From assembly GCA_038087875.1 (NCBI GenBank), contig CM075990.1, forward strand, positions 4,838,001-4,902,000: 64,000 bases of DNA. The letters run 5' to 3'. The DNA is from Malacoraja senta (lineage: Eukaryota). Numbering within the stretch: position 1 is the first letter of the stretch; each line of letters begins with the position of its first letter. The translations under genes and the position numbers were made by a program. Positions 1 to 64,000 of the stretch are shown one piece after another. The notes below the pieces were generated by a model. It ran no database searches. It was not told where the DNA came from and saw nothing but the letters and a program-made list of their open reading frames with translations.

Positions 1-521
1 CACTGCCTCAATAAGGCAGCCAGTATCAAAGGCGCAAACCACCCTGGCCATGTTCTCATTTTACTCCTACCATCGGGAAGATAAGAGTTTGAAAACCGTG
101 ACCACCAGGTTCAAGAATTGCTTCTTCCCAACAACCATCAGGTTCTTGAACACTACACAGTGCTAACCTCAGCTATGAACAATGGACCGTCTTTTGTTGC
201 ACCAAGGACGTTGGTTTTTCTTGCATTATTCAATTTCAATTCAACTTTAATGTCATTGCACAAATACTGAGTATGGGTACAACGAAATGCAGTTTTGCGT
301 CAGTCCGTAGTATTGAGTATTAGTATTGAGATTATTAATTTATTGAATTTCTGTTCATAATGCAGTAAATTGGAATACAGGACTACGCCCTAGCTTATGG
401 GAGGTCTGTGCAGTGGTCTGATAACAGCAGCGAAGAAGCTGCTGCTGAATCTGGTGGTTTGTGCTTTACCTGATTATAGTGCAAGACTTTTCAATGAGAA
501 ACAACTACAACTGAAACTACT

Positions 522-675
522 GTTTAAGAAGGAACTGCAGATGCTGGAAAATTGAAGGTAGACAAAAATGCTGGAGAAACTCAGCGGGTGAAGAAGGGTC
601 TCGACCTAAAACGTCGCCTATTTCCTTCGCTCCATAGATGCTGCCTCACCCGCTGAGTTTCTCCAGCATTTTTCT
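522..675. mobile_element. Fold-back mini-insertion made of Penelope-tail sequence, with 17-bp target duplication
   Basis: Inverted arms (aaaaatgctggagaaactcagcgggtg / cacccgctgagtttctccagcattttt); ctacaactgaaactact at 505-521 and 676-692; same sequence as the tail of the Penelope at ~16280-16375. Confidence 0.75.
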
Positions 676-2829
676 CTACAACTGAAACTACTATTATGTC
701 CAAATAATGACGCTGGAGTTTAAACTCCACACACAAAATCCACACATTAAGCTCCATAGATGCTGCTGCACCCGCTGAGTTTGTCCAGCATTTTTGTGTA
801 CCTTAAACTCCACACAACCCTGTTTCCATCTGAAAACATCTAATCTGCCAGCATATATCTCTAATCTATTTTCTCTCATGTATATTTCTACTGCCCTTTA
901 AATGTATCTAAAATAATCACCTCAACCAGTCACATGGCAGGAAGGTCCACATTTCTGCGATTTCTTCATGGAATTTGTGACTTTTACATGTATAGATCTG
1001 GGCCCCATGAGGAAAATCAGATTTAAAACCACCTTATTGAACACCTTCATAGTTTTACAATCTGCTAATTGGGTGAACCAACAGTCTTCTCTTCTCCATA
1101 GAAAGAAATCCATCCGTTTTAGGCTTAGGTACAACTAAGTATTACATTCTTGATGTAGTAAAGTAAGTGATAGCAGACAATTTTTCTCATCGACAATTGG
1201 AAATCTTTGTTTGATCTAAATACTGTAAAAACCTCTCAACCTCTCCCCACCCCACCCAAGCATTTAACTGCAAAAATACACAGTTTCTCAACAAAGGGAG
1301 TAGGTGGCATGACACAATCAGTAAATAACACAAGATCCCTTCCAGCTGGAAGGTAAAAGTTTATTTTTAAGACATGCTCAGCAAATTAGTTGGATTTTGC
1401 CCTCATCCACAATCTCCATTAGATTTAGAAGTTAATATTGTACAAAACAATCACTAACAACATGTTTAAATCCTTGTAAATAAAGGAACAGATATCCTTC
1501 ACAATCTGCTCAAGGAGGAAAGCATTTTATTTTATACATTTTAAAATGCAGATGATTCATTAGATTGTGTCTATTCATTATTTTGCATAGCCCAAATAAG
1601 AACCACAATGTGAAAATTCAGCACTAAATGCCAGCATTCTTGTGTACATCATGAATGGTGAAAATCTCATGTATAAACCATGCATCAGAAGGTTTTAGTT
1701 GAGATTTTAGATTAGTGGAACAATAAACCTCCAACATTTAATGTTCCACTCTGTTATCAGGCTAGGATACTGTCCAATTCACCTCTACCCCACTGCAGAC
1801 ATTGGACTTTGTCTCTGGAACTGGTGCGCCACAATGCTGAGAATTATATTCTGCACTCTTTATCTTTCACTTTGCTCTATCTATTGTACTTGAGTTTGGC
1901 TTGACTGCATTTATGTATGGTATAATCTGATTTTATTGGATAGAAGGCAAAACAAAGCTTTTCACTATACCTCAATACATGTAACAATAAACCTAAACCT
2001 AATGTACAGCCAAATATATCTACTGAGATAATCCAAGTCCTGGAATTTACAGCCAGTGGCAATGTTCACCAAAGCCCTCAAAGAAAGCAGCATACAAAGA
2101 TCTGTTAATCTGTAATGCCCCTCCTTTCCCCAAATCAGCTTCCACTGATCAACCAAACGGGATTGATTGCACTCAGTAACATTTGATATCATCCGACCAG
2201 AAACATTACCCATCCGTTTTCTCCAGAGATGCTGCCTGACCAGCTGAGTTACTCCAGCACTTTGTGTCTATCTTTGATATCATCAAGCAGGTTGAGCAAC
2301 AATACAGAATTTTAAAAGACCACGGAATTTGGAATGTTATCATAAGAGAGGGAGGCTATTCGGCCCATCAAGTCTACTCCACCATTCAATCATGGCTGAT
2401 CTATATCTTCCTTCTAACCCCATTCTCCTGCCTTCTACCCATAACCTCTGACACCCATTATTGAGCAAAGTAAACCACAATATTGTGGTCAAGGAAATGT
2501 TCAGAAAGACTTATGAATAAGGGCAGCATTGTTTCACTCATTCAAACTTGGCGTGTAATACTTTGTAACCTTGTCAGCACCCTTTACATGGTGACTATTT
2601 GCCTACCTTGGGTATGTAAGCAAAGAATTTCATTGTGACTTGTCGCATGTGACAATAAAATATTCAATTCAATTCAGAAATAACTATTTAAAAAAAAGAC
2701 TTTAGCAGGAAGAATAAGTTGATGTTCTGGGATTTCAAAAAACAGGTTTCCATTTACAAGGATCTTAACAACACATCTTGGACAGGAGCAGACTAATACT
2801 GTAAGCAGCGTCTGAATGTTCACAATTAA

Positions 2830-4680
2830 CCTTACACATCCATAATGAAGAGTTTGCTCTCAGTTTCCGTGTAGAGACAATAATTTCACGTCATAACCAC
2901 CAACAGTTTGTGCTATTATCTTTGAATAGAGACCGGCCGTCATTTCCAGTTGCGTCTGAGATTTATATCGATCAAAAAGGAAATCAGGTCTGTTTAGTTT
3001 CACATTTGTTACTAAATTTCCTTCATCTTACTTGGCACCAATTCAAAGAAATAATGATCACATTTCATGTGCCAAATGAAATTTCAAGATTAGTATTTAA
3101 TTTTTTACCCCAATATGCTGTTCATAACAAAAATCTACCCATCATGTGAAACCTCATAAATAGCAGATATAAATTAGATAACTTCACGGAAAGTCAAAAA
3201 CTTTTTTCATAATAGACAAAATTTCATCCATTTCCCACAATTTTGGACATCAAAAGTGTTTCATTAAAAACTCTGATACCTTTACTCATGAATATTTAAT
3301 TCATAAATAAACTTCATCTGGCACCGCATACATATACGTTTTGATAATGGTCTATGGAAATATCTTCAACTATACTAGGAAAAAAATAGTAACATAAAGG
3401 TAATACAGAACAGTAAAGATCCCGTAACGGTCGTTGTGCTTGGTGTCCATTGTCACAACGACCGTTATCGGGGTCGGTACATCCGTAAAGGGCCTGTCCC
3501 ACTGTACGAGTGCATTCAAGAGCTCTCCCAAGTTAAAAAAAAAATCAAACTCGTGGTAAGCACGTAGAATGTACGTAGCGGGTACGTCGGAGCTCGGGAC
3601 GTCTCTTAGTGTCTCTTAACGCTAACGGCTGGTACTCGGGAAACGCGGTAAGCTCGTGAAGACTCGTGAAGATTTTTCGACATGTTGAAAAATGTCCACG
3701 AGAGCCCCGAGTACCTACGAGCGGCTATTACCGTAATTCTCCAAGTTCGAATCCGGGGAAACTCGGGAGAACTCTTGAATTACCTCGTACAGTGGGACAG
3801 GCCCTTAAGTTAAAACACGGAGGTTCCAAACCTCTGATGCTTTTCAAACACCCCGAGGTATCCTCTGGTACAGGCGATCTTTGGGTAAGTTCATTATTTT
3901 TTCTTATTTTCCAATTTAATATATCGAAAACATCAAAAATGCAACGACTGTTTACGATATATTTTCCAACTTTTTAAAATCACGTAAAAATAATTTTGGA
4001 CATAAATCGGTTATCAAAACTAAGAAACTGAGCCAATCTTCAATTTGGCAACACACTGTCTTTTGTTTACCTGTCGTACGGACCAAGTCGCTAACTTCAT
4101 TCCTTCGTGTCAACCGCTGGAAGCTCCGCAACGACCGTTACAGAGACATTTTACTTACAAAAAAAATCTGCCCAAATCAAACGATCTGACGAATCATCAG
4201 TCATCGATAGCTCAAATAGATACGGTAATATACCGTTTTGATCGCATTGGTGAAATGCTTGGTTCTCACTAATAATGTAACGTTCGTTTTCTGGGACACC
4301 AAATCTTTTAGGCATCGTTTACACCGCAACGAACGTTTGTGTAACGCACGTTGCGGTGTCCACTCAGATGGATGTAGTATTCTACTAAATGATCAGGTGA
4401 ATGAAGTGGAAACGGTGTTTGCAATTTTATTGTTCCATGTGGTATTCATAAACATAGAAAGGAATAAGAAATATGTGTACTTACTGTGCCAATCAGGTGG
4501 ACACCACGCAACAACCGTTACACAAAATGTATTTGTATATTCTAATGCCATTTTCAGAAACTTGCCATCAAAATGCTATATTTTCTTATATTTGTTGTTG
4601 ATACTATGTTAGTCATGAACCCAATAAAGTGCTTGTCAACGTTTTTGAAGGAATTTGAAATTTGACCCCATTTGTCACAT
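2830..4680. mobile_element. Probable non-autonomous DNA-transposon relic with repeated GCAACGACCGTTA-type motifs (family not assigned, limits uncertain)
   Basis: AT-rich yet CpG-retaining block; motif at 3425-3438/3454-3467 (inverted pair), 3941, 4128, 4508; 11-bp inverted pair 4321-4331/4349-4359. Confidence 0.4.
3489..3805. mobile_element. PIF/Harbinger-type MITE
   Basis: Perfect 22-bp TIR AGGGCCTGTCCCACTGTACGAG; TAA duplication at 3486-3488 and 3806-3808. Confidence 0.85.
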
Positions 4681-5627
4681 TTTTGTGTGCAGTATTGTAA
4701 AAAGACACATATATTAATAGTCACAGAGCACTAAAACAGACCCTTCGGCCCAACTCGATTTAGTGCATTTCGTCGTTGCCAGTATAGCATTCTACAACTG
4801 TGCCATCAAGCCAATAGTAAATTCCCAGAATAGAGCTGTCAAACATTGTGAATCTACCAAAACTTTGCTTCCATCCTGATGGGCCAATTTCCTTTCACAA
4901 CTTTACATAAGGTTCATAGCTGACTGGTTTCTGGGAAATAAAGAGCAACTACCAGGCATACTGAAGATCAATTGGTTCTATCCATGCAACCCCAGCCAAA
5001 TTAGATTCAATGCACTTGTACTTTAGACAATATTCCTGAAGAAACCTTCATTTGAAATTTATGCATTCAAAAAAGTCAAGCAAGCTGTCCAATGATGCAT
5101 AGATTTTCACTGACCAATCATGGGTTTTATGTCATTTTCAATGGATGACAGCCGCAAGCACTCTCTGAATTCTAAAATGTTAAATGCAAAGCAGTACACA
5201 GAAACATTAGTCAGACTTTTTTTTAAACATGGTGTAAATGTCAAATACTAGAGAGCACATGTTTGAGGTGAGGGAGAAGCAAGTTTACATATGCACGCAC
5301 AGTGGTGGATGCCGGGATGATGCTGCCAGGGTTGGTGGTCGAAACAGCTGCAACAGCAACAATTTAATAATACGTAGACAGGCACCTGAACAAGCTGGGA
5401 ATAGAGGGATATGGACCACATGCAAGCACTAGATTAGTTTAAATCAGCATCATGATCAGCGCAAACATGGTGGGCCAGAGGCCCCGTTCAACTGCTGTAC
5501 TTTGCTATGTTTCGATGTAGATGCATCAGGAAAACTGTAAAATTGGTATTTCAGATTCTTTAATAATTGTTAATGATTCACGATCAAAGACATGATCTGA
5601 GCTATGAGCTGTGGAGGGTGAAAACTA

Positions 5628-5697
5628 CAGAGGAGCTAAAGTTCATTTGTTTTCCAAATACAAGACTTTGGAAAACAAATGAACTTTAGCCCCTCTG
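5628..5697. repeat. Near-perfect 31-bp inverted repeat with 8-nt loop
   Basis: Arms 5628-5658 and 5667-5697, one mismatch. Confidence 0.9.
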
Positions 5698-8084
5698 CAG
5701 TTAACATTTACTTGACAACACCTTAGGTGCTTGGATCATTACAATAGGAATTGAAAACACTCCTATATTCAAAAGTTAAATAGCTGGTTGGTGATACCCG
5801 GCATTTCAAGTCAGTTGATTGAAGATATTGCGTGGAAAAGGCAGCATAAAAACATGCCACTTGTCCCAAAGCCACCCATATAATGATTATGTATCAAGAG
5901 GAGCCCATGAATGAAATGGCACCAGATTAAAAGCTGTGAGAACTTCTACAGGGTTGCATTGCTGCAGCTCCTATGAAAGTACTTCTAATACAGTTGATTG
6001 AATTGATTGATTCATGCTCTCTTTCTAATTGCCCAGCAGATAACTTTATCAATAGCTTATCCCCATGGCAACCTTGGTGTCTCTCAATCATAAAAATCCC
6101 ACCTGTCCCTCTTCCACTCTCTTGAAACAAACCTGTTTTCCCTTCCTATTTTAATGAAATTTATTTGACCTAGTACAGTAAGGTTTACAAGCTCTCTACA
6201 AGACTGATTGGGTTTCTCTACATACTCCAGATTTTCCTACTTCCCAGAGCTGTGCTGGTAGGTAGATTAGTGGATGTGGGCAAGCTTTTGGAGAATCTGG
6301 GACAAGCTGTTGAGCATCTGTGAGAGAATTAGTTACAGGAAAATATGTGGGGAAATTGGATTTTGACAGGACAGCTCTGAGAGCCAGCAGAGTGTTAAGG
6401 GGTCTCTCTGTGTGACTTGAGGAAACACAAATCTTTCCTGCATTCTCTATTTTTATGTCAGATTTCTGGAGTATTTGGGGTTTTATTCCACATGCAAATA
6501 TGATAATAGTGTGCACTGTAGATCTTAGACAAGACTTACAGTCTCCTTATTAAGGAGCTAGGAGATGGCGTTGTGCACAAATTGGCTGCCACCTTTCCCT
6601 GTATAACAGTGATTGCCACTAATGAAGATTTTTTTTAAAGAAAAGGGGTTTATGATGTCCAACGCATGTGAAATATGTTATGTAAGGCAAGTTGTTTCCT
6701 TCTGCCTAACCAGGTTCCTGGCAATCTGCCACAGACATGAGCAATGGAAATGTCTCAGCAACTGATATTCCACGTGTGTTGTATAATATTTCCATTAAAT
6801 CAGCAGAGCTCAATTGTCCTGTTATGATTATTACAGGTTATGTGAGGTACCATAAGACGTAGGAGCAGAATTAGGCCTTTCGGCCCATCGTAACTACTCT
6901 GCCATTCAATCATGGCCAATCTATTTTTCTCTCTCAACCCCATTCTCTTGCTTTCTCCCCCTAACCTTGACTTCCTTACTAATCAAGAACCTATCGATCT
7001 CCACTTTAAAAATACCCAATGTCTTGGTCTCCACATCCGTCTGTGGCAATAAATTCCACAGCATCATCATCCTCTGACTAAAGAAATTCTTGCTCATTTC
7101 CATTCCCATGAAAAAAGCCACATAATAAAACCCGCTGAACAGAAAAATCAAAAGGCAAGTCAGTTCATAAGGTTGTGTATGTTTATACTAAATACAATTA
7201 ACAGGGATCTTGCATTTTAATACAAAACAAAACCCACTGTGAGATAATATTCTCCTAAAGGATTATTTACTCAGTGATATTGTCATCATCATCTATCACT
7301 TTTCCATAGAAGAATACACTCTCCACCCTTTCTGGGCTGTAACATTCTAATCCTAATCCTAGAAAGGGAGAAGGCAGGAACGGGATACTGATTGTGGATG
7401 ATCAGCCATGATCACAGTGAATGGCTCAAATGGCCTACTCCTGCACCTATTGTCTAAAGGAATAAAGCAGGTTCAACTAGTCTGCTGGGAGTACAATTCA
7501 GTTGCTTACACACACAGAAGCTCTGTGGGAGAGGGATCATTTGCAAGGGAGTGGGCCTGGTGAGTGGTTGAGGACAGAGCCCCAAGGACAATTTAAACAT
7601 AGGATGCATCTGACAGAACTTGGAACCGTGGACTTGTCAGCTGATGGCTCAAGCATGTTGATTAGCTGAGTTCTAGCACCAGACTGGCTAATAATAGTAT
7701 GCAAGATATTGTATGAGACAAGTTTTGTTCGAGATATTTTCCTCCTCTTTGATTTCTCTCCCTATAGATTATACAAGCATATTTCGGGATTTTACTTTCA
7801 AGGTACAGGCCATTACACACAGATCCTTTCTCATCTATCACTATACATTAACAATGGTGACAATTACATCACAGAGAAAATGAACATGGAACAGGTGGGT
7901 CAAACTCCTAAACCAGTTTATGTCCAAGTTAATGTGAGATACAGGTTACTTCAACCCCCACTTCACATTAACCTATCAACAAATATAACTTGTTTTCTGC
8001 CTTGTCAAGCACCATCTACAATTTTGTTCTTCACTACTTAACATAGAGTGCAGTAGGATGGCTGGACTATAACATTTGAGGAAC

Positions 8085-8560
8085 TTAATAAACACAACCT
8101 TTATTTCTGAGAGCCCCCTCGTCCAACACCAATGCTTTTCTAATTTCTTTCTGAAGATTCTTTTTACATTCTTTATACTCCTCAAGCACCTCATTTACTC
8201 CATGCTGCCTATATTTATTGTAGATATCTCTCTTTTTCCAAACCAAGTGTCCAATTTCCCTTGAAAACCATGGCCCTTTCCAATTATTACTCTTTCCTTT
8301 CAACCAAACAGGGACATAAAGATTCTGTACTCTTAAAATTTTACCTTTAAATGTCCTCCATTTTTCTACTACATCCTTCCCATGAAACAAAATGTCCCAA
8401 TTCACTCCTTGTAAATCCTTTCGCATCTCCTCAAAGTTAGCCTTTCTCCAATCAAAAATCTCAACCCTTGGTCCAGTTCTGGCCTTCACCATAATTATAT
8501 TGAAACTAATGACATTGTGATCACTGGACCCGAAGTGCTCCCCAACACATACCTCCGCCA
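8085..8560 (-). mobile_element. CR1 LINE ORF2 fragment (endonuclease end and linker)
   Basis: Translation HFGSSDHNVISF...FDWRKANFEEMR...PWFSREI, homologous to the ORF2 at 36150-39449. Confidence 0.85.
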
Positions 8561-9450
8561 TTTCCTCACAGGAGGTCCAGCACTGCCTGCCACCTCCCTT
8601 TCAACCCCCCCCCCCCCCAAATCACTCACCTGGGCCCCCACCCATCACCTGCCCCTCCATTCCACACCTGGCACTTTCCCTCCCCCTCCATTCATCCCGT
8701 GGCCCCCACCATTCACCCCCCCCCCCCACCTGTCACCTCCCCTTCCACACACCCCTCAATTGTCACCATCTCTGGCCCCCCTTATTCTTCACCTGCCTCC
8801 TTCCCCTACCTCCTTCACCCAGCCCCTCTCCACTCCTCACCCGGCTCTACCCACCTTCCCCAGAGCAGCCACACCCCCCCCCCCCCCCCTCCGCCATCTT
8901 TGAACCCCCGCCGCCATCTTTGAACCCTCCACCCGCTCCCTGCGTCCATGTCCGCAGGTTCCCCGCGCCCGGTGACAATGCGGCTCCCACCGCGGCCACT
9001 CACTCACCCGCCCAGACCCAGCCCAGCCCCGCGACCACTCACTCACTCACTCACCGTCCCGCCCGCCCGGCGCCGCTTCACCTTCAGCCGCCCGCCCGCC
9101 GGCACCAAGTCCCGCGAGACCCGGGGGCCACTCCGGACCCACCCACCCTGCGGAGCCAGCGGGGGTGCTGGTCTACTCACTGTAATCAATGGAGATTCAA
9201 CCTCCTTACAATTAACAGGAAATCAGAATGTTATTACATTAGTATTATATCCAGTATTTTACAACTAATAACCACGTTAATATCAGTACAAGTGTCTACT
9301 ATAATTTTTATTCTGTTGATAAAGGATGACAAAACCCCCCTATTATTCCGGAATGGTTTGGTCCTCAATCCATTCGCATTGATGACGTCGCTCCCGTTGG
9401 TCCTCCTAGTCTGCCGCCCCCCAGCGTCCGGGCGGTCACACTGCATGATG
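8560..9450 (-). promoter_or_regulatory. CpG-island promoter and probable non-coding first exon of a leftward-transcribed gene (unidentified)
   Basis: CpG-rich 8890-9170 and 9385-9435; tandem CCGCCATCTT (YY1-type) at 8891 and 8911; GC boxes and TGACGTC near 9383; minus-strand donor ACG|GTGAGT at 9055/9054; strong C skew on + strand 8580-8890. Confidence 0.65.
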
Positions 9451-9824
9451 CCTCTGTTCGGTCCGCAGTGTTTGATCCTGAGCCTGCAGTCTAGGTTTAC
9501 AATCAGCTGTGTAGAATGAAAGGGACTGCAGATGCTGGTTTACACCGAAGATAGACACAAAGTGCTGGACACAACGGGACAGGCAGCATCTCTGAGAGAA
9601 GGAATGGGTGACGTTTCAGGTCGAGACCCTTCTCCAGATTGAGAGTCAGGGAGACATAGAGATGTGAAAATGAGATATCAAAGGGGACGAAGTTCAAGGA
9701 AAATGTAGTATAGATCATAGTTCGCTGAGGTGAAGGTGACAACGAGGCTTACAATCAGTAAAATGTAATCAGGAGGACAGTTAAACTAGTCGGAGAACTA
9801 GGATGGGGGAGGGACAGAGAGTCA

Positions 9825-10515
9825 AGTCACGTCAAGTCAAGTTTTTTCCGTCACATACACATACGAGATGTGCAGTGAAATGAAAAGTGTCAATGCTCGC
9901 GGATTGTGCAAAAAAACAAACAAACAAACTACAAACAGAATGGAACAGAATCACATATTCACATATTACATATTTGTGGGAGGGAAGAAAAAGGAAAAAA
10001 ACAGCAATTTAAAAAAGACACCACACAACAGTAGAATGGTACAGTAAAGTTAGTCCCTGGAGAGATAGGAGTTTACAGTCCTAATGGCCTCTGGGAAGAA
10101 ACTCCTTCTCATCCTCTCTGTTCTCACAGCATGGCAACGGAGGCGTTTGCCTGACCGTAGCAGCTGGAAGAGTCCGTTGCTGGGATGGAAGGGGTTTCCC
10201 ATGATCTTATTGGCTCTGGAGTTGCACCTCCTGATGTATAGTTCCTGCAGGGGGGCGAGTGTAGTTCCCATAGTGCGTTCGGCCAAACGCACTACTCTCT
10301 GCAGAGCCTTCTTGTCCTGGGCAGAGCAGTTCTCAAACCAAATTGTGATATTTCCGGACAAGATGCTTTCCACAGCCGCTGAGTAGAAGCACTGGAGGAT
10401 CCTCAAAGACACTCTGAATCTCCTCAATTGCATGAGGTGGTAAAGGCCTTACTCACGAGTGCTGCAGCGTGTGATGTCCATGTCATATCCTCAGAGATGT
10501 GGACTCCTAGGTATT
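9825..10515 (-). mobile_element. Rex1/Babar-like LINE 3' fragment
   Basis: Translation LRRFRVSLRILQCFYSAAVESILSGNITIWF...RMRRSFFPEAIR; (ttgac)n tail near 9825-9845. Confidence 0.75.
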
Positions 10516-10529
10516 TTCCCTCACTCCAA

Positions 10530-11100
10530 GAGTGAGGGAAAACAAGGGTTACTTGCAGTTGGAATAGACAATATTCATACCGCTGGGATGTAAGCTGCCC
10601 AAGTGAAATATGAGGGTCTCTTCCTCCAATTTTCTTTGGGCCTCACACTGACAGTGGAGGATGCCCAGGACAGAAAGGTCAGTATGGGAATGGGAGGGGA
10701 GTTAAAGTGTTTAGCAACCAGGAGATCATGTAGGTCTAGGGGGACTAAGCGGAGGTGTTCAACAAAATGGTCGTGGAGCTTGCGCTTGATCTCGCCGATA
10801 TATAGGAGTCCACACCTGGAACAGTGGATACAGTAGTTGAGGTTGGAGGAGGTGCAAGTGAACTTCTGCCTCACCTGAAAAGATTGTTGAGGTTCTTGGA
10901 TGGAGGAGGTATCAGGACAGGTGTTGCATCTCCTGTGGTTGCAGGGGAAAGTACCTGGGGAGGGGTGGTTTAGATGGGAAGGGATGAGTTAACCAGGGAG
11001 TTGCAGAGGGAACAGTCTCTATGGAAAGGGATGGAGATGGCTGTTGGTGGGATCCTGTTGGAGATGGCGAAAATGTTGGAGGATTATGTGTGGTATGCGA
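10530..11100 (-). mobile_element. Penelope-like element fragment (GIY-YIG region)
   Basis: Translation FTCTSSNLNYCIHCSRCGLLYIGEIKRKL..F.EH; parallels 15840-16130. Confidence 0.85.
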
Positions 11101-13574
11101 CTTGTAAACCTACTGACTCCCACAGCTATCGAGCTCACTGTCTCCATCACAGGAGATCGACTGATATCTCTTAAAAACCTACTCACTCCCACAGCTATCT
11201 AGGTTGCATACAGCACAGACAGACTGTGTCTCAACAAGGGGGAAAAGTTTGCAGTGAAAGAGAAGGTAGGGATTAGCAGAACAGAGAAAATATCTCGGAC
11301 ATGGTGAGACAAAATGAGTACATGTGGCAGTTAGCATCAGATTATTCTGCTTTGACTTTGTCATGTATTGGGAGCAAAATCCCACCCTAAACGGAAGAAG
11401 AAGTATACCATTTTACAAACAATTGATAATGATGAGGCAAATTTCCATTCTGCAGTTTTGTCAATCATAGTCATTTTGAGAGAAATTCATCCCTAACATA
11501 TGAGAGGTCATTTCAAGAGTCTGATAACAGCAGGGGAAAAGTTGTTCTTGATTGGATGCATTGGGCAGGCACATGAGAGATGAGATTTACACGGAGAAAT
11601 GAAAACTGTCACAATTTGGGAAGAAAAATGAGGAGACCTAATAAAGTTTAAAGAGCAATTTTTTTTAATTCAGTAGCAGAGATCTGGAGATAGAGATAGG
11701 TAGACAAAATGCTGGAGAAACTCAGCGGTGAGGCAGCATTTCTCCAGCATTTTTGTAATGCTGCCTCACCCGCTGAGTTTCTCCAGCATTTTTGCTACCT
11801 TCGATTTTCCAGCATCTGCATTTGGAGATAGAGATAAATAAGATGGAAAGTAGCAGGGCCGGTTTTGTTGCATTTTAAAAGCTACAACATTTTTATTGTA
11901 AAATGCGGCTGCCATTTATTACAGACAGTTTTATTGCACTATTTTTGTTCAAGTCACAGATATAATTGAGAGGAGATTTTACTACACTGGTGTTGCTTTC
12001 TTTGATCAAAGGAGATGGTTGAGAGATTTAATTGAACAGGAAGGAATTTAGCAGGAGGAATGGTAACCGGGATATATATAGTTAAAATAATCGGTGTAAA
12101 GTTTACACGAGGATTGAGGCACAATTTCCCCAAGTAGCCTTTGTCCAACCATCCGACTATTAAATACCCTCCCCACCTGTGTCCGCCTATTATCTGCCAG
12201 GCTTTGGCCTGTCAGCCGTGTTTCATTTGGATGAGATGACAAACATCTACTGGCTTGTTGCCTCTGCAGGTGCCCGCTTGAACTACGATCTCTTATCCAG
12301 TTCTTTCAGCTTTCCCCTCTCCCCTCTCTTCCAGCTTTCTTCTCCCCTCACTCCTACAATCAGTCTGAAGGAGGGTCCCGACCTGAAACGTCACATATCC
12401 ATGTTCCCCAGAGATGCTGCCGGACCTGCTGCGTTACTCCAGCACTTTATCTCTTTAGTAAACCAGCATCTGCAGTTCCTTGTTTCTTCAAACTGGACAA
12501 TGTGGCTTCCCCTTTCTAGATGCTCTTCCGAGTGTGTTTCAATATGACCGAGGTTTCTGCTTCTGCCGCCCATTCAGGCATGAGTTCCAGGCTCCAACTG
12601 CCCATTGAGTGAAAATGTATGCCCTCAATCCTCCTGTAAACTTTATACCAATTAATTTAAATATATATATCCTGGTTATTATTTCTTCTGCTGTTCCTCC
12701 TGGAAATGCTACATATGCAAAGGAATAATTGTTGTTAATAACTGTTGTTTAAAAAGGACCTAAAGTTGTGAAAGGAATTTTTTTTAACCCTTCCTTTCAA
12801 TGTTTTAATCTCACTCCTATCAGGTAAAAAGATGTAGTTTATTTAAAGACACAACATGGGAACGTTGTTCAATGGTCCTTCGGTCCTTCAGCCCACCGAG
12901 TCCACGCCAACTATTGATCATCCGCTCTCACTAGTTCTGTTATCTCACTTGCACATCCACTGCCTACACACCAGGGACAATTGACAGAATCCAATTAACC
13001 TACAAACCCATACGTCTTTGGGATGTGGGAGGAAATCGGAGCACCTGGAGGAAACCCAGACATGTCACGGGGAGAACGTACAAACTTTATACAGAGATAG
13101 ACACAAAATGCTGGAGTAACTCAGCGGGACAGGCAGCATCTCTGGAGAGAAGGAATTCCTTCTCTCCAAGATGATGCCTGTCCCACTGAGTTACTCCAGC
13201 ATTTTGTGTCTATCTTCGGTTTAAACCAGCATCTGCAGTTCCTTCTTACACAAACTCCATACAGAGAGTACCAGGGGTCAGGATCAAACCTGGATCTCTG
13301 GCGCTGTGAGGCAGCAGCTCTACCAGCTGCGTCACTGTACCACCCTGATCTCTCCATGGCATTTGCATGGGATATGCAAACTCCCAGCCTAACTTTCATC
13401 AGAATGTGTTCAATTTAGCAGGCAGGGGGCAACAGCTAGAATGTAGAAACAAAGAACTGCAATGCTGATTTATACCAAAGATAGACACAAATTGTTGCAG
13501 TATCTCAACGGGTCAGGCAATCTCCCTGGAGAAAAAGGAGAGGTGACGTTTCGGGTTGGGACCCTCCTTCAGAC

Positions 13575-13967
13575 CAAAGATCCTATAGCAAGCAAGATAG
13601 ACCACTCCTTCTAAATGCAATGGGCTGACGTGTAGTACGCAACGGAGCGGACGTGGGCCTTTTTTTCATCCATTTCAGTAACCCGACCCGACCCGACCCG
13701 CAGTGTAATCAACGTTGCGGGGGAACAGTTTGTGTTAATAAATTATAATTCTGAAAATGAGGAGAAGATTTTTCTCAAATAACTTTTATTTTTACGAAGA
13801 TGTTTCCGTAACCGGCTTCCGTCTCCGCACTAGTATCCTATGGGATCTTTGGTGCGGAGGCGGAAGCCGGTTACGGAAATGGGGCCGAAAATTACCCATG
13901 AATCTGCCCATGACCGTACTACGTCTTTTTCGTCGAGTGATCTATCTTGCTTGCTATAAGATCTTTG
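13575..13967. mobile_element. MITE with 33-bp TIRs and 8-bp TSD (P-element-like or hAT)
   Basis: TIR CAAAGATCCTATAGCAAGCAAGATAGACCACTC (2 mismatches between ends); TSD CTTCAGAC at 13567-13574 and 13968-13975; internal (ACCCG)n. Confidence 0.85.
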
Positions 13968-13975
13968 CTTCAGAC

Positions 13976-14370
13976 TGAAAGTAGGGAATGGGAGTGGGAG
14001 GGAAGAGCTGGAGGCAAGGAAAGATCAAGACAAATCAGGGCCACAACAAATGACCTCAGGCAGGTCGGTGCCCTGGTAGACCCATTGTTGGCTAGGGAAG
14101 GTGTGATCTCAAGAGGGATACAATGTGGTGAACTGTGGAACTGGTTGACGACTAGCATGGAGGAAGGGGGCAAGGGGGGAGGGGAGGAGCGTGTTAGTAG
14201 AAGTTATTTAAAATGAGAGAATTCCACATTCATACCGCAGGGTTGTAAGTTACGCAAGTGAAATAGGAGGTGCTAATTTTCCAATTTGCTTGTGACCTCA
14301 TTCTGGCAATGGAAAAGGCTCAGGAACGAAAGGTCAATGTGAGAATGGGAAGGGGAATTGAAATGGTTAG
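13976..14370 (-). mobile_element. Inverted Penelope 3' segment upstream of the + strand copy
   Basis: Reverse complement resembles the GIY-YIG end and pyrimidine-rich tail; continues to ~13440 on the other side of the MITE. Confidence 0.6.
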
Positions 14371-16375
14371 GTTATCAAACCCGCCGACAAGGGAGGTGCC
14401 GTGGTAGTCTGGCGCGTCGATCTCTACAAAGTTGAGGCCACGCGCCAACTCTCGGACACCTCCTCCTACATACCCCTGGACCATGACCCCACTGACGAGC
14501 ACCAGGCCACCATCTCCAGCACCATCACCGACTTCATCCACTCCCACGCCCTGCCCGAACGAGCCTCCAACCTCATCGTTCCCCAGCCCCGCACGGCCCG
14601 ATTTTACCTTCTCCCCAAAATCCACAAACCTGACTGTCCCGGTAGACCCATTGTCTCTGCCTGTTCGTGCCCCACCGAACTCATCTCCGCCTACCTCGAC
14701 TCCATCCTATCCCCCTTGGTTAAATCCCTCCCTACCTATGTTCAAGACACCTCAGACACTCTCCGTCGTCTGCGCACATTCCACTCTCTAGGCCCTCACC
14801 CCCTCATCTTCACCATGGACGTCCAGTCATTGTACACCTCCATCCCCCACCAGGATGGTCTCGAAGCCCTCCGGTTTTTCCTCGACCGAAGAAGCAACCT
14901 ATACCCGGCCACTGACACCCTCCTCCGCCTAGCGGAGCTGGTCTTTACCCTCAATAACTTCTCATTTGACTCCTCCCATTTCCTCCAAATACAAGGCGTA
15001 GCTATGGGCACACGCATGGGCCCCAGCTACGCCTGCCTCTTTGTCGGGTACGTAGAACAATCCTTGTTCAATACGTACCAGGGCCCCATCCCCGACCTCT
15101 AACTCCGCTACATCGATGACTGTTTTGGTGCCACCTCCTGCACCCACACACAACTGACTGACTTCATCCGCTTCACCACCAACTTCCATCCGGCACTCAA
15201 ATACACCTGGACCATTTTCGACACTTCCCTACCATTTCTTGACCTCACTATCTCCATCGCAGGTGATAGACTTAATACCGACATCCACTACAAACCTACC
15301 GACTCCCATGGCTATCTGGACTACACTTCTTCCCACCCTGCTTCCTGTAAGGACTCCATCCCCCACTCTCAATTCCTCCGTCTACGCCGCATCTGCTCCC
15401 AGGATGAGGCGTTCCACACCAGGGCATCCGAAATGTCCTCATTCTTCAGGGAACGGGGGTTCCCCTCCTCCACCATAGATGAGGCTCGCACCAGGGTCTC
15501 TGCCATACCCCGCAACACTGCTCTCTCTCCCCAACCCCCCACTCACAACAAGGGCAGAGTCCCCCTAGTCCTCACCTTTCATCCCACCAGCCGTCACATA
15601 CAACAAGTGATCCTCCGTCAGTTTCGCCACCTCCAACGTGACCCCACCACTCGCCATATCTTCCCATCTCCCCCCATGTCTGCCTTCCGCAAAGACCGCT
15701 CCCTCCGTAACTCCCTTGTCAATTCTTCCCTTCCCTCCCGTACCATCCCCGGGTACTTTCCCTTGCAACCGCAAGAGATGCAACACTTGTCCCTTCACCT
15801 CCCCCCTCGATTCCATTCAAGGACCCAAGCAGTCATTCCAGGTGCGACAGAGGTTCACCTGCATCTCCTCCAACCTCATCTATTGCATCTGCTGCTCTAG
15901 ATGTCAGCTGATCTACATCGTTGAAACCAAGCGGAGGCTTGGCGATCGTTTCGCCGAACACCTCCGGTCGGTCCGCAATAACCTACCTGACCTCCCGGTG
16001 GCTCAGCACTTCAACTCCCCCTCCCATTCCGTATCTGACCTTTCTGTCCTGGGTCTCCTCCATCGCAACACCGGAAATTGGAGGAAATGCACCTCATATT
16101 CCGCTTGGGCAGTCTACATCCTGGGGGCATGAACATTGAATTCTCCCAACTCTGCTAGCCCTTGCTGTCCCCTCCCCTTCATCAGCCCTCTGGTTGTCTC
16201 CTCCCATCCCCCAGCCCTCGGGCTCCTCCTCCTCCTCTGCCTTTTTTCCTTTTTTCCTTTCTTCTCCCCACCCCCTATCAGTCTGAAGAAGGGTTTCGGC
16301 CCGAAATGTTGCCTATTTCCTTCAATCCATAGATGCTGCTGCACCCGCTGAGTTTCTCCAGCATTTTTGTGTACC
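14371..16375 (+). mobile_element. Penelope-like retroelement (RT + GIY-YIG), 5'-truncated and disabled
   Basis: LPKIHK, GRPIVS, TMDVQSLYTSI, GVAMGTRMGP, RYIDD; premature TAA at 15100-15102 (TAC in the 63.6 kb copy); frameshift near 15750; NLIYCICCSRCQLIYIVETKR; hammerhead-like tail at ~16281. Confidence 0.92.
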
Positions 16376-19159
16376 TTTGAAATGGTTGGCAACTGGGAGA
16401 TGGCGAAGGGCAGCTGTTCTTTGCAAACTGCAGGGCTCTGCACACATGAAACCACAGGGATCGACACGCGTGGTTTTAATTTTGACAACATTCCTTTTCT
16501 GCACCAACTGCTCTGAAAGCATTGGTTGATTGGCAACACTCTTTGCCAACTTTCTCAGCATAGTAACCGGAAAATCTTTTTGAAAAATAGAGATGTTTTA
16601 CGTGAAGTTTCATGTTTGTGAGTTGGGACGTCGCTCACTGAGATACTGTGCAGTCCGTGAACAAAGATCTTCATCTTGCAGTTTCGGCCAAATTCAAAGT
16701 GCGATTCCTTTATGTTGGTTTGGTTTCCAGTCACTGGATCCCCATGTTGATGGGACAAATTCCAGACACCATTCTGGCAGAATTGTTATAACCAGAAGCT
16801 GAGTCTAACTAGAGAGCGGTCTTGAGCTACTATCTACCTCATTAAAGACCCTCAGACTATCTTTAATCGGACTTTACGATACGATAGAACTTCATTTATC
16901 CCAGGAGGAAAATCGATCTGCCAACAGTCATAAAAGCACAAAATACATGAAACATGAAATTAAAGTGACGAGTGGAAAGGATTGGGGATGTGCAAAGATT
17001 GGTGGGGGGGGGGGCTCAGTCTCAGTCTACCCCACGACAGAAGGGGGAGGAGTTGTACAGTTTGATAGTCACAGGGAAGAAGGATCTCCTGTGGCGTTCT
17101 GTCCTGCATCTTGGTGGAACCAGTCTGTTGCTGAAGGTGCTCCTCAGGTTGACCAGTGTGTCATGGACTTTACCTTGCACTAAACGTTATTCACTTCATC
17201 ATGGTGGTCGGCTCGATTGTATATATGTATTGTCTTTCTGCTGACTGGTTAGCACACAACAGAGCTTTTCACTGTACATGGTACAGTTTGTACACGTGAT
17301 AATAAACTAAACTCAACTAAACCAGATGTTTAAGAAGGAACTGCAGATGCTGGAAAAATCAAAGGTAGACAAAAATGCTGGAGAAACTCAGCGGGTGAGG
17401 CAGCATCTATGGAGCGAAGGAACAGGTGACATTTCGAGTCTCGACCCTTCTTCAGACTCCAGGGTCTCGTCACCTATTCCTTCGCTCCATAGATGCTGCC
17501 TCACCCACTGAGTTTCTCCAGCATTTTTATCTACCTTCAACTAAACCAGTTGCTGGGACACAGAAACACACACAAGATGAAAGTTTTCATTCTTGTTCAG
17601 CATATTCCCTGACCGGGTAATCTAAATTCTCTTTGCAGCCGGTGAAGCATTTTGCCTACACTCGTCGCTGTCCTGTAGAGCTAATTGGTACACAACAAGA
17701 TCTCATGAGAAAAATCAAAACAATTGACTCAATAAGGTTTGTGGGAGCGGGGTTTTGGGATGTTGGTTGACAGATGATGTTGACTAAGCCAAGAGGGAAG
17801 ACATTCTTCCTCATTAAAGACTCCTCATCTTTGCGAAATCCTGTGTGATGTACTCTATCCAGCCAAGAAAAAAGGCATTGGTTAGACATCAGCTTTATCT
17901 GAAAGATACTCCCAACTGACAGTTAACATTTAAGAATCCACGGTGGGTATTGCCTAACTTGCATGTGATGGTGTTGGGTCAAAGCTGATCGCTGTAATGT
18001 TTAAGGTTAGGTTTATTATTGTCATGAGTGTCGAGGTACTCAAAGCTTGCTTTGCATGCTGTCCAATCATCATGTCACCCATCCTTTTTGTTCAGAGATG
18101 CTGCCTGACCTGCTGAGTTACTCTAGCACTTTGTGTCTATCTTATACATAAGTACAATCAGGTTAAAGCTTGGAAACAGGCCCTTTGGCCCAACAAGTCC
18201 ATAACGACCAGCGTAATGTCCCAGATAATGTCCCAGATAGGACAATGAAATTCTTGAAGCAAAGCAAGAATTTCATTGTCCTATCTGGGACACATGACAA
18301 TAAACTATCTTAAATCTTGAATCTTGAATCTTGATCCCCGCACATTAACACTATTCTACATGCACAAGGGACAAATTTACATTCATACCAATTAACCTAC
18401 AAACCTGTACGTCTTTGGAGTGTGGGAGGAATACAAAGATCTCGGAGAAAACTGACAGGCCACGGGGAGAACGTACAAACTACGTACAGACAAGCACCCA
18501 TAGTCAGGATCGAACCCGGGTCTCTGGCGCTGTAAGGCAGCCACTCAACCGCTACGCCACCATGCCGCCCAACTGGCTGAGAAATGGAGGACTACGGTCA
18601 CATAAGTAAAATGAATATATATTAGGAGCTGCAGACACGACGTCATCCACACAAAAACCTCTCATGAGATGGCCCTTTATTGCACAATGCATTGCTCCAA
18701 CTTGTGCTCTCCTACTTTTCTCAAATATTCTCATTTTTCTGCGCCGCAAGTTTGATTTTAATGGGTCAATAAAATGGAAGTAACTTATAGCACAAAGTAC
18801 AGTCATCTCATGAAGAAGCAGACCAGAGCTCTGCCCAGCAGTCCCAATAGCACAATGAATGATTTTCTCTCCCGCCCTTAGGGCTATTGTAACACAGTGA
18901 TTACATCAGCTGACTAGTATTCAGATTCATGAACGCACAGCAGTTGGAAAATTAAATACCTTTCCATACAGCCAGGAAGTTACTGCACCATTGTAAAAAA
19001 CATTCTCATTTACTGATTTTTTTAAAGAGATACAGCAGGGAAACAGCAGGGTATTTTGACCCACCCAGTCCACACCAACCCTTGATGATCAACCGTTCAC
19101 ACTAGTTCTTTGTTGTCCCACTATTTTATCCGTGGACGCATTGGTGATCATTTTCCAAT

Positions 19160-19640
19160 CTATCTATATTCTATTCTTCTATCTATATTCTATTATATTC
19201 TATTCCATCTATATTCTATATTACATAACTAAAACTCTGATCTTGTTATCTTCCAGTTTGATGGTCTTTCTATTTGTGCAAAAACGGTTAGCGATAGCGG
19301 TACGATTTTTCACCAGTTCGCTCACCGTTCTCCTGTGCTGCGATTGCACCAAGTTTTGTTCCGATCGGTTGAATGTCGTAAAAGTTGGCGAGGTTTAAAA
19401 ATCTTTAAAAACGCGCGTGCGCAGATCGATCTCTTCTCCTGCCAGTCAGCGCCGCGCGGATTAGACTCTTCCCCTGTCACTCCCCGGGACGATCCGCCCC
19501 TTCCTACGCCATCGCGTCTTTACTGGAGCTGAGGATATCTGGCGGAGGTTTCCAACCCGACTTTCGGAGGGCCCCGAAGCAGCCCAGCCCCACCACAAGC
19601 AGCCCAGCCCAGCCCAGCCCCGAGCAGCCTAACTGTTGCT
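19160..19640 (+). mobile_element. Possible non-autonomous Helitron-like 5' fragment
   Basis: TCTAT-rich start followed by ACTAAAACTCTGATCTTG and a CpG-rich interior; no 3' CTAG/hairpin end recognised. Confidence 0.3.
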
Positions 19641-22600
19641 CTCCTCAAATGATCACCTTTTGTATTAACCCAGATCCCAAGGACAGTGCAGTTACAAAAC
19701 AGGCCCTTCGGCCCACCAAGTCCATGCCGACCATCGATCACCCGTTCACGTGAGTTCTATCTTATCCCATTTTCTCATCCACTCGCTACACAGGAGAGGC
19801 AATTTGCAGAAGCCAATTAACTTACAAACCTCTTTGGGATATGAAAGGAAACTGGAGCACCCGGAGGAAATCAACGCGATTATAGGGAGAATGTACAAAT
19901 TCCACACAGACAGCACCGAGGTTAGGATCGAACCCAGGTCTCTGGCGCTGTGATTCCCCAAGACCTGATGGCTGGATGAAGGACCCGGCAGGCCGCGCCT
20001 GCAAGGGGGGGGGAGCCTGGAAGCCGCCGAGGAGGAGGGAGCCGCTGGCAACGACTGTGTGAGGAGTGGGCCAGTGGAAGAGGGACTGGGGTGTTGCCTC
20101 CAGGTCCTTCAAGGTTGCAGGCGGTGCCCCGGGACAGAGGCGGTCAGGTGGGCGAGGAAAGGAGAGGGGAGGGACGTCGGTTGGTGGGCTGAGCCGGTCG
20201 AGGGCGACGGAGGAGGCCCTGTAGCAGCTTTGGGAACCACTCCAGTACATCAATCGCGTGGACTTTTTGTAAATAGCACCAAAATTTGGCGATTCGTGTA
20301 TGTGTGAGCTACGCAAAAGTATTTCACTGTGTAGTGTAGACGTGACAGCAAAGCACCATTGCACCACTGCAGCGACTCTACCGGCTGCTGTGATGCCCTT
20401 ATTGCCGGATGTAGTAAAATCCTGAAGATTAATCTTGGATTCATGTCATGTGCTGGAGAACTGGGGCACTGTGGCTCACCTCGTTATAGAGTAAGTAATG
20501 TTTCCCTTCCTACTCTGGAAAATATATGTTGCTAATGCTGTTCTATTAGAACATTGTTCCAGGTTGGATGAATCTGACTGGTGGCTCTGTTCCCCAGACC
20601 TGGTTCGGGTTTCATTAAGGTGAGGACTGAGTCCATGAGTTGATGTAGGGAAGATAACTCCACTAGTGGGTGAGACCAGACGTGCAGGTTTGTAGCTTAT
20701 TTAGCTTCTGTAAATTGTCCCTAGTGAGTAGGATAGAACCAGTGCATGGGGTGATCGCTGGTCAGCGCGGACTCTGTGGGCTGAAAAGTCCAGTTTCCAC
20801 GCTGTATCTCTAAACAAAACTAAACTAAGTTGAAGATGGTTGGAAAAAGGTTCTTGTGGAGCACAAATCATGTCTGGAATCTGTTGGGTCAACTATAGTG
20901 CTTTTGTGTTAAAACTTTAGAATAATTGTTCATCTGCATAACATTCTAATTTTTCTTCAGGAACTAGAAGTAAAAAGTCACCTGCTGAAACATCCACATG
21001 AAGAACCTTAACCATTGTCCCCAGGGTCGTACCAATAGAGATTGTGGACACAAGGAACTGCAGATGCTGGCTTACAAAACACAAAGTCCTGGAGTAACTC
21101 AGCGGGTCCAGGCAGCTTTTCTGGAGAACATGGACATGCAACGTTTTGGGTTGGGACCCTTCTTTGGTCTTGGAGCAGCAGAGGGGTAGCAGTGAGGGAG
21201 GGTCTCACAGAACTATTGAAGAGAGGGGAACTTCTTCAAAGTAGACATACCTCGAGGAGACTTCGCAATGGAGCCACACAATGTGGATACAAGGAATGGC
21301 AGATGCTGGTTGACCAAAAAATGACACAAAGTGCTGGAGTAGCTCAGTGAGTCAGGCAGCACTTCTGGGGAACATCAGACTGAAGAAGGGTTCTGACCTG
21401 AAACATCACCTATCCATGTTCTCCAGATATGCTGCCTGACCCGCTGAGTTACTCCAGCACTTTGCGTCTTTTTTTTCACCGTAGAGATTGCTGTGGGCGC
21501 CTGCAATTCATTTTACAATTATCTTCAAGAAATTCTAGACTTAAGAACGGTTACAAAAGACAGGACAAAGCAAACCAGGTAAGTCTTGGGTCACTTTATG
21601 GCAGAATCTTGGAGGCTCCTGTTAATATAGTAATTCCAGTGAAAGTTCAGCAGGTATGTGGAGCAGAACAGAACATCCACTGACAACGACAAACAATTGT
21701 AATTTATAAAAGGCGTATTGTTGAGTATGCTTGCGAGTATTTCTCCAGACATTTTCTTGCTGTAGTATTGTGTTGATGTAATATTTTTAATGATATTTTC
21801 TGTTATTGATGTGGCATTTTTTGTGGAATTGTTACATTTTCGCTTTGATGTAGAATTTTGCACCATGAAGATATGCAGGATGCTGTTCAAACCAAACCTA
21901 GGAAGACAAAGAGAGTTAAACAGAGATTGGTTTCCCAATTTACTCCCTTCTTAATTTCCAAGTGCTGTTGTAACCATTACCCAGCCAACACCGCGTAAAC
22001 GTGGAATGGCACTTCAGGGGCCATTTAACCATGAACTAATGAATGAGCAACAATACGACTGAGTGTGAGTGAAGGTTTGGGCTCAATCGAGGCCAGATGT
22101 CCCAGTCTGATCATCCCCTTACCTCAGTCACACAGAGCTGCACACACATAACCTGCGCTCAAGCACACACAAACCTTGTACATAACATCGTGCTCATCCT
22201 GCATTCCTCCCTCTGGCTTCACAATATTTCTGTCTCAAACCTTCTGCTTTAATCTCTGGCCTTTGTCCCAACCATGTGCCTATCAAAAATCAATTTAGCC
22301 TGTGTCCACCTATTACATGCCACGCTTTGTCTTGCCTCTCCTCTATCCAAGATTTCTTCCCCTCCTACAATTAGTCTAAAAAAAGGCCCCGACCCAAAAC
22401 ACCACCTAGTCTGAAGAAGGGTTTCGGTCCGAAACATTGCCTATTTCCTTCGCTCCATAGATGCTGCTGCACCCGCTGAGTTTCTCCAGCATTTTTGTCT
22501 ACCTTCGATTTTCCAGCATCTGCAGTTCCTTCTTAAACACCTATTTACATCAACCAGCTTGCAACTTAAAACACAATCGCCTTCGCATTCATCCAGTTTG

Positions 22601-23649
22601 GTTGAAGAGTCATTGACCGGAAACATCTACTCTGTTTCTCTCCCCATAGATGCTGTCTGATCTGCTGAATGTTTGAAGTACATTCTGATTTTGGTTTCGG
22701 AACTCCCTCATCTGCGATTTGTTTAGCTCCAACTTCTAGCCTGAAATGGGCACCCAGTGCAAACTGCCCCACTTCAGTGAGGGCAAGGTATACAGTAACA
22801 AAGGAAAGGGAACCGACCCATAAATTCACGCTCCGCTTTCGAAAATGTCAATGGTTGGAGATCCCGACGGCAGAGAAATGGTTGAAGTCTCCATCAAACT
22901 GAGTAGGTCGGACACTTCAGCCTCCAAGTGGCTCACTGTTTGGTCTATGCTCTGAGGGAAGAGTGGAAATTAATGTTAATTTAGTCACAACTCAGACGCC
23001 ATGGCAGTAAAACTAAGTGCTTTCTTTCATACAGTGCTTTTTATTTGTGCATCTCTGAGGTATTCAATGTTGACAATGTGACCTGATAATGGTGGTTGTG
23101 GGTGTGAGAGGGTGGAGATCAGTCTCAATCTTGTTCAGGACATTCGTTATCTGATATTTATCTGGTGCACATGTTATGCTCCAGTTATCAGTCCATGCTT
23201 TCATGTGATCTACGTCTACAGCAGTAAGTGGGCTGTTACGTGAGCAGTTACGAATGGAATTGAACTTCAGTGAACTTTCCCATTTCGATCTCAGGGAACG
23301 AGCTGATGGTTGCAAGTTTGGAACAAGGCAGAGGGTGAACTTCAGAAGGAGCTTCAGATTAGTTTATTTTATTTTAGTTTAGTTAGGTTTTGTTTAGTTA
23401 GATACCAAGATACCATGAAAAGCTTTTGTTTGGGTGCTATCCACTCAAAGAAAAAACTGTACATGATTACAGTCAAGCTGTCCATAGTGCATAGATAAGG
23501 GATAAAGGGTACAATGTTTAGTGCAAGATAAAGTCCGATAAGTCAGACTAAAGGTCTGCAAAGAGGTAGATCGAAGTTCAGCTCTCTAGTTGACGAGAGG
23601 TCGGGTCAGCCACCTGATAACAGCTGGGAAGAAAAGATTTCCCAGGGAG

Positions 23650-24292
23650 AGTTTACCAGGGAGTACAAATACCTTGGAGTGTACCGGGACAGTAAACTGG
23701 AATGCTCCAGGAACGCTGAGGCCCTCTACAAGAAGGGACAGAGCCAGCTGTACTTTTTGAGAAGGCTCCGCTCCTTCAACATCTGCAGTAAGATGCTGCA
23801 GATGTTCCACCAATCGGTGGGAGCCAGTGCCATCTTCTTCGCTGCCATGTGCTGGGGCAGCAGGGTGAAGGCCGCGGACGCCAACAGAATAGGCTGGCTC
23901 CGTCCTGGGGGCGGAGTTGGAGTTGGATTCATGGGAGGTGGTCTTGGAGGGGAGGATGCTCCTCAAACTGCGGAGCATCCTGGCCAATACAGCTCACCCC
24001 CTCCATGACGACACACTGGTCAACCTGAGGAGCACCTTCAGCAACTGACTGGTTCCACCAAGATGCAGCACAGAACGCCACAGGAGATCCTTCTTCCCTG
24101 TGGCTATCAAACTGTACAACTCCTCCCCCTTCTGTTGTGGGGTAGACTGAGACTGAGACTGACTCCCCCCCCCCCCCTCCCCAACCTATGTACATCCCCA
24201 ATCCTTTCCACTCGTCACCTTAATTTCATGTATTTTGTGTTTTGGGTTTTTTATGACTGTTGGCAGATCAATTTCCCTCCTGGGATAAATAA
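23650..24292 (+). mobile_element. Rex1/Babar-like LINE 3' fragment
   Basis: EYKYLGV..., KKGQSQLYFLRRLRSFNICSKML; an antisense copy of its 3' end occurs at ~16880-17160. Confidence 0.8.
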
Positions 24293-24500
24293 AGGGCCTG
24301 TCCCACTTTCACGACCTAATTGCCCTTGACTCATACTCGCAGCATGGTCGTCACGAAGTCGTAGTTAGGTCGTAGCAGGCCGTGATGCTAGTCGTAGGTA
24401 CTCGTGGCATCAAGTCGGTCGGGGCGTTTTCCTAGCATGATGAAAAATGTCCACGAGTAAAAAAGGTTGTGAATTAGTTCGTGAAAGTGGGACAGGACTT
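24293..24500. mobile_element. PIF/Harbinger-type MITE nested in LINE tail
   Basis: TIR AGGGCCTGTCCCACTTTCACG (2 mismatches at the right end); TAA at 24290-24292 and 24501-24503. Confidence 0.8.
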
Positions 24501-25039
24501 TAAGTTCTATTGTATCGTATCGCATAACAGCTGGGAAGTTAGTGTATCATTGTTGTGTAAGTGCCACAGCACCCCTGTCAACAATGTCACCTCTTTTATT
24601 CCTGTCTCCTCTCCCCACTTTCCTTAGCCCGTACTTCCAGAAATTTGTAGCATTTTTATTTTTGTTCCAGTTCTGTTGGCATGGAGGCCAATGGCATCTT
24701 TCTTTCTGCACTGCAAAACCCCAATTCATCATCCATTCTAGATCACGTTATGCGTAACACAGTTGATAAGCACAAAGGGAATGGACTTGGTTACCGTCTC
24801 AATAATATCCAACCGTGTGTAGAGTGCCTTGTCGTGTTCACACCAGTTTGTGTCGTCTCTCTGTTGCTCCAGCTCTGAAACAAGCAAAGTCAGTGTAATA
24901 GGGAAGCTTTCCATTCAACCTCTCTCTGACCCTCACTCTGCCGCAGACAGTACTAAAAATAAGAGTAGACGGTAACCGTTTCACCGACCACTTGCGCTCA
25001 GTCCGCCAAGGCCTACTGGATGTCCCATACTCTGGCATT

Positions 25040-25745
25040 GTATTTTAACTGCGCCCACCTGACGGTGGAATTTCATGTAGATAGGGTGGTAAAGAAAGCT
25101 TTTGGTGTGCTGGCCTTTATAAATCAGAGCATTGAGTATAGAAGTTGGGATGTAATGTTAATATTGTACAAGGCATTGGTGAGGCCAATTCTGGAGTATG
25201 GTGTACAATTTTGGTCACCAAATTATAGGAAAGATGTCAATAAAATAGAGAGAGTACAGAGGAGATTTACTAGAAAGTTGCCTGGGTTTCAGCACCTAAG
25301 TTACAGAGAAAGGTTGAACAAGATAGGCCTTTATTCTTTGGAGCGCAGAAGGTTAAGGGGGGACTTGATAGAGGTCTTTAAAATGATGAGAGGGATAGAC
25401 AGAGTTGACGTGGATAAGCTTTTTCCATTGAGAGTAGGGAAGATTCAAACAAGAGGACATGATTTGAGAATTAAGGGACAAAAGTTTAGGGGTAAGATGA
25501 GGGGGAACTTCTTTACTCAGAGAGTGGTAGCTGTGTGGAATGAGCTTCCAGTGGAAGTGGTGGAGGCAGGTTTGATTTTATCATTTAAAAATAAATTGGA
25601 TAGGTATATGGACGGGAAAGGAATGGAGGGTTATGGTCTGAGTGCAGGTAGATGGGACTAGGTGAGAGTAAGTGTTCAGCACGGACTAGAAGGGCCGAGA
25701 TGGCCTGTTTCCGTGCTGTAATTGTTATATGGTTATATGGTTATA
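25040..25745 (+). mobile_element. CR1 LINE 3' fragment
   Basis: LYKALVRPILEYGVQFWSP...IERVQRRFT...LERRRLRGDLIE...FFTQRVV; (ggttatat)n tail. Confidence 0.9.
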
Positions 25746-25999
25746 TTGCATTGTCACTCTGAGTCTCAATAAATTCCATCAAGCCGTCAAAATGTGGAAA
25801 TGACTGGCAGACGCTCATATAAATGCAAACCATCAGTCAAGCTGCAAAAGAATGGACACAAAATGCCGGAGTAACTCAGCAGGACAGGCAGCATCTCTGG
25901 AGAGTAGGAATAGGTGATGTTTCAGGTCGAGACCCTTCATCAGACTCAGAGGAGAGAGAAACTAGAGGGATGAAAAGGCCCTTACAAGAACAGAACTTT

Positions 26000-26560
26000 T
26001 TTTTTAAATTCAAAAAATGTATTTAATTATTAAAAAAGAATATTACACTACAATAAAACAAACCAGAACCCACCACCATAATACAATACAAACATATATC
26101 CTTAATAAACGACTATACAACTATGTTACAATCCTTATTGATGATGCATTCAACACCCTGTGGTCCCAGTCCCGGAAATCCCTCAGGGTGCCCTTGGACA
26201 GGGCGTATTCCCTTTCTAACTCCACCCGGGCACGGACGTTACCCAAGAACAGACCATGGCGGGATGGTGTCCCTTATTGCCGATTGTCCGATGTAACTGA
26301 GTGAGGGGGGTAAAGATCAACACAAGGCGGGGGGGAGAATTGCCGCATGGGGGGGGGGGGGTGGTAATAAACAAGTGTGAATTCACCGGCCGGGGAGCCA
26401 CAGGGACCCCGGCCCCACACGCGGTGCACCGGAGACGAGCCCGGTACTCACGCCGTCTTCAGCCGCTCGCTCCACGAGGTGCCAGCAAGCTCTCTGGCAG
26501 AGGTGGGGGGTGGTGGTGCAATAGGAGCTTCGGCCCACCATAACCAAACTGCGCTATATA
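26000..26560 (-). mobile_element. Tx1/L1-clade LINE 3' fragment
   Basis: Minus strand reads LEREYALSKGTLRDFRDW...QGVECII; A-rich tail (T run at ~25997-26005). Confidence 0.6.
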
Positions 26561-27809
26561 GAGGTCTGTTATTGCGAAGGTTTACTGTATCATTGTGACG
26601 GAGTTGTATTTTAAAGCAGGCTTGTTTTACGGTAACAGAAGGTTAAATGTTTATTGTTCCAACATCCTGTTCTCCCAACAGGGATCCAATTCACCCAGAG
26701 AAAGGGAAATGGCATCATTTTTATTATCACATTGTCTCTGTCTGACGAGGCCTATAATGAGTGTTTTATACCATTGACTGAGCTCCAAAAACTAGTAATT
26801 ATATCATTATCATAGCAACACAAATCAAGTTGGGAGAGTCAGCAGGGGGTGTGGAGTTTTAAATAATGTGCAGACAATATTTGTTGGTGCGAAGAATAAA
26901 AAAAAGAAATAGGCTAAAGTCAGCACAGCTTTGTTAAAAAGCGAAGGATTTAATTGACTTGTGTAGGTTAAACTGGTACAAAGTATTGGAGTAACTCAGC
27001 AGGTTAGACAGCATCTCTGGAGAACATGGACAGGTGATGTTTTGGGTCGGGACCCTTCTTCAGACCGATTGTAGGGTCCTGACCATGTTCTCCAGAGATG
27101 TTTTGTTACTTTAGTCGTGACAATAAACTAGGTTCGTTTGTTATCACGTGTACTGAGGTAGAGTGAAACTTTTTGTTGCGCCTGACCAGCTGAGTTACTC
27201 CAGCACTTTGTATCTTTTTTTTTGTAAACTAGCATCTGCAGTTCCTTATCTCTCTAGGATAAACTAATATTGATATGTCTTGCCGGGTGAATGAGAAAGT
27301 TCTTCGGCCTCAGAAAAGGGACACGACTTTCTGAATTTCAACAGGAATATTTGGATATTTGCAGGTGGAAACTATGCTGGCGATCCCTTTGCAAACGACT
27401 CTAAAAATATTTTTGTAATTTCCTGTATTATTTAGTTTAATTTCCCTTTTGCCAAGTCCTTGGTTCCTCAGTTTAACTCCCGCCTAATCTTCTGGACCAG
27501 GAGTGGAGTTGGGAAATGCCAACTTGTTTCCCGATCATTTTAACCGATTACCCTTGGATAAGCAAGGCAGGGAAGAGTCTGTGATGAAGGGAGAGCATAG
27601 ATGGTGAAATACCTCTCTGCCGGAACTCACCAACATGCACTAAGACTTGGCTTGGCTGACCGGGGGAGCACCGTTGGAATCTTACTACCAGCGCACGCTG
27701 CCCTCGGGGTGACAGAGATGAGACGGTTCATAAGTTCAAAAGTTCTAGGAGCAGAATTTAAGCCATTCAGCCCATCAAGTTTACTCTGCTATCCAATCAT
27801 GGCTGGTCT

Positions 27810-28320
27810 ACATGATTGCCCACCTCTGTGGAGAGTGTGGATTTGCGAAGAGAGTCTGGAGAATGATGCAACGATCCTTCTCACGGATCATCCCGGATAT
27901 CTCCGTAATTGAGTACTCTCTGATTTATACCCAGGCTATACCCAGGGACACATTCGGAGATGGACATCAAGTGCTGCTGGAAGATCATCAACTCAGTGAA
28001 AGGCATCTGCCTAAAACTTGTTGGTCTCCCAGCAGAGCGAGATGCCTGTCGGGGAATGTTGCCGCCTGGCCAACACCAGGCTGCAGGGGGATGTGCTGAA
28101 GGATGCCTCTGAAGCTCGGTGCAGCCAATGCCAAGGCTCTGTGGGGGAGGGCCACAGTCTAGGGTCCTTCCGCTGCTGGACGTTGAGGGGCAGAGTCTGG
28201 TGGGGACACCCCTTAAACAAGTGAAGGGATATCACCCCAGGGGGACACAGGTGTGTCAAGGTGCTGGGTTTAAGGATAGTTAGCGAACACTACCAAATAT
28301 GTCACTAATAAATGTACAAA
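27810..28320 (+). mobile_element. Tx1/L1-clade LINE 3' fragment
   Basis: Cys/His knuckle remnant HLCGECGFAKRVW, then CWKIINSVK and ECCRLA. Confidence 0.7.
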
Positions 28321-28326
28321 CACTGA

Positions 28327-29416
28327 AGGGCCTGTCCCACTTGGGCGATATTTGGGCAACTGCGGAGCGTCAGTGACTGACGCTCGTAAAACCGTCAAGT
28401 TGCACGACATACACGCTGACGTATGCTGTCATGCGGGTGACGCCCGGTTAGGATTGAGGCTGTAAAATATTCTTCCTTCAATGCATGGATTTTATACATT
28501 AATATATTAAATTTAATACCATAAAATCAATTGTGTAAATGAAAAGATGTCTGAGTCGTTCAGTTTTATTTATAAATGTATTGGTCTGCTTCCAGATCCG
28601 ATCACCGTCTCTATAACTTTTCACAGGGATGGATTCAGTGAGTGTAGACTGAACTCCCCTCTCCCCTCTTCCCCCCTCCCACCCCATCCCTCCTTCTCCA
28701 CTCCCCCCTCCCTAACCATAACCCTAGCCTTAACCGTAACCCTAACTCTAGGTTGCTAGGCTTGGTATAAGTATAAATTGTCTCTAGCATGTGTGGGATA
28801 GTGTGCGGGGGATCACTGGTCGGTGTGGACTCGATGGGCCAAAGGGCACTGTATCTCTGAACTAAATGTGACACAGGGGCCCCAGGAGTTGGACTCGAAC
28901 CCCCAATGTTCTGCCTGCTCCTCATGGGAACTAAACTGTTGGCCACGAGTTGTCCCAGAGGCAAATCTCTCTTCCAATGGTCTCTCCAAACCCCCAGAGG
29001 CAGCGGGCTTTTCAACTGGGTACAGGCAATGTTGTGAATGTACCAGTGCCACCCACCTGCTCCGGCCACTGAGTCTAAATACCTACCACCCATTTTGAAG
29101 CAAGGCGAGGGGGCGGAGGGAGGTGTGGGGGGTTGTTCCCAAAGTCTGCATTCATCCCATAGTCAATGTTACTAAAACAGATGATGTGGCCTTTGTTCCA
29201 CAAATGGGGGGTGTCGGGGAAAGTGCGTCTGTGGTCCCTAACCCCAACCCTAACCCTAACCCTAACTGGGCGTCACCCACAGGACAGCACAAGTCAGCGT
29301 GAGACAGGGCGCAGGACATGATGAGAAACCCAAATGTCGCCCCAGGATTTTGAACATTCCAAAATGACAGGGAAGCACCGCTGTCGCCTAAATGTCGCCC
29401 AAATGAGACAGGCTCT
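28327..29416. mobile_element. Harbinger-type element with nested inserts and (CCCTAA)-like tracts
   Basis: Left TIR AGGGCCTGTCCCACTTGGGCGA; right end TCGCCCAAATGAGACAGGCTCT (3 mismatches); TGA on both flanks. Confidence 0.65.
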
Positions 29417-29969
29417 TGAGAATGTAGGACGGTTTTTGGCACTGTTCATATATTGTGTATATTTTTTAAACTGAATAATGTTTATTTTGGGAAATTAAAA
29501 AAAGGAGAGAGCATGGACACTGAGAGGACATTAAGGGGCCTCCGGCCCACCACGGCCTGGCCCACCGTCCCACCGTTGTACATCACAGTGCCAGACTAGC
29601 CCACTGCATGTAGAGTGTGCTTTCGCCTCCTGCGATGTCCCATAGAGCGGATGGTCTTCTGACAAATGTATGGGAGCGGGGAGGGTCAGGTTCAGATGCG
29701 CGCAGCTGGATTACCACCAGGGGGCTCTGCTGATCACAACGGGAGATATCTCAGTGTCAAAGGGACACAAAGTCTGGAGTAACTCTGCTGCCTGACTCAA
29801 AGTCAGACTCAAAGTCAGGCAGCATCTCTAGAGAACATGGATAGGCAACGTTATGCATCGGGTCCCTTCTTCAGACTCAGCGTGTCCGGCAATGGAGATG
29901 GAAATGATTCAAGAGTGGAGACACAAGGAACTGCAGATGTTTCAATCTTGAGTAAAACACTAAAAGTGT

Positions 29970-30480
29970 CAGCGGGTCAGGCAGCATCCCTGGAGAAAAG
30001 GAATAGGTGACGTTTCGGGTCGAAACCCTTCTTCAGACTGAGAGTCAATGGGGGGGGGGGGGGGGGGATCTAGAGGTATGAAAAGATTCAGAACAAATCG
30101 GAAACTCGGCGGGTCCGACAGCGTCCGTGGAGGGAATGTACAGACGATGTTTTGGGTAACAGTCTGGCAGTCCATCAGTCTGAAGAAGGGCGACACAAAA
30201 TGCTGGAGTAACTCAGCGGGTGAGGCAGCATCTATGGAGAGAAGCAATGGGCGACATTTCGGGTCGAAACCCTTCTTCAGAGTCCCGACTCGAAAGGTCG
30301 CCTCGGTAGACACAAAATGCTGGAGAAACTGAGCGGGTGAGGCAGCATCTATGGAGAGAAGCAATGGGCGACGTTTCGGGTCGAGACCCTTCTTCAGACT
30401 GATGTCAGGAAAGGTCGCCTGTCCATTTCCTGCACAGATACGACCTGACCCGCTGAGTTCCTCCAGCACTTGGTGTTATG
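29970..30480 (-). repeat. Cluster of Penelope-tail units carrying minimal hammerhead-like motifs
   Basis: Direct units at ~30192-30281 and ~30309-30399 plus ~29970-30040; minus strand CTGAAGAAGGGTCTCGACCCGAAACGTC. Confidence 0.7.
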
Positions 30481-30725
30481 CTGAAGAATTGAAGTATTTA
30501 ATTGTCACACGTCCGGGAACGGGACAATGACATTTATACTTGCTGCAACTTTAATGCGGTAACACAATACACAACAATACAAAATCCTACAAATTAATGG
30601 ATTTGATTACAGATCAGAGCTGGCAAAATCCAAATACTACCACAGCTAATAAAAATTTGCACGTGTATCGCATTTATTGCAAAATGCTTTCTATAATGAT
30701 GGTAATATAATATAACGAAGTGTAA

Positions 30726-30918
30726 GGGGCCTGTCCCACTTGGGCGTCATTTGCGCGTAATTTACGCTACATCATTTACGCGTCATGGTGCGCATTACGC
30801 GCGCATGGCGCGTGGTGATGTAAGCAGTCGCGCGCGGCGCCCCAGGATTTTGGGATGTTCAAAATCTCCGCGCGCCATCTGCGTGACGCGTAAATGACGC
30901 CTAAGTGGGACAGGCCCT
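30726..30918. mobile_element. PIF/Harbinger-type MITE
   Basis: TIR GGGCCTGTCCCACTT(G/A)GGCGTCATTT; TAA/TTA flanks; CG-rich palindromic interior. Confidence 0.8.
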
Positions 30919-31624
30919 TTACACTTCGCCCGTTGTGAACGTCGCAATGGTAGAAAGTAATTAGAGATGTAAAGAAGAGATATGATGATTTTAAACATCG
31001 TGAGCGGTATTGCAAACAGTAACTGAAGGGGTCCGAAGGTCACAAGGTCATAAGTGATGAGTAGAATTAGGCCATTCGGCCCATCAAGTCTTCTCTGCCA
31101 TTCAATCATGACTGATCTATCTCTCCCTCCTAACCCCTTTCTCCTGCCTTCTCCTCATAACCTCTGAAGGGTCCCGACCCAAAACGTCACCTATCCATGT
31201 TCTCCAGAGATGCTGCCTGACCCGCTGAGTTACTCCAGCACGTTATGTATTTTTCTGTAAACCGGCATCTGCAGTTCCTCGTGTACCACCTCTGAAAGGT
31301 GATCTGCCATCGTTGCTTTTCGCCACTAGAGGTGTAACGGCGATACCAGCAAACGCCAACAATGCCAAGCATCAAGTGACAGGAGCGGGAAAAGTTCCGA
31401 ACCAAGTCGGAATCCAAGATTTTCCGTTCCTCAAAAGACTGGGAATCTATCCCTCCTTCTGTCCCCAGACGCTGCCGGACCCGCCGAGTTCCTCCAGCAC
31501 TTTGCTCAAGATTCCATCATCTGCAGTCTCTTGTTACTGCTACCCCTCGTTAGATGGGCCGAATGTCCATTGGGAGCTCTGTGGGTAATTGGGGAGAGTG
31601 TTGGACTTCACACACTCTGGTGAT

Positions 31625-31982
31625 TTCATAAAGTCATACGTGATAGGAGCAGAATTGGGCCATCCGGCCCATCAAGTCTCCTCCGCCATTCAATCGTGGC
31701 TGATCTATCTCTCCCTCCTAACCCCATTCACCTGCCTTCTCCCCATAACCCCTGACACCCGTACTAATCAAGAATCTATCTCTGCCTTAAAAATATCAAG
31801 TGACTTGGCCTCCACAGCCGTCTGTGGCAATGAATTCCACAGATTCACCACCCTCTGGCTAAAGAAATTCCTCCTCGTCTTCTTCCAAAAGGAACGTCCT
31901 TTAATTCTGAGGCTGCGACTGGTTCTAGACTTCCCTACTAGTGGAAACATCCTCTGCACATTCACTCTATCCAAGCCTTTCG
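31625..31982 (-). mobile_element. CR1 LINE 3' end
   Basis: RMFPLVGKSRT...NFFSQRVVNLWNSLP plus CR1 3' UTR. Confidence 0.85.
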
Positions 31983-34554
31983 CTATTCACTTTACTATCC
32001 CCCCCCCCACCACACTACCCCCCCCCCCCCTCCCTCCCATCCACAGGGATCTGATTCCCCCCTCCCCGTACGTCCCTTCTCCCTCTAACAAGCCGATTGT
32101 CCCCTCGTTGCTCTGAACCCATGTCTCCCTCTGAACTCCTTTCGCCCCTTTCTCAGCACCAGACGTTCGCTGGCATCTCTATTCCCTCCCCCCTTTTCCC
32201 ATTCCACTCCCCACAATTGGCACAGGTTGTTGTTGCAAGAACAACCAGCTTGGGGGGGGGGGAACCCAAATCCAATCGTTATCCCAACTCGGGACGGGAG
32301 AGGAACAAGCGCTGAAAGCCCGAACGATGATGGCTGGTTGATACCTACCGGCCAGCGCCGCTCCGAGCCACACCAAGATCCCAGCGACAACCCACACGGC
32401 TCGCATCCTGCGGCGTTAACGCTGATTGCTGGTTCCTGTCGATCTGCCGCTGGCTCCACAATCCCGGACAACGGGACATGCAGGGGGAAGGAGGAAGGGG
32501 AAGGGAGAGGGAGTATTGTACTGGACGCCTCCCAGATTTCAGTTTCCTTTTAATTTGCCGTCTCTCGCACTGTAGCCCACTAAACCACTCCCTCTCCGGC
32601 TCGTTCACTCCAAGCGCTTTATTTTGATTTCTCACGTCTGGAAACCTTTTTATAATGACTCAGTGTGCAAGTGTTTATTTTTAGTTTTAAAGATACAGCG
32701 TGGGCAGCGGGCAAGCCAGTGTTCTGAAGAAGGGGCTCGACCCGAAACATCACCCGTTCTTTCTCTCCAGAGATGCTGCCTGTCCCGCTGAGTTACACCA
32801 GCATTTTGTGTTTACCTTCAGGATGGAAACTGACGTTTCGCCCCACTACTGATCACCCGTGCACGCTAGTTCTATGTTTAAGAAGGAAACTGCAGATGCT
32901 GGAAAATCGAAGGTAGACAAAAATGCTGGAGAAACTCAGCGGGTGAGGCAGCATCTATGGAGCGAAGGAAATAGGCAACGTTTCGGGTCGAAACCCTTCT
33001 TCACACTAGTTCTACGTTATCCCGCGTTCTCATCCACTCCCTATAGTTTTACAGGGGGCCAATTAACCCACAAACCCGCACGTCTTTGGAGATATGGGCG
33101 GACCGCCAGAGCACCCGGAGGAAACCCACACGGTCATATGGAGAACGAGCAAACTTCACACACAGACAGGTCCGAGTTGAGTATCGAACCTGGGTCTCTG
33201 GCGCTGTGAGGCAGCGGCTCTACCAGCTGCGCCAATGTGGTGAATGCGTATTTCACAATCAGGTGAATGTTACCAATCAATTGGTGTTTGTTTTTTAATG
33301 GTGAATTACACCAATGCTCAAGCAAGCTGGATCCCAGTAAGATTTGAAATATTCTTGATCGAGGAAAATGTGAGGGAGAGACTTCAAACCCGACGGTGGG
33401 GATAGTTATTATGTTCACCTTCTGGGCACTAAAGCTGTTCCTGATATCGTCCCCACTGGAAGGATTAAGGGACTTGATTAGTACTGGTGTCAGGGGTTAT
33501 GGGGAAAAGGCAGGAGAATGGGGTTAGGAGGCAGAGATAGATCAGCCATGATTGAATGGCAGAGTAGATTTGATGGGCCGAATGGCCTAATTCTGCTGCT
33601 GTCACTTACGAAGGGGATGCTGCACTGTAGAAGATGCCTATTTATGTGCTACTTCAAACTCCCCTCACTGGTTACTGTGAGATCAACTGTGGCGAAAGTT
33701 CGAAGGACATGAGGTAAGTTCTCCTCACTATCCTGGGAACAACATTCCCCGCTCCATTGCATCCAACATTATTCATCTGCTCAATACACCCTTGGAGTTT
33801 GTTAGACCTATTAGATAATTTTGTTGTCATACACTCCAAGATGCAATGAAAATCCTTGTTCTTATATAAGTTCATAAATTCATGTCACAGAAGCAGAATT
33901 AGGCCACATCGAGTCAACTCCGCCATTCAGTCACGGCTGATCTATCTTTCCTTCTCAACCCCATTCTCCTGCCTTCTCCCCATACTAATACCCATATTAA
34001 TTAAGTGCTTGCCAATCTCTCCTTTAAAAATATCCAAAGACTTGGCCTCCACACAGCCATCCGTGGCAATAAATTCCACAGATTCACCACCCTCTGGCTA
34101 AAGAAATTCCTCATCTCTTTTATAAAAGTATTGGGTGGAAGATTGCAACCTTCACGTGGTCCGCCCTGTTTCAACGAATGCAATCAACCCGACGTGCACA
34201 ATCAAATAAGATCAAATAGAACAAGTTGTCTTACAACTTTAGGCTGTGCACGCCATACGCAAGAAGAAGTATAAAAGTATGTCCTTTTATTCTGTGGCTA
34301 CAGCACGCCTTTCTGCCCACCCAGTCCATGCTGACCATCAACTCACTAATCTTACATTAATCCCTTTTCTATCCATGAGAAGCAGCTGATGGTGATTCAG
34401 GTTATGTTCCTAGATTAATGATCTCAACAGCATTGAGTGGATAACTCAATGCCACACTGAGGGAACGATACATCATCCTCATCATAATAATAATTTAGAT
34501 GTAACATGAAACCTCTGCTCTCTCAGGTGGAACTGAAAAATTGCCTGATATCTC

Positions 34555-34870
34555 AGCTTAGTTTAGTTTAAAGATTAAGCCCGGAAACAGGCCTTTCGCC
34601 CCACCGAGCCCACGCCGACCACCAGCAATCCCCACACACTTACACTATCCTACACACACTAGGGACAATTTTACATTCATTAAAAAAAACAAATAACCTA
34701 CAAACCTGTACATCTTTGGAGTGTAGGAGGAAACTGAAGATCTGTGGGAAAAGCCCATGCAGGTCATGGGGAGAACGTGCAAACTCTGAACAGACAGCAC
34801 CCGTGGTGAGAATCGAACCCGGGTCTCTGGCGTTGAAAGGCAGCAACTCTACTGCTGCACCACTGTGCTA
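34555..34870 (-). mobile_element. tRNA-derived SINE (HE1/V-SINE type)
   Basis: Reverse complement of A box/B box head, V-type core, CR1-like tail, (ctaaa)n end. Confidence 0.8.
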
Positions 34871-34919
34871 CCCACGTCATTTGTACCCAGCGTGCTGCCC
34901 AAACATTGACGCATAAAGA

Positions 34920-35215
34920 GCGTCACGGTGGCGCAGCGGTAGAGTTGCTGCTTTACAGCGCTGGAGACCCAGGTTCGATCCTGACTACAGGTGCTGTCTG
35001 TATGGAGTCTGTACGTGCTCCCCATGACCTGCATGGGGATTCCTCCCTCACACCAAAGACGTACAGGTATGTACTTGGTGTATTAATTGGCTTGGTGGAT
35101 GTGTAAACTATCCCTAGTGTGTGTAGGATAATGTTAATGTGCGGAGGTCGCTGGTCGGTGCGGACTCGGTGGGCCAAATGCTCTGTTTCCATGCTGTATC
35201 TATGAAATAAAAAAA
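34920..35215 (+). mobile_element. tRNA-derived SINE (HE1/V-SINE type)
   Basis: GGTGGCGCAGCGG A box, GGTTCGATCC B box, core and tail. Confidence 0.8.
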
Positions 35216-35572
35216 CCCAACACAAATCTTCTGATTACCACTATTTGTGGGCTCTTCCTGTGCACTATTTGACTGGCAGATTTGTGACTTCAAGACAGTC
35301 AAATGATCAATGACTAGTCACACACCCATTGGGACTGTGGACAAACCAATGATGAGAATGCCAGAGAGCAGAGTTGGTGGAGTGTCTTGTAAATTGCATT
35401 AATTAGATGTCCCGGAGAATGGAGTCTCTCACAAACTTCATCCTCTTAGATCTTTTAGCCAGGGTTTGGCAGGGAGATTAACAGGGTGGTGGTGAAGGTG
35501 GGATTGAGTGATAATTGAATTTCTATTTTTCTTGTACCCTGTCATTTCAACAAGTGCATTGTAGATCACTCA

Positions 35573-35759
35573 TGTTATGAGTCATGCGCCCACTTGCTTT
35601 TACAGTAATCCTCCCTGCCTGTTTCCCTTAGAATTAGAGAAACATGCTGGCATGAAGTTATCTATGCTATGTCGTGAATAAAGTCTTTGGACCTTTATCA
35701 TGGTGTAAGGCTTCAGTTATTACCACAGCCGTAACACAACATGGTGTCAGAAGTGGGAT
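35573..35759 (+). mobile_element. LTR remnant followed by tRNA-Leu primer-binding site (Gypsy-like)
   Basis: TGTTATG...CACAACA (35573-35741; left limit uncertain), AATAAA at 35678, then TGGTGTCAGAAGTGGGAT (35742-35759), complementary to the 3' end of tRNA-Leu. Confidence 0.7.
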
Positions 35760-35789
35760 ACCAACCTGTATATACCAACCGGTATAGAG

Positions 35790-38700
35790 ACCGGCCCTGT
35801 TGCTCAGAAAGGTAAGGAAAAGAAGAGGAGGGCAATACTAATAGGGGACTCTATAGTTAGGGGGTCAGACAGGCGATTCTGTGGACGCAGTCGGGAGACC
35901 CGGATGGTAGTTTGCCTCCCTGGTGCCAGGGTCTGTGATGTGTCTCAACGTGTCCAAGATATCCTGAAAGGGCAGGGAGAGGAGCCCGAGGTCGTGGTAC
36001 ATATAGGTACCAATGACATACGTAAAAAAAGAGGTCCTGAAAGGAGAATTTAGGGAGTTAGGAGGGGAGTTAAAGAGAAGGACAGCAAAGGTAACAATCT
36101 CGGGATTACTGCCTGTGCCACGCGACAGTGAGAGTAGGAATGGAGCGAGGTGGAGGATAAATGCGTGGCTGAAGGACTGGTGCAGAAGGCAGGGATTCAA
36201 ATTTCTGGATCATTGGGACCTCTTTTGTGGAAGGTTCGACCTGTACAAAAAGGATGGGTTGCACTTGAACCTGAGGGGGACCGATATCCTGGCGGGGAGA
36301 TCTGCAAAGGCTACTGGGGAGACTTTAAACTAGAATGGTTGGGGGGAGGGACTCAAATAGAGAATGCTATTAGACAGTGTGTGAGGCAGGAGGCAGAGAA
36401 CGAAAGCACTCAGACCCAACATGTAGGGGGGAAAGAAGAAAACAATAATAAACAGAGAATAAGAGGTGGTGGGGTTCTTAAATGGGTGAGCAGAGAAACA
36501 GAGGGGTGTAAAATGCGGGCGGAAGCAATAGGTAGCAAGGTGAAAAGTAAAAGTGGCTGGCAGACAAATCCAGGGCAAAAATCAAAAAGGGCCACTTTTC
36601 AACATAATTGTATAAGGGGTAAGAGCGTTGTAAAAACAAGCCTGAAGGCTTTGTGTCTCAATGCAAGGAGCATTCGTAATAAGGTGGATGAGTTGAACGT
36701 GCAGATAGCAATTAATGATTATGATATAGTTGGGATCACGGAGACATGGCTCCAGGGTGACCAAGGCTGGGAGCTGAACATCCAGGGATATTCAATATTC
36801 AGGAGGGATAGAGAGAAAGGAAAAGGAGGTGGGGTAGCATTGCTGGTTAGAGAGGAGATTAACGCAGTGGAAAGGAAGGACATTAGCTTGGAGGATGTGG
36901 AATCGGTATGGGTAGAGCTGCGAAACACTAAGGGGCAGAAAACGCTGGTGGGTGTTGTGTACAGGCCACCTAGCAGTAGTAGTGAAGTTGGGGATGGCAT
37001 CAAACAGGAAATTAGAAATGCGTGCAACAAAGGCAAAACAGTTATAATGGGTGACTTCAATCTACATATAGATTGGGTGAATCAAATTGGCAGGGGTGCT
37101 GAGGAAGAGGATTTCTTGGAATGTATGCGGGATAGTTATCTAAACCAACATGTAGAGGAACCAACGAGAGAGCAGGCTATTCTAGACTGGGTATTGAGTA
37201 ATGAGGATGGGTTAGTTAGCAGTCTTGTTGTGCGTGCCCCCTTGGGCAAGAGTGACCATAATATGGTTGAGTTCTTCATTAGGATGGAGAGTGACATTGT
37301 TAATTCAGAAACAACGGTTCTGAACTTAAAGAAAGGTAACTTTGAGGGTATGAGACGTGAATTGGCCAGGATTGACTGGCAATTAGTTCTAAAAGGGTTG
37401 ACGGTGGATATGCAATGGAAGGCATTTAAAGACTGCGTGGATGAACTACAAAAATTGTTCATCCCAGTTTGGCAAAAGAATAAATCAGGGAAGGTAGTGC
37501 ATCCGTGGATAACAAGGGAAATCAGGGATAGTATCAAAGCAAAAGGTGATGCGTACAAATTAGCCAGAGAAAGCAGCATACCAGAGGACTGGGAGAAATT
37601 CAGAGACAAGCAGAGGAGGACAAAGGGCTTAATTAGGAAAGGGAAAATAGATTATGAAAGGAAACTGGCAGGGAACATAAAAACTGACTGCAAAAGTTTT
37701 TATAGATATGTGAAGAGAAAGAGATTAGTTAAAACAAATGTAGGTCCCTTGCAGTCAGAAACAGGTGAATTGATCATGGGGAACAAGGATATGGCGGACC
37801 AATTGAATAACTACTTTGGTTCCGTCTTCACTAAGGAAGACATAAATAATCTGCCGGAAATAGCAGGGGACCGCGGGTCAAAGGAGATGGAGGAACTGAG
37901 TGAAATCCAGGTTAGTCAGGAAGTGGTGTTGGGTAAATTGAATGGATTAAAGGCCGATAAATCACCAGGGCCAGATAGGCTGCATCCCAGAGTACTTAAG
38001 GAAGTAGCTCCAGAAATAGTGGATGCATTAGTGATAATTTTTCAAAACTCTTTAGATTCTGGAGTAGTTCCTGAGGATTGGAGGGTAGCAAACGTAACCC
38101 CACTTTTTAAGAAGGGAGGGAGAGAGAAAACGGGGAATTACAGACCAGCTAGTCTAACATCGGTAGTGGGGAAACTGCTAGAGTCAGTTATTAAAGATGG
38201 GATAGCAGCACATGTGGAAAGTGGTGAAATCATTGGACAAAGTCAGCATGGATTTACGAAAGGTAAATCGTGTCTGACGAATCTTATAGAATTTTTCGAG
38301 GATGTAACTAGTAGAGTGGATAGGGGAGAACCAGTGGATGTGTTGTATCTGGACTTTCAGAAGGCTTTCGACAAGGTACCACATAAGAGATTAGGATACA
38401 AACTTAAATCACACGGTATTGGGGGTTCAGTATTGATGTGGATAGAGAACTGGCTGGCAAACAGGAAGCAAAGAGTAGGAGTAAACGGGTCCTTTTCACA
38501 ATGGCAGGCAGTGACTAGTGGGGTACCGCAAGGCTCAGTGCTGGGACCCCAGCTCTTTACAATTTATATTAATGAGCTGGATGAGGGAATTGAAAGCAAC
38601 ATCTCCAAGTTTGCGGATGACACTAAGCTGGGGGGCAGTGTTAGCTGTGAGGAGGATGCTAGGAGACTGCAAGGTGACTTGGATAGGCTGGGTGAGTGGG

Positions 38701-39540
38701 CAAATGTTTGGCAGATGCAGTATAATATGGATAAATGTGAGGTTATCCACTTTGGTGGCAAAAACGGGAAGGCAGACTATTATCTAAATGGTGGCCGATT
38801 AGGAAATGGGGAGATGCAGCGAGACCTGGGTGTCATGGTACACCAGTCATTGAAAGTAGGCATGCAGGTGCAGCAGGCAGTGAAGAAAGCGAATGTTATG
38901 TTGGCTTTCATAGCAAGAGGATTTGAGTATAGGAGCAGGGAGGTTCTACTGCAGTTGTACAGGGTCTTGGTGAGACCACACCTGGAGTATTGCGTACAGT
39001 TTTGGTCTCCAAATCTGAGGAAGGACATTACAGCCATAGAGGGAGTGCAGAGAAGGTTCACCAGACTGATTCCTGGGATGTCAGGACTTTCATATGAAGA
39101 AAGACTGGATAGACTTGGCTTATACTCGCTAGAATTTAGGAGATTGAGAGGGGATCTTATAGAAACGTACAAAATTCTTATGGGGTTGGACAGGCTAGAT
39201 GCAGGAAGATTGTTCCCGATGTTGGGGAAGTCCAGGACAAGGGGTCACAGCTTAAGGATAAGGGGGAAATCCTTTAAGACCGAGATGAGGAAAAACCTTT
39301 TCACACAGAGAGTGGTGAATCTCTGGAACTCTCTGCCACAGAGGGTAGTTGAGGCCAGTTCATTGGCTATATTTAAGAGGGAGTTAGATGTGGCCCTTGT
39401 GGCTAAGGGGATCAGGGGGTATGGGGAGAAGGCAGGTATGGGATACTGAGTTGGATGATCAGCCATGATCATATTGAATGGCGGTGCAGGCTCGAAGGGC
39501 CGAATGGCCCACTCCTGCACCTATTTTCTATGTATCTATG
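35790..39540 (+). mobile_element. Young CR1 LINE: partial ORF1 (SGNH esterase, frameshifted), intact ORF2, 3' UTR and tail
   Basis: ORF1 motifs IGDS, HIGTND, DGLHLN with a frameshift at the A run ~36024-36030; tail tctatgtatctatg. Confidence 0.95.
36150..39449 (+). CDS. CR1 ORF2: APE endonuclease + reverse transcriptase (true start probably downstream of 36333)
   Basis: Uninterrupted 1099-codon frame; GITETW, MGDFN, SDH; LDFQKAFD, GVPQGSVLGP, FADD. Confidence 0.92.
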   Translation: MEDKCVAEGLVQKAGIQISGSLGPLLWKVRPVQKGWVALEPEGDRYPGGEICKGYWGDFKLEWLGGGTQIENAIRQCVRQEAENESTQTQHVGGKEENNNKQRIRGGGVLKWVSRETEGCKMRAEAIGSKVKSKSGWQTNPGQKSKRATFQHNCIRGKSVVKTSLKALCLNARSIRNKVDELNVQIAINDYDIVGITETWLQGDQGWELNIQGYSIFRRDREKGKGGGVALLVREEINAVERKDISLEDVESVWVELRNTKGQKTLVGVVYRPPSSSSEVGDGIKQEIRNACNKGKTVIMGDFNLHIDWVNQIGRGAEEEDFLECMRDSYLNQHVEEPTREQAILDWVLSNEDGLVSSLVVRAPLGKSDHNMVEFFIRMESDIVNSETTVLNLKKGNFEGMRRELARIDWQLVLKGLTVDMQWKAFKDCVDELQKLFIPVWQKNKSGKVVHPWITREIRDSIKAKGDAYKLARESSIPEDWEKFRDKQRRTKGLIRKGKIDYERKLAGNIKTDCKSFYRYVKRKRLVKTNVGPLQSETGELIMGNKDMADQLNNYFGSVFTKEDINNLPEIAGDRGSKEMEELSEIQVSQEVVLGKLNGLKADKSPGPDRLHPRVLKEVAPEIVDALVIIFQNSLDSGVVPEDWRVANVTPLFKKGGREKTGNYRPASLTSVVGKLLESVIKDGIAAHVESGEIIGQSQHGFTKGKSCLTNLIEFFEDVTSRVDRGEPVDVLYLDFQKAFDKVPHKRLGYKLKSHGIGGSVLMWIENWLANRKQRVGVNGSFSQWQAVTSGVPQGSVLGPQLFTIYINELDEGIESNISKFADDTKLGGSVSCEEDARRLQGDLDRLGEWANVWQMQYNMDKCEVIHFGGKNGKADYYLNGGRLGNGEMQRDLGVMVHQSLKVGMQVQQAVKKANVMLAFIARGFEYRSREVLLQLYRVLVRPHLEYCVQFWSPNLRKDITAIEGVQRRFTRLIPGMSGLSYEERLDRLGLYSLEFRRLRGDLIETYKILMGLDRLDAGRLFPMLGKSRTRGHSLRIRGKSFKTEMRKNLFTQRVVNLWNSLPQRVVEASSLAIFKRELDVALVAKGIRGYGEKAGMGY

Positions 39541-39729
39541 TAACCCACGCCTCCAATTGGAGATTATATGAAGCATAGGAGATATAGGATTTGGAAGCAG
39601 GCAGCTGAAAGGAGTGAAAGGAAGACAATGGCTTTTCATTTATCCAGAAACATATTGTTTCATCTTTGTCCACAGCACCTCCTGCTATGATAAAGTTATA
39701 AACTACATCACTAGCACTTCTATTTTCTA

Positions 39730-40050
39730 AATTAGTTTAGTTCAGAGATACAGCTTGGAAACAGGCCCTTCGGCCCACAGAGTCTGCGCCAACATTCGAT
39801 CGCTCATCAGCACTAGTTTTATGTTATTGCGTTGCCTACGCATTAGGGGCAATTTTAAAGAGGCCAATTATCCCACAAAGCCGCACGTCTTCGGGAGGTG
39901 GGAGGAAACTGGAGCACCTGGAGGAAACCCAGGCGGCTGCAGGGAGAACGTGCAAACTCCACACACACACACAGCACCCGAGGTCAGGATTGAACCCTGG
40001 TCCCCAACACTGTGAGGCAGCAGCTCTACCAGTTGAGTCACTGTGCCAAT
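39730..40050 (-). mobile_element. tRNA-derived SINE (HE1/V-SINE type)
   Basis: Same family as 34920-35215; a + strand partner lies at ~40374-40680. Confidence 0.75.
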
Positions 40051-41167
40051 CATGGATATTCACCCAGTGGCTGCACCATGTCAGTGAACACAGAAGGTCA
40101 TTGTGAACAGCTTTCCACTCAGTGAAATACAAATGAGATCCCATCCACCTGCACCTTCAACTCCAACATTGATTCCACAATCAAGATTAGGAATCATATT
40201 CACCCAACAGTGGAGCCCCTCTCCCCAACATTGAGCATGTACAAAGACTTCCCCTCAAATACCGAGTACATGGGAACCCCTCTCCTAAATACTCCAGATA
40301 ATTGCAACTCCCCATCTCACATAAAACCTCATCCAAAATGTGAAGCTGATTATTTATCCATTGGATCTATTGAGGGCAGCACAGTGGTACAGTGGTAGAG
40401 TTGCTGCCTTTCAGGACCAGAGACTCGGGTTCAATCCTGAGTATGGGTGCCGTCTGAATGGAGTTTGTATGTTCTCCCTGAGACCGCGTGGGTTTTCTCT
40501 GGGTGCTCCGATTTCCTCAACACTCCAAAGACGTACAGGTTTGAAGATGAATTGGCTTTAGTAAAATTGTAAATTGTCCCTAGTGTGTGTAGGATAGTGT
40601 TAGTGTAGGGATGATCGCTGGTTGGCATGGACTCGGTCGGCTGAAGGGTCAGTTTCCGTGCTGTATCTCTATAGCCAAAAGTAAAGAATCAAAGGAATTC
40701 TGAGTATCAGAATGTTTTCAAACTATCAAACATTTAATTCATTCTGTAACACATGCACGTGAATCAAGCAGCGTGCAGTTGGAAATAATCGTGTCAGAAA
40801 TGCTTCTTTAAGACGGTCAAACCCACCGAGTTACTCCTGCATTGTGTGTCTATCTTTAAGAAGGTCTCCCCGCAGTGAGATGGTAAATCTCCAAAGCTTT
40901 AAATTGTGCTGTTCATTGAGGAGGTCAGGCGTAACGAAGGATTTCTCAAATTGACAGAGACGGCTTGACAGGTGAAATAATCTCTTTAAATAACAGCAGC
41001 GGCAGACTCACCCTCACACAGAGCTGTGCGGCCGAGGGTCATCTTGGTGTTGAGGTTGGGAATCGATTCAAGCGCTGCACATTGTTATTTTTATAAAACA
41101 TTCGAAGAGATCAAGTATCTGCCAACGTCAGTCTTGTGGTCTCCTCTGCGCACCTCTCCTGGGAAAC

Positions 41168-41268
41168 ATGCACCTTGTGGCCCAGTTTCTGTTTGCAAAG
41201 CCCAGGGCCATTAAGGCCCCAAAGAAGACTTCTTCAGAAGAAGAGGAATATGACCCTTTTTGGAGAAG
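41168..41268 (+). CDS. Threonine-dehydratase-like gene, coding exon 1
   Basis: aaacATG start, MHLVAQFLFAKPRAIKAPKKTSSEEEEYDPFWR, donor AG|GTTGGG, phase 2 matching exon 2; TATAAAA at 41092. Confidence 0.65.
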
Positions 41269-43805
41269 GTTGGGTTAAACTTATTACTTTTTAGAATGTA
41301 TGGAGTTGGTACGTTCACCCTGTGACCGCGTGGGTTTTCCCCGGGTGCTCCGGCTTCCTCCAAAGTAAAATTGTACATTGTCCCTAGTGTGTGGGATAAT
41401 GCTTGTGTACGGGGCGATCGCTGGTCAGCACGGACTCGGTGGGCCGAAGGGCCTGTTTCCATGCTGTATCTCTAAAGTCTAAAGTAAAGACCTATCTTGC
41501 TGGGATATCCACTGTGTGACCTTCAATGGTTCATGGACTATGCTAGATTGAAACTACCTCTCTTCCTCCTCCTTCTCACCATGGTCCTGCTTCATCTCTT
41601 TATTCTTGCCACAATAATTTGAAGGAAACTCCAGAGTTGGAGCCAGAGTAAGAGAACAGATATGAAAATTAAATGAAAGAGATTTAGCACTGGGAGTTAA
41701 ATCAATGTTCCATAAATTATCTTTGGGGTTAGTTACTGAATTAGATGCAAACATTCTCCTTTCTCCTGCCCCACTTTGCTTCCAGTTTCCCCCCCCCCCC
41801 TAATACAATCAGTCTTAAGAGGTGTCCCAACCCGAAACGTCACCTCTCCATGTTCTCCAGAGATGCTGCCTGACCTGCTGAGTTACTCCAGCACTATGTG
41901 TCTTTTTTTGGTGGCTTAACTGGTCGGACGAAGCAACAGGGAATCACGACAAATGAGTTTAGGATTTGGAGCTCAGCATATTTTATAAACCACTGTAGTA
42001 CGGGCTGGTATGTATGACCTGTGTAGGAAGGAATTGCAGAGGCTGGGTTATACCGAAGATAGGCACAAAGTGCTGGAGTAACTCAGCAGGTCAGGCAGCA
42101 TCTCTGGAGAAAAAGGATGGATGACGTTTTGGGTCGAGACCGTGTGAAGGGACCGTCCTTTTTCTCCAGAGATGCTGCGTGACGCGCTGAGTTACTCCAG
42201 CAGTGTCAGAGAGAGCTAGATAGGGCTCTTAAAAATAGCGGAGTCAGGGGATATGGGGGAAGGCAGGAACGGGGTACTGATTGGGGATGATCAGCCATGA
42301 TCACATTGAATGGCGGTGCTTGCTCGAAGGGCCGAATGGCCTATTCCTGCACCTATTGTCTATTGTCTATTGTCTATTGTCATCAGTAGTGGAGCATTAT
42401 AGATAAAATAATCTATCATCTTCTGTATGATCTGTTTGTTTGCAGCAGAACACATGTAATTCCAAGTAGTTTTTCTAATAACATTTTACGAATCTATATT
42501 CTCCCTATTAATAGTTTTGACTAGAGTTTGTTATCCCTTGCAGTCAGTAACAAGATATACACTGTTTTCGACTGTTTGAGAGGCTGCAGTAATGAACAGC
42601 ATTCTTTTGTATTAGTGAACTATGCGTCATTTCCACCCCATGTTTATTTTTCACTATTATACAGGATTTTGCTTAGCTTTCAGTTTTGATGGAAGATTTA
42701 CATCCAAACAGTTACTCTAAACACACTGCTTGGCCCCATATCCCCAATAGATTGCTGTAATCACTGCAAGCATTTGGTGATAGAAGCGATAGAAATTAAA
42801 CGGCACAAAGTGCTGGAGTAACTTAGCAGGTCAGGTAGTTTCTCCAGAGAACACGGATAGGTGATGATTCGGGTCGAGATGCTTCTTCAGACTCACTTTA
42901 AATCTAAGTCTGGTTCCCGATTCCCCTACTCTGTGCAAGCGATCTTGAACCCTTTTGAGTCGGAGATGTTAAGACAAACTCCCTTCACTCCCTTCATTTG
43001 AGAACTCTTAATTGACTATTTCTGAGATCATGTCCTCACTTTCAATTAGCCCATTTGTGTCTGGAAGGGGCCGTGAACTGTTCACCTTCCGACTGAGGAG
43101 GTGGAGCCACTGTCGAGTCAAAGTAGCATTGTCAACCCTTGCCATGAACATCACGGCTGATCAACAGTTCATTTACCTGTTTACCAAAATGGAGTTGGGT
43201 GCTGGCCCAGTAGTGGATAAGAACAGGTGGCACATACATCATTCCCTCAGGCTCAGGGGGTGGTGGATCTCTGGAATTCTCTCGCCTGGAGGTTTGGGGA
43301 GGCTCGATCACTGGAGCGAATTCAAGAGGAGGTAGAATTATTGAAGAAAAAGCACACAAAGTGCTGGAGTAACTCAGCGGGTCAGGCAGCATCTCTGGAG
43401 AACATGGACAGGCAAAGTTTCGGGACAGGAACTTAATACTGACGAAAAGTTCAGACCCAAAACGTCACCTGTCCATGTTCTCCAAAGATGCCACCTGACC
43501 CGCTGAGTTACTCCAGCACTTTATGTCTTAATTTGTAAACCAGCATCTGTAGTTCCTTCTTTTAGAACCAGTGACAAGTGTATGTTGAATTGTTCAATTA
43601 CCTGCCCTACCTTCTGCTGCCTCTAATTGGCTTTGTTTATTTACGGCTCTGTTTAGCCCACATCTACAGACGTCAATTCTTAAAGAGATTAATCTGCTTA
43701 ATTTATTTCAACACATTTAAGCTGCCGTGACATGGCTGGCGATTTGTATCAACGCAGTTCTCCAAGTCTATTCGGAGGGGTCTGGAAGAATGAAGGCAGA
43801 TCTAA

Positions 43806-44133
43806 GGGGCCTGTCCCACTTCCACGACTTACAGACACCTACGAGTATGTCTACGAATTCCCACGACTATTTCCATGCCCTCCTTACAAGTAAAAAGTTG
43901 CAATTTCTTTCATCCCGGCCATTTTTTTACTCGTGGACATTTTTTATCCGGCTGGAAAAAAGTCCCGATTTACCTGATGCCACGAGTACCTACGGCTGGC
44001 ATAACGAGCCGCTACGATATATCTACGAACTCCTACGACCTCCTACGGACTCGTTACGAACATTCTGCGAGTTTGAATCAAGGGGAAAACTCGGCAGAAT
44101 TTGTGAATAACTTGGGAAAGTGGGACAGGCCCT
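43806..44133. mobile_element. PIF/Harbinger-type MITE in intron 1
   Basis: TIR GGGCCTGTCCCACTT / AAGTGGGACAGGCCC; TAA/TTA flanks. Confidence 0.8.
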
Positions 44134-46571
44134 TTATTGAACCGTCTACGACCCTAAGGGGACATGACAAGGTGTATGTGGAGATACCTCTACTGATGGG
44201 ACAGTCTTTAACGAGGGTACATGGTTACAAGGGTGGGGGTAGGGCATTCAATTCAAACTGAGGAGCGGTGACATTTTTCCCCTCAGGATCTCTGGAATTC
44301 TTCATCCTGGAGGTTTGGGGATGCCAGATCGTTGGTGCTATTTCAACAGGAGGTCGAATTATTGAAAAACAGCGCTTAAGTAACTCAGCGAGTCAGGCAG
44401 CATTTCTGGAGAACATGGATAGGCAAAGGTTCAGGTCAGGACCTTAATACTGAAGAAGGGTCCCGACATGAAACATCACCTGTCATGTTCCTCAGAGATG
44501 CTGCCTGACCCACTGAGTTACTCCAGCGCTTTATGTCTTTCTTTGTTAACCAGCATCGGCAGTTCCTTGTGTCCAGAGTGGCTGCATCATTGGGAATGTG
44601 AGGGGTATGTGGAGTTGTCACTAAACAGGAGATTAGGTCTGGGCCAGATCACCCTCGATCATACTGAATGGCGAGGAAGTCCTGAGCAGCACATGAACCA
44701 CTTTGCCAAGTTCTTCCCCCAATGGCTATCTTGAGGTCCCAGTTGCCAGTCATTTTAACTCCTCTCCACATTCCCACACTGAACTTAGTTTTAGAGATAC
44801 AGCAATGGCAACAGGCCCTTCTGCCCTCCAAGTCCATGTCAACCACTGAACCACTCATTCACATTAGTTCTACATTATCCCACTTTCTCCTCCACTCACT
44901 ACACACTAGAGACGATTTACAGAGGCCAATTAACCCACAACCCCGTACGTCTTTGGCATGTGTGAGAAAATTGGAGCACCCAGAGAAAACCCACACAGTC
45001 ACAAAGAGAACGTACAAACTCAATGGTCAATGGTTTCGTGTACCAGGGTAGAGTGAAATTATTTTTCTGCATACAGTTCAGCAAAGTATTACTACACATG
45101 AGCACAATCGGAGATGAAGTACAAAGTGTATAGAGATAGTCCACTAAGACCATGTACAACAGTCACCAGGTTTTGGTGCCATTTTCAAGATCCAAGTTTC
45201 TTTAAGTGCAGCTGGCCACAAAGGCCTGTTATCCTGACGGCGTTGCAGGGTTGGCCTGGCCAAGCGAAGTTGTCCTCTGCTGCTGCTCCACTGCTCTGTG
45301 TCACTGCAGGTTGCGTACGCTCCATGTGCTCGGTCTCTGGGTGTGGTGCCCGATCCAGTTGAGCCCCATCACCTTGGGCTACATCGTCTTGGTCCTTATC
45401 CTCGTACCGTCTAGCGAGCGTTCATCCCTCTCCTTGCCCGGTCACCGTTCAGTCTTTGTACCCCAGGGGTGCCCCCCCCCCCCCCCCCCCGCCGACCTTG
45501 AGGGCGAGGAAGATAAGACCCTGGTTCCTCTTACCACACAGACAGTACCTGAGGTCAGGATCGTACCTGGGACTCTGCCGCTGTGAGGCATTGATTAACC
45601 GGGAGGAGGCATCAGACACACATTAAAGATACTATCTTTGCATCTTAATGCTTAACATTGTTTCCCTTTCCCCTGACTCTCAGTCTGGAGAAAGGTTTGG
45701 ACCTGAAATGTCACCTATTCCTTTTCTCCAGAGATGCTGTCTGACCTGCTGAGTTACTCCAGGGTTTTGTGTCTATCTTCGGTTTAAACCAGCATCTGCA
45801 GTTCCTTCCTGCACATGAAAACTTTAGTAATGGAGTTACTAAATGGAGATAACTGGCCAGGGGCCACAGTTTAAGAATAAGGGGTAAGGCATTTAGAACG
45901 GAGATGAGGAAACCATTTTTCACATAGAGAGGTGTGAGTCTGTGGAATTCTCTGCCGGTTCTCTGGATACTTTCAAGCGAGAGCTTGATAGGGCTCTTAA
46001 AGATAGCAGAGTCGGGGGATATGGGGAGAAGGTAGGAACGGGGTACTGATCGTGGATGAGCAGCCATGATCACATTGAATGGCGGTGTAGGCTCGAAGGG
46101 CCGAATGGCCTACTCCTGCACCTATTCTCTATTGTCTATTGTCTATTGTCAATTGGAGTCTAAATTATGGAAACAGGCCCTTCTTCCCACTGACTCCATG
46201 TTAACCACCAAGTGCCCATGTACACAAATCCTGCACTGATCCCATTTATTCTCCCAATATTCCCAGGAATATATGTCCAGATTCCACCACTTAGCTATGC
46301 ACTAGGGGCACTTTACTGTGAGCAATGTATTTACCAACCTGCATGGGAGGAAACTGGATACCTGGAGGAAGCCCTTGAGGTAACTGAGAGAACGTGCAAA
46401 CTCCACACAGGCAGCACCCGAGGTCAGTATCGAACCCGGGTCGCTGGAGCTGTGAGGCAGTGGGCTTTACCACCGGAGCCGCTATGGCGCCTGAAGAAAG
46501 GACACGTCCAGGGAAGGAGATCATGATGTTTACTCCCATCTTCATCCTGTCTTCCTTTGTATTTTGTACAG

Positions 46572-46911
46572 TGCTGTGGAAGGGGCTGCGCGGAGTCCAC
46601 AACCCGCGAGTGATGATTCCCAGAGGCAGAGGCAGAGGGATGATCCCATCCGGAACAGATCCGTCGGGCAGAGGCCCATAAACCCAGAGAGGCTCAAGGA
46701 CTTCGGGGAGGACGAGTACGTGGGCAAAGATGTGAAGACATGGGAACTGACAGTAACGGGCCACTCCGAAACCCTGCTCAACACTGGCCAGGACGTGACG
46801 GCCTACAAGACCAGCAGGAGCCCTGAACCCTGCACTAGACAAGCTCCCTTCGAGGACATCAGGACTGCGGCCTTTAAAATCCAACACGGGATCCAGAAAA
46901 CTCCATGCACG
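46572..46911 (+). CDS. Threonine-dehydratase-like gene, exon 2
   Basis: Acceptor ttttgtacag, donor ACG|GTATGT; ...PERLKDFGEDEY...FEDIRTAAFKIQHGIQKTPCT. Confidence 0.85.
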
Positions 46912-47781
46912 GTATGTGGCACCTTTTATTCCGGCAGTTCAATTGACATTCATGAGTTCAAGACCCACTCCAGCACGCACGGATTCTTACTGAAGAATGT
47001 CACACTGTCTGATGTGAAGTCTTTCTGTAACACTCTTGAGTGGGTCTGCAGCAAAGGGCAGAAGCTGGCTTTCTCTGGCTCCTGGTAGAGTTGTAAGTAC
47101 CAATAGCCTTCAATTTCCTTCAGTATAGTGCAGGTCCAAGAAAGCCACTGCACAACAAATGTACTCTACACAATCCAAGATGCATGAAGTAGGAAAGAAC
47201 TGCAGATGCTGGTTTAAATCGAAGATAGACACAAAATACTGCAGTAACTCAGTGGGACAGGCAACATCTCTGGAGAGAAGGAATGGGTGACAATAGACAA
47301 TAGACAATAGACAATAGACAATAGGTGCAGGAGCAGGCCATTCAGCCCTTCGAGCATTCAATGTGATCATGGCTGATCACCCCCAATCAGTACCCCGTTC
47401 CTGCCTTCTCCCCATATCCCCTTGACGTTTCTGGTCGAGACCCTTATTCAAATACATGAATCCACTTTTGTCTTGGTTATCAATAGTTCAATGGTTTCTT
47501 TATTATCATGTGTACCAAGATATAGTGAAATATGTTTTTTGCGCACAGCTCAAGCAAGGTCTGAAGAAGGGACTCGACCCGAGACGTCACCCATTCCTTC
47601 TCTCCGGAGATGCTGCCTGTCCCGCTGTGTTACTCCAGCTTTTTGTGTCTATCTTGGGTTTAAACCAGCACCTGCAGTTCCTTCCTACACATTTCGGCAG
47701 CAGGAATACCACCATACATAAACACAATTCGTTCAGAATGTACAAAACCAACCACTGAGTCTTTATTTCCTCCCTCCCCAG

Positions 47782-47898
47782 TATTCCAGGCTCTCCAAAC
47801 AGTACGGGATGGAAATCTACCTGAAGAAAGAATATCTGCATCACACGGGCAGTGTGAAGGAGCGTGGCGTGTGGTACCTGCTCACCTCTTTGTCACAG
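47782..47898 (+). CDS. Threonine-dehydratase-like gene, exon 3 (PLP-lysine motif)
   Basis: cctccccag acceptor, CAG|GTACAG donor; YSRLSKQYGMEIYLKKEYLHHTGSVKERGVWYLLTSLSQ; absent from the ORF track. Confidence 0.92.
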
Positions 47899-48599
47899 GT
47901 ACAGTCACATTTGCCAGCTAATTCTTCACCATCCCTAACAAAACAACAGCAATCAAAATGCGGATCTCTCTAAGAGGATCAGAAAATACAGGGAATAAGT
48001 ACAGCATCATCGGTTCCATTCGGATTCTGACAACTATAATGTCCAGGTTCAGGAGCAGCTTCTTCAATAAGGCAAAGAAAGCAGTAAATGGAACTGGTAC
48101 AATGGGCTGGATGAACATGGTGGGCTGAAGGGCCTGTTTCTATGCTTTTTGGCTCCATGCCTCCGTCATAGAAATGTCATTCTCCTGTTTAAAGAAGGCA
48201 TAGGAGGCACCTGATTAGATTGTTAATTGGTGAAAATGGAGGGATGAGCTTGAGTGAATGATTGATTGAAAGATATAGCATGGCAACAGGCCCTTCACCC
48301 CACTGAGTCGCGCCCATCATCGATCTCCGGTTCACACTAGTTCTATGTTACTCCACTTTCGCCTCTACTTCCTACACAATCGGGGCCATGTGTAGAGCTC
48401 AATTAACATACAAACCCGCACGTCTTTGGGATGCGGGAGGAAACTGGAGCACCCGGAAGAAACCCACGTAGTCACAGGGAGAATGTGCAAACTCCACACT
48501 GACAGCACCCGAAGTCAGGATCGAACTCAGGTCACCAGCTGCACCACTGTGCCACCCAAGGTTTAGACTGCTTCGTTAGAGGGGAAATGGGATAAATTG

Positions 48600-49497
48600 G
48601 ACAATTCTTTCAATGAATTAGTACAGGCATGAGGGAATACAGGAACTTGACCAGTGCCTTCTGTGCCTGGAGTATAGAGAACTGTCTCATCCTGAACACA
48701 ACTAAGACTAAAGAGATGGTGGTTAACTTTGGCAGGTCCAAGCTCCCCCTCCCCCGCCAGTCAACGCTGCAGGGGCTGACATTGAGGTGGTGCAGACACA
48801 TAAATACCTTGGAGTGCACCTGGATAACAAACTGGACTGGTCTGTCAATTCTGACGCCCTCTACAAAAAAGGCCAGAGCAGACTCCTTTTCCACAGAAGG
48901 CTCACATCCTCCAATGTGCGTAATGATATGCTGCACACGTTTTACAACACTGTGGTCGCAAGTGTTATTCTCTACGCTGTTGTCTGCTGGGGCAACAGCA
49001 TTAGTGCAAAAAACAGCAAGAAGCTGGACAAACTGGTTAAACGGGCTAGCTCAGTGCTGGAGGGGAGAGTGGACTCTGGGATGGATGTGCTTGAGAGGCA
49101 TATGAGGCGCAAGGTGCAGGTCATCCTGAAAAACCCCGGGCATCCCCTCCATGTAATTCTGGGGAGTCAAAAGAGCACTCGGAACAACAACCGGCTCCTC
49201 TCCCTGCCCTGTAGAACGGAGCGGTTCAGGAGATCCTTCACCCCTGCAGCCATTAGATTTTATAATTCGGACCGCTAGGCTGCAGGGGGATGCATTTTTG
49301 CATAATTCTTTTATTTTTTATTGTTAATTATTGGTCTTTTTAAGTATTTATTGCTCTCAGGTATTGTCCACATTGTATTTAATGTGTTTTCTGTCTGCGT
49401 TCGTTTTGAATGTGTGGTTTGTTGGTTGGGGGCTTCTGGACATCTGAATTTCCCTGAGGGGATCAATAAAGTATTTATTATTATTATTATTATTATA
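48600..49497 (+). mobile_element. Rex1/Babar-like LINE 3' fragment
   Basis: LILNTTKTKEMVVNF, HKYLGVHLDNKLDW, RTERFRRSF; (att)n tail. Confidence 0.85.
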
Positions 49498-49684
49498 ACT
49501 TTGATCAGTAAGGGTGTCAGGGGTTATGGGGAGAAGGCAGGAGAATGGGGTTGAGAGGGAAAGATAGATCAGCCATGATAGAATGGTGGAGTAGACTTGA
49601 TGGGCCGAATGGGGTAATTCTGCTCCCACGACATGAACTTTCCGAGCTGTCTGGTTTCATGATCTGTCCCCGTTTGATTTGCAG

Positions 49685-49926
49685 GAACAGCAGAGGAAGG
49701 GTGTGATCCTGGCATCGGACAACGACTTCTCCAAGGCGGTGGCTCACCACGCCACGGTGCTCCACATACCCGTCTTTATCATCCTGTCGGCCAACACCCC
49801 GCCGGGCAGAGTTAAAACCTGCCGCGAGTACGGAGCCATGGTGATCACCTATGGCAGCGGTGCCGAGGAATCCCGGAGCCACGCGCAGAAACTGGCCACT
49901 GAGAATGGCTACCTCTACCTGCAGGA
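49685..49926 (+). CDS. Threonine-dehydratase-like gene, exon 4
   Basis: tttgcag acceptor, GA|GTGAGT donor; EQQRKGVILASDNDFSKAVAHHA...CREYGAMVITYG...ENGYLYLQ. Confidence 0.92.
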
Positions 49927-51222
49927 GTGAGTTACAAACCAGCTGCTTCGTCACAGCCTCGAGCGAACCACAGCGACCAGGCGCAGATTCAACAAGGGAA
50001 CATCATCACTTATAGAGTCATAGAGACATGGAGTCATACTGCATGGAAACAGGCCCTTCGGCCCAACCTGCCCACACCGACCAACATGTCCCATCTGCTC
50101 TAGTCTCACCTGCCCATATCCCCCTAAACCTGTCCTATCCATGTACCTGTCCAAATGTTTCTTAAACATTGCGATACTACCTGCCTCAACTACCTAGCAA
50201 ACTTATCAGCCTCTGATACTCCAGGGGAAACAATCTATATATTTCCAACCTCTCCTGAGAGCTAATGCTCTTTAACCCAGGCAGCATTCTGGCAAGGAAT
50301 CAAAGTGCTGGAGTAACTCAGCAGATCAGGCAGCATCTCTGGAGAACACAGATGGGTGATTTTTCAGATTGGGGCCCTTCTTCAGACCTGCTGAGTTACT
50401 CCCGTATTTTGTGCCCTTTTTGTGTAAACCAGCATCTGCAGTTCCTTTTATTCAGCATTCTAGAAAACCTCCTTTGCATCCTCTCCAAAACCTCCACATC
50501 CTTCCTGCATTGGGGTGACCTGAACTGCACAGAATACTTCAAATGTGGACTGACCAAAGATTTACAAATATGCAACATGACTTCCTGACTCTCATACTCA
50601 ATGCCCCCAAAGGATCATTCATGATAGAACTGTGTACAGAATAGTCAGAAATTTCATGACATCCTTCTGGAGTTTGGAAGGATGAGAGGGGGGACCTCAT
50701 TGAAACTAACCGAATAGTGAAAGGCCTGGATCGGGTGGATGTGGAGAAGATGTTTCCACTAGTGGGAGAGTCTAGGACCAGAGGTCATAGCCTCAGAATT
50801 AAAGGGCATTCCTTGAGGAAGGAGATGAGGAGGAACTTTAGTCAGAGGGTGGTGAATCGGTGGAATTCATATGGATATTCATATGGATATTTTTAAGGCA
50901 GAGATAGATAGATTCTTGATTAGTATGGGTGTCAGGGGTTATGGGGAGAAGGCAGGAGAATGGGATTAAGAGGGAAAGATAGATCAGCCATGATTGAATG
51001 ACGGCGTAGCCTTGATGGGCTGAATGGCCTCACTCTGCTCCTATCACATGAATTTATGAAGAACAGATGCGAGGACTTTACCGTCTCACCTTAAACTTGT
51101 GCCTTTGTGTTTTTATACTGATCACGATGTCTGTGAATTCCCACAGTTCTCCAGGAAAGACTCGGAGCATTAGCCACGTGTCCTACCCGGAGTACTTGAC
51201 TATATTGTTGTCCCTCTGACAG

Positions 51223-51388
51223 GGAGGACAGCACACCATACCTGGCAGGACTGGGCACCATGGGGCTCGAGGTGTACGAGCAGGTGAATAAGCTGGATGC
51301 CGTGATTCTGCCGGCAGGCGGGCAGCGCCACATCCTGGCAGGAGCCGCTGCACCCATCAAACACCTAAACCCCGGCATCACCGTTATT
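51223..51388 (+). CDS. Threonine-dehydratase-like gene, exon 5
   Basis: ctctgacag acceptor, ATT|GTGAGT donor; EDSTPYLAGLGTMGLEVYEQVNKLDAVILPAGGQRHILAGAAAPIKHLNPGITVI. Confidence 0.92.
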
Positions 51389-51609
51389 GTGAGTACACGC
51401 AGACTGGCACCACCGTGTTAAAGAGTGGTGTTGGCAGCAAGCCAACACAGTCGCGTTTTTGTGCGCGTCTCCATGGTTTGTGGGAGATGTTGCTGAACTT
51501 TGAGCTAGCCAATGCAAAGTGTTTCAGGTGGTGGAATTGGAGCTGCTTCCCTACAGCCATTAGGCTATTAAACACTACAGCCTCAATTAAGCTCTGAACT
51601 ACATAGACT

Positions 51610-52274
51610 ATAGTAAGACTAAACGAGAACTTACCAGTTTGATGTTTGATCTTTATTTTATGAGGAGTTACGTTGGTGATTACGTGCAGAAGACCTGTCA
51701 GGGCACATGCGCATCAATCTTCAAAGCAGCGGTGTGAAATCACAAACAACAAGAACGAAGTAATATAGTAACATAGGAAAAACGAGTAAATTTAGAACTT
51801 CCATCTGACCTTTATGAAAGAGGGTTGGGCGTGGTGGGCACGTAATCACCAACGTAACTCCTCATAAAATAAAGATCAAACTTCAAACTGGTAAATTCTC
51901 GTTTAATCTTACTATTTTACTTCGGAGTCACGTGAGTGACTACGTGAAGATTTTAAAGCTTTGTGATTTCATGCCACAGATACAAATCCTGGCTTCTCAC
52001 TGCATTGATTGACTCGGAACGAGAAATAATCAACAATGCATTAATAATGACATTTGCATGACTGTGCCTGTGGAAAAAATCCCCACAGACCCACAGCAAA
52101 CATACCCAGAAACTTCTGAATTTTTTTTCTTACCTTGTAGTTCAAAACTACATTTCCACTAGAGGAGCACTGCTCCTCACGTTTGTTCGCGCCAATGCGT
52201 CTGACGTAATGACGCGCAGGCGCCCTGACGGGTCTTCTTCACGTAGTCACTCATGTGACTCCGAAGTAAAATAG
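51610..52274 (-). mobile_element. Non-autonomous DIRS1-type element (ITRs + internal complementary region)
   Basis: 51838-51950 is complementary to both outer ends joined together; inner parts of the ends are inverted repeats; ATAG at both boundaries. Confidence 0.85.
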
Positions 52275-52297
52275 TTATTATTGCACTATTATTGTTT

Positions 52298-52643
52298 TGT
52301 GTGCATGTGCGTGCGTGCGTGCGTGTGTATGTATGTGTGTGGTTTGTGTGTGTATGTATGTGTGTGGTGTGCATGTGCGTGCGTGCGTGTGGTGTGTGTG
52401 TCGTGTGTGTGTGTGTGTATGTATGTGTGTGGTTTGTGTGTGTATGTATGTGTTCATGTGTGTGCGTGCGTGGTGTGTGTGTTGTGTGTGTGTGTGTGTG
52501 TGTATGTATATGTGTGTGGTTTGTGTGTGTATGTATGTGTGTGGTGTGCATGTGCGTGCGTGCGTGTGGTGTGTGTGTATGTATGTGTGTGGTTTGTGTG
52601 TGTATGTATGTGTTCATGTGTGTGCGTGCGTGTGGTGTGTGTG

Positions 52644-52676
<33 letters not shown>

Positions 52677-52820
52677 TGGTTTGTGTGTGTATGTATGTGT
52701 GTGGTGTGCATGTGCGTGCGTGCGTGTGGTGTGTGTGTATGTATGTGTGTGGTTTGTGTGTGTATGTATGTGTGTGGTTTGTGTGTGTATGTATGTGTGT
52801 GGTGTGCATGTGCGTGTGTA
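52298..52820. repeat. Compound (TG)-rich microsatellite with higher-order repeats
   Basis: Recurrent block gtatgtatgtgtgtggtttgtgtgt / gtgcatgtgcgtgcgtgcg. Confidence 0.95.
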
Positions 52821-53790
52821 TTTTCTTACACATTTATTACATTGTTTACAGAGTACTATGTTAACATATCCTGTTGTGCTGCTCCAAGCAAGATTTCCAT
52901 TGTTCTATCTGGGACACATGACAACAAACCACTCTTGACTCTTGACTCTTGAACTAAATGGATGAATTTACATTCGCCAATGGTGTCCATTTCTCATTAA
53001 ATATCGGGTTTGGTTTGTGGAGATCTTTGAAGCGTTCTTTTCAGATGGTCGCTGATGGCTCGCTGTTCCTGGATGAACATTCCTCCGCTCTTGGTGGTGA
53101 CACAAGGAACTGCAGATTCTGATTTACAGAAAAGGACAAGAAACTGCTGGAGTAACTCAACGGGTCAGGCAGCATCCCTGGAGAACATGGATAGGTGATG
53201 TTTCGGGTCTGAAGAAGGGTCTCCACTCGAAACGTCACTTATCCGTGTTCTCCAGAGGAGCTGCCTGACCCATTGAGTTACTCCAGTAGTTTGTAATCTC
53301 ATGTAAAGTCAGCAGTGTTTATTGTTTGGGAATCCTTTCTCCAGGTACCTGCGCATTGGTCAGATCTTTTCCAGTACACTGTGCTTTCACCATCTTAATT
53401 ACAGCGCCAACCTTCCTGTTCATCGTTGTGTGTGTCTGTAACACATTCGCTTTGCACCGTGTGAATTTCCCCCCGCTTGCCCTGTCCCCCGCCTGCATAA
53501 CGGGTTGGTGAAAGAAGCTACTCTCCATGGCGGCTTCAGTCTGGCAATCAGAATGAAGCCGTGACTAGTTCCGAGAATGCGGGAACTACTCACGACCATG
53601 AAGGCGACTCCCCAGCAACCACCCGCGAACATGTGGCGACCATGTGGCGACCAAATAGTCTCCTGTAATCGCCTAAAAAGTCACCTAAGTGGGACAGGCC
53701 CATTACTTCAGCATTTTGTGTCTATCTTCGGTATAATCCAACATCTGCAGTTCCTTCCTACATGACTGGTTCTGTCTTTTTTACCTACAG

Positions 53791-53887
53791 GGTGTGGTAC
53801 CTGAGAATTGCCCAACACTACAACAATCCCTCGGGATGGTCCCCACTCTGAAGGAGTCAGTTTACACCAGCCACAGATTCTATGGAG
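53791..53887 (+). CDS. Threonine-dehydratase-like gene, exon 6
   Basis: ttttttacctacag acceptor, G|GTAAGC donor; GVVPENCPTLQQSLGMVPTLKESVYTSHRFYG. Confidence 0.85.
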
Positions 53888-54456
53888 GTAAGCAATATCC
53901 GATTTCGACACATCCTCTCCACATCCACTCTGTCCAGGTCTTTAACTATTCGGTAAGTTTCAATGAGGTCCCCCTCATCCTTCTAAACTGCAAATTTATT
54001 TCTTTAATGATCTATCCAGTCTAATCTTCAAACAGTTCCTGTTCCAATCCCTAATCCCTAATCCCTGGAGTTAATTCCATTGAGGTATCTCGCTGTATAA
54101 ATAATCCCTTTGCCTCCTGACAGATCGCAGAAGGAGAATTCTGCTCAATCAGCCTATTGAGATGATGCCGTGAGAACCTTTCTCACTAGGTTTAATCTCT
54201 ATGGGTGGAGCGTTTCCAATCTGCAAACAAAAATGGTTTGAATCAACAGTCCCAAAGCAGACATTCTAATAGACCCAAAGCTAAATATTTCTTCATTTCT
54301 GCTTGGGTGTGGTGCGTTATTGTTCATAGTCGTGACTTATAGTTGATGACAATATCAGCCCTATCGTCACATCTGTAAAGGTCCAGCAGTAAACTCATGT
54401 TATCTGGATTCTAATCCCCTATCTGTGCTACTAATTGGAATAGTCAGCATTTGAAA

Positions 54457-54965
54457 ATAGACAATAGACAATAGGTGCAGGAGTAGGCCATTCGGCCCTT
54501 CAAGCCAGCACAGCTATTCAATGTGATCATGATTGATCATCCCCAATCAGTACCCCGTTCCTGCCTTCTCCCCATATCCTCTGACTCCGCTATCTTTAAG
54601 AGCCCTATCTAGCTCTCTCTTGAAAGTATCCAGAGAACCGAGAGTTGTGAGTCTGAGGCAGAGAATTCCACAGACTCACAACTCTCTGTGAGGAAAAGGT
54701 GTTTTCTCGTCTCCTTTCTAAATGGCTTACCCCTTATTCTTAAACTGTGGCCCCTGGTTCTGGACTCCCCCAACATCGGGAACATGTTTCTTGCCTCTAG
54801 CGTGTCCAAACCCTTAACAATCTTATATGCTTCAATAAGATTCCCTCTCATCCTTCTAAACTCCAGAGAGTACAAGCCCAGCCGCTCCATTCTCTCAGCA
54901 TCCCGGGAATTAACCTTGTAAACCTACGCTGCACTCCCTCAATAGCAAGAATATCCTTCCTCAAA
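54457..54965 (-). mobile_element. CR1 LINE 3' fragment
   Basis: MERLGLYSLEFRRMRGNLIE...; (acaatag)n tail. Confidence 0.88.
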
Positions 54966-56623
54966 TGTGAAGACAGTTTGCTCCAACTAAATAGGTTATG
55001 GTGGTTTAGAGGTCAAATCTTGCCAAGGTGGAACTTCAAGATACCGCAGATGCTGGAATCTGAACAAAATGCACACTGCTGGAGAAACCCAGAGCTTCAG
55101 GCAGCATCTGTGGAGGGACGTTTTAGACAGATGACATTTTAGCTTGAGAGACAGATTTTGTCTTGGTTCAAATTCCTGTTCATTTGCCTGCCAGTTTCCC
55201 TCCACAGATGCCGCCTGGCCTGCTGAGTTTCTTCTGGAGATTGTTTTTTTTGCTGAAAGTAGACTTTGTCGGATGTCAGGATGGGTTTCTTCCCTCAGTG
55301 GACCCAAGGATGTTGATGCTGCGTTATTTAAATTCTATGTATTTATTTAAACCTATTTATTTAAATAGGCGATGATGATTTGATCTGATTCTGTCCACTA
55401 CCTTATGACATTAATCAGGGACCGATGGTGCCTCAGAACTTGTTTGGTCCCCTACAGGAGTTGAAGAGCAATATTATAGGCTGTTCCTCTCTAATGAAGA
55501 TCTACTTAGTTCCCTCTCCCAAGTGATTAAGTGTGTGAGATACAGTAAGGCAGTTTTTACACTGATTTAAACTTTAGACTTTACTTTAGAGATACAGCAT
55601 GGAAACAGGCCCTTCGCCCCACCGAGTGAGCACCGACCAGTGATCACCACGTACATTAACACTATCCCACACACTAGGGACAATTAACCTACAAACCTGC
55701 ACGTCTTTGGAATGTGGGAGGAAACCGGAGCACCCAGAGAAAACCCACGCAGTCACAGAGAGAACGTACTAACTCCGTACGGACAGCACCGGTAGTCAGG
55801 ATCGAACCCGGGACTCTAGTGCTGTAAGGCAGTAACTCTACCGCTGAGCCACTATGCTACCCTAAACAGAATCGAAAATTAAATAGATGCCCCCTGTAAA
55901 ACCTAGGTTATGAAATTCTCATTCTTGATTTTAAATCATTCCACAGGTTTCATAACCATTACAAGCTTTATAATCACACAAGGTTTTGTGTTCCCTCAGT
56001 TCTGGTCTCCTGTGTAGCTCCTGTCACAATCAGCCCACTGTCGGTGGTTTTGCTGAGGTTACATACTCTGCCCATATTCTCCAGAGATGCTGTCTGAGTT
56101 CCACCAGCACTTTGTGTCGTTTTGTTTTGTAAACCAGCGTCTGCAGTTCCTTGTGTCTATTCTCCGGTAATCCCAAGTGTTGATTTTTTGCCTCTGTCTC
56201 CTTGCTTCTTTTAGGTCACTCCTTAAAAACCTAGAACCTAGTTCTGTCCTGGCAACTCCTCCCCCTTACCTTACCTTACAATGCCATGTACGACAGTGAT
56301 CGCAACTGCTACTGAAGTGTGGATGGCCGTTGGCTCGCTAGGAGCTCATCCGCCCTTTGACAGGTCCTGGGGTCCACAGCCCCCTCCTCACCTGGCAAAC
56401 CAGGCGGGGGAGACGGTTTAGTCGCCGACTATCCGACCATGGAGCAGGTAGCATGGGATTACATGGTGCCCGTGGCGGGGGGAACTCCCCCCGACCTGAC
56501 ATGCAATCTTGCAATGCTATATAAATGCAAACTTTTGTTATTGTTGTCTTCACCAGTGACCAAGATTATTAGTGTTACTTGCTCAGAGTGCATCAAGAGT
56601 AAATCTGTCTCTTTATGTCACAG

Positions 56624-56699
56624 AATTGTTCAACTCTTCTTTTGGCAGCAACACTTGTCAGATGAGTGAGGAACTAATAGATAAAGTTGTTACAGTTAA
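56624..56699 (+). CDS. Threonine-dehydratase-like gene, exon 7
   Basis: tgtcacag acceptor, AA|GTAAGT donor; phase 1 to phase 2 bridges exons 6 and 8; LFNSSFGSNTCQMSEELIDKVVTV. Confidence 0.85.
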
Positions 56700-56744
56700 G
56701 TAAGTATCACTTCTATATGGGACTATTCTTTGTAATTATTCATC

Positions 56745-57710
56745 AAGTCAAGTCACATTTATTTATATAGCACATTTAAAAAACAACTCTCATTGGCCAA
56801 AGTGCTTTATATTTGTTATAAGAATAATATAAACAAACAAACTACATACATATATACATATAGCCCTCGCGCAGAGGACCGCAAGAAAGGCTTGGGAGTA
56901 TAGATACATTTTTAGTCTTGACTTAAAGGAGTCGATAGAGGGGGCAGTTCTGATGGGAAGGGGGATGCTGTTCCACAGTCTAGGAGCTGCAACCGCAAAG
57001 GCGCGGTCGCCCCTGAGATATTCAGCAACCCCAAGTCGGCCGATCTGAGGGACCTGGAGGTGGAGTGGTGGGTGAGAAGACTTTTAATGTAGGTGGGGGA
57101 AAGCCCATTGAGGGCTTTGTAGACATAGAGGAGGATCTTGAAATGTATACGGCACCACACAGGGAGCCAGTGGAGAGAGGCCAGGATCGGGATGATGTGG
57201 TCCCTTTTTCGGGTGCCCGTCAGGAGTCTCGCTGCGGCGTTTTGGACCAGTTGCAGGCGGGACAGGGAAGATTGGCTAATGCCAGTGTAAAGGGAGTTGC
57301 AGTAATCTAGGCGAGAGGACATAAATGTGTGGATAATCTTTTCGAGGTCATCAAAGTGGAGGAATTGTTTTATTTTAGCTATCGTCCGAAGCTGAAAGAA
57401 GCTAGCTTTTACAACGGCATTGACTTGTTTGTCATATTTCAGTGCTGAGTCAAATATCACGCCAAGGTTTTTGATGTGAGGTTTGAGTAGTGGGGTAAGG
57501 CTTCCAAGGCTGCCTGCTATCATTTTGATTGAGTCCGAGGGGCCGAGAAGGATGACCTCAGACTTACTCTCGTTTAGTTGGAGGAAGTTCTGGGCCATCC
57601 AACACTTTATATCCTTGAGGCAGCGGGTAAGGTTAAGCAGATTTGATTGGTTTTGGGCTTCAGGGGGAGATAGAGTTGTGTATCGTCTGCATAGCAATGG
57701 AAGGAAATGC
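56745..57710 (-). mobile_element. L2 LINE 3' fragment
   Basis: CLKDIKCWMAQNFLQLNESKSE, SRLDYCNSL, LASLHWLPV. Confidence 0.9.
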
Positions 57711-57767
57711 CGGAAGGAAATTCATATGAAGGACAAGACTTTCATATCTTGCCATATCCAATAAATT

Positions 57768-58080
57768 GGCGGTCATGGTGGCGCAGCGGTAGAGTTGCTG
57801 CCTTACAGCGAATGCAGTGCTGGCGACTCAGGTTTGATCCTGACTACAGGTGCTGTCTGTACGGAGTTTGTACGTTCTCCCCGTGATCTGCGTGGGTTTT
57901 CTCCAAGATCTTCGGTTTCCTCCCACGCTCCAAAGGTTTGTATGTTAATTGGCTTGGTAAATATAAAAATTGACCCTAGTGGGTGTAGGATAGTGTTAAT
58001 GTGTAGGGATCGCTGGTCGGCACGGACCCGGTGGGCCGAAGGGCCTGTTTCTGCGCTGTATCTCTAAACTAAACTAAATT
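57768..58080 (+). mobile_element. tRNA-derived SINE (HE1/V-SINE type)
   Basis: A/B boxes, GGAGTTTGTACGTTCTCCCCGTG core, (ctaaa)n tail. Confidence 0.82.
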
Positions 58081-59041
58081 AAATCATCTCTTTATAATAG
58101 CCAAATATGCATCCATGCCATACTGATAACACCCTAAACTAGGTATTCTTGATAACCCTCCCACTTGTGCTGCCATATAAACTCCCACTTCTTCCCCACC
58201 CCCCTCCCCTATGCCCCACCTGGACTTGCATCTATTTCTCACCTCCTCCTCTGCTTCCACCTACATTTCTTCCTCTAGCTTCACAATTCACAACAACTCA
58301 ATCCTTTTATCTCACACCTTCTGTCTTTTCATCTCTGGCCTTTATCCAACCATCTGCCCATCAGATAACCAACCCCCTTACCTATGTCGGCCTATTACCC
58401 ACCATGTTCTATCCTGCCACTCCTCTTTTCCAGCTTTCTTCCCCCCCCCGTACAATCAGTCTGAAGAAGGTGCCCACCCGAAATGTTGTTTATCCATGTT
58501 GACACAGTTGACACAGTGAAAATCTTTGTTTTGCAAGCTATCCAGGCAAATCATACCATGCATGAGTGCATCAAGTAGTTAAAAAGAAATATCAGTTAAA
58601 AAGAGATCTGTTAATCAGAAAAATGAGTGCAAAATATAGTATTACAGCTATAGAGAAAGTGCAGGTAAGAAAAAAATGCAATGTGGTAGATTGGAAGATC
58701 ATCCAGGATCATAAGGAATTCAGTCCTAGCACAGTGAAGAAGATGCTGTTCTTGAATCTGGTGGTAGGTGCTTTCATGTTTTTGTATCATCTGCCCGAAT
58801 GGGAGAGGGGAGAAGAGAGAATTACCTTGGTGTGTGTGTGTGAGGTCCATGATTATGGCTGATTTCTTCAGGTGGTGTGTAGATGGAGATGGAGTTACAG
58901 AAGGGAGGGTAGGAGTCAGGACACTTCTTCAGACTGAGGAAAATGAGAGGAAATGGGAGAAAAAGACGAATTGTCTTGATGAAGCCACATGGCGGCTGCT
59001 CTCCTCCTCCACATTGTGAATGTTTGCATGTTCCCCCTCAG

Positions 59042-59167
59042 GGAAGCAGACATCCTGGTCTCCATGCTTCGCCTCATGGAGTACGAGAGGGCCACTGTGG
59101 ACGCGACGGGAGCAATTGGCCTGGCTGCTGTCATTGCCGGGAAACTACCCGAACTCAAAGGGAAGAG
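59042..59167 (+). CDS. Threonine-dehydratase-like gene, exon 8 (gene continues downstream)
   Basis: ttccccctcag acceptor, AG|GTAAGG donor; EADILVSMLRLMEYERATVDATGAIGLAAVIAGKLPELKGK. Confidence 0.92.
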
Positions 59168-59214
59168 GTAAGGGCTTTCTCAGAACCGAGGTTCAGGTCT
59201 ATTGATGATGTTGT

Positions 59215-60000
59215 TGTGACCAGCAACACATTGATGCCATGTGTTACACACGGCCACTGACACATTGATGCTACATGTTACACACAGCCATTGAAATATT
59301 GATGCTATGTGATATTGTACACAGCCACTGACACATTAGTGCTATGTGTTACACATGACCATGTTACACATACATTGATGCTGTATATTACACACGAGCA
59401 TTGAGACATTGTTGCTGTATGATGTTACACACATCCACTGCATGTTACATACTATCACCCTCCTCACCGGTAACCACCTATCACTTACCAGGTGTTGGCT
59501 TGCCCCTCCTCTCTTCCATATTCCAATCTCCCCCCTCCACCACTATCAGTCTAAAAAAGGGTCCCAACCCGAAATGTCACCTATTCAGTCTGAAAAAGGG
59601 CCCCGACCCAAAAAGTTACCTATCTATGTTCTACATGGATGCTGCCTGACTCGCTGAGTTACCCAAGCACTTTGGGCCCTATTTTGTAAACCAGAAACTG
59701 CAGTTCTTTGTATTACCATTGAAACATTAATGCTTTATGTTACACACCACCTTCGAAACGTTGATGTTATATGTAACAAACCACCATTGAAACATTATTG
59801 TTACATATCACACATTGCCACTGAAACATGGTTGCAATATATCACACAGCACTGCTGAAACACTGTTGCAGTCTATCACACTCCACCACTGAAACATTGT
59901 TCCTATATAGCAGACACCACCATTAAAACATTGTTGCTATATAGCAGACACCACCATTAAAACATTGTTGCTATATATTGTACACCACCATTGAAATACC
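59215..60000. repeat. Degenerate ~34-bp minisatellite interrupted by a Penelope tail (~59455-59710)
   Basis: Unit like cagacaccaccattaaaacattgttgctatatag (59911-59978). Confidence 0.8.
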
Positions 60001-63000
60001 TGAATTATTGGCACAGAACACAACCCAGGTCTTCTTTCCACAACATAACCACTGAATCAGAGTATTATGGAATATTACAAGATGCTAAAGGCTACAATGT
60101 GTCAGCTCTTTGTAAGAGCCATGCTGTTCGTCAAGCTCCCCTGCACTTTCCCTGTAACCCTGCATTTCCTTTCCTCATTAAACAAGTATCCAGTTTCCTT
60201 TTGGAAGAGTGAGCCTCTTCGCTCATAACTCTGCTGCTGGAGATGGCACGTTGCTGAGTCAAATGAAACATAATGTCACAGCCATCATTCTGGCCGGCAG
60301 ATTTGGCATCTGTAATTGTGTTTTTGTAAGTTCTTTCTTAAACGGAACCCATTGATGATTATTTTTCCTCATGTGGCGCTAGCTCTCACGTTTCCCTTCG
60401 ACGGCAGTCTGTGGGTCGCAGGTTGAGTGTGGGCCAGTGTGGAATAAACTTTAGAGATTTTAGAGAGCCCACTGACTCTGCACTGACCAGTGATCACCCT
60501 GTACACACCAGGGGCAATTTACAATTTTTACTGAGGCCAATGAACTTACAAACCTGCACGTCTTTGGAGCGTGCGAGGAAACCGGAGCACCCAGGGGAAA
60601 CCTACGCGTTCACTGGGAGGAAATAAAAACTCCGTACACGCAGCACCTGTAGTCAGGATTGAACCCGGGTCTCTGGCGCTGTAAGGCAGCTACTCTACCG
60701 CTGCGCCACTGGGTCGCCCGTGAAGGAACACCATCAGAATTGAGTTAGAAGGAAGTCAGGCACTGGAGTCAAGTCAGAGTACTGAAGAGATGATAAAATG
60801 TGTGCAATGCAAAATGGTGGGGGCAGGGTGAGGAAGAGGGGAGCTGAGAGAAGATACGAAACAGAGCAGAAATGGGCTATCGATGCAGTATTTGCCAGTG
60901 TGTGGCATTGATAACCCCCGGTAAACTGAAGATAAATGGAGATTGGGGTCACTGTTGTCTGAAATAATATTTAGCACAGAAGAAGAGTATGCTTCTTAGA
61001 AACCAATCGCCTTTGACCTAATCATCCCGACAAGATGGAAAATGAAAATCCCACCAAACCTGGAGACAGATTTCCCAACAGGCAAGGACACACACAGAAA
61101 TGTGCCCAAAAATATCTCAAATCCACAGGGAGACAATGTTTGATTACACAATACTATTTTTTATGTTGGTATATTATTTTTCTTTTGTGTATCATTTACA
61201 TGAGATGATGCCACAGCATTCACCAAGACTATTGTGGTGGTGCCTTCCAAACCTGTATCCAGGATCTCCCATTAATATTCAGAACACGTGCTGAACATAT
61301 TCAGCAATTCAGGCATCTGGAGAGTAAAACAGATGTCAATTTTCAGATCCATGACCTCCCATCAACCTGCACAGGCACTCCCCGACTTACAGAAAAGGCA
61401 ACTTACGTAAATGTGCACATACGTAAGCAATTGTTTAAGTCGACGTGGTCTCAGCCTCAGAGCTCCTCCCATGGCCTCCGGCCTGGAGCTATACGTCTTC
61501 AATCAACGAAACCACAGCAACGTTTGCTTTCTCGGGACATGCCTGTGCCTCCATCTTGTACCTCATGGCTTCCAGCTCCAGTTCCCTACCTCCCAGTTCG
61601 GACCCAAGCCGGACTATCGATACCGCCATACACAGCAATTCTCCTTCCGGGCACTGAGATCTTCTCTAGCTGCGATACGCCGGCACCAGCAGGACCTGTT
61701 TTGACTCTACCGAAACTTCGGGCTTCACTCACCCAGACCTGCAATGGACCCCAACTCTACTTCATCCTCCGGAAGATCCACATCTTCAATCAACGATTGG
61801 AGGAGCAGCACCTCATATTTTGCTTGGGCAGTTTATACCCCAGCGGCATGAATATTGACTCCTCCAATTTCCCGTAGCCCTTATTGTCTCCTGCGCTTCT
61901 CAGCTCTCCCTTAGCCATCTGGCTCCTCCTCTTCCTCCCCCCCCCCCACCCTACATCAGTCTGAAGAAGGGTTTTGGCCCGAAACGTTGCCTATTTCCTT
62001 CGCTCCATAGGTGCTGCCTCACCCGCTGAGTTTCTCCAGCACTTTTGTCTGTTTTCACTTTGGAGCTCCACCCGGGGTCTCCACTTCAGAGCTCCCCCCA
62101 CGGTCTCTGACTTGGAGCTCCCCCCACGATCTCAACCTCTGAGCTCCTCCCACGGTCGTGCCTTGGAGCTCCACGTGGTCTCCGCTTCGAATAGTATATT
62201 TACAGGTGTGCAGTAGCCCTTCAGTTTCCGACTTAGTAAAATCCAACTTAGGCAAGGGTCAGCGGGATGTAACCCTTACGTAAATCAGGGAATGTCTGTA
62301 TTGTTAACTCTGATTTTCACGTCACTGTTTTTCCTTATCTATTTCATTATTTTGCTCTGAGATGCTGCTTTAAACTGAAAACAGACACAAAATACTGGAG
62401 TAACAGTGGAAGAGGCAGCATCTCTGGAGTCTGAAGAAGGGTCTCAACCCAAAATGTCACCCATTCCATCTCTCCAGAGATGCTGCCTGACCCGCTGAGT
62501 TACTCCAGCATTTTATTTAGCTTAGTTTAGTTTAGTGTATTTATTGTCACGTGTACCGAGGTACAGTGAAAAGTACATAATTACTGTGTCATTTTCCTTG
62601 CAGTCTGTATATAGGTCCATCGCGAGATCTCAGCTTCTATACTGCATGCCTTGCGATAAAGTCTAGAGTTTCATGAGGTTTCCTCACATCTTGCCTTAAT
62701 ATTCTGAGAAGCAATAACTCAAATCCCACGGCCTTTCCCCATCACCAGGACTCCTTCCGTCCACGTCGTTATTTTGCCCATCACCTCCGACTCGCTGACA
62801 TGAAGTAATGTTGAGATCACGGGACAACCAGCTGGCAAGCTGCTTCTGGGAGGTTTGGTTTTACGCAGCAGCATGAGTTGGAAGCAGCTGGATTTTTGTT
62901 AGAGAGTGCGCGAGCGTTTTGAAATTCCCTTTCTGTAAGTGGAGATAGGGCTTCATCTCTACACACTACTGTACCCTAGCCTGGTACAGGATTGAGAAAA

Positions 63001-63589
63001 ATACATCGCCTGTGACAGGCTCCACTGCAACAACCAAGAAACCACACCAATGCCTCGACTTCCTTCGAAGGATGAGGAAGTTCGGCATGTCCCAATAGAC
63101 AATAGACAATAGGTGCAGGAGTAGGCCATTCGGCCCTTCGAGCCAGCACCACCATCCAATATGATTATGGCTGATTATCCACAATCAGTACCCCGTTCCT
63201 GCCTTCTCCCCATATCCACTGACTCCACTATCTTTAAGAGCCCTATCTAGCTCTCTCTTGAAAGTTTCCAGATAACCGGCCTCCACTGCCCTCTGAGGCA
63301 AAGATTTCCACAGACTCGCAACTCTCTGTGTGAAAAAGTGTTTCCTCATCTCCGTTCTAAATGGCTTACCCCTTACTCTTAAACTGTGGCCCCTGGTCCC
63401 CTACAACTCCCACCAACTTCTACAGATACACCGTAGAAAGCATTTTATCGGGATGCATCACAGCTTGGTTTGGGAACAGCTCCATCCAAGACTGCAAGGA
63501 TTTGCAGTGAATTGTTGATACAGCCCAGACCATCACACAAACCAACCTCCCTTCTATTGAGGAAAGAACTACATAGGTAGGGAGGGATT

Positions 63590-64000
63590 GGACCAATAGG
63601 GTATGTTGAACAATCCCTGTTCCAGGCGTACACTGGCCCTCTCCCCGAACTCTACCTCCGCTACATTGATGACTGCATCGGTGCTGCCTCCTGCACCCAT
63701 GCAGAACTCACTGACTTCATCAACTTCACCACTAATTTCCATCCTGCACTCAAATTCACTTGGACCATCTTCGACATCTCCCTACCGTTTCTGAATCTCA
63801 CCGTCTCCATCACAGGAGGCAGACTATTGACCGACATCTACTACAAACCTACTGACTCCCATAGCTATCTAGACTACACTACTTCCCACCCTGTTTCCTG
63901 TAAAGTCCTCTATTCCCAATTCCTCCATCTACACCGCATCTGCGCCCAGGATGAGGTTTTCCATACTAGATCATCGGAGATGTCCTCATTCTTTAGGAAA
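63590..64000 (+). mobile_element. Penelope RT fragment running off the window
   Basis: ELYLRYIDDCIG...YYKPTDSHSYLDY; parallels 15045-15450. Confidence 0.88.

Follow-up and report, generated by a model that had tools for sequence, protein, structure and literature searches.

Gene structure in the analysed window

The analysed window, a stretch of 64,000 nucleotides from Malacoraja senta, contains on its forward strand a gene of the PALP superfamily, of which eight predicted exons (101+340+117+242+166+97+76+126 nt; Table 1) join into 421 codons free of stops, as the initial annotation had proposed. GT-AG borders are found at 7/7 introns and a GT donor also closes exon 8; the open frame with its predicted canonical splice sites spans 18 kb. 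Searching with public orthologues (tblastn) retrieves each of the eight exons, and exon 1 matches the N-termini of the Rhinoraja, Mobula, Heterodontus, Callorhinchus and platypus proteins (E 1e-15 for Rhinoraja and 0.013 for platypus). Pfam PALP matches lie in exons 3, 4 and 5 (E 3e-9, 8e-15 and 5e-6, respectively). Compared with the Amblyraja radiata protein P0001, the numbering of which is followed here (e.g., Lys194), the product shows 14 differences over 387 residues. The first exon of the public Amblyraja model corresponds to a different stretch, which would be either a true alternative exon or an artefact of the gene model.

The window holds only part of the gene, whose C-terminal exons fall outside: residues 444-553 of P0001, comprising CSGN and the ACT domain, yielded no tblastn match up to the window's end at position 64000. 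The equivalent of the SGGN motif and the ACT domain, initially suggested as features to look for downstream, lie outside the window; CSGN and an ACT-type fold are present in orthologues. A crude exon scan of the remainder of the window revealed no convincing neighbour gene, and Rfam matches in the window numbered 0.

Table 1. Positions of exons and selected residues of the gene in the analysed window (residue numbers after P0001)
Feature	Position	Strand	Remarks
Exon 1	41168..41268	+	Starts with ATG at 41168; encodes N-terminal extension bearing the conserved motifs AQFL and EEYDPFW
Alternative first exon of public Amblyraja model (putative)	43030..43193	+	88% to P0001 residues 1-59; GT at 43194
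Exon 2	46572..46911	+	Vertebrate-specific IxPERLKDFxE; start of PALP domain; Q163 and K164 of conserved patch
Exon 3	47782..47898	+	Y169, R171 and K174 of patch; SVKERG
Val replacing PLP-stacking Phe	47854-47856	+	Exon 3
Schiff-base Lys codon	47857-47859	+	Exon 3, in GSVKERG
Exon 4	49685..49926	+	Small domain; asparagine (substrate) loop SDNDF instead of SAGNH
Exon 4 loop residues	Asp 49718-49720, Phe 49727-49729	+	Both invariant
Exon 4 residues of conserved patch			R254, Y256, H273, N281
Exon 5	51223..51388	+	EEDS instead of GYDH; codon of the first Glu interrupted by the preceding intron
Phosphate loop PAGGQRHIL	51311-51337	+	Exon 5; one residue more than canonical PVGGGGL
Exon 6	53791..53887	+	FYG instead of LAD
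Val replacing metal-ligand Glu	53797-53799	+	Exon 6; skates only
Exon 7	56624..56699	+	Remainder of remodelled ADGLAVP segment; low confidence in structure model
Exon 8	59042..59167	+	YER; VDAT instead of VEGA; ends in phase 2, before CSGN/ACT exons

Family membership and orthologues

P0001 scores well above the cut-off of the PALP superfamily (PF00291; 199.8 bits against 35), and the closest families by profile are threonine ammonia-lyases. It stays below the cut-offs of both of these prokaryote-built models, however (TIGR01127: 243.7 against 378.75 bits; PRK07334: 259.9 against 496 bits), as do three further orthologues. The layout kept in the family is a PALP domain followed by a C-terminal ACT-type fold, the latter seen in P0001 as a predicted beta-alpha-beta-beta-alpha-beta unit at residues 472-548, which aligns with the amphioxus C-terminus; Pfam ACT itself gives a weak match, in a single protein of the four scanned (E 0.039). 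Vertebrate proteins carry in addition an N-terminal extension of about 140 residues with an invariant motif, for which no usable Atlas match was found. In the structure model of P0001, the segment 351-387 is predicted with a pLDDT below 50, whereas an amphioxus control with an equally deep alignment reaches 86-98 over the corresponding part.

Orthologues occur in lamprey, sharks, bony fish, amphibians, reptiles, birds, platypus and opossum. In a quick tree, the vertebrate proteins form a single clade on a long stem, nested within the animal family of threonine dehydratases with an ACT domain, and the gene tree of the vertebrate orthologues agrees with the species tree. An event specific to skates or fishes was rejected; the change of the active site dates to the vertebrate stem. 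No canonical vertebrate paralogue was seen, the gene may have been lost in placental mammals, and our literature search found no paper characterising the vertebrate family. A mention of Malacosteus proved to be bacterial and was set aside, and matches to AI-designed TIM barrels were attributed to chance, due to a short repeat.

Some public models are shorter: P0008, P0174 and P0417 are without the Lys exon, the opossum model is without exons 4-5 (possibly faults of model or assembly in all these cases), and the Leucoraja model P0139 ends after exon 2.

Remodelling of the active site

Concerning the catalytic motifs, whose roles in fold-type II enzymes are taken from PMC6333871 and PMC6424897, 153 vertebrate proteins were surveyed together with 119 controls of canonical type. 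Each of five canonical motifs occurs in 0/153 vertebrate proteins and in 117-119 of the 119 controls, in line with the initial doubt that the gene encodes an ordinary dehydratase. The motifs noticed at the outset in the skate, GSVKERG with its Lys kept, ASDNDFS and PAGGQRHIL, are present, the last two being batoid variants of the family consensus A(S/T)D(S/N/C)NF and PAGGHCGLL. Both loops originally considered lost are indeed altered, but the change is larger and older than supposed, extending to five motifs and the ACT ligand loop and reaching back to the vertebrate stem. Orthologues with canonical loops, with decay in this lineage only, were not encountered: no vertebrate orthologue among those examined has kept the loops unaltered.

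The Schiff-base motif (SxKxRG) is retained, its Lys and the entire KxRG being present in 66/66 gnathostome rows with residues at these positions and in the lamprey. The PLP-stacking Phe (F55), found in 61/61 invertebrates, is replaced in gnathostomes (V63, T1, M1, A1). The asparagine loop has changed from S-(A/S)-G-N-H to (S/T)-D-(S/N/C)-N-F (SDNDF in the skate window), such that the position of the re-face Ser84 is occupied by Asp219 in 66/66 gnathostome rows, whereas the lamprey protein is without this Asp and has a different loop. Phe222 and Glu288 (66/66 rows each) and Tyr374 (67/67) are equally fixed. The equivalent of Asn86 varies (N58, S4, D3, H1); skates have Asp at this position (N221D) and have replaced the Glu210 equivalent as well (E346V). 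The tetraglycine phosphate loop is one residue longer and variable, accepting Glu, Gln, Pro, Tyr and Thr. Since this loop makes its contacts through backbone NH groups (PMC6333871 / PMC6424897), changes of its side chains need not abolish binding. CSGN at the pyridine nitrogen, situated outside the window, is kept as a consensus (C449 in 60/67, G in 57/66, N452 in 64/66), with Ser fixed where invertebrates carry Gly. The ADG segment and the ACT ligand loop (DRPGG/HER in invertebrates) are also altered. Altogether, seven positions have been fixed anew (F193V, A219D, H222F, G288E, I294Y, A374Y, G450S), and the new residues around the pocket are larger or acidic.

Site rates

Relative site rates were compared between 61 invertebrates and 67 gnathostomes, with 29 columns assigned to the active site. 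These columns evolve far more slowly than the others in invertebrates (0.12 vs 0.94, p 2e-10), whereas the difference in gnathostomes is small (0.75 vs 0.99, p 0.064); in the tetrapod half they are still slower (0.71 vs 1.01, p 0.021). The rate shift of the active site exceeded that of neighbouring columns in 20,000/20,000 permutations, and it is pronounced in the glycine loop (1.25 in gnathostomes vs 0.30 in invertebrates), the ADG segment (1.26 vs 0.09) and the ACT motif (1.74 vs 0.13). Relaxation is not limited to the pocket, since columns invariant in invertebrates have relaxed alike outside and inside the active-site set (0.78 vs 0.72), with the same residue retained in 84/121 and 15/27 columns, respectively (p 0.18). 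Site rates correlate at 0.65 and 0.81 within the clades and at 0.20-0.31 between them.

A newly conserved surface

A basic and aromatic surface (Q163, K164, Y169, R171, K174, Y189, R254, Y256, H273, N281) and the acidic N-terminal motif have become conserved in vertebrates. Fifteen columns mapped from the nucleotide site of S. pombe racemase, a test chosen post hoc after the conserved columns had been seen, are slow in gnathostomes (0.54 vs 1.00, p 0.004; halves p 0.008 and 0.003; local permutation p 0.002) and fast in invertebrates (1.54 vs 0.91). The equivalent of the phosphate-binding Lys52 is Tyr or His in the vertebrate family, and the Gln89 gate is Met or Lys, a type of gate state that occurs in enzymes not regulated by ATP (PMC6333871 / PMC6424897).

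Comparison with known systems

The vertebrate family is most similar to animal threonine ammonia-lyases with one ACT domain (amphioxus P0307, Nematostella P0292, of TIGR01127/PRK07334 type; profile-profile alignment over 404 columns, 41% identity, E 1e-117), with which it shares the PALP and ACT layout and among which its clade is nested. The five motifs and the ACT DRPGG/HER are canonical in those enzymes and all changed in the vertebrate family, and the long N-terminal extension is found only on the vertebrate side. Among solved structures, Salmonella TdcB (2gn0) and E. coli IlvA (9d2q, 1tdj) match best (E 2e-38 by sequence; Z 31.9 / 32.5, rmsd 3.3 / 3.8 and 314 / 401 aligned residues against the P0001 model). 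They show 21-29% identity and retain SFKxRG, SAGNH, GGGG and ADG; IlvA carries a pair of regulatory repeats that TdcB lacks.

Serine racemases (human 3l6b, S. pombe 1v71) have the fold and the lysine motif in common with the vertebrate family, and their nucleotide-pocket columns are those newly conserved in it. They are more distant, however (identity near 26%; 110-121 bits, where an invertebrate dehydratase scores 320), and the vertebrate family differs from them in the Asp for the re-face Ser, the broken tetraglycine loop and the ACT domain. The label SRR/srr is given to proteins of this name in some bird records and in one catfish table. Diaminopropionate ammonia-lyase (4d9g) has the same fold and ranks below the dehydratases (Z 26.9, rmsd 3.9, 313 aligned, 18% identity); its Asp120 may occupy the position of the re-face Ser84. 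For the E. coli enzyme, Lys77 and Asp120 have been proposed as catalytic residues (PMC4000059).

AZIN1 and Xenopus Jhc1 are enzyme-derived regulators of other folds, functional analogues with no kinship to the gene; Jhc1 was also considered as its identity and rejected as a different family. AZIN1 retains the PLP lysine but is not known to bind PLP. Jhc1 is reported to be a pseudoenzyme of non-mammalian vertebrates in which new residues took the catalytic positions. Each coexists with an active paralogue in the same genome, whereas the vertebrate family has no canonical one that we could see.

Interpretation

Since the active site was rebuilt while another surface became conserved, the protein probably serves in regulation or ligand binding and not as the threonine-degrading enzyme of its annotation. 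With moderate confidence, we favour the view that the vertebrate family is a PLP-fold pseudoenzyme acting via a new binding surface; fold and gene are conserved and catalytic motifs lost, which is the sequence hallmark of a pseudoenzyme. The skate gene would descend, with its vertebrate orthologues, from the single-ACT threonine dehydratase of animals, which on the vertebrate stem would have lost the Ser/Thr dehydratase chemistry and been retained as a pseudoenzyme. Its substrate pocket would be blocked, with Lys194 either holding PLP without turnover or pairing with the new Asp or Glu. The working site would be the new surface, which corresponds to the ATP site that serine racemases have at their dimer interface, and binding there of an anionic ligand (a nucleotide or phosphorylated metabolite), of the protein's own acidic N-terminal motif or of a partner protein could confer a role as a metabolic regulator. 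Among the three roles initially suggested, a regulator is thus favoured and an enzyme of changed specificity stays alive; an ACT domain that senses amino acids has become less likely, given that few motifs evolve as fast as its ligand loop.

Several observations count against a pseudoenzyme: KxRG is invariant and C449 and N452 are mostly kept, as expected if PLP is still bound; the seven positions were fixed anew and not freed, also a mark of new specificity; the active-site columns are still the slower ones in the tetrapod half; relaxation reaches beyond the pocket; and human serine racemase with S84D loses racemisation but keeps L-serine elimination (PMC6333871 / PMC6424897). The main rival reading, to which we give less weight, sees the protein as a working PLP lyase for a new substrate, in which the Asp at the Ser84 position would serve as second base or bind a cationic side chain, the acidic EED stretch favouring a basic or D-configured beta-substituted amino acid. 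The invariant Lys, Arg and Gly of the Schiff-base motif and the fixed Asp219, Phe222, Glu288 and Tyr374 suit such an enzyme; so, by analogy, do the proposed Lys77/Asp120 pair of diaminopropionate ammonia-lyase and the shift of racemase specificity away from anionic substrates by S84D (PMC6333871 / PMC6424897). Against it speak a phosphate loop and an ADG segment evolving faster than the protein mean, Val for the PLP-stacking Phe, the variable Asn86 equivalent (Asp in skates), the lamprey loop without the Asp, and the public models without the Lys exon or exons 4-5, unless these are faulty.

A special form of the pseudoenzyme, which we put forward only tentatively, would be a site swap at the origin of vertebrates, with the PLP site shut and an ATP-type pocket at the dimer interface turned into a sensor of nucleotides or phospho-metabolites, gated by the acidic N-terminal motif; the Tyr/His at Lys52, the Met/Lys gate and the post hoc choice of columns count against a nucleotide pocket.

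An ordinary, perhaps slow, L-serine/L-threonine dehydratase, as database names have it, appears improbable. The nearest profile families, the resemblance of the fold to IlvA and TdcB (Z about 32), the retained order of PALP and ACT and the L-serine elimination kept by S84D racemase would agree with it, but the scores lie far under the curated cut-offs (244/379 and 260/496 bits), all five canonical motifs are missing, and site rates correlate much less between the clades than within them. We give hardly any credence to the skate copy being an incipient pseudogene with its loops altered by decay, for although skates show 16 extra departures at near-fixed columns (including N221D, E346V and E423T) and the Leucoraja model halts early, the frame is open with canonical splice sites over 18 kb, differences from Amblyraja are few, skate departures (9 of 178 columns) lie inside the family range of 0-44 and under the counts of platypus (17) and four teleosts (19-44), and the main changes are common to all jawed vertebrates.

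A gene kept in most vertebrates is annotated as an active threonine/serine deaminase, sometimes as serine racemase, despite its rebuilt active site, and pathway maps as well as transcriptome studies of fishes and birds using those names may misread it, provided that they refer to the same family. New biochemistry would follow in either case, be it a PLP-fold pseudoenzyme whose binding surface is new or, if the protein is an enzyme, an orphan PLP reaction of non-placental vertebrates; if the site was swapped, most vertebrates would have kept an unrecognised fold-type II PLP pseudoenzyme sensor.

Gene structure

The eight exons of the threonine-dehydratase-like gene proposed in the initial annotation were recovered with the same lengths, GT-AG boundaries and single open frame (421 codons). 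Exons 3, 4 and 5 each match Pfam PALP on their own, and tblastn with public orthologues recovers all eight exons (8/8), the splicing of which we infer from homology alone. The product differs from the public orthologue of Amblyraja radiata (P0001, whose numbering is used here; P0001 number = window residue + 21) at 14 of 387 compared residues, and clusters in the tree with Amblyraja and Rhinoraja (support 99), which marks the DNA of the window as that of a skate. For the CSGN motif and the ACT domain (last 110 residues of P0001), tblastn found no match anywhere in the window; their exons presumably lie beyond position 64000.

Features in and around the gene
Feature	Position	Remarks
Threonine-dehydratase-like gene	41168..59167 (+)	eight exons
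Stretches in intron 1	43030-43193, 45247-45393	used as alternative 5' exons in public Amblyraja and Rhinoraja models (88%, 57% identity)
Two neighbouring inverted repeats in intron 5	51610-52275	78-nt arms (96%) and 40-nt arms (98%); likely remnant of a small transposon
Intronic TG microsatellite, 34-nt and 26-nt minisatellites	52298-52819, 59226-59355, 59715-59996, 62056-62188	
CpG-rich stretch	8500-9500	GC up to 0.70; TGACGTC element near 9384; probably promoter or first exon of a different gene
Open frames resembling reverse-transcriptase fragments	14371-16129, 48727-49275, 63560-64000	presumably LINE-type

N-termini are also diverse in bird and teleost isoforms, some of them hydrophobic, and this variation could alter localisation. 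In the public model of Leucoraja erinacea (P0139), exon 2 continues into the intron, where a stop is reached; the gene is split or mis-modelled at that point.

Active site

Hallmarks of the PLP site are SxKxRG with Lys56, Phe55 stacked on the ring, SxGN, and the metal ligand Glu210; the Ser-Ser-Gly-Asn loop binds the substrate carboxylate and the tetraglycine loop the phosphate (available sections of PMC6333871 and PMC6424897). Among 67 gnathostome sequences (the 61 of alignment A1, hand-picked from search matches, plus five teleosts and the opossum), K194, R196 and G197 are kept in all 66 rows with residues there, N452 in 64 of 66, and C449 in 60 of 67. Replaced and then re-fixed are F193V, A219D, H222F, G288E, I294Y, Q298L, A374Y, E421D and G450S, while G220, D375 (G in 46, R in 18), G376 (D/E) and the DRPGG and HER motifs of the ACT domain are both replaced and variable. 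The glycine loop contains one added residue, with G (54), A (7), P (2), T (2) or S (1) at position 321 and H, Q, E, Y or P at position 322. Searched by pattern, none of five canonical motifs occurs in any of 153 vertebrate proteins (those >380 residues, isoforms counted and hence not independent), versus 119, 118, 118, 117 and 119 of 119 canonical-type controls. The clade proteins belong to the PALP superfamily, and the Ser/Thr dehydratase and serine racemase motif tests fail on them. In the sea lamprey, the loops are altered in their own fashion and the Asp is absent.

Skates add N221D, E346V and E423T, so that GSVKERG, ASDNDFS and PAGGQRHIL, as initially quoted, lie at the extreme of a condition shared by the whole family: the altered loops are real but not specific to the skate.

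Rate shift and structural model

The active-site set consisted of 29 columns, drawn from reviews and from the NGYD, ADG and EGA segments, which we take to belong to it. In the invertebrate comparison set (61 named or annotated proteins picked from search matches), these columns evolve at 0.12 of the mean rate versus 0.94 for the rest (p 2e-10), in gnathostomes at 0.75 versus 0.99 (p 0.064); split halves gave 0.18 and 0.17 in invertebrates and 0.86 (p 0.12) and 0.71 (p 0.021) in gnathostomes. Site rates correlate at 0.81 and 0.65 within the clades and at 0.20-0.31 between them, and the active-site shift exceeded that of neighbouring columns in 20,000 of 20,000 permutations. Invertebrate-invariant columns outside the set relaxed to the same extent (0.78 vs 0.72), which counts against a pocket-specific story.

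The AlphaFold model of P0001 retains the fold (pTM 0.64; Z 32.5 to IlvA, 31.9 to TdcB). Its residues 351-387 score <50, against 86-98 for their counterpart in an amphioxus control (modelled on a 61-sequence alignment); this fits a remodelling, but alignment content influences such scores too.

Newly conserved surface

Of 78 invertebrate-fast columns, 18 are slow in gnathostomes, including Q163, K164, Y169, R171, K174, Y189, R254, Y256, H273 and N281. Fifteen nucleotide-site residues of the S. pombe racemase (as listed in the available part of PMC6333871) were mapped by alignment, a post hoc choice made after the conserved columns had been seen. With this reservation, the relative rate of these columns is 0.54 in gnathostomes against 1.00 for the remainder (p 0.004; in the two halves p 0.008 and 0.003) and 1.54 against 0.91 in invertebrates, the local permutation p is 0.002, and 5 of 8 invertebrate-fast columns among them turned slow versus 13 of 70 others (p 0.014). 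Equivalents of racemase Tyr119 and Asn311 are retained in the vertebrate clade, whereas the phosphate-binding Lys52 is replaced by Tyr/His and the Gln89 gate by Met/Lys, the state of enzymes without ATP regulation (available sections of PMC6424897). A newly constrained surface is therefore well supported by the alignments, and nucleotide binding would be only one reading of it among others. The N-terminal motif I-x-P-E-R-L-K-D-F-x-E (91-101) could dock onto the basic patch; six of its positions are the same in all 61 sequences, and a further three in 60 of them.

Distribution and phylogeny

Searching with P0001 gave 368 matches, of which the 120 listed (52-89% identity) cover sharks, rays, a chimaera, sturgeon, bowfin, lungfish, amphibians, reptiles, birds and platypus; teleosts, sea lamprey and opossum were added by looking up more distant matches. 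Placental mammals appeared neither among these 120 of 368 nor among 30 distant matches looked up. In the tree computed from 95 rows (by a quick IQ-TREE search and with SH-aLRT support only), the 30 vertebrate rows form a single clade (support 100) that branches internally as the species tree does. Its stem measures 0.80 changes per column, with another 0.39 ahead of jawed vertebrates, and it is nested in a mainly animal dehydratase group (support 96), its sister group not being pinned down by the tree. No canonical vertebrate paralogue occurs among the 71 organism-labelled of the best 120 of 8000 matches to a canonical Nematostella protein; since 49 of these 120 are without an organism label and only 120 of 8000 were listed, its absence is not proven.

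In the opossum models (P0127, P0273, P0274), exons 4-5 (small domain and glycine loop) are skipped in frame and the remainder aligns well, which may reflect a true deletion or an assembly gap. The lysine-bearing part of exon 3 is missing in a bamboo-shark isoform and two cyprinid models (P0008, P0174, P0417). Further long-branched homologues, from a soft coral (with Asp at the re-face position), a nematode, a sea anemone and others (P0131, P0136, P0150, P0160, P0161, P0169, P0175, P0216, P0225, P0242), possess independently altered substrate or glycine loops. Degenerate copies of the enzyme seem to have arisen more than once.

Possible function

We lean, without great confidence, towards a pseudoenzyme, in which the scaffold would be retained, the substrate pocket blocked, and the new surface would be the working site of a regulator or sensor; PLP still on the lysine and no PLP are then weighted about evenly. 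A lyase with a new substrate is possible but less probable. We presume that the vertebrate-clade Asp occupies the position of the Asp of diaminopropionate ammonia-lyase. That enzyme employs its Asp beside its Lys (PMC4000059), and S84D in human racemase abolishes racemisation, keeps L-serine elimination and shifts the enzyme away from anionic substrates (PMC6424897; both in the sections available). An ordinary dehydratase fits poorly and is improbable, and a decaying skate gene, fitting poorly too, is very unlikely.

Members of the clade are entered in databases as L-threonine ammonia-lyase-like, TdcB-like, L-serine deaminase or SRR. Differential expression of a gene so named, a possible orthologue, is described in the available text of two fish transcriptome papers (PMC11507341, PMC11010891), in one as srr. 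In the literature searched, in which coverage of subscription journals is thin, no paper dealing with the vertebrate clade came up; the available main text of a survey of eutherian gene losses (PMC3296468) has no word matching this gene, and neither the available text of PMC8916719, PMC4201762, PMC5171636 and PMC5518511 nor that of the Jhc1 preprint bears on it.

The feature flagged in the initial annotation is real and was correctly spotted; its rebuilt PLP site stands, with a scope broader than proposed, the gene being conserved across most vertebrates and the site accompanied by a newly conserved surface. Apparently, this is a conserved, as yet uncharacterised vertebrate gene combining both.
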